The position numbers and the translations under genes are program-made. From contig CAJINV010000005.1 in assembly GCA_905178155.1 (NCBI GenBank), positions 2,817,804-2,881,803 of the forward strand: a DNA stretch of 64,000 bases, given 5' to 3'. The stretch comes from Amoebophrya sp. A120 (lineage: Eukaryota > Protista > Dinoflagellata). This document shows positions 1 to 64,000 of the stretch, in pieces. Under the pieces are notes generated by a model that was not told where the DNA came from, did not search any database, and saw only the letters and a list, made by a program, of their open reading frames with translations. The number at the start of each line of letters is the position of its first letter. Positions within the stretch are counted from its first letter, which is position 1.

Positions 1-3000
1 GGTAGCTCTCATCCAAGCAGCTCCGGAGGACAGCTAGGTTTGTTGAGCGGGACCACCAGCAGCACCGCCCTACTAGGCAGTACAACTTCGAGCACTTCTA
101 CTGGAACAGCGGGCGCGTCGACATCCAGTACTTCGTTTCTAAAAATCCCGAAGGTTGGCTCCGCCGCTTCTCTTTCCACCATGGCGAGCTACTGGAACCA
201 CGGGTCCTCGTCGCGCGACCAGCTGAGCGGAGCCGCAGGCGATCTCGAGCAGGATTTTCCCTCCCCTGCGTCCACCATCGGCGGAACGTCCCCGTTCGGA
301 GGACCACCACCTCCGGGTGGAAGCAGTGGCTATCGAAGATACGGTTCCCCCGATCGGCACTCCGCGTCACCAACCGGGACGACCGACGAGCAGGCTTTGG
401 ACGAGGTGGAGGAGGAAGCCGCTGAAATGGGGGCTGGTGCTAGTACTGCAGCAGGAGCTGCCCGACGGGCGTTCCAACTAGTACACGCGGCAAGAGGATC
501 GGCGTCGTCTTCTCCGAAAAAGAATTATGCTGCAGGAGGCGTAGGTCTAGACAAAGACAAACCTCCGCGACCTCCAACTGCTTCGGGAATGACGCATCTT
601 CAAAGTCACCAGCAACTGTCGTCCTCCCAAGCTGAACTGCAGCAAGCGGCCACCAAAACAACGACCACCGGCGCAGGTATTGAAATGAGCCCGACCACAG
701 TAACCGACGGGCGAGACGCAGACCCCAGCATTGCTAGCATTATTGCCCAACCACCCTCAGCCTTGTTAACACCAGAAGACACAAAGACAAACGCACGAAA
801 TAATAAAAGTCTCCGAAATATGAAACGAAGAACCACGCTCCGCGGGCGCATTCCGGACCTCGTGGATATCCGCGTGACGAACGACCGCGTGCACTTGATC
901 TTCACGCTGTGCAAAGGTGGCGAGGCCGTGAAGACCCCCATCCCGGAGATCGCCAGCGACGTCTGTGCCGCGAAATTTGCGAAACACTTCCTGGAAACGC
1001 TGGAGGTGTTGCACGACGAATTGGACATTATGCACCGGGACGTCAAGCCGGAAAACATCCTTTTCACCGAAAAAGACCGGAAACCCGACACGGCACAGCT
1101 GATCGATTTTGGGCTCGCGTGCCCCATCGCGAAGGGGCTGGGCTGCAAGGGTGCGGCGGGCACGATAGACTACGTCTCGCCGCAGCAGTTGTGGAACATT
1201 CCCGGGTTTGCAGAGTTCAGGCGGATTTTGGAAGACAGTACAACTTCTACATGCATTTTTGTTTCAAATTGTATCCTCGTATGTGCAGGTACTAGCATGA
1301 GCATGACGAGACTCTGCCTGCCTAGTCCTCCTGTGCTCTGCAACTACGCAGCTTGTGGCTTTTCTCATTCCATAGTACTACTTAACACATACAACAGAGC
1401 CACCAGTTCAATCTCTCGACGACGATCCAGCTTTGCACCCGGACCTCCTTCCCGAGGACACCACCAACAGCAAAACCACCCAACAAGACGCCACACACCA
1501 GCTCGAGGAGCAGCGGCACTGGCACTATAGCGAGAAATATCACGAGAAAAAAGTGTTAGAGTTAAGTACACATTTGTTGGAGTCTCTGCATCACAAATTT
1601 TCTCTGTGTGGCAAAACAGTAAGGAAACGAGGCTCCGAAGCATTTCCTGCATGGGAAAGGTTGTCTCTGTTGCCAGTCTTGCATCACAATGTGTAACTGT
1701 AGCAATTTTTTCCTGTGATAAGAAAGGGGATCTCTTCGCGCTCGGCGCGGTTTTGCACCTCCTGCTCGAAGGCCGGTCCGCCTGGGACCGCACCTCCCGA
1801 ATGCCGGCCCGCGCGGGAAGCACTTACGACCCGGCGGACAGGCTGCGCGAAAACTGCAAGAAGATTCAAACCTTCAAGGCGGACCGCCGACAGTACCACG
1901 AGATGGCCAGTTGCTTCGCGTGGACGAAGCGCTTGAGAAAAGCGCTGTCGAGCTTCCCGCTGGCGGGGGGGTGTGCGGGCGAGAAAACTGGTGCTGGTGG
2001 TGGAGGAGGCGGCGCAGCCGGGCGGGGGCTGCTGTCCGGATTGTCTTCTTCTTCCGCACGTGGTCCTCGCGGTGGATCATGTGGAATGAACATCATGAAT
2101 AAACCTGGAAGTAGTAGAACCTCCGTCGATATCAAATGCAAAAATGTCTGGGTCTGGAAGATTGCTAGGTTTGTCATGCAGTTCTTCCATGACCCACGCG
2201 GTCTGGCATGCACGGCCTAGCATGCCAGGTTCTGTGAGATCTCTATCATGCCTTTCCTGCATGAGAAACTGCCTCTACTAACTTGTTAAAAAGTGGACCT
2301 CTTTTGGTAATCATGCAACACAAATTTTTCCACGATCCAGCTCGCTGCAGCATGACAAGTTACACTCTTCCAGACCCAGACATTTTTGCATTTGATAGTC
2401 GAAGATTGCGGGGAGTCGACGAGCACCTCTGTACAAATCGCGGAAGATGAAGCAGCGTGCTCTTTATCCAGGAAAAAACACCCCTCCACATCCAATTTGT
2501 CATGCATAACATACATAAAGTTCTGTGTTTGTCATGCAAAAAATGGATGTGGATGGGTTTTTTTTCTGTGGATACTCTTCCCTCCTCTCCTACTCAGCTT
2601 CGGCCACGGATGCGGCAAGTCGGGGTGGACAGCGCGCAGCTGGCGACGCAGCATCAAGAGCGAGAGCAGCAGCTGCTTCCTGTGCCGGAGCAGTGCCCTT
2701 GCCTCACCCACCAACCTGCCAGCTGTTTGGAGGTGCTGGGGTAGAAATGCAGCACGGAAGTACAACCAACGCATCCTCTCCCTGCAACGACTGCCACACT
2801 GAGGAAGTGATCGGGAACCTGCACAATACTGAGTATAATCATGCACCCTCTACGCACGGAACCATGCCAGTCCTGGATGAAAGGGACATTTCGTCCGTTT
2901 TCGAGATCACAAAGAAACAGCAGGAAAAGGAAGACGAAAAGCAAGTGATCGTGGAAGAACTTCTTCTGCATGAGAAGCAGCCCAGCCGGGCCACCGCCGA

Positions 3001-6000
3001 GAGCGACGGTAGTTTTTTCACACCCTGCACGTCTCCACAACACTTTGCGAAATTTATCGAGCAAAAATCTGTTATCGTTATCGAATTTGAAATTGCTGGC
3101 AAAGGCCAAATTTTTTTAAGTTTAGCTAGAGTGGGGTAGCAATGAAATCCTTATCCGCCCCCGCGGCGGATAAGCCGGGGGGGGGGCCCCCCCCGCCTTA
3201 TCCGCCGGCGGGCGGTACCGGTATAGCCGCGACAAAGTGGCCGGGCGCCACCATCGCCTGGAGGACCCGGACATGCCGAGAGCATCCGGCGTGTTGTGGG
3301 TAGATTTTGAAACACCACAAAGATCCATCGACGGCATGGCGCCGCCGGTCTTTGTGGTGTTTGTTTCTTTGAAAGTGGCAGGCGCAGCCCCTGAAGACTC
3401 CGCACTGCCGGGAGTACTTTGGACTCAAAAAAACTCGCCAACAGATATTTGCCACGCAAAAGGCGAAAAAGCTTGGGAAATTCGCCACGCAAGCAACGGC
3501 CCAACAAATAATAGCAAGCAACGGGCACACAGGGCCAGGGCCAGAACAAACCTGCCCCACAGAATTAAACTCCTACCGTGTGCAGCGCGAGGGCCGCCGA
3601 GCTTCCTCGCTTATTTCCTTCGGGCTATGTACTTACTCGCCAGGCCATGCCGCCCTGCTCTTGGGCCGGCGCCCATGCCTGCAGGTAGCGACTTAGGGCC
3701 CGAAGCGAGAAGCGCAGCTGGCTAAAGGTTTTATCTTGCGCGCGCCCGCCTTCGGAGGAAGTGTGTCTGTGCAGACCCAAGCCGGCCGCCCGCTAGTATG
3801 GATTCCACCGCCTGCCTTTGCAATGGGCCCACGCACCCAAACAAGCCGCAACAGCGCCTAAGGCTGCGCACCCAGAGTCCGCCTCCTTTAAATGTTGGGC
3901 GCCATCGGCGGTAAAATTCCCCCCGGTGGCGTGCTTGACTTATATTCCACGGCGACAGGGCGAAGGCCTAGGCCGGGCAGCCATTAACTTCCTGGGCCCC
4001 GGGCCGGGCCGTGTCTGTTGGTGACATCTTTGCCGCAGCGCGAATAGTTAGCTTGCTTCCGCCGCGGCCATGTTTAAGGACTTGGGCCGCGTGGGCGGCA
4101 GCCTCGCGCGCTCTACTTTTGTTCGCCTGCTTTTTTCCTTGCCGCCGCCAGCCAATCAATGCGCCCTATCTTTCCGGCGTGGCACAAACGCCCGCCCGAA
4201 GTGATATGCGAAACAGGTCTCGGGGCCCAGTGCGTGCGGTTTTCTCGGTTCCCACTGCAGGCCCTCCCACTTCCCATCTCCCTCGGGCCCCAGTGGGGTT
4301 TCCCAACTGCACAGGCCCCGGGGCGGGCCCAGTGCGGCGGGCTGTGGCTCTGGGCAAGCCGCAGCCCGATTGCTACCCTACCAGCTACCGTCGCCGCGCT
4401 GGCTCACACACTCTCGACACCCCGGCCGCCACGCCACGCGGCACGCATTGCGCCAAGGCGCCGGGGCAGCAGCGCCGGGGCCCTGCGTGGGGCTGCGGGC
4501 TTGGTTGCTTGGGATTCCTTGCGTGGCGTGCTTTCGGCGCGAATTGGTAGCCGCTGGGGCCTGTGGGCAGCTTACAAACCCGGCGAGGTGCTTGCGCCTG
4601 CGACCAGACCCCGGCGGGCCTGTACGCGTGAAGCCTGGCGCCCTTGTTTGCGGGGCACGCTGCCGGGCTCGGTCTGTGTGTCTGCATCTATTGTTTGCAA
4701 GCAACGTGATGAAGCCCAGCCGGGCTCCTGTTGACAAACCTCCCAGACAGGCCCCGACATGCAAGGCCCGGGCTTCTATTGACAACCCCCCCCGCCAGCG
4801 AATTAAAATCCAGCGGGCGCATGCTAAACGAAAGCAAGAGGAAAATTGAAGTATTGGGGACGACAGGAACGCTGCTGCTATGCCGTTTTTCGGACTTTTC
4901 TATGCCTTTTGTCAGGGAAATTCAGTAAAAAAGAAAAACGCTTTTTATTTTCTTTGTGTGAATTCCCAAACCCAAAGCCACGGCTTTCCGCCTCGTTTTG
5001 CTCGCATGACAAAAACTGGCATGCCGTGTTTCTTTCCAATCCCGACGGTGCGACGTTTGGCAGCTTCCTGCGTATTACTTAAACCATAACCATAAGCACC
5101 AGCGGCGTGCTGTGTGTCGGCCCGGGGTCCCTCGGGCTCACCCAAAGGGCGCCGGGGCCGGGCCAGTTCATAGGGCCTATTGCGGGATGGCCCGCCGGCG
5201 GATAAGCCGGGGGGGGGCGCCCCCCGGCTTATCCGCCACGGGGGCGGATAAGGATTTCATTGTTACCCCACTCCTACTGACTTAGCTACCTCAACTAGCT
5301 ATGATTTTGAACTACTTGTGTGCATTTGGTCAAGCGCCGCGCCGAAGCCTGGATCATGTCGAGCCCATTCTGCCGAACCGTTTTGAGCTGCGCGCCAACC
5401 CTCCCAGGTGGATGCGATTTGCTCAGCTTCCGGCAGTGCAAGCTGGAAGCTTGTTTTGGGCTCATAAAGATCGATTTGTAATGCGGACCTGCGTCTCAGG
5501 CGCGTCATGTTTTTGACATGGGAAAAGTGCTGCCGCGCCCACTGCATCACGCAGATAGATGCCCAGAAGTGAGGCAGTTTAGGTGTGCTCTGGTTACCGG
5601 CCAGGGCCTCGGAAATCTGGCCAATTTGGCCAGCAAAAATGACCACTTTTCCGAAGCCTCCGGGCAAACCGATAACAAGCACCCTCTTTGCTCACTTTTA
5701 TAGTCCGCGTGCCCCCGTGCTACGTCTCTGTTATCGGTTTCGGCTTGGCCACCCCACCGAAACCGATAACAAGGCAGGGATTTGCTCAGTTTATCGTGCC
5801 CATGCCACCGTGATAAAAATCTGTTATCGGTTGCGCTTTTGGCATCGCGCCAAATCCAACCTTCGCAAAGTAGACCCATAAACTTGAGCTAGCCACGACC
5901 TGAGTCGGACTGTAAAAGTGGCCAAAAATGGTGCTTGTTATCGGTTTGGCCTTCTGAACCGATAACAGACACCTAAGCACGGTGGCACGCGGACTATAAA

Positions 6001-7715
6001 AGTGCCCAAAAATGGTGCTTGTTATCGGTTTTGCCGGAGGTCCGGCAAAACGAGGGCACTTTTGCCCCCCAGAAAGGAGGTCCGGAGGGCCTCCGGACAA
6101 CAAGCATCCCCCTTGCCCAAGAACATCCCCAAAGACACTAGGAAACAAGGACGCTTACAGCTCTGCAAGCACTCCAAAAAGGAGTCCTTGTCAGCGCGCC
6201 GCCTCGCCAGCTTGGCGAGCGGATCGTCCTCGTCGATCTGCTTCTTCTTTGCCATGTCTATCAGCTCGCTCTTACACTCAAACCACCCTCCCCTCGCACT
6301 GACAGAAGACGCGTCGCCGCCTATCAGCTCGCGGACGTGCTTTGCAAGCACTCGCAGCCACACTGTTTTGTTGGCGCAGTTGGCAAGACAGTATCGAGAT
6401 CGGACGCGGAGTCTGGCCTGGGATGACTGCGCGACACCGAACCGGAACGCCGCCACCTCGAGATCCGCCGCGTCAAGTCTGCCGTCTCGTGCCCCAGAAG
6501 GATGACCAAATGCACACAATTAGGTCAAAATCATCATGACCGACGATAGCTACCTCACTAGATAATTTTAAAAAAATTTTCGCTTTCGTTTCAAATTCTT
6601 AATTCGATAACGATAACAGATTTTTTTTCACCCCCTGCACGTCTCCGCAACACTTTGCGAAACTATTGCAGGAAAATCATCTTAGCGATGTCACTGGAGC
6701 GGACTGCAGTGTAGGTCCGGTAAATTTGTCAAACAGTGCAGGTGCTGGAGGAGCTTCTTGCATTTCTGCGTCTGCAACTGGTGCTTCTGGTTCTGCTGGT
6801 ACAAGCAGAAGTCATCCAGGTGCTCCTGCTGCGTCCTCTTCAGCAACGACACTACAGCAGAATCAACAGCTCGACAAAAGAACGCAGGAGCAGTCACGAC
6901 AGTCTTTTCTGAACCGACAGAAAAACACGAAGGTGGATCAGATGGCGCAGTTCTCAGACGATTCAGCATCTTCGGACTACGAGGCAATCGAGACCATGTA
7001 TGGCGGGGGGCGACGTCGCGCTGGTATTAAAGGCGATAGGAACAAACGCAAAACCGATAGCAGGAATCCAGCAAATGAAATGACCGACACAAAAATGGAA
7101 GAGGCCGCGGCGCCGTCTTGCTCTACTACCGGCGAAACTGCAGCCCAAGGACCCACAACATTGAAATTGATCCAGAACGACAACGATGATGAAAATATAC
7201 AAGAGGTCTGCGAAGTAGACAACACCGACCCGCAGCAGCAATTGTGCAGTTACGTCGCTGGAACTACTACAAATGCGCCCGACGACCAATCCGACTCTGA
7301 CAGTGAAGAACGCGAAAAACTCCGGATTCAGAACAAGGTCCTTGACGAATCCCACCGGTACGCGCGGGAGCTGTTCGGGTTTCCGGGGGATCGGCGGCGA
7401 GACCACAACTTAACCCGTGGCGGCCGGAAACTTTGCCCGACCATGGCAAACCGGCAGGTCGCGTGCAGCATCGTGGAATTCTACGCCTGCGGCGGCGTTC
7501 TGAGGTATCCCTACGAAAACGCGACACCCCTCGCGCAGGACTTCCTGGCCAAGTTGCTCACCGCGTTGGAGCAAGATCGGTTTTCAGCGAAGGAAGCGCT
7601 GCAACACCCCTGGATCACAACGATCGACTTCCGCGATCAGCAGTACCAGCGAAGCAAGAAGTTGCGGAAAAAATTCTCGAAGTTGAGGACAGTGTATGGC
7701 AGTAGAACGTCCTGA
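1..7715 (+). CDS. Ser/Thr protein kinase (CAMK/CDPK-like catalytic domain with long low-complexity inserts), 5'-partial, spliced
   Basis: Motifs HRDVKPEN, LIDFGLA and GTIDYVSP lie in exon 1. YSEK|GDLFALG is rebuilt across 1538-1720, and LAQDFLAKLL..RFSAKEALQHPWI lies in the last exon. Approximate exons: <1-1245, 1397-1537, 1726-2129, 2403-2464, 2580-3052, 6663-7715. Every join is in frame. Confidence 0.88.
1246..1391. mobile_element. Degenerate introner-like non-canonical intron
   Basis: DR caact/caaca; ends tct...ata. Removing 151 nt joins EDSTT to EPPVQSLDDD in frame. No clear TIR remains. Confidence 0.55.
1538..1720. mobile_element. Introner, family C
   Basis: DR agaaa (1533-37/1721-25); TIR tatcacgagaaaaaa...ttttttcctgtgata. 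Homologous in reverse orientation to 24026-24236. Removal restores kinase subdomain IX. Confidence 0.92.
2130..2397. mobile_element. Introner, family A
   Basis: DR gtcga; 31-bp TIR tatcaaatgcaaaaatgtctgggtctggaag. In-frame join TSV|EDCG. Confidence 0.95.
2465..2574. mobile_element. Short introner (110 bp), TIR related to family C
   Basis: DR ctctt; ends tatccaggaaaaaa...ttttttctgtggata. In-frame join AACS|SLLSY. Confidence 0.9.
3053..6625. mobile_element. ~1.4-kb long-TIR element (3.6 kb with its nested insertion), flanked by a 40-bp direct repeat, inside the kinase CDS
   Basis: Imperfect ~120-bp TIR: 3063-3128 plus 5277-5332 versus 6503-6625, starting aaaaatctgttatcgttatcgaatt. Many internal gttatcgg/ccgataac motifs. 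DR 3013-3052 versus 6623-6662 matches 38/40. Confidence 0.85.
3129..5273. mobile_element. 2.1-kb non-autonomous TIR DNA transposon with a 3-bp TSD (CTA), nested in the left TIR of the outer element
   Basis: ~85-bp TIR gagtggggta(g/a)caatgaaatccttatccgcc... with internal palindromes. TSD cta at 3126-28 and 5274-76. Removal gives a gap-free alignment of the outer TIRs across the insertion point. No credible ORF. Confidence 0.9.
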
Positions 7716-10404
7716 TTGGTCGTGTATCTTTCCGTGCATACTATTCGTGGCCTCGATTTTTTCTTGATGAAGATGAAGTTGTAGTTGGCATGAAGATGGG
7801 TGAGCGCATTCACGCAGTGGCATTTTTCGTTTACGATTATTTGGCGCGCTTTTGAAAAATAAAGGGCCGATGCGTCGGTTTTGATGTTGCATAGCAGAAA
7901 GAAACGAAAGTTCCATTACGCGTACGAAACAAAATCGAGCATCACGAAATGCATGGACGACAAATTTTTCAGCTATATAAAGTGGTGAGTCCATTGTCGC
8001 GACGATTCTGATGGTTCTGCGTGAGCTTTATGCAATAGCAATACCATATTTTCCGCGCACGTGCAAAATGCGACAGTTTTACTCAGGCTGGAACGCTTGT
8101 CATGCTGACTTCTAGGACCGGAGGGCAGGCAAGTTTTGTTATGCAGCGATTCCGCATTTGTACGTGTACAGGAAATTATTCAAGTTTCCTGTGGATAAGC
8201 TTGCCAGCAATTACATACACGCGCCGCCGGATGATCACTATTTGGCTTCTGGCACTGAAATTTGAAAACATTTTCCGATGCATAATGGTGGCTATCTGTT
8301 TAGGCGAACAAGGCTGCAACTCTTTGCTTTTAGCACTTTCGAGTGCACCCTTCGGCGCTTTGTTTTATCCACGTAAAGGCTCCTAATACTCAACTACTCG
8401 CCCCACGTTATTTTGGATGTTTCGCCGTCGAGTACTCCTCCTTGATGCAGACGCGTTTTTTTTTTTTACTTTCCGCTCGACGACACACTAACACCACTAC
8501 GCCTAAAGCCACGACTCAGTGTAGTCGTCTTCACATTGACTTACGCACGACACACATCTGAGAATAGAAAATTTTAGTTGATATCTGTCATTTCTAATTT
8601 TCTGAGAATTCAAAAAAAAATTGCATCTGCAGCTACCTATCTGCATATGTTCTCCAATGATTTCAGCCTGCCATGTATTGAACAAGAGCTGAAAATGATT
8701 GTTTGTTCGGGCCTACTTTGGTGGTGGAACGCGACGCTACTGCTCACCGTTTTGTTAGTGCTACAACTTTAAAGAATTAGGACATTGTAAATGTTCAACA
8801 AGTTGAGATATATTTTTCTTTTTCCACATTGGACGCGGCACTTATCGTATTGTAGAAGCGTTTCGCGGTCCATCGTTGACTCAGTCACCATGGGCATGAA
8901 TCTTCTCTGCGATAAAGATAATTCGTGCAATTTGTTCCAATCCTTTTGACGATTTTTTTCTAGCATCTGTTTCTAGGTCTAGCTTTGTAATTGTAATATG
9001 TTGGATTTTTGAAACGTCAGGTGTTCCTATTCTGGCTTATCCCACGTTTTTACTTTTTGTGAAACGCAACTGCAAGCATGCCATGCTAAGGGCATTTCAT
9101 CATCCAATTTTCCGTATTCTATGTCGAAAAATGTCCGCAAAATCAAAAGCAAAAATGAAACCCAGAGCTCGTTGTCGTTTGAAAGAATGTGAATGAAAAT
9201 TTGATTTATTTGTAAACGATAGATAGTGACTCTGTGGCTCGTCTTCCTGCGAATCGTGGATTGATGATGAAGCTTGTGTTTACTAACTGCAGGCAAGAAC
9301 AGAGTGATCCATCCTGTCTGTTGTGTTGTCTTCGTCTTGCCCCTGCTTGTAATTGAACGTGATTGCGCTCTTCAGAGAGAAATTTTCGAAGATCCTCGTT
9401 CTTGGAGATCAGCAGATTGTCGTGGTTTTTTGATCTTGGAAGTTGCCGCTTCAGAAGATCCCGTCTTGCTAGTATTGTGTTATTGCCAATTTTATGCGAG
9501 TTATTCGTCCCGTTCCAATCTGCTTCGGCTCGGAGTCATGGTCTATTTTTTGCTGGATTGATTTTCCCCCGCCTGCACCTGCAATTGCATTCGGTCGTGC
9601 TCCGTGCACGCAGTAAAATAATGTCATGATTCGTAAACATTGAGTCAGTTCAACATGGAGCCCCTAGAGGTACGATATTTTCGTGCAGGTTGCAAAAGCC
9701 TGCGCGACTTTTTTCTGGCATTTTTCTATTGTCTTTTTCCTACGCAAGAAGGTTCTGACAAATTTTCAGAAAGAAGAGGATGCGCAGGTCGCCGCAAGTC
9801 CAAAGCACATCAACCGTGTGCTGCTGCTGCTCGGGCGGTACTCGTCTACAAACGACGGTCGAGGACCAAAAGCGGGGTCGGGGACGCAAGAGTGATGTCA
9901 TACCGCAAAGAAATCCTCCTCGTGCTTCCCATCGTAGTGTGCTCGCGATCAAGAGTTTATGTTTTAAACGGTCGTTAGCATACAGAAGGGTGAATTCCCA
10001 GTGAATTTGTATTGCGTGGCATGATGCATGAATTAATCAGGTGCATGCGAAGAACACGGGGACAACATACAAGAAGCCAGCGCGCCGTGTTGATGGGCTG
10101 CTTGGCTGGTGGCGCTTCCCTCCTGTGGACGCTTGCCGCTTGTTGCCCAAAGTGGCGCACCTGGTGGACTGCGAAGCAACGCAGGTGGCTTGTGGCGGTC
10201 TTACAACACGACGCTGCATGATCCGCCGACTCGATAGTGGCGGATCGACCGGGACGAGGGCCATGCCTGAAAAGGTGGCCAAATGTACTAGCTCAACATG
10301 TCAAAATAGAGAAGTCGCGTCACGGGTTGTGGCTGCCTCGGCTTGGATATCTGGAGACAGGTTGCTACGGATGCTAGCATCGCCTGCTTTGCTCTGTAAG
10401 TAAC
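3215..10404 (+). repeat. Copy 1 of a 7,190-bp near-identical tandem duplication
   Basis: The ORF track repeats with an offset of 7191. The only difference noticed is g10354 versus a17545. Confidence 0.95.
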
Positions 10405-10405
10405 N
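10405..10405. other. Single N (scaffold gap) at the duplication junction
   Basis: Sequence reads ...gtaagtaacNgtaccggt... Confidence 0.98.
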
Positions 10406-13400
10406 GTACCGGTATAGCCGCGACAAAGTGGCCGGGCGCCACCATCGCCTGGAGGACCCGGACATGCCGAGAGCATCCGGCGTGTTGTGGGTAGATTTTG
10501 AAACACCACAAAGATCCATCGACGGCATGGCGCCGCCGGTCTTTGTGGTGTTTGTTTCTTTGAAAGTGGCAGGCGCAGCCCCTGAAGACTCCGCACTGCC
10601 GGGAGTACTTTGGACTCAAAAAAACTCGCCAACAGATATTTGCCACGCAAAAGGCGAAAAAGCTTGGGAAATTCGCCACGCAAGCAACGGCCCAACAAAT
10701 AATAGCAAGCAACGGGCACACAGGGCCAGGGCCAGAACAAACCTGCCCCACAGAATTAAACTCCTACCGTGTGCAGCGCGAGGGCCGCCGAGCTTCCTCG
10801 CTTATTTCCTTCGGGCTATGTACTTACTCGCCAGGCCATGCCGCCCTGCTCTTGGGCCGGCGCCCATGCCTGCAGGTAGCGACTTAGGGCCCGAAGCGAG
10901 AAGCGCAGCTGGCTAAAGGTTTTATCTTGCGCGCGCCCGCCTTCGGAGGAAGTGTGTCTGTGCAGACCCAAGCCGGCCGCCCGCTAGTATGGATTCCACC
11001 GCCTGCCTTTGCAATGGGCCCACGCACCCAAACAAGCCGCAACAGCGCCTAAGGCTGCGCACCCAGAGTCCGCCTCCTTTAAATGTTGGGCGCCATCGGC
11101 GGTAAAATTCCCCCCGGTGGCGTGCTTGACTTATATTCCACGGCGACAGGGCGAAGGCCTAGGCCGGGCAGCCATTAACTTCCTGGGCCCCGGGCCGGGC
11201 CGTGTCTGTTGGTGACATCTTTGCCGCAGCGCGAATAGTTAGCTTGCTTCCGCCGCGGCCATGTTTAAGGACTTGGGCCGCGTGGGCGGCAGCCTCGCGC
11301 GCTCTACTTTTGTTCGCCTGCTTTTTTCCTTGCCGCCGCCAGCCAATCAATGCGCCCTATCTTTCCGGCGTGGCACAAACGCCCGCCCGAAGTGATATGC
11401 GAAACAGGTCTCGGGGCCCAGTGCGTGCGGTTTTCTCGGTTCCCACTGCAGGCCCTCCCACTTCCCATCTCCCTCGGGCCCCAGTGGGGTTTCCCAACTG
11501 CACAGGCCCCGGGGCGGGCCCAGTGCGGCGGGCTGTGGCTCTGGGCAAGCCGCAGCCCGATTGCTACCCTACCAGCTACCGTCGCCGCGCTGGCTCACAC
11601 ACTCTCGACACCCCGGCCGCCACGCCACGCGGCACGCATTGCGCCAAGGCGCCGGGGCAGCAGCGCCGGGGCCCTGCGTGGGGCTGCGGGCTTGGTTGCT
11701 TGGGATTCCTTGCGTGGCGTGCTTTCGGCGCGAATTGGTAGCCGCTGGGGCCTGTGGGCAGCTTACAAACCCGGCGAGGTGCTTGCGCCTGCGACCAGAC
11801 CCCGGCGGGCCTGTACGCGTGAAGCCTGGCGCCCTTGTTTGCGGGGCACGCTGCCGGGCTCGGTCTGTGTGTCTGCATCTATTGTTTGCAAGCAACGTGA
11901 TGAAGCCCAGCCGGGCTCCTGTTGACAAACCTCCCAGACAGGCCCCGACATGCAAGGCCCGGGCTTCTATTGACAACCCCCCCCGCCAGCGAATTAAAAT
12001 CCAGCGGGCGCATGCTAAACGAAAGCAAGAGGAAAATTGAAGTATTGGGGACGACAGGAACGCTGCTGCTATGCCGTTTTTCGGACTTTTCTATGCCTTT
12101 TGTCAGGGAAATTCAGTAAAAAAGAAAAACGCTTTTTATTTTCTTTGTGTGAATTCCCAAACCCAAAGCCACGGCTTTCCGCCTCGTTTTGCTCGCATGA
12201 CAAAAACTGGCATGCCGTGTTTCTTTCCAATCCCGACGGTGCGACGTTTGGCAGCTTCCTGCGTATTACTTAAACCATAACCATAAGCACCAGCGGCGTG
12301 CTGTGTGTCGGCCCGGGGTCCCTCGGGCTCACCCAAAGGGCGCCGGGGCCGGGCCAGTTCATAGGGCCTATTGCGGGATGGCCCGCCGGCGGATAAGCCG
12401 GGGGGGGGCGCCCCCCGGCTTATCCGCCACGGGGGCGGATAAGGATTTCATTGTTACCCCACTCCTACTGACTTAGCTACCTCAACTAGCTATGATTTTG
12501 AACTACTTGTGTGCATTTGGTCAAGCGCCGCGCCGAAGCCTGGATCATGTCGAGCCCATTCTGCCGAACCGTTTTGAGCTGCGCGCCAACCCTCCCAGGT
12601 GGATGCGATTTGCTCAGCTTCCGGCAGTGCAAGCTGGAAGCTTGTTTTGGGCTCATAAAGATCGATTTGTAATGCGGACCTGCGTCTCAGGCGCGTCATG
12701 TTTTTGACATGGGAAAAGTGCTGCCGCGCCCACTGCATCACGCAGATAGATGCCCAGAAGTGAGGCAGTTTAGGTGTGCTCTGGTTACCGGCCAGGGCCT
12801 CGGAAATCTGGCCAATTTGGCCAGCAAAAATGACCACTTTTCCGAAGCCTCCGGGCAAACCGATAACAAGCACCCTCTTTGCTCACTTTTATAGTCCGCG
12901 TGCCCCCGTGCTACGTCTCTGTTATCGGTTTCGGCTTGGCCACCCCACCGAAACCGATAACAAGGCAGGGATTTGCTCAGTTTATCGTGCCCATGCCACC
13001 GTGATAAAAATCTGTTATCGGTTGCGCTTTTGGCATCGCGCCAAATCCAACCTTCGCAAAGTAGACCCATAAACTTGAGCTAGCCACGACCTGAGTCGGA
13101 CTGTAAAAGTGGCCAAAAATGGTGCTTGTTATCGGTTTGGCCTTCTGAACCGATAACAGACACCTAAGCACGGTGGCACGCGGACTATAAAAGTGCCCAA
13201 AAATGGTGCTTGTTATCGGTTTTGCCGGAGGTCCGGCAAAACGAGGGCACTTTTGCCCCCCAGAAAGGAGGTCCGGAGGGCCTCCGGACAACAAGCATCC
13301 CCCTTGCCCAAGAACATCCCCAAAGACACTAGGAAACAAGGACGCTTACAGCTCTGCAAGCACTCCAAAAAGGAGTCCTTGTCAGCGCGCCGCCTCGCCA

Positions 13401-13853
13401 GCTTGGCGAGCGGATCGTCCTCGTCGATCTGCTTCTTCTTTGCCATGTCTATCAGCTCGCTCTTACACTCAAACCACCCTCCCCTCGCACTGACAGAAGA
13501 CGCGTCGCCGCCTATCAGCTCGCGGACGTGCTTTGCAAGCACTCGCAGCCACACTGTTTTGTTGGCGCAGTTGGCAAGACAGTATCGAGATCGGACGCGG
13601 AGTCTGGCCTGGGATGACTGCGCGACACCGAACCGGAACGCCGCCACCTCGAGATCCGCCGCGTCAAGTCTGCCGTCTCGTGCCCCAGAAGGATGACCAA
13701 ATGCACACAATTAGGTCAAAATCATCATGACCGACGATAGCTACCTCACTAGATAATTTTAAAAAAATTTTCGCTTTCGTTTCAAATTCTTAATTCGATA
13801 ACGATAACAGATTTTTTTTCACCCCCTGCACGTCTCCGCAACACTTTGCGAAA

Positions 13854-14906
13854 CTATTGCAGGAAAATCATCTTAGCGATGTCACTGGAGCGGACTGCAG
13901 TGTAGGTCCGGTAAATTTGTCAAACAGTGCAGGTGCTGGAGGAGCTTCTTGCATTTCTGCGTCTGCAACTGGTGCTTCTGGTTCTGCTGGTACAAGCAGA
14001 AGTCATCCAGGTGCTCCTGCTGCGTCCTCTTCAGCAACGACACTACAGCAGAATCAACAGCTCGACAAAAGAACGCAGGAGCAGTCACGACAGTCTTTTC
14101 TGAACCGACAGAAAAACACGAAGGTGGATCAGATGGCGCAGTTCTCAGACGATTCAGCATCTTCGGACTACGAGGCAATCGAGACCATGTATGGCGGGGG
14201 GCGACGTCGCGCTGGTATTAAAGGCGATAGGAACAAACGCAAAACCGATAGCAGGAATCCAGCAAATGAAATGACCGACACAAAAATGGAAGAGGCCGCG
14301 GCGCCGTCTTGCTCTACTACCGGCGAAACTGCAGCCCAAGGACCCACAACATTGAAATTGATCCAGAACGACAACGATGATGAAAATATACAAGAGGTCT
14401 GCGAAGTAGACAACACCGACCCGCAGCAGCAATTGTGCAGTTACGTCGCTGGAACTACTACAAATGCGCCCGACGACCAATCCGACTCTGACAGTGAAGA
14501 ACGCGAAAAACTCCGGATTCAGAACAAGGTCCTTGACGAATCCCACCGGTACGCGCGGGAGCTGTTCGGGTTTCCGGGGGATCGGCGGCGAGACCACAAC
14601 TTAACCCGTGGCGGCCGGAAACTTTGCCCGACCATGGCAAACCGGCAGGTCGCGTGCAGCATCGTGGAATTCTACGCCTGCGGCGGCGTTCTGAGGTATC
14701 CCTACGAAAACGCGACACCCCTCGCGCAGGACTTCCTGGCCAAGTTGCTCACCGCGTTGGAGCAAGATCGGTTTTCAGCGAAGGAAGCGCTGCAACACCC
14801 CTGGATCACAACGATCGACTTCCGCGATCAGCAGTACCAGCGAAGCAAGAAGTTGCGGAAAAAATTCTCGAAGTTGAGGACAGTGTATGGCAGTAGAACG
14901 TCCTGA
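13854..14906 (+). other. Duplicated copy of the kinase last exon (no upstream exons; likely artefactual)
   Basis: Translation identical to 6663-7715. Confidence 0.75.
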
Positions 14907-17070
14907 TTGGTCGTGTATCTTTCCGTGCATACTATTCGTGGCCTCGATTTTTTCTTGATGAAGATGAAGTTGTAGTTGGCATGAAGATGGGTGAGCGCAT
15001 TCACGCAGTGGCATTTTTCGTTTACGATTATTTGGCGCGCTTTTGAAAAATAAAGGGCCGATGCGTCGGTTTTGATGTTGCATAGCAGAAAGAAACGAAA
15101 GTTCCATTACGCGTACGAAACAAAATCGAGCATCACGAAATGCATGGACGACAAATTTTTCAGCTATATAAAGTGGTGAGTCCATTGTCGCGACGATTCT
15201 GATGGTTCTGCGTGAGCTTTATGCAATAGCAATACCATATTTTCCGCGCACGTGCAAAATGCGACAGTTTTACTCAGGCTGGAACGCTTGTCATGCTGAC
15301 TTCTAGGACCGGAGGGCAGGCAAGTTTTGTTATGCAGCGATTCCGCATTTGTACGTGTACAGGAAATTATTCAAGTTTCCTGTGGATAAGCTTGCCAGCA
15401 ATTACATACACGCGCCGCCGGATGATCACTATTTGGCTTCTGGCACTGAAATTTGAAAACATTTTCCGATGCATAATGGTGGCTATCTGTTTAGGCGAAC
15501 AAGGCTGCAACTCTTTGCTTTTAGCACTTTCGAGTGCACCCTTCGGCGCTTTGTTTTATCCACGTAAAGGCTCCTAATACTCAACTACTCGCCCCACGTT
15601 ATTTTGGATGTTTCGCCGTCGAGTACTCCTCCTTGATGCAGACGCGTTTTTTTTTTTTACTTTCCGCTCGACGACACACTAACACCACTACGCCTAAAGC
15701 CACGACTCAGTGTAGTCGTCTTCACATTGACTTACGCACGACACACATCTGAGAATAGAAAATTTTAGTTGATATCTGTCATTTCTAATTTTCTGAGAAT
15801 TCAAAAAAAAATTGCATCTGCAGCTACCTATCTGCATATGTTCTCCAATGATTTCAGCCTGCCATGTATTGAACAAGAGCTGAAAATGATTGTTTGTTCG
15901 GGCCTACTTTGGTGGTGGAACGCGACGCTACTGCTCACCGTTTTGTTAGTGCTACAACTTTAAAGAATTAGGACATTGTAAATGTTCAACAAGTTGAGAT
16001 ATATTTTTCTTTTTCCACATTGGACGCGGCACTTATCGTATTGTAGAAGCGTTTCGCGGTCCATCGTTGACTCAGTCACCATGGGCATGAATCTTCTCTG
16101 CGATAAAGATAATTCGTGCAATTTGTTCCAATCCTTTTGACGATTTTTTTCTAGCATCTGTTTCTAGGTCTAGCTTTGTAATTGTAATATGTTGGATTTT
16201 TGAAACGTCAGGTGTTCCTATTCTGGCTTATCCCACGTTTTTACTTTTTGTGAAACGCAACTGCAAGCATGCCATGCTAAGGGCATTTCATCATCCAATT
16301 TTCCGTATTCTATGTCGAAAAATGTCCGCAAAATCAAAAGCAAAAATGAAACCCAGAGCTCGTTGTCGTTTGAAAGAATGTGAATGAAAATTTGATTTAT
16401 TTGTAAACGATAGATAGTGACTCTGTGGCTCGTCTTCCTGCGAATCGTGGATTGATGATGAAGCTTGTGTTTACTAACTGCAGGCAAGAACAGAGTGATC
16501 CATCCTGTCTGTTGTGTTGTCTTCGTCTTGCCCCTGCTTGTAATTGAACGTGATTGCGCTCTTCAGAGAGAAATTTTCGAAGATCCTCGTTCTTGGAGAT
16601 CAGCAGATTGTCGTGGTTTTTTGATCTTGGAAGTTGCCGCTTCAGAAGATCCCGTCTTGCTAGTATTGTGTTATTGCCAATTTTATGCGAGTTATTCGTC
16701 CCGTTCCAATCTGCTTCGGCTCGGAGTCATGGTCTATTTTTTGCTGGATTGATTTTCCCCCGCCTGCACCTGCAATTGCATTCGGTCGTGCTCCGTGCAC
16801 GCAGTAAAATAATGTCATGATTCGTAAACATTGAGTCAGTTCAACATGGAGCCCCTAGAGGTACGATATTTTCGTGCAGGTTGCAAAAGCCTGCGCGACT
16901 TTTTTCTGGCATTTTTCTATTGTCTTTTTCCTACGCAAGAAGGTTCTGACAAATTTTCAGAAAGAAGAGGATGCGCAGGTCGCCGCAAGTCCAAAGCACA
17001 TCAACCGTGTGCTGCTGCTGCTCGGGCGGTACTCGTCTACAAACGACGGTCGAGGACCAAAAGCGGGGTC

Positions 17071-17137
17071 GGGGACGCAAGAGTGATGTCATACCGCAAA
17101 GAAATCCTCCTCGTGCTTCCCATCGTAGTGTGCTCGC
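17071..17137 (+). repeat. Long direct repeat, copy 1 of 3 (also at 9880-9946 in the duplicated block)
   Basis: ggggacgcaagagtgatgtcataccgcaaagaaatcctcctcgtgcttcccatcgt(agt)gtgctcgc. Confidence 0.92.
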
Positions 17138-17147
17138 GATCAAGAGT

Positions 17148-18338
17148 TTATGTTTTAAACGGTCGTTAGCATACAGAAGGGTGAATTCCCAGTGAATTTG
17201 TATTGCGTGGCATGATGCATGAATTAATCAGGTGCATGCGAAGAACACGGGGACAACATACAAGAAGCCAGCGCGCCGTGTTGATGGGCTGCTTGGCTGG
17301 TGGCGCTTCCCTCCTGTGGACGCTTGCCGCTTGTTGCCCAAAGTGGCGCACCTGGTGGACTGCGAAGCAACGCAGGTGGCTTGTGGCGGTCTTACAACAC
17401 GACGCTGCATGATCCGCCGACTCGATAGTGGCGGATCGACCGGGACGAGGGCCATGCCTGAAAAGGTGGCCAAATGTACTAGCTCAACATGTCAAAATAG
17501 AGAAGTCGCGTCACGGGTTGTGGCTGCCTCGGCTTGGATATCTGAAGACAGGTTGCTACGGATGCTAGCATCGCCTGCTTTGCTCTGTAAGTAACCTCTT
17601 CCCAGCTGTGTTCCTGCCTCATCTTGGTCGGTTCCTCTAGTAGTCTTCTTTGACGTGACCCCCAGGTCAGGAATTCTCTTGGTGAATTTTGGGGCTTTTT
17701 CTTTTTGTTAAACTTTTTGGAAGCCCCAAAACCCGGAGTTTCTCACGCGCTAGCGAATTTTGAAAATGAGCCGGAGGCCAAAATTCACCGGCGCCCTTTT
17801 CAAAATTCACCCCAAAACTCACCGGGCGCCCCTTTTCGACCGTGATACGCAAACTTTAGCGCAGAAAAGTGCTCAAAAAAGTGCACAGATAGGCCATGAG
17901 AAGGAACGCAAAGGGGGGAAAAGCGGAGTCCTCTGCTGCCCTAAGCCCGTCTGTGTTCTGCTGAAAATGCCGCAAGATTTCACGCGCCTGCCGGAAAAAT
18001 GCTTCAAAGCTCTCGGTCGGGTCCTTTCGTCCTTGCCTGCCTTCTTGCTTAGTTGTATGCGCTTCGCAGCCTTTATTTCTGGCGTCCTTGCCGCGGCTGC
18101 TGCAGTGCTCTTCTGCGAGAACGGGGAGGCGCAAAAATCTGCCCAAAGAACGGCGCCCGGGCCATGTCCTCTGGCTGCCCACTGCACAAAAGCCCGCGGC
18201 TGCTGCGCGGTGCAGGGCCTTCTACTTCCCAGAACAGGGCCAAGAGGGACAATGTCCCGGCGGGCTCATCTGCAATTTGGCATGCAAAATCCACTACAAA
18301 TTCACCACTTCTCATGCTAACGGGTGTTAAAGCTCTAG
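17148..18338. mobile_element. 1.2-kb non-autonomous TIR element, copy 1
   Basis: Ends ttatgttttaaacggtcgttagcat...atgctaacgggtgttaaagctctag. Flanked by tcaagagt/gcaagagt (8 bp, 1 mismatch). Inverted homologue of 18401-19588. Confidence 0.85.
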
Positions 18339-18400
18339 GCAAGAGTGATGTCATACCGCAAAGAAATCCTCCTCGTGCTTCCCATCGTGTGCTCGCTTAT
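18339..18400 (+). repeat. Long direct repeat, copy 2 of 3
   Basis: gcaagagtgatg...catcgtgtgctcgcttat, lying between the two inverted elements. Confidence 0.92.
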
Positions 18401-19588
18401 TTAGAGCTTTAACGCCCGTTAGCATGAGAAGTTGCGAATTTGTAGCGAATTTTGCATGACAAATTGCAGGTGGGTCCGCCGGTACATTGTCCCTCTTGCC
18501 CTTCTGGGAAGTGGGTTCTGCACACCGCAGAAGTCAAGGCTTATGCGGCGGGCAGCTTCTAGACATGGCCTGGGTGCCGTTCTATGGCCATGCCCATTCG
18601 TCTCCCTGTGCTCGCATAAGAGCACTGCAGCAGCCGCGGCAAAGACGCCAAAAAGAAAGGCTGCGAAGCGCATGCAATTAGGCAGGAAGGCGCAAAAAAA
18701 AGGGTGAAAGGACCAGGCCGAGAGCTTTGACGCGTCTATCCGGCAGGCGCGTGAACTTTCCAGGCCTCTTCGGCAGAATATAGAGGCGCTGAGGGCAACA
18801 GAGGGCGCTTGTCTTTTCCCCTGCTCGGCCCCACTTCCCAGGGCCTATGTGCGGACATTCTTAAGCACTTTGCTGCGCTGAAGTTTGCTTATCACGGTGG
18901 AAAAGGGGAGCCCGGTGAATTTTGGGGTGAATTTTGAAAAAAGTGCCGGCGAATTTTGGCCTACGGCACTTGTTCAAAATTCGCTGGCGCATGAGAAACT
19001 CCGGGTTTTGGAGCTTCAAAAAATTTTCGCAAAAAGAAGAAGCCTCAAAATTCACCAAGAAAATTCCTGACCTGGAGGTCTCGCCAAAGAAGACTAGAGG
19101 ACCCGACCAAGATGAGGCAGGAACACAGCTGGGAAGAAGTTACAGAGCAAAGCAGGCGAAGCTAGCATCCATTGCAACGCGTCTCCAGCTATCCAAGCCG
19201 AGACAGCAACAACCCGTGACGCGACTTCTCTATTTTGAGATATTGAGCTACTGCCCCTGCCCCCCTTTCCAGGCATGGCCCTCCCTATCGATCTGCCACC
19301 ATCGCGTCTGCGGATCAACATGCAGCATCGTGCTGTAAAACCGGCGCCACAAGCCACCTGTGTTGCCTCGCAGTCGCTAGGTGCGCCCCGGTGGGCAACA
19401 GGCGGCAAGCGTCCACAGGAGGGCAGCGTCACCAGCCAGGCGGCCCATCAACACGGCGCGCTGGCTGCTTGTTTTCCTCGTGTTCTTCGCATGATGCACG
19501 TGATAGATTAGTTCATGATGCATTGCCACGCAATACAAATTCACTGCAAAATCACCCTTCTGTATGCTAACGCCCGTCCAAGGCATAA
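18401..19588. mobile_element. 1.2-kb non-autonomous TIR element, copy 2 (opposite orientation, diverged)
   Basis: Ends ttagagctttaacgcccgttagcat...atgctaacgcccgtccaaggcataa. Colinear reverse complement of copy 1 with many substitutions. Confidence 0.85.
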
Positions 19589-19591
19589 GGT

Positions 19592-19659
19592 GGGGACGCA
19601 AGAGTGATGTCATACCGCAGAGAAATCCTCCTCGTGCTTCCCATCGTGTGCTCGCTTAT
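19592..19659 (+). repeat. Long direct repeat, copy 3 of 3; contains the probable start codon of the O-FucT-like gene
   Basis: ATG at 19607 reads MSYRREILLVLPIVCSLI. Confidence 0.9.
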
Positions 19660-22600
19660 CACTTCAGAATTTCTCGTCCCCGCACAAGTTCACCTCTCGT
19701 CCCCGTCAGAAGCCGGGATATTAAAAACCCCAACCCCGCCCAACGAGACCCTCCTCCTCCGCCCTTCCGGCACCCCGAAGCAGCGGCCGGTGCAATGTTT
19801 TGCGCATTCGGAGTTGACGTACCGTATCAAATGCAAAAATGTCTGGGTCTGGAAGGTTGGAACTTGTGATGCTAACTTTGGATATATAAAAAAATCTGTA
19901 TTGCATGACCAGCAGGAGGAGTCCTGTTTGTGCTACGCGGGGAGGGCATTTGTCATGCGGGATGGGCATCAGGAAGGCCTCTAAAAATATGTGATGCTAG
20001 ATCATGCATTACAGACATCCCGAGTCATGCAAAATATGCATGACAAACCTGGTAACCTTCCAGACCCAGACATTTTTACATTTGATATACCAACGGTGCT
20101 GTCAACAGCGGCAGGAGCACTGCGTCTCCACGCTGTCCGACCCTGCGTTTTTCTACAAGGCCTGCTGCGAAGACCGGTACCTATCAAATGTAAAAATGTC
20201 TGGGTCTGGAAGATTTTGAGGTTTGTCATGCATATTTTGGAAGACTCATGATGTCTGTGATGCATGCGCTAGCATGACAGATTTTTGGAGGCCTTTGTGA
20301 TGCCTCTACCGCATGAGAAATGCCCTCCCCGGGTAGCACAAACTGGAGTTCTGTTGCCGGTCATGCCATGCAAATTTTTTTAGAGTCCAGAGACAGCATC
20401 ACAAGTTTAGAATCTTCCAGACCCAGACACTTTTGCATTTGATAGTACCTCGCGGTCAACGACGTTCCCGCGCACCTGGGAAATCTCGTCATATCCTGTG
20501 CAAAAGTGTCGTACTCGTATAAATGCAAGTCTTGCATTACAAATCTTTATCGTAAGGGAAATCCGCATTACAAATTTTCTCTCTTATGCTGAGAAAATTT
20601 GTAATGCATTTATACGAGTACGATACTTTTGCAGTTCACACGTCACCGCGCTGGTCGATATGGCATACATCGCGAAGCAAACAGACAGGATACTGTTGGC
20701 GCCAGTGGACAAAAAACTCTTTGGCCCGGTGTTCAGCGATTTACGAGACTGGTATAATCGCAACGGGGGCGCGCCGGATCTTCATGCTGGTAGTTCGCAT
20801 TCTGTCGGCAGCGACAAGGGTAAAAATAATATCAACGTCGAAAGGCTGATAGATGACGGTCTCTCCGAAAGCGATCCTGCAGCGCTGTGGCAGTTTCTGC
20901 GAAAAGCTAAAACATCATTGCAAAAGGGAACTGCAGCAACCGAGCACGGAGCAAACCAAGAGCAGGAGCGTCAGGAGGCCCTTTATTGGGCGAAGCGACT
21001 GTATAGGAAGCGATTTCGAGAGCGGGCTGATGTGAACCCCTTGGTGAGCCTGGTCGGTCAGAGACCAAAAACTAGCGAACAGGCGCATCATAATAATCAT
21101 CCTGCCGGTGCAAACAGGACGGCAGAAGGCAGACTTGAGGCAGCACAAGCAGCACGCTCGTCGACCAGCGGCCGTGGTCCTCGAGGAACCTACAGAGAAG
21201 CGGCACCCCTTCATTATCAAGCTCTCAAGGATCTCCCCGTGACCGCAAGCAATCTGAGAAAGCTCGCCCTCGCCTACGAGCAGAAAACCCAGAGGTTCCG
21301 TGCGGTGATTGGCCGGTCTTTTTTCAAGCTCGGCTGCCCGCAACTCCCCGTGGTCGACATCGCGGGCGGGGGTCGGGAGGGTCCGTTTCGCTTCGCCTTA
21401 GATCAACAGGGCGCCGAAACCAGTCCGGCGAAGCTGATTTTGATTTATCAGGGTTTGTACCACGATCACTCGCTGGACACGATCATGCAGCTGCACGGTA
21501 AAAAACAAATTCTCGCGGACAAAAAGACCAAAACCATGCTGGAGAATTTTCCGACGAAAATCTCCAGCAAGAGAAGTAGAGGCTCTACTACTTCAAAGAG
21601 GACTACTGGAGATCATGTTGAAGTAGACGTCGACCCGGATGAAGATGATTTTAATTCCTCAGACGAAGACACGGAAACGCAAAAGATTTCCTTCTCCGGC
21701 CACTTTCCGGATAACTACCCCGTGGGCGGAAGGGAGGAGATATCCACTGCAAAAGTATCTCACGACTGGCATCGGTTGCATACATACTGTATGAACCAGT
21801 TGCAATACAGCAATACAAATTTCATTTTTCCTAAATGTAAATCTGCAACCACCACGCAAACCATAGCTAGTACAACGGCACTTTTGCAATGCATAGGAGA
21901 CCATTGCACGCATGGAGAAGAAGATGGAGGAGGAGCAGAAGCTCGCGGAGAAGGATACTGAATACGACAGGACGATGAAGTCGCGGATTGACGAGATGGA
22001 GCTCCACTACATGCTCTTACGGGACCGGTGGGTCGCGAGATTTCCGCAAGTCGTCAGATTAACCGGCGAGGACGCAATTACTTTCTGGGATGAGATGGAG
22101 AAACCGATCCGATATCCTCGCGGAAATGACCAGAGCGGCGGCAATGAAAACGTGCAATTCCTGAAAAGAGCGATACTACGGAAGTACGAAGCGCTGTATA
22201 CTTCGCAAATAAATGCTTCATCAGCAGAGGCAAGACAAAAGTTCTATCACCTACTCTTCCACTCCAACCCCCCTGTTTCTCAGCTGAGAAATCTCTACCG
22301 CTTTCTGTACCACGACGACGCCGCGCCGTCGAGATTGTTACCTCCTGGGTTGGTCAAACCATTTCTGGTTTCCGAGTGCGGGAGTCCGGATTACGGAGAG
22401 AGTGGAAACTCGGTCGCTTTACTGAAATACGCGGAACGGCAGAACGAGTTTCTTTTTGGACATCAAGCAAATTTTCTGCAAACCGCTGCAGAAGAAGACG
22501 CGAGCAGAAATCACATGAAACGAGTGCGACACCGCGAACACGGAGCAAGTAAAAGCCGGCTTCTCGATCGGCTCAACAAGCAGCGCGTGAACCACCTGCA

Positions 22601-25600
22601 CGCGCACCATCGCCCCTGTTTGGTCGACCGGTTCCTGCAGAGCAGCTACATGAAGGACCACAAGTGCGCGATGCTGCACCAAGTCTTTCATTTTGTCGAC
22701 TGGACCGTGGAAGACGCGGACTTCAAAAGAATTTTCCTCGCCAGTCTGTGGATCCATGTCGTGGAGGAGAACGCGATCAGGCCGTATATTGGATTGATAC
22801 AGCCGGCGGACCGTGAAGATGTTCTTCCCCGAAGAACAGACGCAAATGTGGTCCAACCGAATGATCGAAGTTCCTCTTCTCTCCGGCTAACCGAGCTTCT
22901 CCATTTCCTCGCCACGAACCGCATCATCGCGGTGCATTTCCGCGGGGCTTGGGGCTACCAGGGCGTGGGGCTGCAGATCCTGGAATTGGTGAAAAAAACC
23001 GGAATTCAACTCGTCTACATAGCGACCGACAACATCCGCTTCGAGCCGTTTCGGGAACTGGTCACGACGTTGCGAGACGAGTTTCAACTTACCGTGCTTT
23101 CCTCAGAACTCTCGGAAGCGATTGCGGCTGGAATCGGAAAGGAAATCAGCGGGGTAGCAGATCATGCCACCACTGCTGCTCAAGGCCAGACTGAAGATGA
23201 CAGCCGCTCCTTCGGCGAAAAATTGCCGACGTTTCAAAGTGCTTGCACTGGCACTGGCGTGTTGAGTTGTATCGTCGAAGCAGGAAGTGCTTCTCCAACA
23301 TCGTCACTACCGGCCGAAGCTGTGGTGGAACCGACTGCTAGCACCCCTGAACGAAAAGAACCTTTATCAGAAGAAGACGCGGAAGCCGCTGCGTTTCTTC
23401 GGGGTGATGAAGAAGCAGAAACTACTGGCAGCACTGCCGCCCATAATATAATCCCCACCCCAGACGAGCCCGTTTTTAACAGCGCAATCCCATGGCACAA
23501 GCACCACTTGGAATCTCACCGGGGCAAACTGCCTAATCTGGCGCTGCACATCGACTTGTGCATCTGCACCCTGGCAAGCAGTTTCCTGGGACAGCCGTTA
23601 TCCAGCCTGTCCGAGCTGATCATGAATTTCAGGACCGTCGTGCGGCAAATGCACGGACGAGGTGATGATATTGAAGATGCCGGAAAAACCACCACTTCTA
23701 GTACCGGCAAAAGTGCCAGCAGCGAAGTAGATGCAACAGAAACTACAGTCTTGTCGTCGCAGAAATGGAAAAGATTTATTCTGAAGAGGCACTACAGAAG
23801 TAGTCACAAGGGAAAAAGTGAGACCAAGAACCGCGGTAAGGACGTAAGCCCAACCTGGCAGACTTCCACACACCCGGTGCTGGCGTTTTACAGAAAAGTG
23901 TTTCAGCAGGTGCAGCAGTCGCCATCGTCTTCCACCCTGCCGCGCGGGGCTGCACCAAATCCGACCGCATCTTCGTCCTCACCCGCTTCCTCGTATGCAG
24001 TATCTACTAGCCCCCGCCGGACGGATATCGCAAGAAAAAAGTGTTACAGTTACACATTGTCATGCAAGACTGGCAACAGAGACAACCTTTCTCATGCAGG
24101 AAATGCTTCGGAGCTTCGTTTTCTTCCTGCTTTCCCTTGTGATCTTCGCATTACAAGTTTTCTCTACCACCCAGAGAAAATTTGTGATGCAGAAACTCCA
24201 GCAAGTGTGTAACTGTAACACTTTTTTCCGTGGATAACGGAAGCCTTTCTGCACCTACCGCGCGATGTCCTTCCTGTGGATCAGATTTTCCCCATCAGCT
24301 TCTACAGCGCCGATGAAATCGTCAAAGCAGATTGGATGCAGAACTTGATTGACGCGTTTCACATTTTGCAGAAGCAAGAAGCACAGAAGTCGACGGACAG
24401 CACGACAGACGCACGAGGACAAGGAAGTGAAAACAAGAAAAGCCCAGAACAGAAGATCAGCAGCCTTGTTGCGAGTTCCGGCGCATCGAGTGCTACAACT
24501 ACTTCGCTATCGCTTTCGACCTACTACATTCCCGCCGTGTTCACGGACCCGCTACCGCAACCGCAAGCCCCCGGGGGACACAACTACAGTCACCTTCTGT
24601 ACAGCAAATTTGTGATGCGATTGACCCAGTACTACCTCGCCTACAACGAAGAGACAAACGAGTACGAGCGCGCGGAAAATTCCAGATACGAGGACTTACT
24701 CCGTCCCTTACACAAGAACCCGAAAAATCATGACGACCTCCAGCACGACTTTGACCTAACAAAAGACTGGACGCAGGCCACGGTGTTCGCCGCCACCTTC
24801 TACCACGACTTGGGACGGAGAAAGTGCCACTCCATGGGGCTGTTGCTCCGCTTACGGTTTGTGGTGTTGTTTGTGTTGTTTGGAAACTACAACAAATTTG
24901 AATGCGTCCGGGAGTTGAGCATTTTCGGCTACTTGTTGTACACAGAGATTTTCAACCAGGGGCTCGGCGTGTGGCGGTTTCTGCGAAATTTTGTCCGGTT
25001 GCCGGAGGAAGAACCGGCAGGAAATGCTGTTGAAGATGGAACTGCAGCAAAGGAGGAATTATTATTTCCAGAAACCACAACAGCAAACATCTCTTCCAAA
25101 TCCCGGCAGCAAGAGTGGATTTCGCTTCTCAACCTCCTCCGCTTATTCCTGCAAAGAACCAAATGCCGCGGGCAGTACTTGCAAACGTTTTCCGACAAAG
25201 TCACCGAAGACGATGACTACCTGCACGCGTTTTACCGCCCGGAGGCCCCGTTCTTCCAGAAAACACCGATCCGGCAAAAAGCGCTGCTAAACAAATTTGT
25301 GAAAGAAGAGGGGGAGACACTGTACATTGCGCCAAGTGTCGAGTTGGTTCTGCCGAAGAAGTGCAGAAGTAGGGCCGCGCAAGAGGATTTCGTTGTTGGT
25401 GGCAGCAGCAGAAATGTTGAAGCAGGTCTGAGTCATCAAGAAGACGAAGAAATCGCGCAAAGAACTCTGGAAGAAGATTCGAAAGCGAAGCAGACCGTGC
25501 TTTCCTACTTCGCCGGGCCGGATAAGTTTGAACTCTCTTTCCTGTTTCCCGGCCTGCGGGCCCCGTCGCGGGAGTTCGACGACCGGCACACGTATCGCGT

Positions 25601-26303
25601 GCCGGATGCGGCTTGGGGCGACGGGTTGGGACACAAGGACATGTTTGGCGGGCCGGTGCGAAAGTTTCGACCGGGTGAGCATTGCGAGGGCTTGGGGGAG
25701 GACGATGTGCGGGCGGGAGTCTATCTCGAGCTGCAACGGTTGCAGGATGACGTGGCGGGGAAGGTTCAGGGAATGACGCAGATCGCTCCATCTGAAGCAG
25801 CAGTTGTACATAAAAAAAAGCAGCAGGAGGACCACTACCCAGGTTGCGATCTGCAGCTTCTTGCAAACTGCGGGTTGGTTGAATCGATGAAAGAAGAAAG
25901 TGGTTCTTCGACGTCGCGCGAAGGTGGGAACAAAAAGAAAAAAAGGTCGTGGACGGAAATTACGCTGAACTTTCTCAATGTGCAGAAAGTGTTCGAGATT
26001 GTGATCAGAGAAGACGATCCGGAGCCTCATCATCCAAACCACGTAGTTAAAAACAATGATGTTCCTTCTAATGACGCGGAAAGCCAAAGAGCGCATCATG
26101 ACGCTCCATATTTTGCGCCCTGCCCCTCTACGAACCCCTCGCTTCTGCAGCAGACGGTGCTCTCTTGTTTCCAGACGGGCGACATGCAGGTCAAGAACGC
26201 CTCCGGGTATCTCCGATTTCTGGAAATCTGGAATGACAACACGTTTACAAGGGAAGGCGCCACCACCGCGGCAAGCGTGCAGTGCGTGCATGAGAAGGAA
26301 TGA
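19607..26303 (+). CDS. GDP-fucose O-fucosyltransferase-like (GT-B fold) large protein with an N-terminal signal/anchor; five introner introns
   Basis: The spliced product shows YLAVNDVPAHLGNLVTALVDMAYIAKQTDRILLAP, IIAVHFRG, LVYIATD and HIDLCICTLASSFLGQPLSSLSELIMNFR, which are the characteristic O-FucT family motifs in order. Approximate exons: 19607-19824, 20093-20181, 20450-20491, 20646-21740, 21901-24025, 24242-26303. Confidence 0.82.
19825..20087. mobile_element. Introner, family A (reverse orientation relative to 2130-2397)
   Basis: 31-bp TIR; DR taccg/tacca; in-frame join ELTY|QRCC. Confidence 0.93.
20182..20444. mobile_element. Introner, family A
   Basis: TIR present; DR gtacc; join EDRY|LAVN. 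Confidence 0.95.
20492..20640. mobile_element. Introner, family B
   Basis: Ends tatcctgtgcaaaagtgtcgtactcgtataaatgca...tgcatttatacgagtacgatacttttgcagttcaca; DR cgtca; join GNLV|TALV. Confidence 0.93.
21741..21895. mobile_element. Introner, family B-like (diverged)
   Basis: Ends tatccactgcaaaagt...acttttgcaatgcata; DR ggaga; join GREE|TIARMEKK. Confidence 0.9.
24026..24236. mobile_element. Introner, family C
   Basis: TIR gaaaaaagtgttacagttacac; DR acgga; join PRRT|EAFL. Confidence 0.93.
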
Positions 26304-28487
26304 TAATGAACAGCCACGGAATTATCGACTATGTTAGGCAGCACTGAGACTAAAACTCAGTACTTCTTTCCATTTCTTCAACCCAGTACTTGCTGTAGAC
26401 TTGTCATCTTTCGGTTCTCGTACACCAATGCGTGCAACAGAATCAGAAGAACGAAATTTGCAGTATAATCCTGAAGATCCAGGCCTCCAGAGGGCTAAGG
26501 CACTGTAGCTGATGCATTCAGTTATATCAAATCCGCCCGGGAACTAATTTGATTTCAAATCAATTTCAAACTAACTTCAAAGATTTTGAATTTTCGGATT
26601 TTTGACCTGTAGTGTGATGTTTGATTTTGACAAAATTAGTCCATGGCATGAGAAGTACTTACCCTACTTTGCGCTGCCGGTTGTCCATTTTCCACAACGC
26701 CGACGATTGTCCACGCTGCTCCCAATGCTGCTTGTTCATCTCCTTTCCCTTCGGCGTGTCGCCCCGTTCTGCGAGCGTTACCGATCTATTGCCCCCTGCT
26801 CTCGCGCTTCACCACAAAAAAACACCGACCTGCTGCTGCTGTGCGCAGTATTGACCTCCGTGAACATCGACTGGAAACGGCGGCCGGCTGCGACTGGCGA
26901 TCGTCCATTCCCCCGCCAGGTGACCTCGACGCGCTTTTTTTTTCTCTACTTCCAGCGCAGGCCACGCAATGAATTTCGATAGAATTTGTTTTTTGAAAAG
27001 ATAAGTTCTAGGACCGCTAAAGGATAAACAGTCTTTTGAGGTTTTGCTCGCTCATCCGAAGAAGAACGGGTAGCAATGTGCTCCTGTACTGTCACGTCAG
27101 ACATAAGGTGGCTGAAAGTAAGTCTGCGCGCAGCTTGATGATGACCAAGCCACGCGTCGAGTCGTAGTGCCATTCATCACCCGTGAGAAACAGCAGCACT
27201 AGAACCAACCTCGAAATAATATAAAAGTTCATTAATTTGCAGGCACGGCTGCTATTTGCATTCTGAATCTCACCACAACATCATAAGACAAATAATCAAG
27301 TTCGAGAAAAGTAGTGTTGCCGTTGCCGAGTAAATTTCTAAATTGCTTTCACGCCCACAAGCACCACCAGGCAAAGAGGCCGGAGCCAGATCATCTGGGG
27401 CCTAGCGAGGCGAGAAAGTGAAACCGTGCGTCCCTGCAGTCCTTGTCGACTGCGTTCCATGATTTCTGCGAGACGGCAGAGAGTCGGCGCTCTCGTGATC
27501 TCGCTATCTGCTGTGCGATTCTGGGACGGGTATAACAAGTGGACTAAGAGAATAGTTCTAAGTAGGACACCACTGGAAGTAGAGCGTAGGTAGGGTTTTA
27601 CAAAAGTCAGCTCGCTGCTCAGGTTGGGGCAAACTGGTGCGTCTCGACATTGCACTTCGTCGCCGTGTAATGAGAAGGTGCCTGCACTATATAATTGAAT
27701 TAGAAAAGCGCGGCGCTGTTGCGCTTTGTGGGTCTCGTCGCCAAATTTAAACGCAGCGACGAGATGGTGTCAATTGCTAATCTGGGCAACAGTTGCGAAA
27801 CAGAAATGAAGAACAGCTTAATTTAGGTGGGGAGCGGAGAATAAACCTAAAGCTCTGAATCAATTAACTAGAAGCCGAAGCTTTTGACTTGCAGCAACAG
27901 CAGTGAATGGCTGTAGTCTTTATCTTTTCATCGAGCGAGAGTAAACATTTGCATTTCTAAAACACGGCCACTGGATATACAAACACTAGCTCGAGTCGGT
28001 CGGCGCAAAAGCATTGCACCCACGCAAAGCTCAGCAAGAGGCTAAGCGGAAAATAGTTCTAATAAATGGCGACGCAGAAAACGGCCGCTAGTATAGTAAG
28101 TTCTCTTGACTCGCTTAGGTCGTTTCTGTGCACCGTGGACTCAGCAAGACTGGGTGGTCTTGTAGAGGTTCAAACAGATATATTTATATACTCTGACTGC
28201 AAGTCCAAGTCACATCGGCAAGCGACAACCACTAACAAACAACGCAAATACAAATAGGCAGATGATTGGCTCTCTTCAATCGAGTCAATCTCAATTCAGT
28301 TTTAGTACTATTATCAAGTTTGTCATGCACATTTTGATAGCTTTTTTAGTTTTTCAAGATAATCATCCATCATACAATTGCGCTACATTTATCGGCATTG
28401 CACAGCTGGCTGCGCAAAACATTTCTACTTCATGATCTTTTCCACAAACCGAATCAACAACATTTCCACTCCACAACCACAGGAGAC

Positions 28488-30849
28488 CTAGGCGTCGTCC
28501 CCCTCCTCCACCAAATCGCTGCCACCCTGCTGGTTGTTTCCGTTTCCACCGTTGTTGGCGGCCGCCGGGGGCGCCCGCTTGATCGCGGCCTCCTTCGCCT
28601 GCAGAAAGATGGCCAAAATCTCCTTGGAGGTGGTCTTCAACCAGGTGCAGTTGCCGTTCAAGGTGTGCACACCGACACCATTCACCGCCCACAACTTCTC
28701 GATCCCCTCGTACTTCTTGTACCACTCCGTGAGGTCCTTCAGGGTTGCGGTGGTGCTCGCTTTGAAGGCGTCGACCTCGGTTTTCGCCGTGGTCAAGAAA
28801 CCCAGCGCCTGCTGCTTCTGCCACATCTGCACCGCAGTTCCGAGGTGCTCCCGGGCGGCAATGTGGTCGTCGTGCGCCAACTGGGTAACCGCGAACGCAA
28901 TGGCGTTTTTCACCTCGGTGATCTGCGCGATAGAAGGCGAGCGGCGCAACAACTTGACGACCTTGGCGTGCGACGAGATGTAGGACCGCTCCAACAAAGC
29001 CGCACCGGAGATGATTTCCATGGTACCCGCCGCGAGGGCGGGGGCGGGGTTCTGCAGGTTTGCGTTCACGACAGCCCTGCAGGCCACGCTGTATTCGTCC
29101 CACTCCGCAGACTGCTTTTCGTTCACCTGCGCACCGAAACCGGGGCAGTTGCTGCGGACGGATTCCAAGTGTTTCGCCCAGTCGATGTTCAACAGGTGGG
29201 CCGCGACGTACTTCTTGTTCAAGGAGAGAAATTTGGTGACAAATAATTTGATCTCCTTGTTCATGTTTTGCAGCGTCTGAAACTGCGCCTCGTTGAGAAG
29301 CGTCTTGGTCTTGTTGATAGCAGCGGTGCGATCGGTTGGGGCCATCAAGATGAAACTCACGATGGGCACAGAGTCGTCCTCGGCCGCGATCGCACTCAGG
29401 ACCTGGGGGATCTCAAAGTCGAAGTCCGTCACCGTCTTCTTCTCCGCCTGCGTCAGGGCGACGTTGGTCAGGACATGCTGCCGCAACAACTTCACCGTCA
29501 AGTCCTTCTCCACCCCCGTTGCAGCGACGGTCACGAGGTCCTCCACAGACTTGTAGAACTTCCCGTAGCATCGAGTGCAAAAATATCGCACCACGAGAAA
29601 TCGCATGACTGCGCATCACTCTTTTGTTCCAGCATGACAGATCTTGCGTTTTCTTCCGAGAGAATTTGTCATGCGATTTCCGTTAGTGCGATAATTTTGC
29701 AATGCTTATGTTGGTGGATTCTGGCTTGTTTTGGGGATTTTGCTGCCAGGTCTTGATTCTGTCCTTCACCTCCGGCATGGAGTTCTGCGTCAACAACTCG
29801 TAGTGCTTGCCGATGTTGTCCTTGATGTATTTGCGGGTGCTGATCCTGTGATTTATTTTTTCATTATTTTCGAGTTGGGAGGCGTATTGCTATCTTGCGC
29901 GAAGCGCGTATCGAAATCAGGTCCCATAGGCCACAGGTTGCAACACAATTCGCACAGTGCGAAAAGCAAAGCGCTGCACAACACTGAACCGAATCCACCA
30001 TAATATACGTCATGCAAAAATTTTATCAGGTTCAGGGCGGCCCAAGCTGCAAGATAATCCCATCTATAATCAGGTCGGCGTCGTATCTCGCCAGACAACA
30101 CACACAAGAAAATATGTAAAATACCAGGCCACGACTTTGTCGATCTTGTCGAACGCCGGCGGCTTGTTTTTTTCTTCCTGCTCGAGGTCCTTGTTTCCCG
30201 CCACGGCTTTGTCGTCCTTTTTGGAAACGTCCGCAATTTTCAACTTCCCCTTCCCCCGGTTTTCCATCTCGTACTTCTGGTTGGGCTTGCACAAGTTGAT
30301 CATGCTGGCCACCAAGGTTTTGGTCAGCCGGACCCGCATCTCCGGGAGGGGAAAGCCGAGGTTGGGCTGGTTGAAGGACTGCTCGACGTTTCTCAGCGCC
30401 GCATAGGAGGTGGTCTTTTCGATCAACTCCTCGCCCTTCTTGACCACGTCTTCCGCCTGCTGCTTCGTCCAGGTCGCCGCCTCATCCCGTTTCAGTTTGA
30501 AAAACCCCGTGTTCCACGAGCCGACATCATCGCGGGTTGCCAAGAAGACCGCTTTGTCCTTCGCCACATCGTTGTTTTCCGGATCGTCCGCCGCCTTCAT
30601 CGCGTCCAATAATTCCCGCGCAGTATTCCGCTGGTCCTTGAAGTCGCGCTTGATGTTCTGCGTGTTGTAATTGCGGCCGCGCACGAAGTCCTCCGCGGCG
30701 TCTCGGACGTTGGGGTCGTCCATGTTAACCGCGGGGAAGGTCCGCTGAAATTTCTCAATCTCCGTTAGGGTTAAGCGGCGCTTCTTCGATTCCGGCTCCG
30801 CCATCTGCTTGGCCATGAACTTCATGGCCCTCTTGTTTGACTCGCTCAT
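28488..30849 (-). CDS. Unknown ~650-aa mostly helical protein carried by the 12.3-kb element
   Basis: Approximate exons: 30849-30125, 29845-29709, 29563-28488. The joins VVAW|ISTRK and PEST(N/Y)|GKFYK are in frame. No recognisable domain. Confidence 0.75.
29569..29708. mobile_element. Degenerate family B-like introner
   Basis: IR tgcaaaaatatcgcac...gtgcgataattttgca; DR cgtag/tgttg; removal is in frame. Confidence 0.75.
29846..30124 (-). other. GT-AG intron
   Basis: tg|GTATTTT...CACAG|g restores the Trp codon and the frame. Confidence 0.75.
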
Positions 30850-32498
30850 TCTTGAAGCCGGGTCGGTGACAGGAACAAAAGCTGAAGAGAGAAGGAGAAG
30901 TAGTTGCGGCAACGTCAGTAGCTGTTGATCTGCTGTCGTGTCGACGAAAAAGTTGCAGTCGCAGCGTGCTCTCGTCTTCTGCGGCGGTGCGAAAGGTGCA
31001 ACGCCTTGGAGATCAAGCCTGCCGGGACAGAAACGCTTGACAGAAGGCCGTGGGGGTGGTCTAGTTTTGTTCTATAGTTTCAAAGCCAGGTGCTTCGGTG
31101 CGTGCGGTGGTCAGAATACACTGACGGCGCGCGAGCTCTTATCACTGAAACCACTAATACAATGAATGCAAAACACCAGCCAAGTGAACCCTTTATGAGT
31201 CACAGCTTTGCTGTCGCAATTTGCAGGCTACATCGATATGACACCTGATGCGATTTTTGCGTTTCTTCTTTTGCAGAATTCGACCGGCGATCGAACTTTC
31301 CGAAAACGAATCAAGGGCGCCAAATTTGTGTTGCGGGAGCAACTCCTTTCCCTCGCTCTGTAGTCCGTGAGGCCTTTTTTCGTTTCCCTCAAATAGCTTA
31401 GAACTCGAAGTAAACTCAACACTACCGAGCTGCTGGTGCTGCGCTGCGTACTAAAGAGCCTTCGCAACTCACAAACTTCGTGCTTTGGTGGGGGCGAACC
31501 TCTAGTATGCTTGCCGGGACCTGAAATAAAAAAGGAAAACCAACACCCCAGGGGGTCTAGGTGTTGCAACAAAGCTCCTCCCTCGAACCCTCGAAACGCA
31601 ATGTCGTTGTAGACGACACGGAAAGCTTGGCGGACGCAGAAAAAACAGGCCGACGTGAAAAAACAAAAACCGAGCACAACCAACGTTGCGCGAGCGCATC
31701 GCCACAACATGGAGTCAGGGTGGCGCCCCTCAAGCAGCTGTCTTTTAGTGGGTTTCTAACTAAGCGTAAGCGGGGCCGCTGCGTCGTCAGGAGCAGGGCC
31801 AAAAAAAAAAGACCGATGGAAAAGGCACGAGCCCAGGAGAGCGAGCAGCCCCCGGCGTCGCACCACGCAGTAGGCACTTTGTAGCGCCGAGGCAGGGCGA
31901 AAAGGCACAGGGCGCGCCACCTTTTCGTGACCTAATACGGGGCGAATTTTGGCACTTTGCCTGTTCCACCGCCCTAGCGGCGACGCAAGGTCCCCGACAA
32001 TCTTGCCGTAGAACGCTGCCGCTGGGCCGGCTGGGGGCGACGCGCTTTTGCCCGAAACACGACCTAGAAAGCTACTTTGCTGTTATGGGGATGGGAGAAA
32101 GCGACAAAAATGTCGCCGCTGTTACTGCATCAAGAGACGCAGTGCCGCCGTAAACGGCCGGCATCTAAGGTGCGGGGAGGCCGCTACTCTTCACCCAAAG
32201 AAGAAAACTTTTGAACCCATCTACTGGGGGCGCCTGCTTTTCTGAAACCCAGAACCCCGACCACCGCAAGCAGGCACCCCCCTGCCCTCAAGAGACTCCA
32301 GAGCCCCCAAAACCGGCAGGCCCGGCATCTAGAATGTGCGCTGCGATCCGTAGCGGCCCGAAGCATACGCAGCAGGCGCTCGAGCCGTCTGCGCCAGCCC
32401 AACAAAAATTATCGCGGCCGGCGCGAAGCGCCGGCCCCACCAAAAAATACAGGTCCCGGACGTGCCGCGATCCGACGGTTGAAATTGGGCGGGCCAAA

Positions 32499-32615
32499 GC
32501 AATCCACCGTTTGAAGTTGGTTCGAAAAAGGCAATCCGGCGTTTGAAGTTGGTCCAAAACTGGCAATCCGCCGTTTGAAGTTGGTCCAAAAGTGGCAATC
32601 CGGCGTTTGAAATGG
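32499..32615 (+). repeat. 32-bp tandem repeat (~3.6 copies)
   Basis: Unit gcaatccg(g/c)cgtttgaagttggtccaaaa(c/g)tg. Confidence 0.85.
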
Positions 32616-32933
32616 ATTCAGTCCAAAAGCAGTCCAAATAAGTCTGAACCAAGATTCTAAGTAGGCGGATTTTTTTGGACTGCTTTTGGACTCTTTTTGA
32701 CTTTTTTGGATTTTCCACGGATTGCTTCGATTCAGCTCAGAAAAAAATACACAAGTTCCAAACCTCCGTCTATCGAAAGAAGGACAAATTTGCTTCGTTA
32801 GCTCATTGGCAAGCACACAGTCAGTGAGGGAACGAAGCAACTCCGTCTGTAGTGCGAAGCTGATAGCTAAACCCTGAAGGCGACAGTTCCGCTACCGCTG
32901 CTTGCCAACCTACAAATCACAAAACTACTAGCA

Positions 32934-35900
32934 CTACACCAGCGGGCTCAAGAACTGGAGCTCGGCCTCCGGAATTTCGCAATACGATAAAACGTCCGCC
33001 CGCTGCACCTTGTCTAGCTCCTGCTGGGTAATGGTTTCCACCGTGGCGAGCAACTCCTTCACCATTTCGCCGTATTGGGTTTTGAGTGTCTTCTGCGCTT
33101 CTGCGCTGGCTTTGTAGCTGCTGTTGAGGCGGATGCGGGTGCTGCGCTGGATGATGAAGCTCTGCATCCAACACCAGCCGAGGAGCAAACAGGTGCACCA
33201 CATCATATCCTTCAAGTTATCGCGGGTGTAGCCCAGCCGCCGAACTCCTCCCTTCACCGCTTGGAAAGATCGAAAAGCATTCAAACCCGCGACAGCAGTA
33301 TAGAGTTTTTTGGTACGCCCCTGCGCCGTGCATGTAAGGGACATGCTTAGGTTGTTTTTCGCAGTGTGGACGGACGTACCGTCGGCAATTTTCCACTCCC
33401 CCGCCGGCAAACACCCCTCCACCCAACTTTCTGCGTCTTCGGATATCTTGTTCCGCTTTCGCACCAGTTCTCGTGCCTGCTTATCGGTCAGGACAAGGTA
33501 GTTGCTTCCAACGGATGCGGCGGGGTCGTCCGCTCTGCTGGATTCGTTTGTGGCGGCGAAGGTGCTCTTCGCCTCGCCCTTTGCCCCTTCTTTCCGGAAA
33601 GCAGGATGCGTTCGGCTTCCGGCATTCGCAATGCCGTCTTTCTTCTGTTTTTTCGATCCACCGTCGGCCCACCGCTCGTTTCCAAGTAAAGGTCGGGAAC
33701 TCGCACTCGAGGACGACGCACTACTGCTGCTGCCGGCTACTGTATCCGCACCCCGCTTGTTGTTCGCGGCCACACCTTCAAAGGCGGCATTGTTCCACGC
33801 CCGCATTCCTGCTGCCCCATGCGTTTTGCTTTGGACATTGAGCCCTCTGACGCCGTTCGCCACCTTCGATAGGGTCGCGGGGGCATCGCCTTCAACCCCC
33901 CGGAGCTCCCGCAGCAGCTCCTGTAGGTGCTCGTCTGCGCCGCTCTTGCTGTCTTGCTTTGGCCGCGGGTTCACTTCCACCTTCTTCTGTTCCTGGAGCT
34001 GCACCTTTTTCGAGGGATCAAAAATCTCGCCGGCGATGGTCCAAAGTCCGGCCGGCTCCAATCTCGCCGACTTGATGCAGTACTTGGTCTTCGCGTGTTT
34101 GCTCCTGAAGTCGAAATCGCTAAAAAAATAGCGGTCGCCCGGTCTGCCCGGCGCCGGCTTGAAGGAGTTTTTGTTTTTCCCCTGCGTCAAGCGGACTAGT
34201 CGCCGCGCTGTAAATTTTTTCGGCTTCCGCAAAACCCACACGACCAGAAGCGCCTCCTCGGAGCCGTCGGAGTTTGTGAAGACGATGAGCAGGTGCGTCC
34301 CGGTTCCCATTTGGATCTGCAGGTCGTCCCAATCGTAGTCAAAGTTTGCAGCCTGCTGCGCCTGCTGCCCGTCGCCAGCCTGCCCTTCGTCGTCCGGGGT
34401 TTCTTTTGCCGCCTTCTTCGCAGCCGGCTTGTGCAAACTGGTAACCCTGGCCAGGTCCACCGCGGTTCGCACCAGGTCATTGGGCGGCTTCCGCCACATT
34501 TCCACGGCGTTGAGGGAGAATTGCTGTGCCCGCGGCATAAACAGCCGCTCTTTCACCGCAGCTGCCCGCTCCTTGCACGTGCCGTCCTGCCACTGTGTCC
34601 GCACCGCAGCCTTGACGCGGTCGTAGAATTGCAACTCCTCCCCCAGTACTATTTTTCTTGCGTGGTTGCGGTCCGCGTTTTGAAAAAAATGCTCCTTGCG
34701 CTCGTCTTTCCAGGCTGCGAACCCTTCCTTTGCGGCCTTGTTGTGCTCCGCCGCCTCCACGACGTAGACCTCCCAGGCGTCGGCGCCGAGCGTTTCGGGG
34801 TTGGCGCTCTTGTTGGCCTCTGCTATGGGCATCGGCGGCTGGTCCCCGAAACCTGTCATGAGATCTGCGCGCGCAAATTCCTGCGGAATTTTTACGCGGC
34901 ACCGGGCTAACTCCCAGCCACACCGCTCGAAGGAATCAATTTCGTCCAACTCCGTCAGCCTCTCTTCGGTTTGCCGCGCCAATGTGCGCCCGACGTTCTC
35001 CGCGTCCAGCGCATCTACCCCCTTCGGGTTTCGGGAATCCTGCATGCGCTGCAGTGTGGCGTGCTTGCGTTCCACCGGCATCGTGGTCTTCGAAATTTGC
35101 TCTGCTGCGTCCGCCACCTCATTCATAAAATCCACGGCGCTACTGAAGGGAAGGACCTGCGGCCGCACGCTCGCCTCGTTGGCGTGGTAAAGTTTGCAGA
35201 TTTCCTGGAGCTGGACGAGGGCGATGGAGGCGGGGTTGTCGGTCTCAAGCTTCTGCGGGTACTTTGCAAATTGCTTCAAGTAGGCACCGCGCTCGTTTTC
35301 CGGCAGTTTGCCATACCCACGGAGAAACTGGAAGTGCTTGTGGAAGGGAGTCTTGACAACACGGCTGTAAAAAGCGGCACCCAAAACCTGCAACGACTGT
35401 CGCCCGGCGGCGCTGTAGCGTTGTATCATGTCCGCCGAGATTTTTGGCTCCACCATTTTCAACAAAACCCCCAACGTGTCCACGTGCAAAAGCTCCTCCG
35501 CGGCGTCCAGGTCTGCGTAGAACCGGTCGTGGCAGGCTTCGTCGCCACAGGAGGCGTTTTCGATCTTTGCCACATGCCCCTCGTAGTGCTCGATAGCTCG
35601 ACAAAGGACGCAGACCACAACCATCGACCCCGCAACCTCTACACCAGCCCACTCACTTCCGGATCAATACGCTGCAAAAGGATCGCACTTGTCCTTGTGG
35701 CAACTGCGCTTGCATTACAGATTCAAATTATTTTCGCAGAAACATACAGGAAATTCAAACTTGTCATGCTGATTCAACGTACACGTAGGAGAGGCGGGGA
35801 GATTTCAATCTGTCATGCATGATTTCCACTCCGTCCGATGAGTATGAATATGCATTGCGACGCGCGCGACCCTTTTGCAAACGATAAGACAAGTGCAGCG

Positions 35901-38014
35901 ACGACTTGACCAGGCACCCGAGCATCTCCGCCACCACAACCCGCTCCATGTCGGACCCCGCGCGAATCCACCTACTGAAACTTGGGGGCCTGATTCCCCT
36001 TGTCGCGGTCGCCAGAATCCCCATCGCCATCGCCTTCACCTTCTCACTCCCGCCCCAGCTGCTAAGCTCCTCGTCCGAGACGACAACAGCAAGACTCTTA
36101 CTCCCATCGATGCTGATTTTGTTGAGGAGGAGGTCCGACAACGAGCGGTCTTTTTCTGTTCCCGAATCTGCAACCCGTGCTGCGCCGTAAACACCTCCGG
36201 CGAGAAATTTCCGCAGCGCCGCTGTTTGCGGCGTCATGCTGCTACCGGGTAGCTCGGGCGGTTTGACAAGCGAGAAGCGCGATGGCCCGGCCGGAACCTT
36301 CACCCGCTTCGGAAACTCCTGCCCCATGTTCGACTGGATGGCGAGCTGGTGCTTCCCGATGAGTTTCCCGGTAACAAAAACCTTCTTTTCCCACTTCTCC
36401 GTGTCGATGTTGCAGCGCAAAAGGAAAAGGGTCGCAGCCTCTTCCAGGGCTGTACCGCACTCGTGTTCCTCGCAATGGCTCGGCAAATGCACCAAGTGAT
36501 GGGCGGAGCCGCTTCTGACGAATTCCTTTGGTGCGGCAGCTGCGTGTTTGGCCTGGCACATCAGCCCGGTCGCCTGGTGCGTCAAATTCATGTCCGGCCC
36601 GCGCAAATATGGATGGAAAAATAGCACAGCATGCTGGGAAACCACACCTCTTCGATTGTTTAGAGCGTACTCATGCCAAAATGGCGTGGGCTTACTGATA
36701 CTATCGCTCTTTTTGCTTGGTACAACAACAACGACAACACAACTCCAGATAGGACCCTGGCGCGACGGGAGCGTAGCGCATGTAAAGCATCGCGCCACTA
36801 ATCATCTTTACATAAGTCATATAATCAAGCATCACAAGCTGGGCACTTTCTTCTCCCTTTCCCTTTTTTGGAAAAAAAACGGAATTTGTCATGCGTTATG
36901 GCATGATGAGTGGGCACCATTCCACTCACCTGGTTCCCTTTTTTTACCTTAGATCTGAAGACGAAGAAGCTTGTCACGCAAGCACTGTAGCATGAGCGGG
37001 TAGTGGTTCTAATTGATTCCGCTTCTCTAGGATCGCGCCAGAATCAATACGCATGACAAAATCGAGGAGGCATCTTGTTCCAGCATGCTGCTTGAAAGAA
37101 GTGTGTTCGGATAAATCGCTCGACGTGTTGAGCACGAGAAGGGGGGGAAACTTTTCGGCATGCGACAAGACGTTCTTCAAATCCCGCACGACGGTGTCCG
37201 CTACCCGTTGGGACGGTATGCGATTGTCCTGCAGGAGAGTCGCGATCTGCTTATCCTCATTCTTCAGGAGACCCTCCTGAACCACTTTCGAAGGCTGGAG
37301 GATTGTTGACGACGGCAGCGTGACCGTCTTCCAAGTCTGGCCCGCCTTCCAGGACAGGGTTACTATTGTGACGAAGAATTTTGCAGCGCGGTCGATGATC
37401 GTCAGCTTATTCGCGCCGACAGCTTTGCCAAGGCTGTCGACGCCCAATCTCGCCCCACACGGCGTCGCGTCGGACATGTGCGTCAACACCGCCGACCTGT
37501 TTCCACCACTGCTGATTATTTTCCCTGCTTCTCGTTCACCTGCTTTTTTTGCAAACAGGGCAGCCCGCTCCCATTGGACGTCGACGCGTGCCTCCCCGCT
37601 GAAGAACGGCTCCACCGTTCGATCTCGCGTCGCATCGGGAGGAAGATCGACCTCCATGTCGGCGACACCCCCGGGCGAGTCCGAGGTCGCTGTCCGCTCC
37701 GACATGGTCTGGTTGCTGCCCGACTGAAAAAACTCTCCTCCCCCAATAGCTGCACCGCCGGTATCGCTTGCCGCAGAAAACTCGTGCTGATCACCCCAGT
37801 CCAGCAGCAACGCTGCATCGCCCCCGCCGGTGGACACGTTTGAAAAGACATCATCGACGCCGCCAGAGGTCCCAGGCACAGCTCCCGACCAGGTAGAAGA
37901 TGCTGAAGGCGAGGCGGAAATATTGTTGTTCCAATTTGTTGACGCATCTCCAAGTTCGTCGAACGCAAAAAAGTCGCCCTGCAGCTCTGCAAGCTGTGCA
38001 GCCGCTTCGCTCAT
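32934..38014 (-). CDS. Putative hAT-like DDE transposase, ~1,450 aa, two non-canonical introns
   Basis: Approximate exons: 38014-37114, 36602-35887, 35660-32934, in frame with no internal stops. Ordered motifs: VLTHMSDATP, LVLNTSSD-x-GPD, HCEEHEC (CxxH), SFSRW, TTMPVERKHA. Lies within TIRs and a TSD. Confidence 0.72.
35666..35886. mobile_element. Degenerate family B-like introner in the transposase gene
   Basis: IR tgcaaaaggatcgc...gcgacccttttgca. Removing the element plus 5 nt joins SLHLS|GSEWAG in frame. DR is decayed. Confidence 0.7.
36608..37113. mobile_element. Degenerate introner (tat...ata) containing a nested 234-bp insert
   Basis: cagcatgctg lies near both ends. Insert 36798-37031 is flanked by atcgcgcca twice; without it the intron is 263 bp, the size of family A. 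Removal plus 5 nt gives SSD-C-GPDMN in frame. Confidence 0.62.
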
Positions 38015-39308
38015 GTTGTTTACCGGTCGTCGCCACTATCGAAAAGAACTAGCACGTAACAGCGGAAACCTGTGGCGTGGAGGAGGAGTACACACACACG
38101 AAGGCTGCAGACGGCGCTAGTACGTGCATACGAGCCTATGCGAAAACGAGTTCTTTTGTTTTGCGAGTCCGAGTTCAAACTTTGCCGACCAAATTTGCGA
38201 TCCTCTCCTGTGCGTGCTTTGTTTTTGTATCGATTGCGACACTTCGCTCAGGCCAATTTGTAAAATGTCTCGACTCCGACGAGAGAGCGCGACTACTAAT
38301 CAGCTCGACTAGTACTTCTGCTTAACAGCATTCGCTGCATCATACCAGGCAACTCTTTTCAAACTGGAACCACTTTCGGAGTACGTGCCAAACCGTGGGC
38401 TTTGTTGCTCCCTGTCAATGCCGGAAGCGGAACTGAATACAAACACTTGCTTCCGCTGCATAAAAACAAGCGCAGCAAGATCATGCAAAGCAGCTACACA
38501 GAATCGGAGGCAAGACTTCTGAGTTCGCATATCATATCGGAGCCATGCCATGCATACAGTTCAGGTTTTTTTTTCTTTCTGCATCCTCTCCGGAGGGTCG
38601 TTCCGGCTTCGAAAAAGCCGAAACTAGCCTACCGGCAGAACTTGTCCATCCAGTGATACAGGCTAGAGCTGCAGCACCACTTCATCCGACCGCGCGCAAC
38701 GTCCTTCTGCTCCCATGAAGTCGAATTTTTCAATTTTCAAAATCTTTGAAGTTAGTTTGAAATTGATTTGAATTGATTTTTAGGCCGGGCTCGTTTGCGT
38801 TAACATTCAGGATCAGGACCGGAAGCAGCAGAAAATCATCAGATACAACTCCCTGCTGTTCATCCGCATCATGTAGCGTTCTTCCTAAGGTTTTTTTCGC
38901 AGGTAGAGTGCCACCCAACGAGAGTGAGTATTGGCCCTGAGCTCTTGCAGTCCCAGCAGGGGCCCCGGGACTAACACACTAAAAAGAAGTACCCGCATTG
39001 TTCGTTCTTGTTAAAGTAAGAAGTGAAGACACTTGACCTTGAGACTCAGAAATCTAGTGCCTCCGTGAAGGTGCTGTTGGCCGCCTCGTACTTGCGGGAA
39101 GCCAACAGTTTTCATGGATCTCACTGCATGAAAGTGAAACTGAAAGTTCGATTCGACGCGCATAGCTGTTTTCCACCTGTTGCTACATGTATCACGCATA
39201 CTGCTCTAAACCTAATCGTGACTTCCCCGACTACACCAACTTTCTTACTTCAACATCACCCATGAAAAATATTGAACAACATCGAAAAACACAATTGCCA
39301 ATGCGAGT

Positions 39309-41305
39309 ATGCTTTTCTTTTCCCGGTGCCTGCGCAACTTCCAGCAGAAGGATCCGTACAGTATTCTCGGCGTGCCCCGGTCGGCAACCACCGAGGAGTT
39401 GAGGAAGAAGTATCTCGAGTTCGCGAAAAAGTACCACCCCGACCGGAACAAGGACAACCCCGAAGCGGTGCACAAATTCAAGGAAATCCAGGAAGCCTAC
39501 GAATCCATCAAGGACGGGAGCTATGAGGAAAGTCAGCGAAGGCAGCCGCCGCCGGGGGCGGACTACTACACGTGGCAAGAGTACCAGCGGCGAAACCAGA
39601 GCGGCCCGGCGGACTCCTCCGCGGAATACGCGCGGAGACGTGCGTACGGTGCGGGGAATTACCCCAACGACCCTCGGAACAATCCAAATAACCCGGGCGG
39701 CACCCACGCGGACTGGCGGGTGCGGATGCAGATGGAGCAGCAAAGGAGGTTGCAGGAGGAAATGTGGCGCAGGCAGCGCATGAACAACATGTGGGGCCGG
39801 AGCTGGTTTAACCGGGGAGGCTCTCAGTTTAACAGCCCGGGAGCAGGTGGATACGGAACGCAGGACGAATTCAACAACCAGCAAAACCCGCAGGAAATGC
39901 CGACGGACCCGCGGGTCGTTGACCGCATGTTTGTGTTGTGGCCCGTCGCGTTCTATCAAATGTAAGAATGTCTGGGTCTGGAAGGGTCATGCTGTTTTTG
40001 CATGACGCAGAAGGTCTGGCATGGAAGCTCTAGCATCGCAGGTTTCGAGAAGCTTCCGCAATGCCGAATCCGCATGAGAAATCCCCACTTTGGTGACAGA
40101 AAGTGGGCAGCATTTGCTACCTATGCATGGGAGATTTTTCTGTGTTCTGAAATGCGCATCGCAAGTTTGTCTTCTTCCAGACATCCAGGGATATTTGCAA
40201 TACATACGTTCATCATCCTGCTCCTCCTCCGTGGCACCCCCGGCCAGAAGATTTTCATCGACATATCAAATGTAAAGAAGAAACGTCCCCCGACTCAGCC
40301 GTTATTAAGTTGGAAGTCAGCAACACAAATCCAGAAGTTTTTGTTTTAGAAGTCACGCATGACAATAGTGCAGTTTAATAGCATGCAATGGCGGCCCCAT
40401 AAGCAATCCATCTCCTTATCCTGTTTACAGCATTACAAATTCCAAAACGCGATGGGAAATGCCGGCCATGATGATGATCGGGATGCGCATTACAAATGTT
40501 CCAGCAGCGGCAAAGCTGTATCACGGGGGGGAAGGACGTTTTTGCTCAGGATACGACGAAAAAGGCCGGGCGGTTTCCTTCGATGGCTACGCATATCAAA
40601 TGTAAATATGTCATCTACGTCTGGAAGACGAAAGCTAAGCAAACTTACCCGTGACGCAGATGCAGCTCCGGCATCTGCAAGGGGATCTAAAATGCACACA
40701 GAGCATTGAAAGTTTTCTGCGAACAAGGATCTTATCGATCCATGACTAAAAATCGTAATCAGCGCGTTGAGATCAAATGCCCTCTCGTCCTGGTCCTGGA
40801 AACAAAAATCGCACAGCTTCTGCTGGCTAAGCAACACAGATTTTTGATGAATTTCCAGTATCTAGTAACTGCATCCCAGGTTTATTGCATTCTTCCAGAC
40901 GCAAGCTGCATGTTTGCAATGCATAACGCGCAACCCACATTTCATCCGGAACTGGATGTGGAGCTCGCGCCGAATGTGCAGGAAAAATTGAGGAAGGAAC
41001 AGAAAGCGCGGCTGGCAAACATCGAGGAGGACATGCTGATGGCCGCAAATAGTACCTCCTCACGGGGGCGGGCCGGGGCTTTCATGCCTTCAACATATTC
41101 GCGAGGCATTATGGGTGCGCACTACGATGAGACCCCGAGGCTGGGGATGCATTCGAATCCCAGCAGCAATCAGCCACTCAGTAGAACGAGGTCTGGCACT
41201 GAAAATAAACACGGAAGCAAAAATAATAACAAATCTTCACAGAGAACATCTACAGATGCGGAATCGAGAACACATTTTGACATTGAAATTGAGAAAAGAT
41301 CATGA
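39309..41305 (+). CDS. J-domain (DnaJ/Hsp40 type III) protein with a transmembrane segment; three introner introns
   Basis: J-domain DPYSILGV...LRKKYLEFAKKYHPDRN...FKEIQEAY. Approximate exons: 39309-39953, 40212-40263, 40559-40593, 40931-41305. The TM segment MFVLWPVAF|IILLLLR spans an intron. Confidence 0.88.
39954..40206. mobile_element. Introner, family A (one TIR diverged)
   Basis: Ends tatcaaatgtaagaatgtctgggtctggaag...cttccagac...tacata; DR cgttc. Confidence 0.9.
40264..40553. mobile_element. Diverged family A-like introner
   Basis: Ends tatcaaatgtaaag...tttttgctcaggata; DR cgaca/cgacg; join IFID|EKGR. Confidence 0.82.
40594..40925. mobile_element. Diverged family A-like introner
   Basis: Ends tatcaaatgtaaat...gtctggaag and cttccagac...tgcaatgcata; DR acgca/acgcg; join FDGYA|QPTF. 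Confidence 0.85.
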
Positions 41306-41670
41306 ATTTGGACAAGCATGAGAAACCTGACGAAATACAACCAACAGAAAGCTGCAACATCTTGATACATAAATATCTAATATGAATATCCGACGACACA
41401 CACCATCTGTCATAATCTTAATCTTTATCTTTATCTTAACCAATCACCATCTCATTTTCACAAAATTATTCTTCATGGATCTTCCGATGTTCATGTTGGT
41501 TTTCATGTGTGAGGATGGACATAATGATTATAGATCCATCATATTTTGAATCTCCATCCATGACAAACATGATATGAGAGAATGGATATGGATCTGGATA
41601 TGGATCTGATTCCAAGAATCCGATGAATGTGGATCGAAATAATGTTTAACATCGTCAGAGATTTATATAA

Positions 41671-42074
41671 GCAATGCGACTCGCATTGACTCGCAAACCG
41701 GTCGCGTTTTGTCGCATTGCTCGCATTGCTCGCATTGCTCGCAAATCGCGAGGGTCGGCCAGCAGCCAGGTGCGCGGCAATGAAATTCGCACCATACCGG
41801 CGTTATTCGCGAACTACACGACGGCGCACTGGCCTAGGACAACGAACACACACCCACGCCAGCTTCGCCGCCTGCTAGAACTAGGTAGGTAGGCTATAGA
41901 TAGCGATAGGATTAGGGCTACGACCTCGAGGTAGGGTCTGAGGGTTAGCACTCGCAGAAGAAGTTGCGAGAAGTACTCGCAAGACCTGCGACAGATCCGC
42001 GCGCTCGCAACTCGCAAGGCCTCGGATCGCTGTCGCATTGCTCGCATTGCTCGCAAATCGCGGCCGGAAAATCC
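41671..42074. mobile_element. 404-bp insertion flanked by TTATATAA direct repeats, no TIR
   Basis: ttatataa at 41663-70 and 42075-82. GC-richer than its flanks. (tcgcattgc)n arrays near both ends in direct orientation. Confidence 0.7.
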
Positions 42075-42865
42075 TTATATAATTGACTGCATCGTTATTC
42101 GATTCATTAATTGTTTTCTTTCTTTCTGCCTGGTCATCATGTCCTGGCATGATTCAAATTGTCGTTTGGGTGTGGTCCGTCGTTCTCATCCTCTTGTCAT
42201 TCTGTCAAAAATAGTTTGGATTCGGATTTCGGTGGATATCTATGATAAGTTGAATAATATTCTCGATTTGGTATCGGAATTCAGAATTTCATTGGTTTGA
42301 TTGTCGGAATATAAAATAATCCATTTGGGTTTTGATTCATTAGGATATTTCTATTGAATCCAGATTTTGTGTGGTTATTGTGTTGCCACATTGAACTTGT
42401 GAATGGTGAAGCTGAAAAACAATCTGTCAGTTTTTTCTGTGACAAAATGCTTTTTCGAGAAGCAACGATGAGAACACATGAGAAAAGAAAAATCTCGAAT
42501 GAAATAATTCTGAACATTTTCTGAAATTGTCGGCAGTCTTTTGGGAATATGAATCAATGGAAATTGGCCGATTTATGAATTCCTTCATGTGTTCATATGG
42601 TCGGTCCAACAATTATTCTATCATCGGAGATGCATATCATCTGAGAATATATCGATATATTTTGTTTTCTTTCTCGATAAATATTTTATATATTCTATCG
42701 AAAAACTTAAAAATTCATTGGAATTGATAAATTATCTCGGAAATGAATATGGGAATTAGGAAAAAGAAAAATTTGAATCTTTGTCTTAATCTAAAATTTG
42801 AATCTTTATTTAGAGCTTGGACACCCGTTAGAATAACAGCGCGCGGATATTGTGTGGATTTGGGT

Positions 42866-43135
42866 CCCTGGTGGCCCGCCCCTGGTGGTCCGCCCCTGGT
42901 TGGCCCGCCCCTGGCTGGCCCGCCCCTGGTTGGCCCGCCCCTGGTTGGCCCACCCCTGGTTGCCCCACCGACCCCTGGCCCAACCCTGGCCGCCCACCCT
43001 CCCTTGGCCCTCCTCTGGCCCACCCCTGCCCCACCGACCCCTGGCCCGCCCTCCCCTGGCTCACCCCCCCCTGCCCCACCGACCCCTGGCCCACCCCGGG
43101 CCCACCCTCCCCTGGCCCACCCCTGTGGCCCCTCC
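42866..43135 (+). repeat. C-rich ~15-bp subterminal repeat array (cccctggttggcccg-like)
   Basis: Visible tandem array; similar motif at ~46440-46500. Confidence 0.85.
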
Positions 43136-43684
43136 CCCAGTCCCCCCCCAAGCCCTTCCCCGACCGGGGCCATAGCAGCCTGGAAGGCCCCCCCCGGAGG
43201 TTCCAGGGCACGGAGGCCCGCCAGCTCCCAAAGTGGACGGACGCGCCTTTGATGATCGCCGTGGATGGGCCATAGCAGCCTGATAAAGCCCCCCGAGGGC
43301 ATTTGGCAAGGCGCCAATCCCGATCGGATTCTCGATCATGCGGAAAACGCCCGGGCGGTTTCCACTTCTAAAAGCCCTCTAATTTTTCCGGTTTTATCGA
43401 AAAAGCCTCACTCCGATTTGCCCACGCAAGGATCAAGCGGAAGGATGGAGTCGGAGAAGCAACCCAAGCTGAAAGCGAAAGAGACGACGCAAGGGGAGCA
43501 GCATCCATAGAGGACAAGGCAAGCCCAAGAAAGGTAGGCGGTGGAGGAGAGGATGGGGCAGAACGAGGCAGCACCACAATGGAACTCGCATCGGAATGCT
43601 GCAAACATTTTCCGCGACATTCCGATGCGACCATGGAGGTGGCGCTACTTCGCGGTCGCGCGGAGCGACCTTTTAAAATCTATC

Positions 43685-43905
43685 CTCTAATCCTGGCCTC
43701 TAAAATTGTCCTCTAAAAGTGGCCTCTAAAAGTGGCCTCTAAAGTGCGTCTCTAAAACGCTCCCCTGAAATGCGTCTCTAAAACGCGCCTCTAAAACGCG
43801 TCTCTAAAACGCGTCTCTAATTTGCCCTTCTAAAAAGCCCTTTAAAATCCCCTTTAATTTCCCCTCTAAAATGCGCCTCTAATCTGTCCTCTAAAATTCC
43901 TCTAA
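43685..43905 (+). repeat. CTCTAAAA array with ~13-15-bp period
   Basis: More than 12 copies of ctctaa(aa). Confidence 0.85.
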
Positions 43906-46900
43906 TTCTTTCGCCCGCCCGACCATTTTCGGATCAGGCAGCCGGCCCGAGGCATTTTCCGCTAGTAAAATTTTTTTAAAATGTCACTAATTCCGGGAAT
44001 CGCGGGCCGGCTGGCTGGGTGCGGCACCCTTTGGGCACGCGCCGCATTCGGGGAGGGGGGCGCGGCATAGTGTGGCGCCCCCGCTTTTTGTTTTCCCGGG
44101 TCGGTGCCGTAAGCTTCCGGGCCGTCTCCCCTGGTTGTGTGCTCTCCCCCGTCCTCTTGGGGATGGGGGCCGCTTATCGTTGGGCCTTTTCGCGCGCGCG
44201 GCGCCTTTGCTTTTGGTGGTGGCCTGCCCTCGGGCGCTCTTTTCCCTTACCTCAGGGAATGCCTCGGGTCGGGCCCTTGCCCGGGCCTTCGGTTTTTCTT
44301 TGTCCGGTATCTTTGCAAGGGAGGGGGGTCCTGTGGTGTGGTTTGGCACACAGGGGCTGCTCCTCGTGGCCATGGCTCAAATCCACCGGGGCCCGGCGCC
44401 TTTGCATTTATGGGGGGCAGCGCGCAGCGGGCCCGGCTCTGGAAATCAGGCAGGCGCGAGGCCGGGGCTTTTTGGTCTTTCAAACACCACCCCGATCCCG
44501 GGCGGCTAATGAAGAGGGTAATCCCGGCGGTAATTTCCGGGGTTAATCTGACCACAACGAAATCGGGAAGGTTTCGTTGGTTTTGAAATTAGACCAAAAA
44601 TTAGACTACAGATTAGACTATAAATTAGACCACAAATTACCCCAAAAACCCAAGGAATTAACCTGCCCCCGGGGGGCAGTCACTCCGCCAGAGCATTGGG
44701 TTTTCAGTTGGCGCCATTTGCCACCACTTGTCCTGCTTTTTCTCGGCAGGCCGCCCGCCCGCAGTTCCCGCCCGCCCGTGGCCTTTGCGTCTTTGAATGG
44801 ATTCCCCCCGACCGGTGCCTTTCCCAATTTGCCCCGAAGATTGAAGGGGTGGCGCTCTGGAAACCCACGAACAACAGGCCCGCCGGGGTCGCGTTCCGGC
44901 CTCCGTTGTGATTTGGTGGAGGCCCCCCGCGCGCAGGCTTCGCAGGCTCCTGGGCCTTTCTTCGGTGCCGGGGCACCCTGTGGCGCCTTTCCCGGCGCGC
45001 GCCCGCCTCCCCTTTAGGGGGGCGCGGGGGGGGTGCCTGGAGGGCGGCGCCCGCGATGGCTATGCGCCCCCGGAAGTATGGTGGCACCCCCGGCGCGTTT
45101 TCTAGTCGGGCCCCTCTTGCGCCTGCCCTCCTTCGCTTTGGGGATTAGCCAAACTTCAGCCAGGAATTAACGAAATAGCTTGCCACGGGCCGGCTGCCTG
45201 ATTCGGACTTCTAAAAGTCCTCTAAAGTGGCCGGGTAGGCGAAATCCCATTGAAAATCGCCTGTTTGGCGATTTTAGAAGATGGAATAGAAGAATCCGGG
45301 ACACCAAAACCGGAAGCCGAACCGGAAGATTCTTCCGGTTCCGGCTCACGGGAAGAACATGGAAGACCACACGCTCAAGACATTTGTTTGTGAGATGGAA
45401 ATGATGTTCATGTTCGAAAGCGAGAACATCGTCTTCCGCTCAGCGACAAACAAACACTTCTTTCTTCGGGATGCGAGGAGGCGGCGTGCGCGGAACACGT
45501 GCCGCTTCGCATCTGTGTGGTGCAGGCTGCTTCCCCATCTATGACCCAAGCGCCTTGCCACCTATGCAACCCCAAAGCTACGCCAATCCACGAAATAACA
45601 ACCAAGATACTTTTCAACCTGGTGAAACCCTTTGAAGCGGAAACCAACCCAAATTTTTAAATTTTAAATCACATCGCAGAGCGCCGGGGCGCAAGGAAAC
45701 ACCGACCAACCGCCCGGCCTCCGAAGCAAAATAGCCCGGGGATCTTGGGCAGGGCGCGACGGGGCGCCCTGCCACTCGTCTGGAACGAGAATCACCGCGG
45801 CAAGACGGAGAGGGCGCCCGGAATTTTTGAAATCCCGGAAATTTTAGCGAGCTTTTAGAGGCAAAATCCGCCCGGGGTGTCTCCGCATGATCTCGATTCG
45901 CGGACTCGGCGGAGGGGGTCCGCGGATTTGTAAAAAGGGGGTCCGCGGATTTCAAATTGGCGGGCTCACGGATTTGTCGCGGATTTGTACCAAAAAATCC
46001 GCGCCCGCACGCTATGGTGGATTTTTTGGGTCAGGAAACGGGCGCCACAAATCGTGCCTGTCCAACAAATCCGCGGGACCTTTTTTTTGGCCAGTCCGCG
46101 AACATTTTTTTGCCTCCTTGAAGAAGGAGTCCCAAGACGGAGGCCTGGCCAGGAAATCCTGTCCAACGAACCTTCCAGGGCTGAAGGCTCCTGGCCACTG
46201 CTACAGGTGAGTGGGAGCCCTTCAGGACAGGGGACTCCCACCAACTCCGCAGTCTTGGGAGTCTGTCCCCGGCACCTGGCCTCCATGCCAGACAGACTCG
46301 CAAGGCCAAGGCGGAGGCGTGATTCCCAAGGCTGCAACGAAAAAATGGGCCGACCACCCACGAGCAATCGGCCAACATGCATGGGGCCAGGCCAGGCGTT
46401 TACCGGGGTCGGCCGCGATCAGGGGTCGGAACGGGGTCCCCACCCCCCCCCGCCCCTGGCCGACCCTCCCCTGGCCCATCCCCGGCCCACCCCTGGCCTT
46501 GGGCGGGGGGCTGGGGGTCGGCAAGAGAGATCGACCGCGACGAGAGAAAAACTGTCACACATTTTCCATTTGAGTCATAATATCCACACAATATCCGCGG
46601 CCGGGATTTCTAACTACCATCCAAGCCATAAATCTTTATCAATTTGATATTTTTGAAGATTCTTAAAAAATATCCATAATATATAATTCGACCCATCCTC
46701 ACATAGAGATGAAATAAATATATTCGGAAGAGATCATTATGAAAATTTGGAAGAAGAATTTTTCAGATTCATTCCCATTTTCGACACAATTGAATTTTCT
46801 ATTTCAATAATCTCATTCCGAATGAATAAATTCATTTCGATCGATGGATGGACAGAGAGATTTGAGGACACGACCTATCCTATGCATGTTCTTTATTCTT

Positions 46901-48266
46901 TTCAATCATTTTTTTTTGTAGATCCGACCACCCGATGGGACCTATATGTCACTCATCCATCAACATCCTATTCCCATGCATGAAATCCAAAAAATTAATT
47001 GAAATATCATCCTAATCGATGGATCACATGATGAAGAAGAAGATTCATGAATTCATCCAATTAAAAAAAAAATTCTTTATCTCTTCATCCGAATTCCATC
47101 ACAATTTCGAGGACTAGAGATATGATATTTATCAGGATCATTTTCACAAGAAATTCACCCAACACATTCATACATAAATCTTTTCAGAGAATTCATATGA
47201 CCTCAAATCGATTCGTTCGATGGTGATGAGAATTCTGTCTTGGAGAAGATAGAACTACAACTAGAGGATCCAAAAAAAAATTACGAAATTATTCAAAAAG
47301 AAAAACTTAAAATCTGGAATTCATGTGATTCATTCGAAAAGAATTTGATCGTGGGAACGAATCATATTTGTTTTCGTTGTATTGAATGATAGTTATGATT
47401 TGGGAAGCCCAGGCCTCCACGAGCGAACATCTCTAAAAAAATTTACCTGAGAGAAACTACAGAATACGTACCTTGTGACGAGCGGCCACGAAAAAAAGAT
47501 CGAACCTACAGAATAAATCTGATTCTGAACAAGAGCAATACCAACTGCATGCGAGTGCAAAGCTGTTGGGGAGACGGGGCATTTTTGCATGTTTTACCCT
47601 ACACCATGCTCGTTTTTTTTTTCGCAATTTATTCGTCTGATTCGGTTCTTCTAGCAAATCGACATCCTACAGAGACTTATGCATCATACAAACTAACACA
47701 TGACGTCGTTCGTGGCTCAGCTTTGTTTTTTGCAAAGTCAAAACTTACCATGATACGTAAAAAGTGCGCGAATTATTGTACAGATTCTTCATGTTCATGC
47801 AGAGGTAGCTACAGATAGCAAGTAGTCGTAATCTCAATTCTTCACGAATAGTTCTTACCTATGTCCGAAATTAAGCTTGTTATTTTTACAGAATTTTATA
47901 ATCGAAGTCGAGGAGTGCATAGCCGTTGCTGATGTTTTCAGGAATTTTAAGGAATTTCTTTCTTTTTGGGTAATGATATCATATATTATTTGCATTTGTT
48001 CAGGCTGCCGAATCTAAGTAAGTAAATCTTCTGTGTGTGTCTTGTAGCACGCTACTACCAAATCCAAATTTACCGCTGGCGCTTGCTCTGATGCTATCGG
48101 CGTTCGCGAATCACCACCCGGAGGAAGAATCACCTCTGGAACAAGTAGGCGAACTTCCAGACGAACGATCTACCGAACTTGCGGCTGTCGACGTCGCGCC
48201 CGCTCCTTTTGTTCATGTTGGTGTTCTTTGACGTCAGCAACAGGACGAGAAGAGCGATCGGCTCGA

Positions 48267-49677
48267 TTACACGGGCAGTGCAAACACAATACGTGCGCGC
48301 TTAAGGGGTCTATCAGGAAGAAGGTTTTCTCGGCAGGTACCAGTAGTACTCGTTGCGGCATGTTGACTGTTGTCCTGAAGTGGATTTCCGCCGTTCCCGT
48401 TTATTCCGTTTTGCGAGTCATTGTACTGTTGTTTCCCAAATTCAGCCGCTTTTTTGCCGAAACCCAGTTCCTTCTTCTCCTTGCACCAGTTGTGCTTTTT
48501 GTTCCAGTATTGCTCTTCGCTACTCGCAGCAGCAACTGCAACACCATCGACTATTTGTATATCATCTCTCGCCGCAAGATCGTGCGCAATCAGCTCGCGC
48601 AAGACCTTTCCGCGATGCAGATCCAGGTCTGTGTCCCTTGTATAAAGGCCTTGCATTAGGACACCCATGCTGTTCTGCAATCTCTTATAGACCTCCTCGG
48701 CCTGGATCTTTATCCTGTCGGCCTGTGAGGGGTGCACTTTGTCCGGATGGAACCATCTAGCGCGATCCGTTCTCATGTACCTTACCAGATCGTCCACAAG
48801 CTGCTTAGTTTCCTTCTGCAACTGTTCCGCAAACCGAAAATCAGCACGTCTCTTCTCGAGCAGACCAGCACCCGGGAACAAGCAGCGTTTCCGTTTCATG
48901 TTCGAGCCTCCTGCTTGTGGTAGCGCGGTCTGTGCGCCGACGTCGCTACTTGTGCAGCAGCCGCCGTCGCCCAACATGCAGTGCTTGATTTCGTCCCGCA
49001 TCGCCTTCAGCACAGGGAATTTCGGACCATGTTCCGTGTGTTCCAGCAGTCTGTTTGTTTTATGTGGGGCGATTTTTGCATGTTCAGCAGTTTGAATGAT
49101 AGCTTCTATGATTCGAAGTTGTGAACTGAAGATCGCAATCATCTGAAGCTGACAGGAACCGTGATGGAGTTAGCAGTACTATAGCTATACTACAAAAAAC
49201 ACTCTAATAGTACCTCGTCTGAATCGGATAATCCAAGAGTTCGCAGGCGTGTTGCACCGCAAGTTCGGACCGGATGTATTTTTCGATTGAGATTTTTTCC
49301 GTTGCTTCGCACGAAACACGCGCTGGCCCCAAAGCTTTTGAAAGGATAGTGCGGACCCTGCTGACCTCCTGCAGCGCGCGCTCCTGGTGTGTCTCGGCCT
49401 CCTGGTGCTTGTTTGCGGGATCCACTCCCCCCTGCAGCCAGGTCAACTGCATGTCTTGCGTCTGGATTTTCGCGGAATTTTTGTCGAGCGCCTCTGCGCG
49501 CTCAGCATCAGTGATTGTAGTTCCAGATCTTGTAAGTGCGGGTCGTACACCGCGCAGCGCTGCACGAGTGCTGACGGTATGAAGGTGAAAGGAAAAAACG
49601 ACACCTGCTGTCACCAGGGCAAAAGCTTTCGCCAGGTACAGGCGGTGGAGAGAATTTGTTCTTCGGCCCCCACGCAT
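48267..49677 (-). CDS. Unknown protein with an N-terminal hydrophobic segment; probable 76-nt non-canonical intron
   Basis: ORFs 49677-49204 and 49142-48267 join in frame (YPIQ|MIAIF) by deleting between two ttcaga copies (+ strand 49142-47 and 49218-23). The 3' end is uncertain. Confidence 0.55.
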
Positions 49678-50783
49678 TTTATAATTTTCGGGCTGAGAAA
49701 AAATTCTTTTTCTGTTTGTGATCAAGATAAGATGTTAACACCTACGATGAATATTCTTACAATTTTCTATTTGAGGCCGATACCAATATCATGAGCAAAT
49801 GGGTCAAAATATCGACAGAGTTGTAAAGGGATTTTTTATTTCAATGAATCTTACAAGCGTAAGGCAAAATAAAGGGAAAAATTAGTAGATTTTCCTATTT
49901 CAATGAATTATCTTACAAGCGAAAGGCAAAAGTAAAGCAAGGAGCAAAAAGCTGAAATTAGTAAATTTTGTTTCCAGATACTAAAATTTTGGAAGATGAA
50001 GATTTAGAGCGAAAGACGAGCAGAAGGAGTTATATGATCTGTCTACGACTGTTATTGCTGTGTAAAAATGGAAATGCACGTCCTGCTGTCTCGAGTCGCC
50101 TAGTACGCCTCCTTCATGCAAGTCACATCTTTAGACGAGACATTTGTAGAGATCCGTTAACAAGCGGAAGATCATGGCCTGTCCTCCCTCATAATGCGCT
50201 AAAAAATTGAAGTGAATATGTAATCTACCTAGGAGGACGGCTTCACTTTGACGTAACTAATTGGTCCTATGAGATCTTCCGGATCGGACTATGGCTATGG
50301 CGCAACGTGACTGACTACAGGTGTTGGGAAAACATTAAAATTGAAATTCTGGATCTTCATCTCATCTTGCCAAGAATAAGATCCGCCATACTTAAGTAGG
50401 TATTGGTATACCTGTACACATTGAAATCGATTGCAGTGTTTTTTTCCACCTACGGCATTGTACCTCGTATCTGTAAAAGGCCAGGCACAGCTGCTTAGAT
50501 CCAGATCGATTAGAGTACCTAGTACTGGCTGCAAAATACATGATCCTTCCGAATAATGGTAGGCTGACACCTAGCAAAAATGTAGTTCTACTTTTATGCT
50601 CCTGCCGAGACAGGTACATGCAGGGTCACGCTTCGGTTTTTTCGAACAGTGGTAGTACTACTACAGAATCGCCACCCCCTGCTTTATCTTGACAAGGAGG
50701 GCGAGACCTCAACGCCTGGCGATGCCGTTTTGTGTGCTTTGCCTTTGGAAAAAGTTTGTGCTGCAAAAAAAACGCTCTTCCTA

Positions 50784-53700
50784 TCATCCTGCGTGCTGTG
50801 ATTGTGTTGGATTCCCGCGAATATACCCGGTGACAATTTTCCCACTCTGTCCAACGAAAATCTTTCGCAGCAGGGCTATCTGGCGCAATACCGCACTGCA
50901 AGTCAAGCCCAAAAAGATTGAAACCGTTAACGCCGCGATGAAGTCGAACAGCAGCCAGGTTATCATCATGGACGCGGCGAAGTAGGAAAAAAGACCGAGA
51001 ATGAAAAAGCGGACCTGCAGATGAAGTTCGTTCAACTGGGTTTCTTGGATGAAATTCTTGGAGCAGGTAGGAGTCGCATGCAAGAACGATCGAGTTCGGT
51101 AGGGTTAGGGATAGTGATAATCTGAATATTAGGTGGACCGCTAATAAATCAGTGGCCGGGTTCGAGTAGAATGATATGAGTGGTCGGTGTAAGTATGCAA
51201 GTAAGTATAGGTTTAAGCTTCGCACTGGTGACATCAACTGATGCTGATGTATGAGAAAATACCACCGTCGACTGTAGCCGCTCCATGATCGCGATGGTGG
51301 CGTGCACGTGCTCGGTGTCGTCCCCGAGTAGCGCCTATCAAATGTAAAAGTGTCTGGGTCTGGAAGAATGCAACTTGTGATGCTGAATTTGGATTGAATT
51401 TGAATTGAAGTAGCGACGCCGCCCTGACGTGCCTCGGTAGCCGATCGCTCTACCAACCGGAGGTGCTAGTTACATGCTTACTTCTTCCTTCGTCGAGCAC
51501 CTTCTTCGTCATACAAACCGGCTGGTGAGCAATTACCCGGACTGCCGGCCCAATTTGTGCCGGTTTTGGTGTTTTAGGGAGATACCCGCAACGCCCCCGC
51601 GGAGTTGGCGAAACCCTGATAGCGAGACGCAACCCTTGGCGAACCTGAACGACCTGAGACCATCCCCACCTTTGGATGTGTTGTCTCCCGCTTGTGCTGC
51701 GCGTTCTGCTTCGAGCCGCCCAGACCCTGTGCCCCGCGGGATCTCGGTTCGCACAGTGTTGGTTAGTACGCATGGGATCCTGATCGCGGACGGCGAGTTT
51801 GTACTTGGGGGGGCTACTTCTTTTCTTGAGGGGTCGAGGTAGTGGCATACTCGGCGCACTGCGTATATCTAAGTGAAAACAGGGGTGAGCTGTTGCAGTC
51901 CCGGGGTCCTGCTGCGCTCTGCTGCTCCCAATGATCATTGCCATTTGGGGTCAAGCTACCTGTTTTGTAACCATCCACGCAGGTCGGCTCCTATTGGGTT
52001 CGTTTTCAAAAAAAATTAGTTTTGCTCCAGCTTTCCGCTACAGGGCCTACCTCTTGGGTCCTCTGTCCTACTCGTTCTGGTCCAGGGTTGAGCAAGGCCC
52101 TGGCGAAGGAAGTGACTCGTCGGAAAAACAGATGGAACAAGCATCGCGCGCGCCCGAAGGCTGATCATTTTGCCGCTGTTGTCTCCTTGACTGTGGGGCC
52201 TGTTCTTAACGCGCTCACTCAGCATGACAAGTCTTCGCGTAGCATGACGCTCGTTCTACCCCATGCCTAATAGGGGACCGAAATCACCCGCGGGCCACAT
52301 CGATAGCATGACATCACTGCTGCCGTGGCCTTCTCTTTCATGATCGCTTCGTTAGCAGGCGGCTTTCGTTCCATTTGCTTTTGGACTTCCCGCACCCCCC
52401 CACCCTCAGGAAACCCCCTTTCGGGGAGCAAGGACAAAAGTGCGGAATTGTGCGAACGTTAGGCCATGTATTTTGAAGGTTGCTCTCTTTTCCTTTGTGT
52501 CGCTCCGCTTGGTAGCTCTCGTCTCCCCTCGCCGTCGCCGGGTTCGAACAGGGCCATCGGGTGATAGTGGCCGTCTCGAGCAGGGACATCGTTTGACTTT
52601 TTCCTTTTTCTTTCTTTCCTTTTTGCATCTTTGTGCAACTCTACATGTACAGAATTTCAGTCAAGTACTGGCTTGATTTCAGTTTCGTTATCTCGCAATC
52701 TCGCTTGTTGTCGTCAGTCGATTTGCCGTCGCGCGCGCCACGGTTTCTGCCTGCCCGTGGTCGTCGTTTGCTACTTGATGCCGTCAGGGTGTCTTATTTG
52801 TTTTTCCGTTCCGCCTGGTTGTACGTGCGCCCTCGTATTTTTCGTGGGCGAGGACTATTGCTAGGTGGGGAGGAGGGGTTGGGAGGTATCTGTCGGGGTC
52901 CGACAATTGGGGTCCTTCTTTTTTTTTATGTTTTCGCATTTGCGGATGAGGAGGATGAGGAGGAAGAGGAGGAGGAGGAGGCTGGCTGGTTGCCGTTGTT
53001 CTGGATGCGTTCCACTGCGCGGAACAAATCGCTGACCATCGAGAACTGGCTCGTCGATGTAAACATGGAACCCAGCGGCCTCACCGGTTGTGTTTCCTTT
53101 TTCTCTGTTGCCACTGTTTCCTGCCTGTCTACTTCGGCTGCCCCGCCAAGCCTGTTTGCCGCTTTCGGGCCCCTCCGATCTCTCTGCGCAGCCGGTTGCT
53201 TCGTTCCGTGACTCGCGCCCGTCTCAGCTTGCTCGCCCTTCGGTGGTGCCACTTCTGCGGTGTTCGTCGCGACGGAACTAGCAGACTGCTTTGGCGACTT
53301 GCTCTGTTTAGGCGGTGGCTTGTTTCTCGCCGGTTTGGCTTCGTCTTGTTTTTTGCTGGTTTGCTTCTGTTTTTTGCTCACCGTCTCCGGTTGCTCCTCC
53401 GACTCCTCTGTAAGTCTCTTCGTCCCGCTCGCCTTGGGTTTCGGCGGTTTGCCTTCCGGTGCCTTCGGTTTCGGCTCGGCTGCCCCTTTTGCTTTTTGCT
53501 GTGCCGTGGCCTTTGGTGGGGGTTGCTCCTCTGCCGCGGCTACCGGTGGCTTCGGTTTCGGCCCGGCCGCCCCCTTTGCTTTCTTCGGTGGCGGACCTTT
53601 TGCTGGAGGTTGCTCTTCTGCCGTGGCTACTGGTGCTGGTGGTGCTTTTCTGTTGGGTTTTCTCTTTTCTGTTGGATTCCAAAAAAATCTGTATTGCATG

Positions 53701-54436
53701 AGCAGCAAAGGAAGTGCAATTTTTGCTACGCGGAGAGGGTATCTGTCATGCGGAATAGGCATCGCGAAGCCCTCAAAAAATCTGTGATGCTAGGGCATGC
53801 ATCACCGACATCATCGTGGGTCATGGAAAATATGCATGACAAGTCTCAGAATCTTCCAGACCCAGACATTTTTACATTTGATAGCGCCTTTCCCGGGCCC
53901 CAGAGGCAGGTCAGAGTGGAGATCAGTATTACCAGCAAATTGAAGCCAAACGCGCCCGAGCTGGCGGTCAGGAAGAGGAGCACAATCAGTGGGTTGTATC
54001 AAATGTAAAAATGTCTGGGTCTGGAAGATTGCCAGGTTTGTCATGCACGTTTTCCATGACCCATGAGGTCTGGCATGTAGGACATAGCATAACAGATCCT
54101 GTGAGAGTTCTATCATGCCTATCCTGCATGAGAAACTGCCTCTCGATTACGTCAAAAGTGGACAGCTTTTGGTAATGATGCAACACAGACTTTTACATGA
54201 TTCAGATTTAGCATGACAAGTTGCATTCTTCCAGACCGAGACATTTTTACATTTGATAGGTTGGTTGACCGCGCAATGTCCATGGTAACCAGAGTCGAGC
54301 TGAAGCCCGCGAGCAAACCGGCGACCTGGGCGAGCTTGTCAAAAACCATCATAAAATAGTTCAGCTCGTACTGCCGGAGCTCCAGAGACTGCAGGTGAAA
54401 CCCCGTGAGCACGTTGCCCTTGCCGGCTTGCAACAT
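50784..54436 (-). CDS. Four-TM membrane protein, Orai-like (~195 aa), three introns
   Basis: Approximate exons: 54436-54259, 53991-53884, 51330-51263, 51014-50784. TM1 VAGLLAGFS resembles Orai SALLSGFA, but the canonical pore Glu position is not conserved as Glu. Three further hydrophobic helices follow. Confidence 0.72.
51015..51262 (-). other. GT-AG intron
   Basis: gtg|GTATTTT...CTGCAG|gtc is in frame. An alternative donor 3 nt upstream is also in frame. Confidence 0.7.
51336..53883. mobile_element. Family A introner expanded to 2.5 kb by a nested insertion
   Basis: Both 31-bp TIRs are intact; DR gcgcc; join GPGKA|LLGDD. Confidence 0.92.
51396..53671 (-). mobile_element. 2.3-kb retroposon-like insertion (TSD TTGGATT, apparently 5'-truncated, short ttcaa-type tail)
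   Basis: ttggatt at 51389-95 and 53672-78. The minus strand starts mid-ORF (Pro/Lys/Ala-rich) and ends ...cttcaattcaaattc. No TIR and no RT motif seen. Confidence 0.65.
53997..54258. mobile_element. Introner, family A
   Basis: TIR present; DR ggttg; join RSTN|PLIV. Close homologue of 2130-2397. Confidence 0.95.
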
Positions 54437-54774
54437 GTTGTTGGTTTTGCGCCGTACGTTTTTCGAGTGTTAGCTGTTGGTCGTGTCAGCCGCCGCAAGA
54501 TCGATGAGGGCTCCGTGGTGGTTATGTATTTTTCTCAGAGACAACCTCCGATGATCATGTTGACCAGCCGTGCCGTAGCTCCTAGATCAAAATTTGTCGT
54601 GTGCGAAAGCGAATTTGTACAAATTATGCTGGTACTCATACTACATTTCAACAAGTACAATTTGAGCTTCTGCTGTGCTTTGCCCAAATGGCTTCTGCTG
54701 TGCTGTCCCTTCATGATCTACAACTCTCGAGACGTTGACACAGACGTTGACACAGACTACTCGCTCGGCTTGCT

Positions 54775-55983
54775 GCTATATGGCCATTCTCTCTGCATAT
54801 TTTCAAATGATGAGGGTCTCCAGGCATAGGCATTGCGCTGCTTTACTTACTTTTGTGATGTGCCTTCGTCATGCATGGGATGCATTTGGGCCATGCGCGT
54901 CAAGTGATGTAGTTTCGAAGGCGGCCATGTCGCCGCAGCGAGGACTATCCCGCGCACGGACTCGGGTCACTTTTGAGTCTTTGGCGAAGACCACAGGGCT
55001 TCGGAGATGATCACGTCCCCCAAGAAAAGCCGAGCGGCTTTCCGCAGCTTCCTGCCTTCCCCATGTGCGGCGGAGTTGCAGGCGGCTTTCCCCGACTCTT
55101 CGATGAGACAGAAGAAGTCGACGGTCTGGCTCTGGGTCACATCCACAATGGCTCTGCGCTTTTCGCTCGACACTCCCCGCGCAGCTCCCTCGACAGTCAG
55201 AGGACGCGCGGGCGGCCGAGTTGCCAGGCTGCTTGGCTCATCCCGCCGCCCCCACTTCGCTGGGAACATCAGCGCCCCCGCTTTCCCCCTCAATTTCCGC
55301 CCTTTCCTAGCCTGTCAGATTTTCTGCTTCTGCGCAACGCTCTCACGCGCTTGCGTGAGCAATGGGCGCCATTCCAAGCGGGCCACGCTTCAGTAGCGCA
55401 GCCACATGCGACAGAGCCCCTTTCGGCGAAGCCTGCGCGCAGCAGCCCCATCGGTACATATTGCCCTGGCTGGGTTTGCTGAGAAAAGCTTCCCAGGCCA
55501 TGGCCGCTTTTGCTGTGATAGAGCTAAAACGAACTGGAGGGGTTGGGCACGCTGGCAAAGCAGGAAACTAGGGGCCGGCTGCAGCGGCCTACGCCTTCTC
55601 CTCCCTACCTCTAGCGCCGGTAGGTCCTGGGGCCATGCGAACTTCGTCCGTAAGCAGGCCAGGATGCCCGGGGCGCCGGCGGAAAGATGTGCCGAGGTCT
55701 TCCGAAGTTGGCAACTTTCTCCTCTGCGAGACCCTTGCTGAGGACCCTCCGGGAGGGGTAGCCAAAAACACTACTTTTTGAAGCTTCCCCCACTGCTACG
55801 AGGGTTCCGGAAAAAACTCCTTTTAGGGGTCTCGCGCATGGGCCTCTCTTCGCAGAATCTAAAGAAACTGCGGAGGCCCGGGACCGGGACTTCTAGAAAA
55901 ATGGCGCCGGGGGCTCAGCTTTTTGGCACAGCGTGCCGGCAATAAGTAGCCTGCCCGCCCCTCAGAAGGCAAACTGCCCGGTG
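54775..55983. mobile_element. 1.2-kb insertion flanked by a perfect 32-bp direct repeat
   Basis: gacgttgacacagactactcgctcggcttgct at 54743-54774 and 55984-56015. GC-rich interior; no clear TIR or ORF. Confidence 0.7.
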
Positions 55984-58495
55984 GACGTTGACACAGACTA
56001 CTCGCTCGGCTTGCTTGTACGTGCGATTGAGGAGAAGCACTACCGACATCTAACTTTGTATGGATATGGTAAACAGTCGCAGTTGCTCACAATACACTTC
56101 ATCGCAGTAGGCCAAAACATACTCGAGGAAAGAAGTTATTTTATGATCTAGTCAACATCTTCTCCGACGGATAGATCATCCTATGGATGATCATCGTTGG
56201 ATGTGCGCTCCGGGAGTCAGGAGGTGCAGGCGCCCGCGACCAAGCATGTGGAGAGCCTACCCCACCGGCGGAGACGCAACGCATCGACGCGACCCAAAGA
56301 ACCCTACGGCACCAGCTGGAGATGAATTTGGGCACCGAACAGCCGCCCCACACGCAAGAGTGCGTGCGACGACACCGACTGAGATGCCAAAGACTGTCAC
56401 ACAGCATCCCAACAAGGCTCCAAAAGGGCGAAACAAAGCGCCTTCGCCCTGGCCCTTAGCAAAATCCTTGTCAACTACCGAAACCACAAGAGCAGCTAGT
56501 GGCAGAAGCGCTGCCCAAGAATCAGCGTAAGAACATTTAATATAGGAAATAACTCCCCGGAAGCTCCGGCTTCACTTCGGATACGTAGTGCGCTTGACCA
56601 CTCGCACACTGATGAAAGAGGTCTCAACCCTGACAACTCGGCCGGGATGCGGCCGGGGAAATGCTGGAAAGTCATCGAGCAACAAGAAGTACTCAGATCA
56701 AGAGCCCACGGGGATGAACGCGCCCCCAGGTCAAAGACCTGCATACCAAACAACTATCCAGGAAGGAACCTTCCAAAGCACAAGAGTAGACCTCGCGGCG
56801 GTGGCCACAACGCCCGCGCAAGCTGTGTGTTTCAAACGGAAATAATAACTTCGGCGCGGGATCCTTTCCGAAGACACTGCGTGCAAAGAAAACTCGGAGC
56901 CACCCGGCACCATGACACAGGGAAAGAGAGTCCGGAGCCCATGAAAAGATTGGAGCCGTCATCTGCGACACCCTTCCGGAGATGCGCGCGAACTCACTAA
57001 GACTGCCTCTGGAGCAGTAAGCAAACAACACCCACCTCAGCGACGATGGCCGTGAGGACCTCGAGAAACACTAACACCCATGACCATGCCAAATGGACCT
57101 CGAGGTAATGCTTGTGATCCGGTCAACGCGCATGCTGCGACATCAGAAAGAAAAGGACCAAGCCCTGCAGGGAAGGCGCAGTGCCCCCTACAATCCTGCC
57201 AAGAATCCTCACACACACATACGAAAGTTTGCCCGATAAACATGAGACACCCAACAAAAACGCCCGACGACCTCCTCTCTCCAGGGACTAACACTTCTCG
57301 CCCCCTGAACCGAAAAAGGCGGGCAAAGGATTCGGAAGAGGATACCACATCGCTGCGTAATGATGCAACCGGATCGACTCTTGACACAACACTCCTCGCA
57401 CCCTGTACAACAGGGATCTGAAGATGTCCTAAAACCACAGGCAAACAACATAGGGGCACGAAGCTCCATATAGAAAGATCACCCCCTCCAGAGGAGAATC
57501 GGAATACCTTGAAAGAAAACATCCCGACAGGGGAAAACCTGCGCCACATGCGCCATCGCTGACCTTGGTCATTTCATCTCAAGCCCTCGACTCGGCTCGT
57601 GGAGCTAGGGACGGCAGAAACCCGGAAACCGGAACCAAAAGAATCCGCGAAAACAAAACCCCGGCGCACGAGGCGCCGGGCGCATCCCTAGCCTTTCCAT
57701 CTCGCGCCTGCCCTCTTTTAGGTTTAACGGATTCAAACCGCCAGTGCCACAAAGCCGAGCAAGGTTGAAATGAAAATAACCAAGGTCAGAATGGCGCCCC
57801 ATGTCGAATACAACGGAGCAAAACCTTGCAAGTAGACCTCGAGAAAGAAGCCTGCAAGGGCAAGCACATCTCGAAAATGAGTAATAAAGTGAGACCCACA
57901 AGAAAACCAAAGCCGGCAGAAGCCGGAAATTAGAGCAGAAAAGCAGCCTGCAGCTAGACCCTGAAATCCTTCTCCGCACCCGGGAGAACCTGGGGCAATA
58001 GACTTCTTGCCCTCACAAGTGGAAATCCAAGAGAAACCCACTCCCCGAGCGGGGAGAGTGGAGAAGCCCCCGAAGAAACGGCATAAACGCGGCCGATGCT
58101 CCCTCACCAGCACGAGAGATGTGTGGCGATAAACTGCTCCAAGCCCGACTAACAACAGGACTGAAACACGCTCGCTGAGAGACACAAGGGGGATACTCCG
58201 ATTTGTACGGGGAAAGCGCGGCAAATAAAAATGCGAAATCAAGCAGAGACTCACTCCGCCATCACAAACGGATGCGAAAATCAAACAAAATCGACCCCGA
58301 AGGGGAAATGGATTCCCTACTCTCTCCTCGCAAGGGGGGAATAGGAGGCCACTCGCAAAGAAATCATCCGAAACAGGACGGAGCCTCCCTCCCTCGAGCT
58401 GGAAACTAGAAATCTGGGGCATACTTCAAACCCCCGGACTTAGGGCGAAGCCCCCCGCTCCAAAATTGGAGAAAATAGAAGACGCCCAACATAGT

Positions 58496-59210
58496 TAGTC
58501 CGGAACTAGGACCGGAGTTACATTCTCCCTCTCCAGAAACGGGAGAAAACCGCACAAATCCGACATAGTCCGCAACTCGGACTGAAAATAAATGTCCCTT
58601 CTCCAGATCGGGGGAAAATAAACAGGAGAAATCAAACGTAGTCCGAAGCTAGGACGGGAACTCAAATCCTTCTTCTCCAAACCGGGAGAAATCACGAGAA
58701 ATCCAAACAAGCCCGAAACTTCTAGGACTGGAAACAAAATCACTCTCCTTCTCCGGAACGGGAGAAATCTGGAGAACTCCAACCTAGACCGAAACTAGGA
58801 CCGGAAATAAACTCAATTCTCCCTCTCCGGAACGGGAGAAAACAGGAGAAATCCAACCTAGTCCGAAACCAGGACTGGAAATAAAATCACTCTCCCTCTC
58901 CGGAACGGGAGAAAATAGGAGAAGTCCAACCTAGCCCGAAACTAGGACTGGAAATAAAACCACTCTCCCTCTCCGGAACGGGAGAAATCAGGAGAAGTCC
59001 AACCTAGCCCGAAACTAGGACTGGAAATAAAACCACTCTCCCTCTCCGGAACGGGAGAAATCAGGAGAAATCCAACCTAGCCCGAAGCTAGGACTGGAAA
59101 TAAACTCTCTCCCCCTCTCCGGAACGAGAGAAATCAGGGGAGACCAATCATAATCCGAAACTAGGATTGAAAATAAACTCTCCCTCTCCAGAACTGGAGA
59201 AATCAGGAGG
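58496..59210 (+). repeat. 73-bp minisatellite, ~10 copies
   Basis: Unit tagcccgaaactaggactggaaataaaaccactctccctctccggaacgggagaaatcaggagaagtccaacc. Units start at 58859, 58932, 59005 and 59078. Confidence 0.92.
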
Positions 59211-60319
59211 AAATAAATCGGCCTAAGGCAGAGCAAAATAGCAGCTCTAATCACCCTCGGCGAATCACAATCAAGCTACCATCGGCAGGGGCGCAAGTCC
59301 CTGAAAACCCAGCATGTCAAACACAGAGCAGGAAAATCAACGCAAAACTGCGCCCCTGCCTGGTTCATATTCATGCTACTCAGGTTTTGGTTACCGTGAT
59401 GGGCGGGTTGAGCCCGCTCATAAAATATAGACCGACCACTGTCGGCCTTGACTCACAGGCTCGCAAGACCACGCGTGCCCGGTCATACATTTAAAGTAAG
59501 TACAATACAACCGGGACGACCACACGTGACGGACGGTGCAGCAGGTTGACCAAACTTGGTTGCGGTCAATCCGACGGATGACGAAAAGAATGAGAAGAAC
59601 GATTTTTACTGCATGTGAGGATGAATTTTACCAGCACAGACGAAATTTTTTTCTTTCTGGTAACACTACATCACGAGTTTGCGGCCTCGTCCACGTCCTG
59701 GAAAGGAATGACTGAGCTGCGAGTGAAACATGTTTCTATTTGTGAAGTCTTGTTCATGCAATAGCGGTACCAGCGCAGCATGAAGCGGCATCCAAGATCT
59801 AGGTAATAAATTCGTTAGCTGTTGTTTAAAGCTAGTAAGCAAACCGGAACCTGTAGTCCTGAAGTTCACCTACAAAAACGTGGAGCGGTGCCGTGTATTT
59901 GTTTCGTATTCATTTTCATACATTGTCAGTAGAAAACGAAAATCTCATCAGTAATTCATAAAAGTCGATGCCGATATGAAACGCCAACTCCGTGGTCGCA
60001 GAAAAAAATAAAAAAGTAAAGCAGAAGAAGTACTTCATATACGTATTTTACGTACCGATGAAGTTGAAGAGAGGCAATTCGGGTAGCTTGGGGCGTGCCA
60101 AGCTGCATTTCTTCTTTATCGCTAGATATGAGTGAGTCGCTATATTTCATCTTGGATCAACAACAACATGTTGTCGCTATGTGTCTTATTTGAAAGTAAG
60201 TAGCAGGAAACTCCACTGAATAAAGTAAACTGAGGTCAGCACAGGACTGTATGTAGACACTGTCGAAAAGATGAATGAAACAGACCTTCTACTTCGCACG
60301 ATGACATTCCCTCGCCACA

Positions 60320-63300
60320 TCACCAGTCGGATGAAGAGGGAGAACTTTTGTAGCTGCTAAAGTAGTACTCGTCTTTTTTCGAAGCCCAATGATGAAACTC
60401 CGTGTCCATTTCCCACGGCTTGCGCTCCCAGTTAGCTTCAATCGCGTCGAAAGCATTGACAACATGCTCTTCGTCTTCTACTTGGGTACTCTTGCTCGCG
60501 TCCTGAGCCTGCCGTTGTTCGTGTTGTTTTTCACGATGTTCATCTATCTTACTATTTACGTGCACTTTCCTGGTTGGATCACACAACAACGCTTCCAACC
60601 CGAATTGAAAGCCCCGGATCACCCTGCGCAGCCACGCGAAGTCGTGCTTCTTCAGATCGATGGTCAAGCCGATCACCCACTCGTGCTCAGCGATCTGCTT
60701 GATGGCTACGTGAAAGTGCCCGGACGAGCGCGAAATCGGGCCGTGGCCGCCGAGCCGGTACCCCCCTTTGCCGCTGTACCAAACGGAGTCCGGAACCTGG
60801 GTCATGGCGAGGGGACGGGAGCCCCGGGGAAGCTTGTCGAGGATCTGGAAATTCACGAGCGTGCGGTCGTGGCTCGTCACCGGATTGAAGACCTGCCAGT
60901 CGCGATTCCGGATCTTCTGGTGAAGGTCGAGTAAAACCGAGATGAAGTACCACTGTGAAAAATGCCTTGACCCCCAAAGTTGCAAAAATTTGTGATGCAA
61001 AGTTTCCAAATGAAAACTTTTTGTCATGCATGAAGGGAGTATGAATCTTTCTGATGCAGAGTCTAGCTCTAGGCGTGTATCGCATCGCTTGCATGACAAG
61101 CGCCGCTCTTGCTGGGATCTTTTGCAATACAAATTTTTGCTATTCAGCATTGGAAATTTGTGGTGCTTATAGATGCAAGAGCAAGAGGGCGAGTGTTTCA
61201 TTTGGAAAGGTTTGCAATACAAATGCTCCCAAGTCCCGGGGTGGGGGCATCTTTCATTGTGATAAGAAGGTCGCAGACTCTAAGGGAATCTGCAGCGCCA
61301 AGTCGCGCCAGTCGACGAAGAGATATGAACTGCAAAAGTATCGCACTCGTATAAATGCATGACAAATTTCCTCAGCATGAGAAATAAAATTTGTAATGCG
61401 GATGTGCCTCAAGAAAGAGATTTGTAATGCAAGACTTGCATTTATACGAATACGATACTTTTGCACAGGATAAGAGACCTGGAAAGTCAAGTTTTTGTTT
61501 TCGTGGTTTTGGTTATTTTCCTTTTTATTTGAACTCGAGGCCTCGTCTACTTGCAACTTTTTTCTTTCGTCGAGTCACCTTCGACATCCACGGACTTGGA
61601 CAATTATCTTCGTATTCAATTTTTCTGCGAAACAAGAAAAGAAAGATGCAGCTCAACTAAATTATCATGTCTTATACCAACAGCGTCGTTATCCCGGTTA
61701 CTATCTCGCTGCGGCACGTACAGGGTCGACTCGAGATATTCCACTCGACTCGCCCGCGCTTCGGTATGCATTGCAAATATGTCTGGCTCTGGAGGGTTGC
61801 AATTTGTGATGCGTGTTGCGGATCCTACAGAAATCTGTATTGCATGCCTTGCAAAAGGTGCCCATTTTTGGCTAATAATGCTGCGAGAGCATTTCTCATA
61901 CAGAACAATAGGCATTACCAAGGGGCTGCAGAACCTGTGATGCTAGGCCCTGCGTTCCAGACTTGGTGGAGCTTGGAAAAGCTGCATCACAGATCTCGCA
62001 ATCTTCCAGACCCAGAAACGTTTGCATTTCATATTCAGCCATCATCATCAACCCCACCAGCACCACTTCCAGCGGCACCCCGTACACGGTGGAGACGAGT
62101 TTTAACACTTTCACCGCGTCCGAATCCAGCCACAGGTCGTGGTCGAGGCCGCGACCCCGGTCGGCGAAGGACACGCCACGTAAGGAGTACCGGTGTTCCA
62201 CGGAAAAGCGGTCGCGGGGAATGTCCAGATGAACCGGGTCAACCGTGAACGCGTTCCAAAGTCTCTGCTGCAGCTCCTCCGTGGTGAAATGCTTGGGGAA
62301 TATTTGGTGGTGCATCGGATGATCATGATCGCCTGCGACAACATCGTTTTTGTACACCGATATTTCATTTACTCCTGCTGCTTGTTTGATGGAAGAACTC
62401 TGGTTCTTACACTGCTGGGTCGTGGAGATCTTCTCACCAGAGGCCGTAGCACTAGCAGCTCGCTCACCTTGGCGCTGCTCCTTCTTGTCAACACCGACCA
62501 CATCAGAATGTTGTTGATCTTCCATGTACAGACTCTGGAGCCTCTTCCCGGAATAAAGGGCGAGCAAATCATTCACGAGCGGGTAGTACGTGAAGGCGTC
62601 GCCCACACTGTGATACATCCGCAGCGTCATGAAACTGACCGCACTCGGAAGCTGTTGTGGCGGCTCTTGCAGTTCTTGATCTTCTGTAGCTTGTACTAGG
62701 TCGTGGTCCAGCTCTCCGTTTTCATTCGCATTTATTTTTTCATTTCTCACCCTATTTGCATTTTCGCCACCCACATCAACCTCCACTCGTTTCCAGCCGG
62801 GAACCAAGCAGGCCGCGGCGTGGTGGTAATACAAATTTTTGTCTTCGAACGGGTCCGCGTCGTACACTACAAGAGTGCCCTGATTTTCCAACTTGAACCA
62901 GATATGCCGCGCCGGTCTCCTCGCCCGGACCGCGTTGCGCTTGCTGTACCGGTAGTAGAGCCGGTCGTCGCTCAGATCGTACTCCTCGCCGAACTGGGTG
63001 TAAGTGGAAGTTGTATTTCCTTTATTTCTCGTAGTTGTGTCGGCAACATCTCCTGGTGGTTTTTTATTTTCACCAGCCACATCTTCTTCTTCCACTTCCT
63101 CCACCGCGACCTTATCTACCGCGAAGCACTTTACGTGCCACAGGGCCGCGCACCCGGTGGGGGGCAGGACCCAGTGCTTGCTGCAGAGGTTGACGCATTC
63201 CCCGATTTGCTTGTTCCTTTCGTCCACCCAAAGCAGCCGGTGTCGTATCACTTTTGCGGGGTCGTCGGGGTCCGTCACCTTGTCCAGCAAAATCGACACG

Positions 63301-63700
63301 AGGCCGCCGCAGCTGTGACCGGTGATAAACAGCCAGACGGTGTTCTCGAGCTGGGCCTGGAATTCCGCCACGTGGATCTGCAACAGCCTCCCGTCTATCA
63401 AATGTAAAAATGTCTGGGTCTGGAAGAATGCAAGTTTGTCATGCTTGTCTGGCATGACTCTTAAATCTGTCATGCACATTACCAAAGAGCCCCACTTTTG
63501 TGTCATGCAGAAACGTAGTTTGTCATGCAGAATAGGCAACACCTAGAAGCTCAGAAACTTGTCATGCTGAGCCAGCAATTGTGGCCTCCTCATGATACGC
63601 CACACAGCATCACAAGTTTCCAGACCCAGACATTTTTACATTTGGTACCGTCGGCGGGTTGCTCCTCCAACTGGTCGCGGATCTGCGGCATTTCGGTCGT
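60320..63700 (-). CDS. Condensation-domain-like (NRPS C domain / CoA-dependent acyltransferase fold) protein, 5'-partial
   Basis: MYHSVGDAFTYYPLVNDLLALYSG resembles HHxxxDG...LY, and DAVGLFVDWRDL resembles the vGxFvn motif. Approximate exons: 63700-63648, 63390-62034, 61759-61678, 61478-61473, 61318-61265, 60942-60320. Confidence 0.72.
60948..61264. mobile_element. Introner (another family)
   Basis: Ends taccactgtgaaaaatgcc...ggcatctttcattgtgata; DR tgaag/agaag; join SATF|ISVLL. Confidence 0.82.
61324..61472. mobile_element. Introner, family B
   Basis: Ends tatgaactgcaaaagtatcgc...gatacttttgcacaggata; DR agaga. Reverse-complement homologue of 20492-20640. Confidence 0.93.
61479..61677 (-). 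other. GT-AG intron
   Basis: gttg|GTATAAG...TTCCAG|gtctc gives DAVGLF. Confidence 0.65.
61765..62033. mobile_element. Introner, family A (diverged)
   Basis: Ends tatgcattgcaaatatgtctggctctggag...cttccagacccagaaacgtttgcatttcata; DR ttcgg/ttcag; join MMAE|ARASR. Confidence 0.88.
63396..63647. mobile_element. Introner, family A
   Basis: TIR present; DR ccgtc; join QPADG|RLLQ. Confidence 0.93.
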
Positions 63701-64000
63701 TATGCTGTGCAAAAGTATCGCACTCGTATAAATGCAGGTCTTGCATTACAAACAAGGTCCGAGCACGGGGACAGAGTCCCCGTGCGGCGACCTTCCGGCA
63801 TTTGTCTGGGACGAGTTCGGGGGTTGTGGTGGCTGGCACAGGGCGGGCAGGCCCCTGCAGCTCGGTGCCTCTGTGTGCCCTGCGCTCCCTGATCCGCGAC
63901 AGACCTACGGACGGAGCTCCTCAGCTTGCCCACACTAGATCCGCTGGCCCACCGCGAACAGTGAAACAAAGAGAAAAGAAAGGAAGAAGCTGGCGCCGGG
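63701..64000. mobile_element. Family B introner start, interrupted at ~63753 by unrelated GC-rich sequence; runs off the window
   Basis: tatgctgtgcaaaagtatcgcactcgtataaatgcaggtcttgcattacaaa, then homology to family B stops. Confidence 0.75.

Follow-up and report, generated by a model that had tools for sequence, protein, structure and literature searches.

A two-gene DNA transposon of Amoebophrya sp. A120 that probably belongs to a new lineage of C/DxxH-type DDE transposons

In a 64-kb stretch of the genome of Amoebophrya sp. A120 (the window), we found a 12,282-bp element at positions 26522-38803 that appears to be a genuine transposon and, judging from its sequence, probably represents a new lineage of C/DxxH-type DDE transposons. 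Its larger gene, gene A, likely encodes a cut-and-paste transposase that is unrecognised by Pfam. An earlier note on this DNA had proposed a divergent and possibly undescribed family, and we found no description of such a family in the literature.

Ends and target-site duplication of the element

The element starts with TTA, ends with TAA and is flanked by CATTCAG, which occurs on the plus strand of the window at 26515 and 38804 and nowhere else. It carries a 37-bp inverted core (26554-26590 and 38736-38772) with 100% complementarity; both this core and the flanking heptamer were found as the earlier note had described them. When 720 boundary pairs were tested, the longest direct repeat flanking the core was the 7-mer CATTCAG, for which about 0.04 would be expected. 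The terminal 19 nt of the two ends match at 13 of 19 positions without gaps, and TTA starts both. The left core consists of short TTCAAA-type repeats, which are likely transposase binding sites.

26515..26521: target-site duplication CATTCAG, left copy, 7 bp
26522..26590, plus strand: terminal inverted repeat of the left end; the outermost 19 nt, from TTA, are imperfect, the 37-bp core further in is perfect
26561..27762: subterminal non-coding region of the left end, also present in a shorter, diverged relative from that DNA run
38736..38803, minus strand: right terminal inverted repeat, GCGTTAA at its end; another copy, with a different flank, stops at the same position
38804..38810: target-site duplication CATTCAG, right copy, 7 bp

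An independent copy of the right end, found in an RNA contig (X8), stops exactly at 38803 and is followed by a different flank starting with GTAGATC. Of the two lengths proposed before for the duplication, 7 bp holds, and 8 bp with one mismatch is disfavoured because the ends are in register with 7 bp only and because this copy stops at 38803. The contig bearing the copy, as read from two loose-end rows, begins with TAGATC and then TT. Together with the flank GTAGATC, this fits a 7-bp but not a perfect 8-bp duplication at the second insertion site, where a duplication of 6-7 bp beside the copied end is probable.

Structure and conservation of gene A

Gene A was modelled from three ORFs of 300, 238 and 909 aa, which together give 1,447 codons without a single stop. 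The ORFs have a coding-like composition and lie in three successive frames, and the gaps between them are non-coding. Both gaps contain inverted repeats at a level reached by none of 1,000 shuffles.

37115..38014, minus strand: gene A exon 1, 300 aa; low-complexity N terminus without a zinc finger; D182 and D300
36604..37114, minus strand: predicted intron 1 of gene A, a degenerate introner immediately following the codon of D300; length by homology 511 nt
35890..36603, minus strand: gene A exon 2, 238 aa; C344xxH347 and R511-W512
35664..35889, minus strand: predicted intron 2 of gene A, a degenerate introner; 226 nt by homology
32934..35663, minus strand: gene A exon 3, 909 aa; last part of a predicted helical insertion domain, and E736

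The codons of interest lie at 37471-37469 (D182, in MSDATP), 37117-37115 (D300), 36474-36463 (C344xxH347), 35973-35968 (R511-W512, within the invariant ATRGIRPPSFSRWIR) and 35072-35070 (E736, in VERKHA), and the C terminus encoded by exon 3 holds two more conserved blocks of unassigned function. Direct repeats alone cannot fix the junctions, because many in-frame cuts exist: AT..AT cuts of 508 nt in intron 1 and 223 nt in intron 2 would also keep the frame, each adding one residue. As intron 1 directly follows the codon of a predicted catalytic aspartate, it would put the precision of non-canonical intron splicing to a stringent test.

The homologues of gene A that we found are three gene models of Amoebophrya sp. 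AT5.2 only, g750.t1 (P0003), g6092.t1 (P0001) and g816.t1 (P0002), all of them unannotated, with 55-69% identity to P0003. P0003 (1,508 aa) is colinear with all three exons (52, 54 and 37% identity, respectively) and is 45% identical to gene A over 1,389 aligned residues, with the motifs and the C-terminal blocks in common. This colinearity across the predicted junctions supports the suggestion of one gene, split by introns and coding for about 1,450 aa, and the SSDxGPD motif that had been read across junction 1 has its counterpart in P0003 as SSDRGSD.

We then ranked all 15-aa windows of this alignment (45% identity overall). The RW window came first, with 15 of 15 residues identical, and the E window, at 13/15 and equalled by a single further window, stood with it at the top, followed in the next tier by the D1 and D2 windows (12/15 each). 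D1 is kept in both homologues whose sequence includes it, D2 and CxxH in the one that extends over them, and RW and E in all three; FSRW is present in all four sequences. The motif order D-D-CxxH-RW-E was thus found as proposed, and it is conserved in the homologues. Among these few sequences, 33 acidic positions of the core are invariant, so the choice of the catalytic triad rests on motif context.

Neither the gene A exons nor P0001-P0003 matched any Pfam family; for gene A and its homologues, NCBIfam gave nothing of note and PDB sequences no match. Single-sequence searches with ORF3 10-420 and ORF1 141-307 returned nothing, a weak result since P0001-P0003 were themselves in the collection searched. 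No related loci were found in metagenome, viral or prokaryote contigs. Matches in RNA contigs (X7, X8 and X9) comprised one 208-nt piece on exon 3 at depth 2.7, and among those listed none crossed a gene A junction or fell on gene B, a result that says nothing about expression either way. Nothing in the raw RNA runs X4 and X5, which seem to be from another strain, aligned to the element.

Enzyme class and predicted fold

A C/DxxH motif between D2 and E is the mark of a group of five superfamilies (hAT, P, MuDR and Kolobok, together with Dada) with duplications of 4-10 bp, according to the accessible parts of PMC9587614 (motif) and PMC3706591 (motif and duplications). Gene A has D, D, C/DxxH and E in this order and conserved, and the element has defined ends and a duplication within that range. 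The gene A spacings are 118 (D1-D2), 44 (D2-C) and 436 (D2-E), and those of ISCth4 (66/21/107; PMC7780238) and Dada-U6_DR (68/-/176; accessible part of PMC3706591) are shorter.

AlphaFold2 models of one gene A exon piece and of the P0003 core had pLDDT values of 37.9 and 38.6. Fold searches with these low-confidence models were uninformative: Foldseek returned no match at E 0.001 and VIA-align none with Z of at least 8, and there was no transposase among the matches listed. The models show a strand-strand-strand-helix-strand arrangement with D1 just past the first strand. In the ESM Atlas, all five named sets matching P0003 140-370 were RNase H-type transposase domains, two of them P-element and three hAT, with scores of 0.79-0.82, which we treat as a lead only, as the scores are below 0.9; the ORF3 query gave unnamed clusters and one Plavaka set.

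Gene B and other internal features

The second gene of about 650 aa that had been noted before adds up to 649 aa (about 240+49+360, with approximate junctions) and contains five cysteines. Most probably, it is either cargo or an accessory gene that the element can do without. Searches of PHROGs, NCBIfam and PDB brought up nothing noteworthy for it, and there was no TET/JBP match. PF13641 was rejected as a chance match (E 1.7e-4; 22 bits, with the cut-off at 27).

30130..30849, minus strand: first exon of gene B, starting with MSESNK and coding for about 240 aa; position of the 3' boundary approximate
29704..29850, minus strand: middle exon of gene B, about 49 aa, with approximate boundaries
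29576..29701: gene B intron 2, a multi-copy introner with a 34-nt inverted repeat
28488..29570, minus strand: last exon of gene B, about 360 aa, with an approximate 5' boundary and without a convincing match to any family
32467..32692: tandem array of four 32-bp repeats containing TTTGAAGTT, then a hairpin; repeated elsewhere in the genome

In X1, the introner bin 29576..29701 had a depth of 346 versus 43. We also considered 32467-32690 as a decayed internal end and rejected this reading because its tile score of 28, level with ranks 21-23, was unexceptional among 423.

Other copies and the origin of the element

We judged copy number from sequencing-run contigs. A relative of 1,481 nt has the left 1.2 kb in common with the element and skips 27763-31895, including gene B; it is approximately 96% identical at 26561-26883 and approximately 82-84% identical in pieces further inward. 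The body of the element forms one single-copy unitig in the DNA run, and accordingly we saw no further full-length copy with at least 80% identity in the contigs of that run. The check for further copies that the earlier note proposed thus yielded an end copy with a different flank and a diverged relative, but not a second full-length copy.

That the body is single-copy, whereas its ends and leftmost 1.2 kb are also present elsewhere in the absence of genes A and B, raises the possibility that gene A is a domesticated or dead-end gene derived from a transposase, and that both genes are passengers between the ends of a non-autonomous family moved by another enzyme, in the manner of a Pack-MULE. 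Gene A also has no DNA-binding zinc finger, and the old degenerate introners in both genes imply long residence. However, the windows that hold the catalytic motifs rank among the best conserved, three homologues (55-69% identity to P0003) exist in another Amoebophrya genome, and core repeat and duplication are both perfect. We therefore consider passenger genes unlikely and favour a transposon that encodes its own enzyme.

Relationship to introners

The earlier note had also suggested that the element mobilises local non-autonomous elements, a claim that finds no support for introners. That it is the autonomous partner of the abundant local introners was attractive in that the octamer TATCAAAT, with which the commonest local introner family starts, also occurs at 26525, three bases in from the left end, and in that introner repeats of one Amoebophrya strain start with TTA, as given in the accessible part of PMC7789003. 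In addition, an abundant transcript carries the last 58 nt of a relative, perhaps its first 22 nt too, and nothing else of it, and a rarer contig extends further inward than this transcript does, so the relative may be spliced out like an intron. However, local introners end in TATC..GATA, with 5-bp repeats in five of the seven tested and 7-bp repeats in none of them; the octamer is out of register and missing from the right end; the 37-bp core pairs with its own partner only, among the matches listed in a self-BLAST of the window; and in published A120 calls, 22 of 32 introner families read have 2-6 bp and none has 7 bp (PMC12130899). Mobilisation of the local introners by this element is therefore very improbable, and the element by itself does not explain introners.

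A broader proposal is speculative and, in our view, has a modest chance of being correct: the element would be the first delimited member of a syndinian C/DxxH lineage, a superfamily of its own beside hAT and Dada, and its sister families, differing in their ends and cutting with 4-5-bp staggers, would supply the enzymes so far missing for the spread of the tens of thousands of Amoebophrya introners. Earlier searches would have overlooked them on account of their high divergence and of the introners that split them. On this view, a short relative of the element would already be spliced from an abundant host transcript.

Finally, it is barely credible that gene A is not a DDE enzyme and that the motif order arose by coincidence in a lineage-specific protein of another kind on a repeat-bounded segment: no sequence family matches and there are many invariant acidic residues to pick from, but five motifs follow one another as expected, four of these coincide with conservation peaks, the low-confidence models place D1 just after the first strand of a strand-strand-strand-helix-strand unit, there is the Atlas lead, and the gene sits inside inverted ends.

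Proposed mechanism and implications

In the mechanism that we propose for a transposon that may have been active recently, gene A would be transcribed from the right end inward and its two old introners would be spliced out. The enzyme, with a presumed RNase H fold, would bind the repeats of the inverted ends and cut at the TTA termini, with D182, D300 and E736 as catalytic residues together with H347. Insertion would occur with a 7-nt stagger, the repair of which would produce the 7-bp duplication, and shorter relatives with the same ends could be moved in trans. In Hermes, the RW motif is tied to hairpin formation on the flanks, and by analogy its presence here suggests a hAT-like hairpin step.

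In the profile searches of Farhat et al. (2021), one Amoebophrya strain yielded two putative transposases and the other strain yielded none, and on that basis the authors ruled out a transposase-driven spread of introners (accessible part of PMC7789003). Such an argument from absence is weak, because an intact transposase-like gene was missed by Pfam and has relatives in another strain's gene set. This suggests that such enzymes have been overlooked in intron-riddled marine parasites, and gene A with its homologues provides a profile with which the transposase search can be repeated. The element is also a candidate for a new DDE lineage in its own right, with unusual spacings and a long conserved C terminus.

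Comparison with known transposon systems

The element resembles hAT transposons such as Hermes and Ac in its motif order D-D-CxxH-RW-E and its inverted ends. The RW motif, which sits in the insertion domain of hAT transposases such as Hermes, is present as FSRW. An N-terminal BED zinc finger is usual but not universal in hAT, and gene A lacks one, the first cysteine of the model being at residue 186. The hAT terminal consensus is (T/C)A(A/G)NG, whereas the termini here are TTATA and TTAAC. Gene A spacings are also longer than those of Hermes, and gene A has approximately 700 extra C-terminal residues with two conserved blocks. The hAT Pfam domains (PF05699, PF04937, PF14291 and PF14372; PMC5751038) gave no match at E up to 10 in the exon pieces or P0001-P0003, in a range where HMMER filters lose most matches with E above approximately 0.1. 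Target-site duplications of hAT are 8 bp, or 5, 6 and 7 bp in hAT5, hAT6 and hAT7, so 7 bp is permitted; hAT7 of rust fungi has, in addition to its 7-bp duplications, an extra gene in its TET+ members, to which gene B differs in having no TET/JBP match (Kojima 2025, PMC12730594). Neither the 7-bp duplication, which the accessible part of PMC3706591 also gives for Dada (6-7 bp), nor the presence of a second gene is therefore the novelty that it was thought to be. The hAT-like character claimed for the element is accordingly supported by the RW motif, motif order and duplication, but not by Pfam domains, BED finger, terminal consensus or spacings; Repbase assigns hAT by placement in the hAT tree or PSI-BLAST convergence (PMC4455052).

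Kyakuja (PMC12730594) likewise has a 7-bp duplication but has CA..TG ends and no inverted repeats. The P element is of the C/DxxH class and provides the best named ESM Atlas set for the D1-CxxH region (0.82); however, there was no THAP, GTP-binding or RNase H Pfam match, the Atlas lead reaches only 0.80-0.82 and RW is not known as a P element motif. Kolobok Kol0 is of the same class with two genes and inverted ends, whereas Kolobok has TTAA duplications, RR..YY termini and a cysteine-rich KolX, in place of CATTCAG, TT..AA and the five cysteines of gene B (accessible part of PMC9587614).

Dada differs in having no terminal inverted repeats, against the perfect 37-bp core and imperfect termini here, in having a CCCC finger before D1 and a C-terminal CCHC finger, both absent from gene A, and in targeting tRNA and snRNA genes, which the element's site is not (accessible part of PMC3706591). 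The inferred empty site has no U1, U6, A-box or B-box motif, there is no tRNA in the 64-kb window, and Rfam gave no match at the element ends; a low-threshold ARAGORN call at the empty site was discarded for its implausible 343-nt intron. Dada is nevertheless like the element in being a C/DxxH-class DDE transposon with 6-7-bp duplications, a protein of approximately 1,400 aa (up to 1,402 aa) and an alveolate host, Perkinsus, as described in the accessible part of PMC3706591.

Boundaries and insertion site

The ends and the duplication bear out the boundaries proposed for the element:

26522-38803, element of 12,282 bp with ends and duplication

On the + strand of the window, CATTCAG occurs at only two sites, one on each side of the element, and it was the longest flanking repeat in 720 boundary pairs around the terminal core, with a chance expectation of ~0.04. 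The 37-bp core (26554-26590 and 38736-38772) is a perfect inverted match, and the terminal 19 nt of the two ends, each starting with TTA, are identical at 13 of 19 positions without gaps. Two + strand host genes flank the element: the RNA contig of the left gene ends at 26503 and that of the DnaJ-domain gene begins at 39054. The inferred empty site gave no tRNA or snRNA signal. The element is real, intact and single-copy and carries two genes, A (the putative transposase) and B. In all likelihood short of certainty, it is a cut-and-paste transposon of the DDE type, from an Amoebophrya lineage for which we know of no description.

Copies and relatives

We judged copies from contigs of sequencing runs, in which depth is not a copy number. 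The coverage of run X1 is even over all bins, as for genomic DNA. In X1, 26854-38765 formed one unitig of 11,912 nt with a depth (42.7) like that of the flanks (41.9-45.2), so the element body is single-copy; 26561-26883 lay in a shared contig of depth 68.6. The search for further copies suggested by the earlier note also yielded a 1,481-nt X1 contig holding a relative, four pieces of which match 26854-27762 and then jump to 31896, skipping gene B (identity ~82-84% in three listed pieces of the four). This relative is probably non-autonomous, since no second contig over gene A was seen at 80% identity among the run-contig pieces listed. The breakpoints of its skip, 27755-27763 and 31883-31891, form a 9-nt near-repeat with one mismatch, as would be expected for a microhomology deletion.

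More ends appeared as loose ends among the matches listed for X1 and X7. One contig in runs X7 and X8 (depth 83 and 92) matched 38746-38803 with 7 differences and then entered a different flank starting GTAGATC; its order in X8 is TAGATC, 22 nt beginning TT, then 58 nt matching 38746-38803. Our post hoc reading, from part of the contig, is another insertion flanked by a 7-bp duplication with 6 bases visible; a rough estimate puts such a 6-mer match at less than 1 in 100 by chance. Because TT follows TAGATC in X8, this reading excludes a perfect 8-bp duplication at this insertion. X8 is spliced across a host intron, and the pieces listed show 0 differences from host genes, as expected of RNA from the same strain. 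The match of a rarer X7 contig (depth 7.8) extends further inward, to 38729, and the abundant form may therefore be either what splicing leaves of a longer copy or an independent mini-element of 80 bp. The abundant transcript holds the last 58 nt of a relative; the first 22 nt of that relative and the two duplications may be present as well. As 22 + 58 + 7 gives 87 nt, a multiple of three, a relative may be spliced out of host RNA to leave an in-frame remnant.

Structure of gene A

When trained on the window's other ORFs, a Markov coding score favoured three successive frames with non-coding gaps at ~37100-36600 and 35900-35640; both gaps contain inverted repeats at a level reached by 0 of 1,000 shuffles. 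Querying with exon 2 gave 2 matches among 1.84 billion representatives, and an alignment search gave a third homologue of gene A among 7,996 scored candidates. All three (P0001, P0002 and P0003) are EukProt gene models from Amoebophrya sp. AT5.2 with no functional name. Together with the abundance of introners, these homologues suggest a host in or near Amoebophrya. P0003 (1,508 aa) is colinear with exons 1, 2 and 3 at 52, 54 and 37% identity, in support of the single gene of ~1,450 aa predicted from three ORFs; the gene A model has 1,447 aa and 0 stops. P0003 reads NTSSDRGSDM across junction 1; this homology points to a 511-nt intron 1 and to SSDRGPD in gene A, in agreement with the proposed SSDxGPD splice fusion. 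Junction 2 would by homology be LHL-SGSEW, with a 226-nt intron. Alternative in-frame AT..AT cuts give 508 and 223 nt and one more residue each; non-canonical intron boundaries are normal in Amoebophrya (PMC7789003). At 37114-37117, intron 1 starts right after the codon of the predicted catalytic D300, and the choice between 511 and 508 nt decides whether an extra residue lies beside the predicted active site.

The D2-CxxH region is missing from P0001 and lies ahead of the start of P0002; both gaps are probably gene-model errors. At 37245 the X1 contig has T and the window A (Ile257 to Asn in gene A), either an assembly error or a variant within the culture.

Predicted catalytic motifs and fold

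Gene A and P0003 share 45% identity over 1,389 aligned residues. Windows around the predicted motifs matched at 15/15 (RW), 13/15 (E) and 12/15 (D1 and D2 each); several non-catalytic windows also reached 12-13 of 15, and the shallow homologue set has 33 invariant acidic positions. Motif spacings (D1-D2 118, D2-C 44, H-R 164, W-E 224) are longer than those of ISCth4 and Dada. In Hermes, the histidine of C/DxxH touches the scissile phosphate and sits where the helical insertion domain starts (PMC7780238). Pfam, NCBIfam and PDB sequence searches with gene A pieces or homologues gave nothing of note; like the long spacings and the many invariant acidic positions, this weighs against the catalytic reading. 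Both structure models were poor (pLDDT 37.9 and 38.6). In the ESM Atlas, P0003 140-370 matched an unnamed fungal cluster (0.91) and five named sets, all P-element and hAT RNase H domains (0.79-0.82), and exon 3 matched unnamed clusters and a Plavaka set (0.85); we treat these matches as leads only. The last 700 residues of gene A contain two blocks conserved in 4/4 sequences.

Gene B and the region between the genes

Gene B, on the same strand as gene A, has three exons and ~649 aa in total, with approximate junctions. Its intron 2 is a multi-copy introner; the inverted repeat in intron 1 is not significant (level reached by 154 of 1,000 shuffles). No convincing family match was found for gene B in Pfam, PHROGs, NCBIfam and PDB searches. 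Since the short relative lacks it, gene B is most likely cargo or a dispensable helper. Between the two genes, 32467-32692 holds four 32-bp repeats and a hairpin, which recur elsewhere in the genome; it matches the terminal core at 16/18.

Introners and other features of the window

A family of ~260-bp introners is abundant in the window, with several copies within coding exons:

Introners of ~260 bp with TATCAAATG ends and 5-bp duplications
2130-2397
19825-20087
20182-20444
53997-54258
63396-63647
others

The earlier note had cast the element as a candidate mobiliser of such local elements. The local introners have TATC..GATA ends and 5-bp repeats in 5 of the 7 tested (4 bp in 1/7; no clear flanking repeat in 1/7, whose coordinates are inexact), and their sole link to the element is an out-of-register octamer in its left end. 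Direct mobilisation by the element is very unlikely; sister families might mobilise them. Among 32 of the 58 A120 introner families in PMC12130899, 22 have a duplication call, all of 2-6 bp by our reading of the columns, and none is classed as hAT.

Elsewhere in the window, 3215-10404 and 10406-17595 are tandem copies of 7,190 bp that are 99.99% identical and separated by the sole N in the window; they probably reflect a scaffolding artefact, though they could have been duplicated very recently. At 58454-59212 there is a long tandem array whose units measure ~73 bp and are ~80% alike.

Comparison with known transposons

Criteria of hAT transposons include the RW motif of Hermes, a BED finger and a consensus at the termini. 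The hAT-like character claimed for the transposase held in part: the element works like a hAT, yet we keep it out of hAT membership because the tests for Pfam domains, a BED finger and the terminal consensus all failed. We found no published description of its family in the open-access Amoebophrya, Syndiniales and dinoflagellate introner/transposase literature. PMC7789003 mentions two putative transposases from one Amoebophrya strain. The features once taken as novel have precedents: hAT7 likewise combines a 7-bp duplication with an extra gene (PMC12730594), 7-bp hAT entries in Repbase are mentioned in PMC4455052, and Dada proteins, at up to 1,402 aa, are comparable in length with gene A's. 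From each of Dada, Kolobok, P and Kyakuja, the element differs by at least one defining feature.
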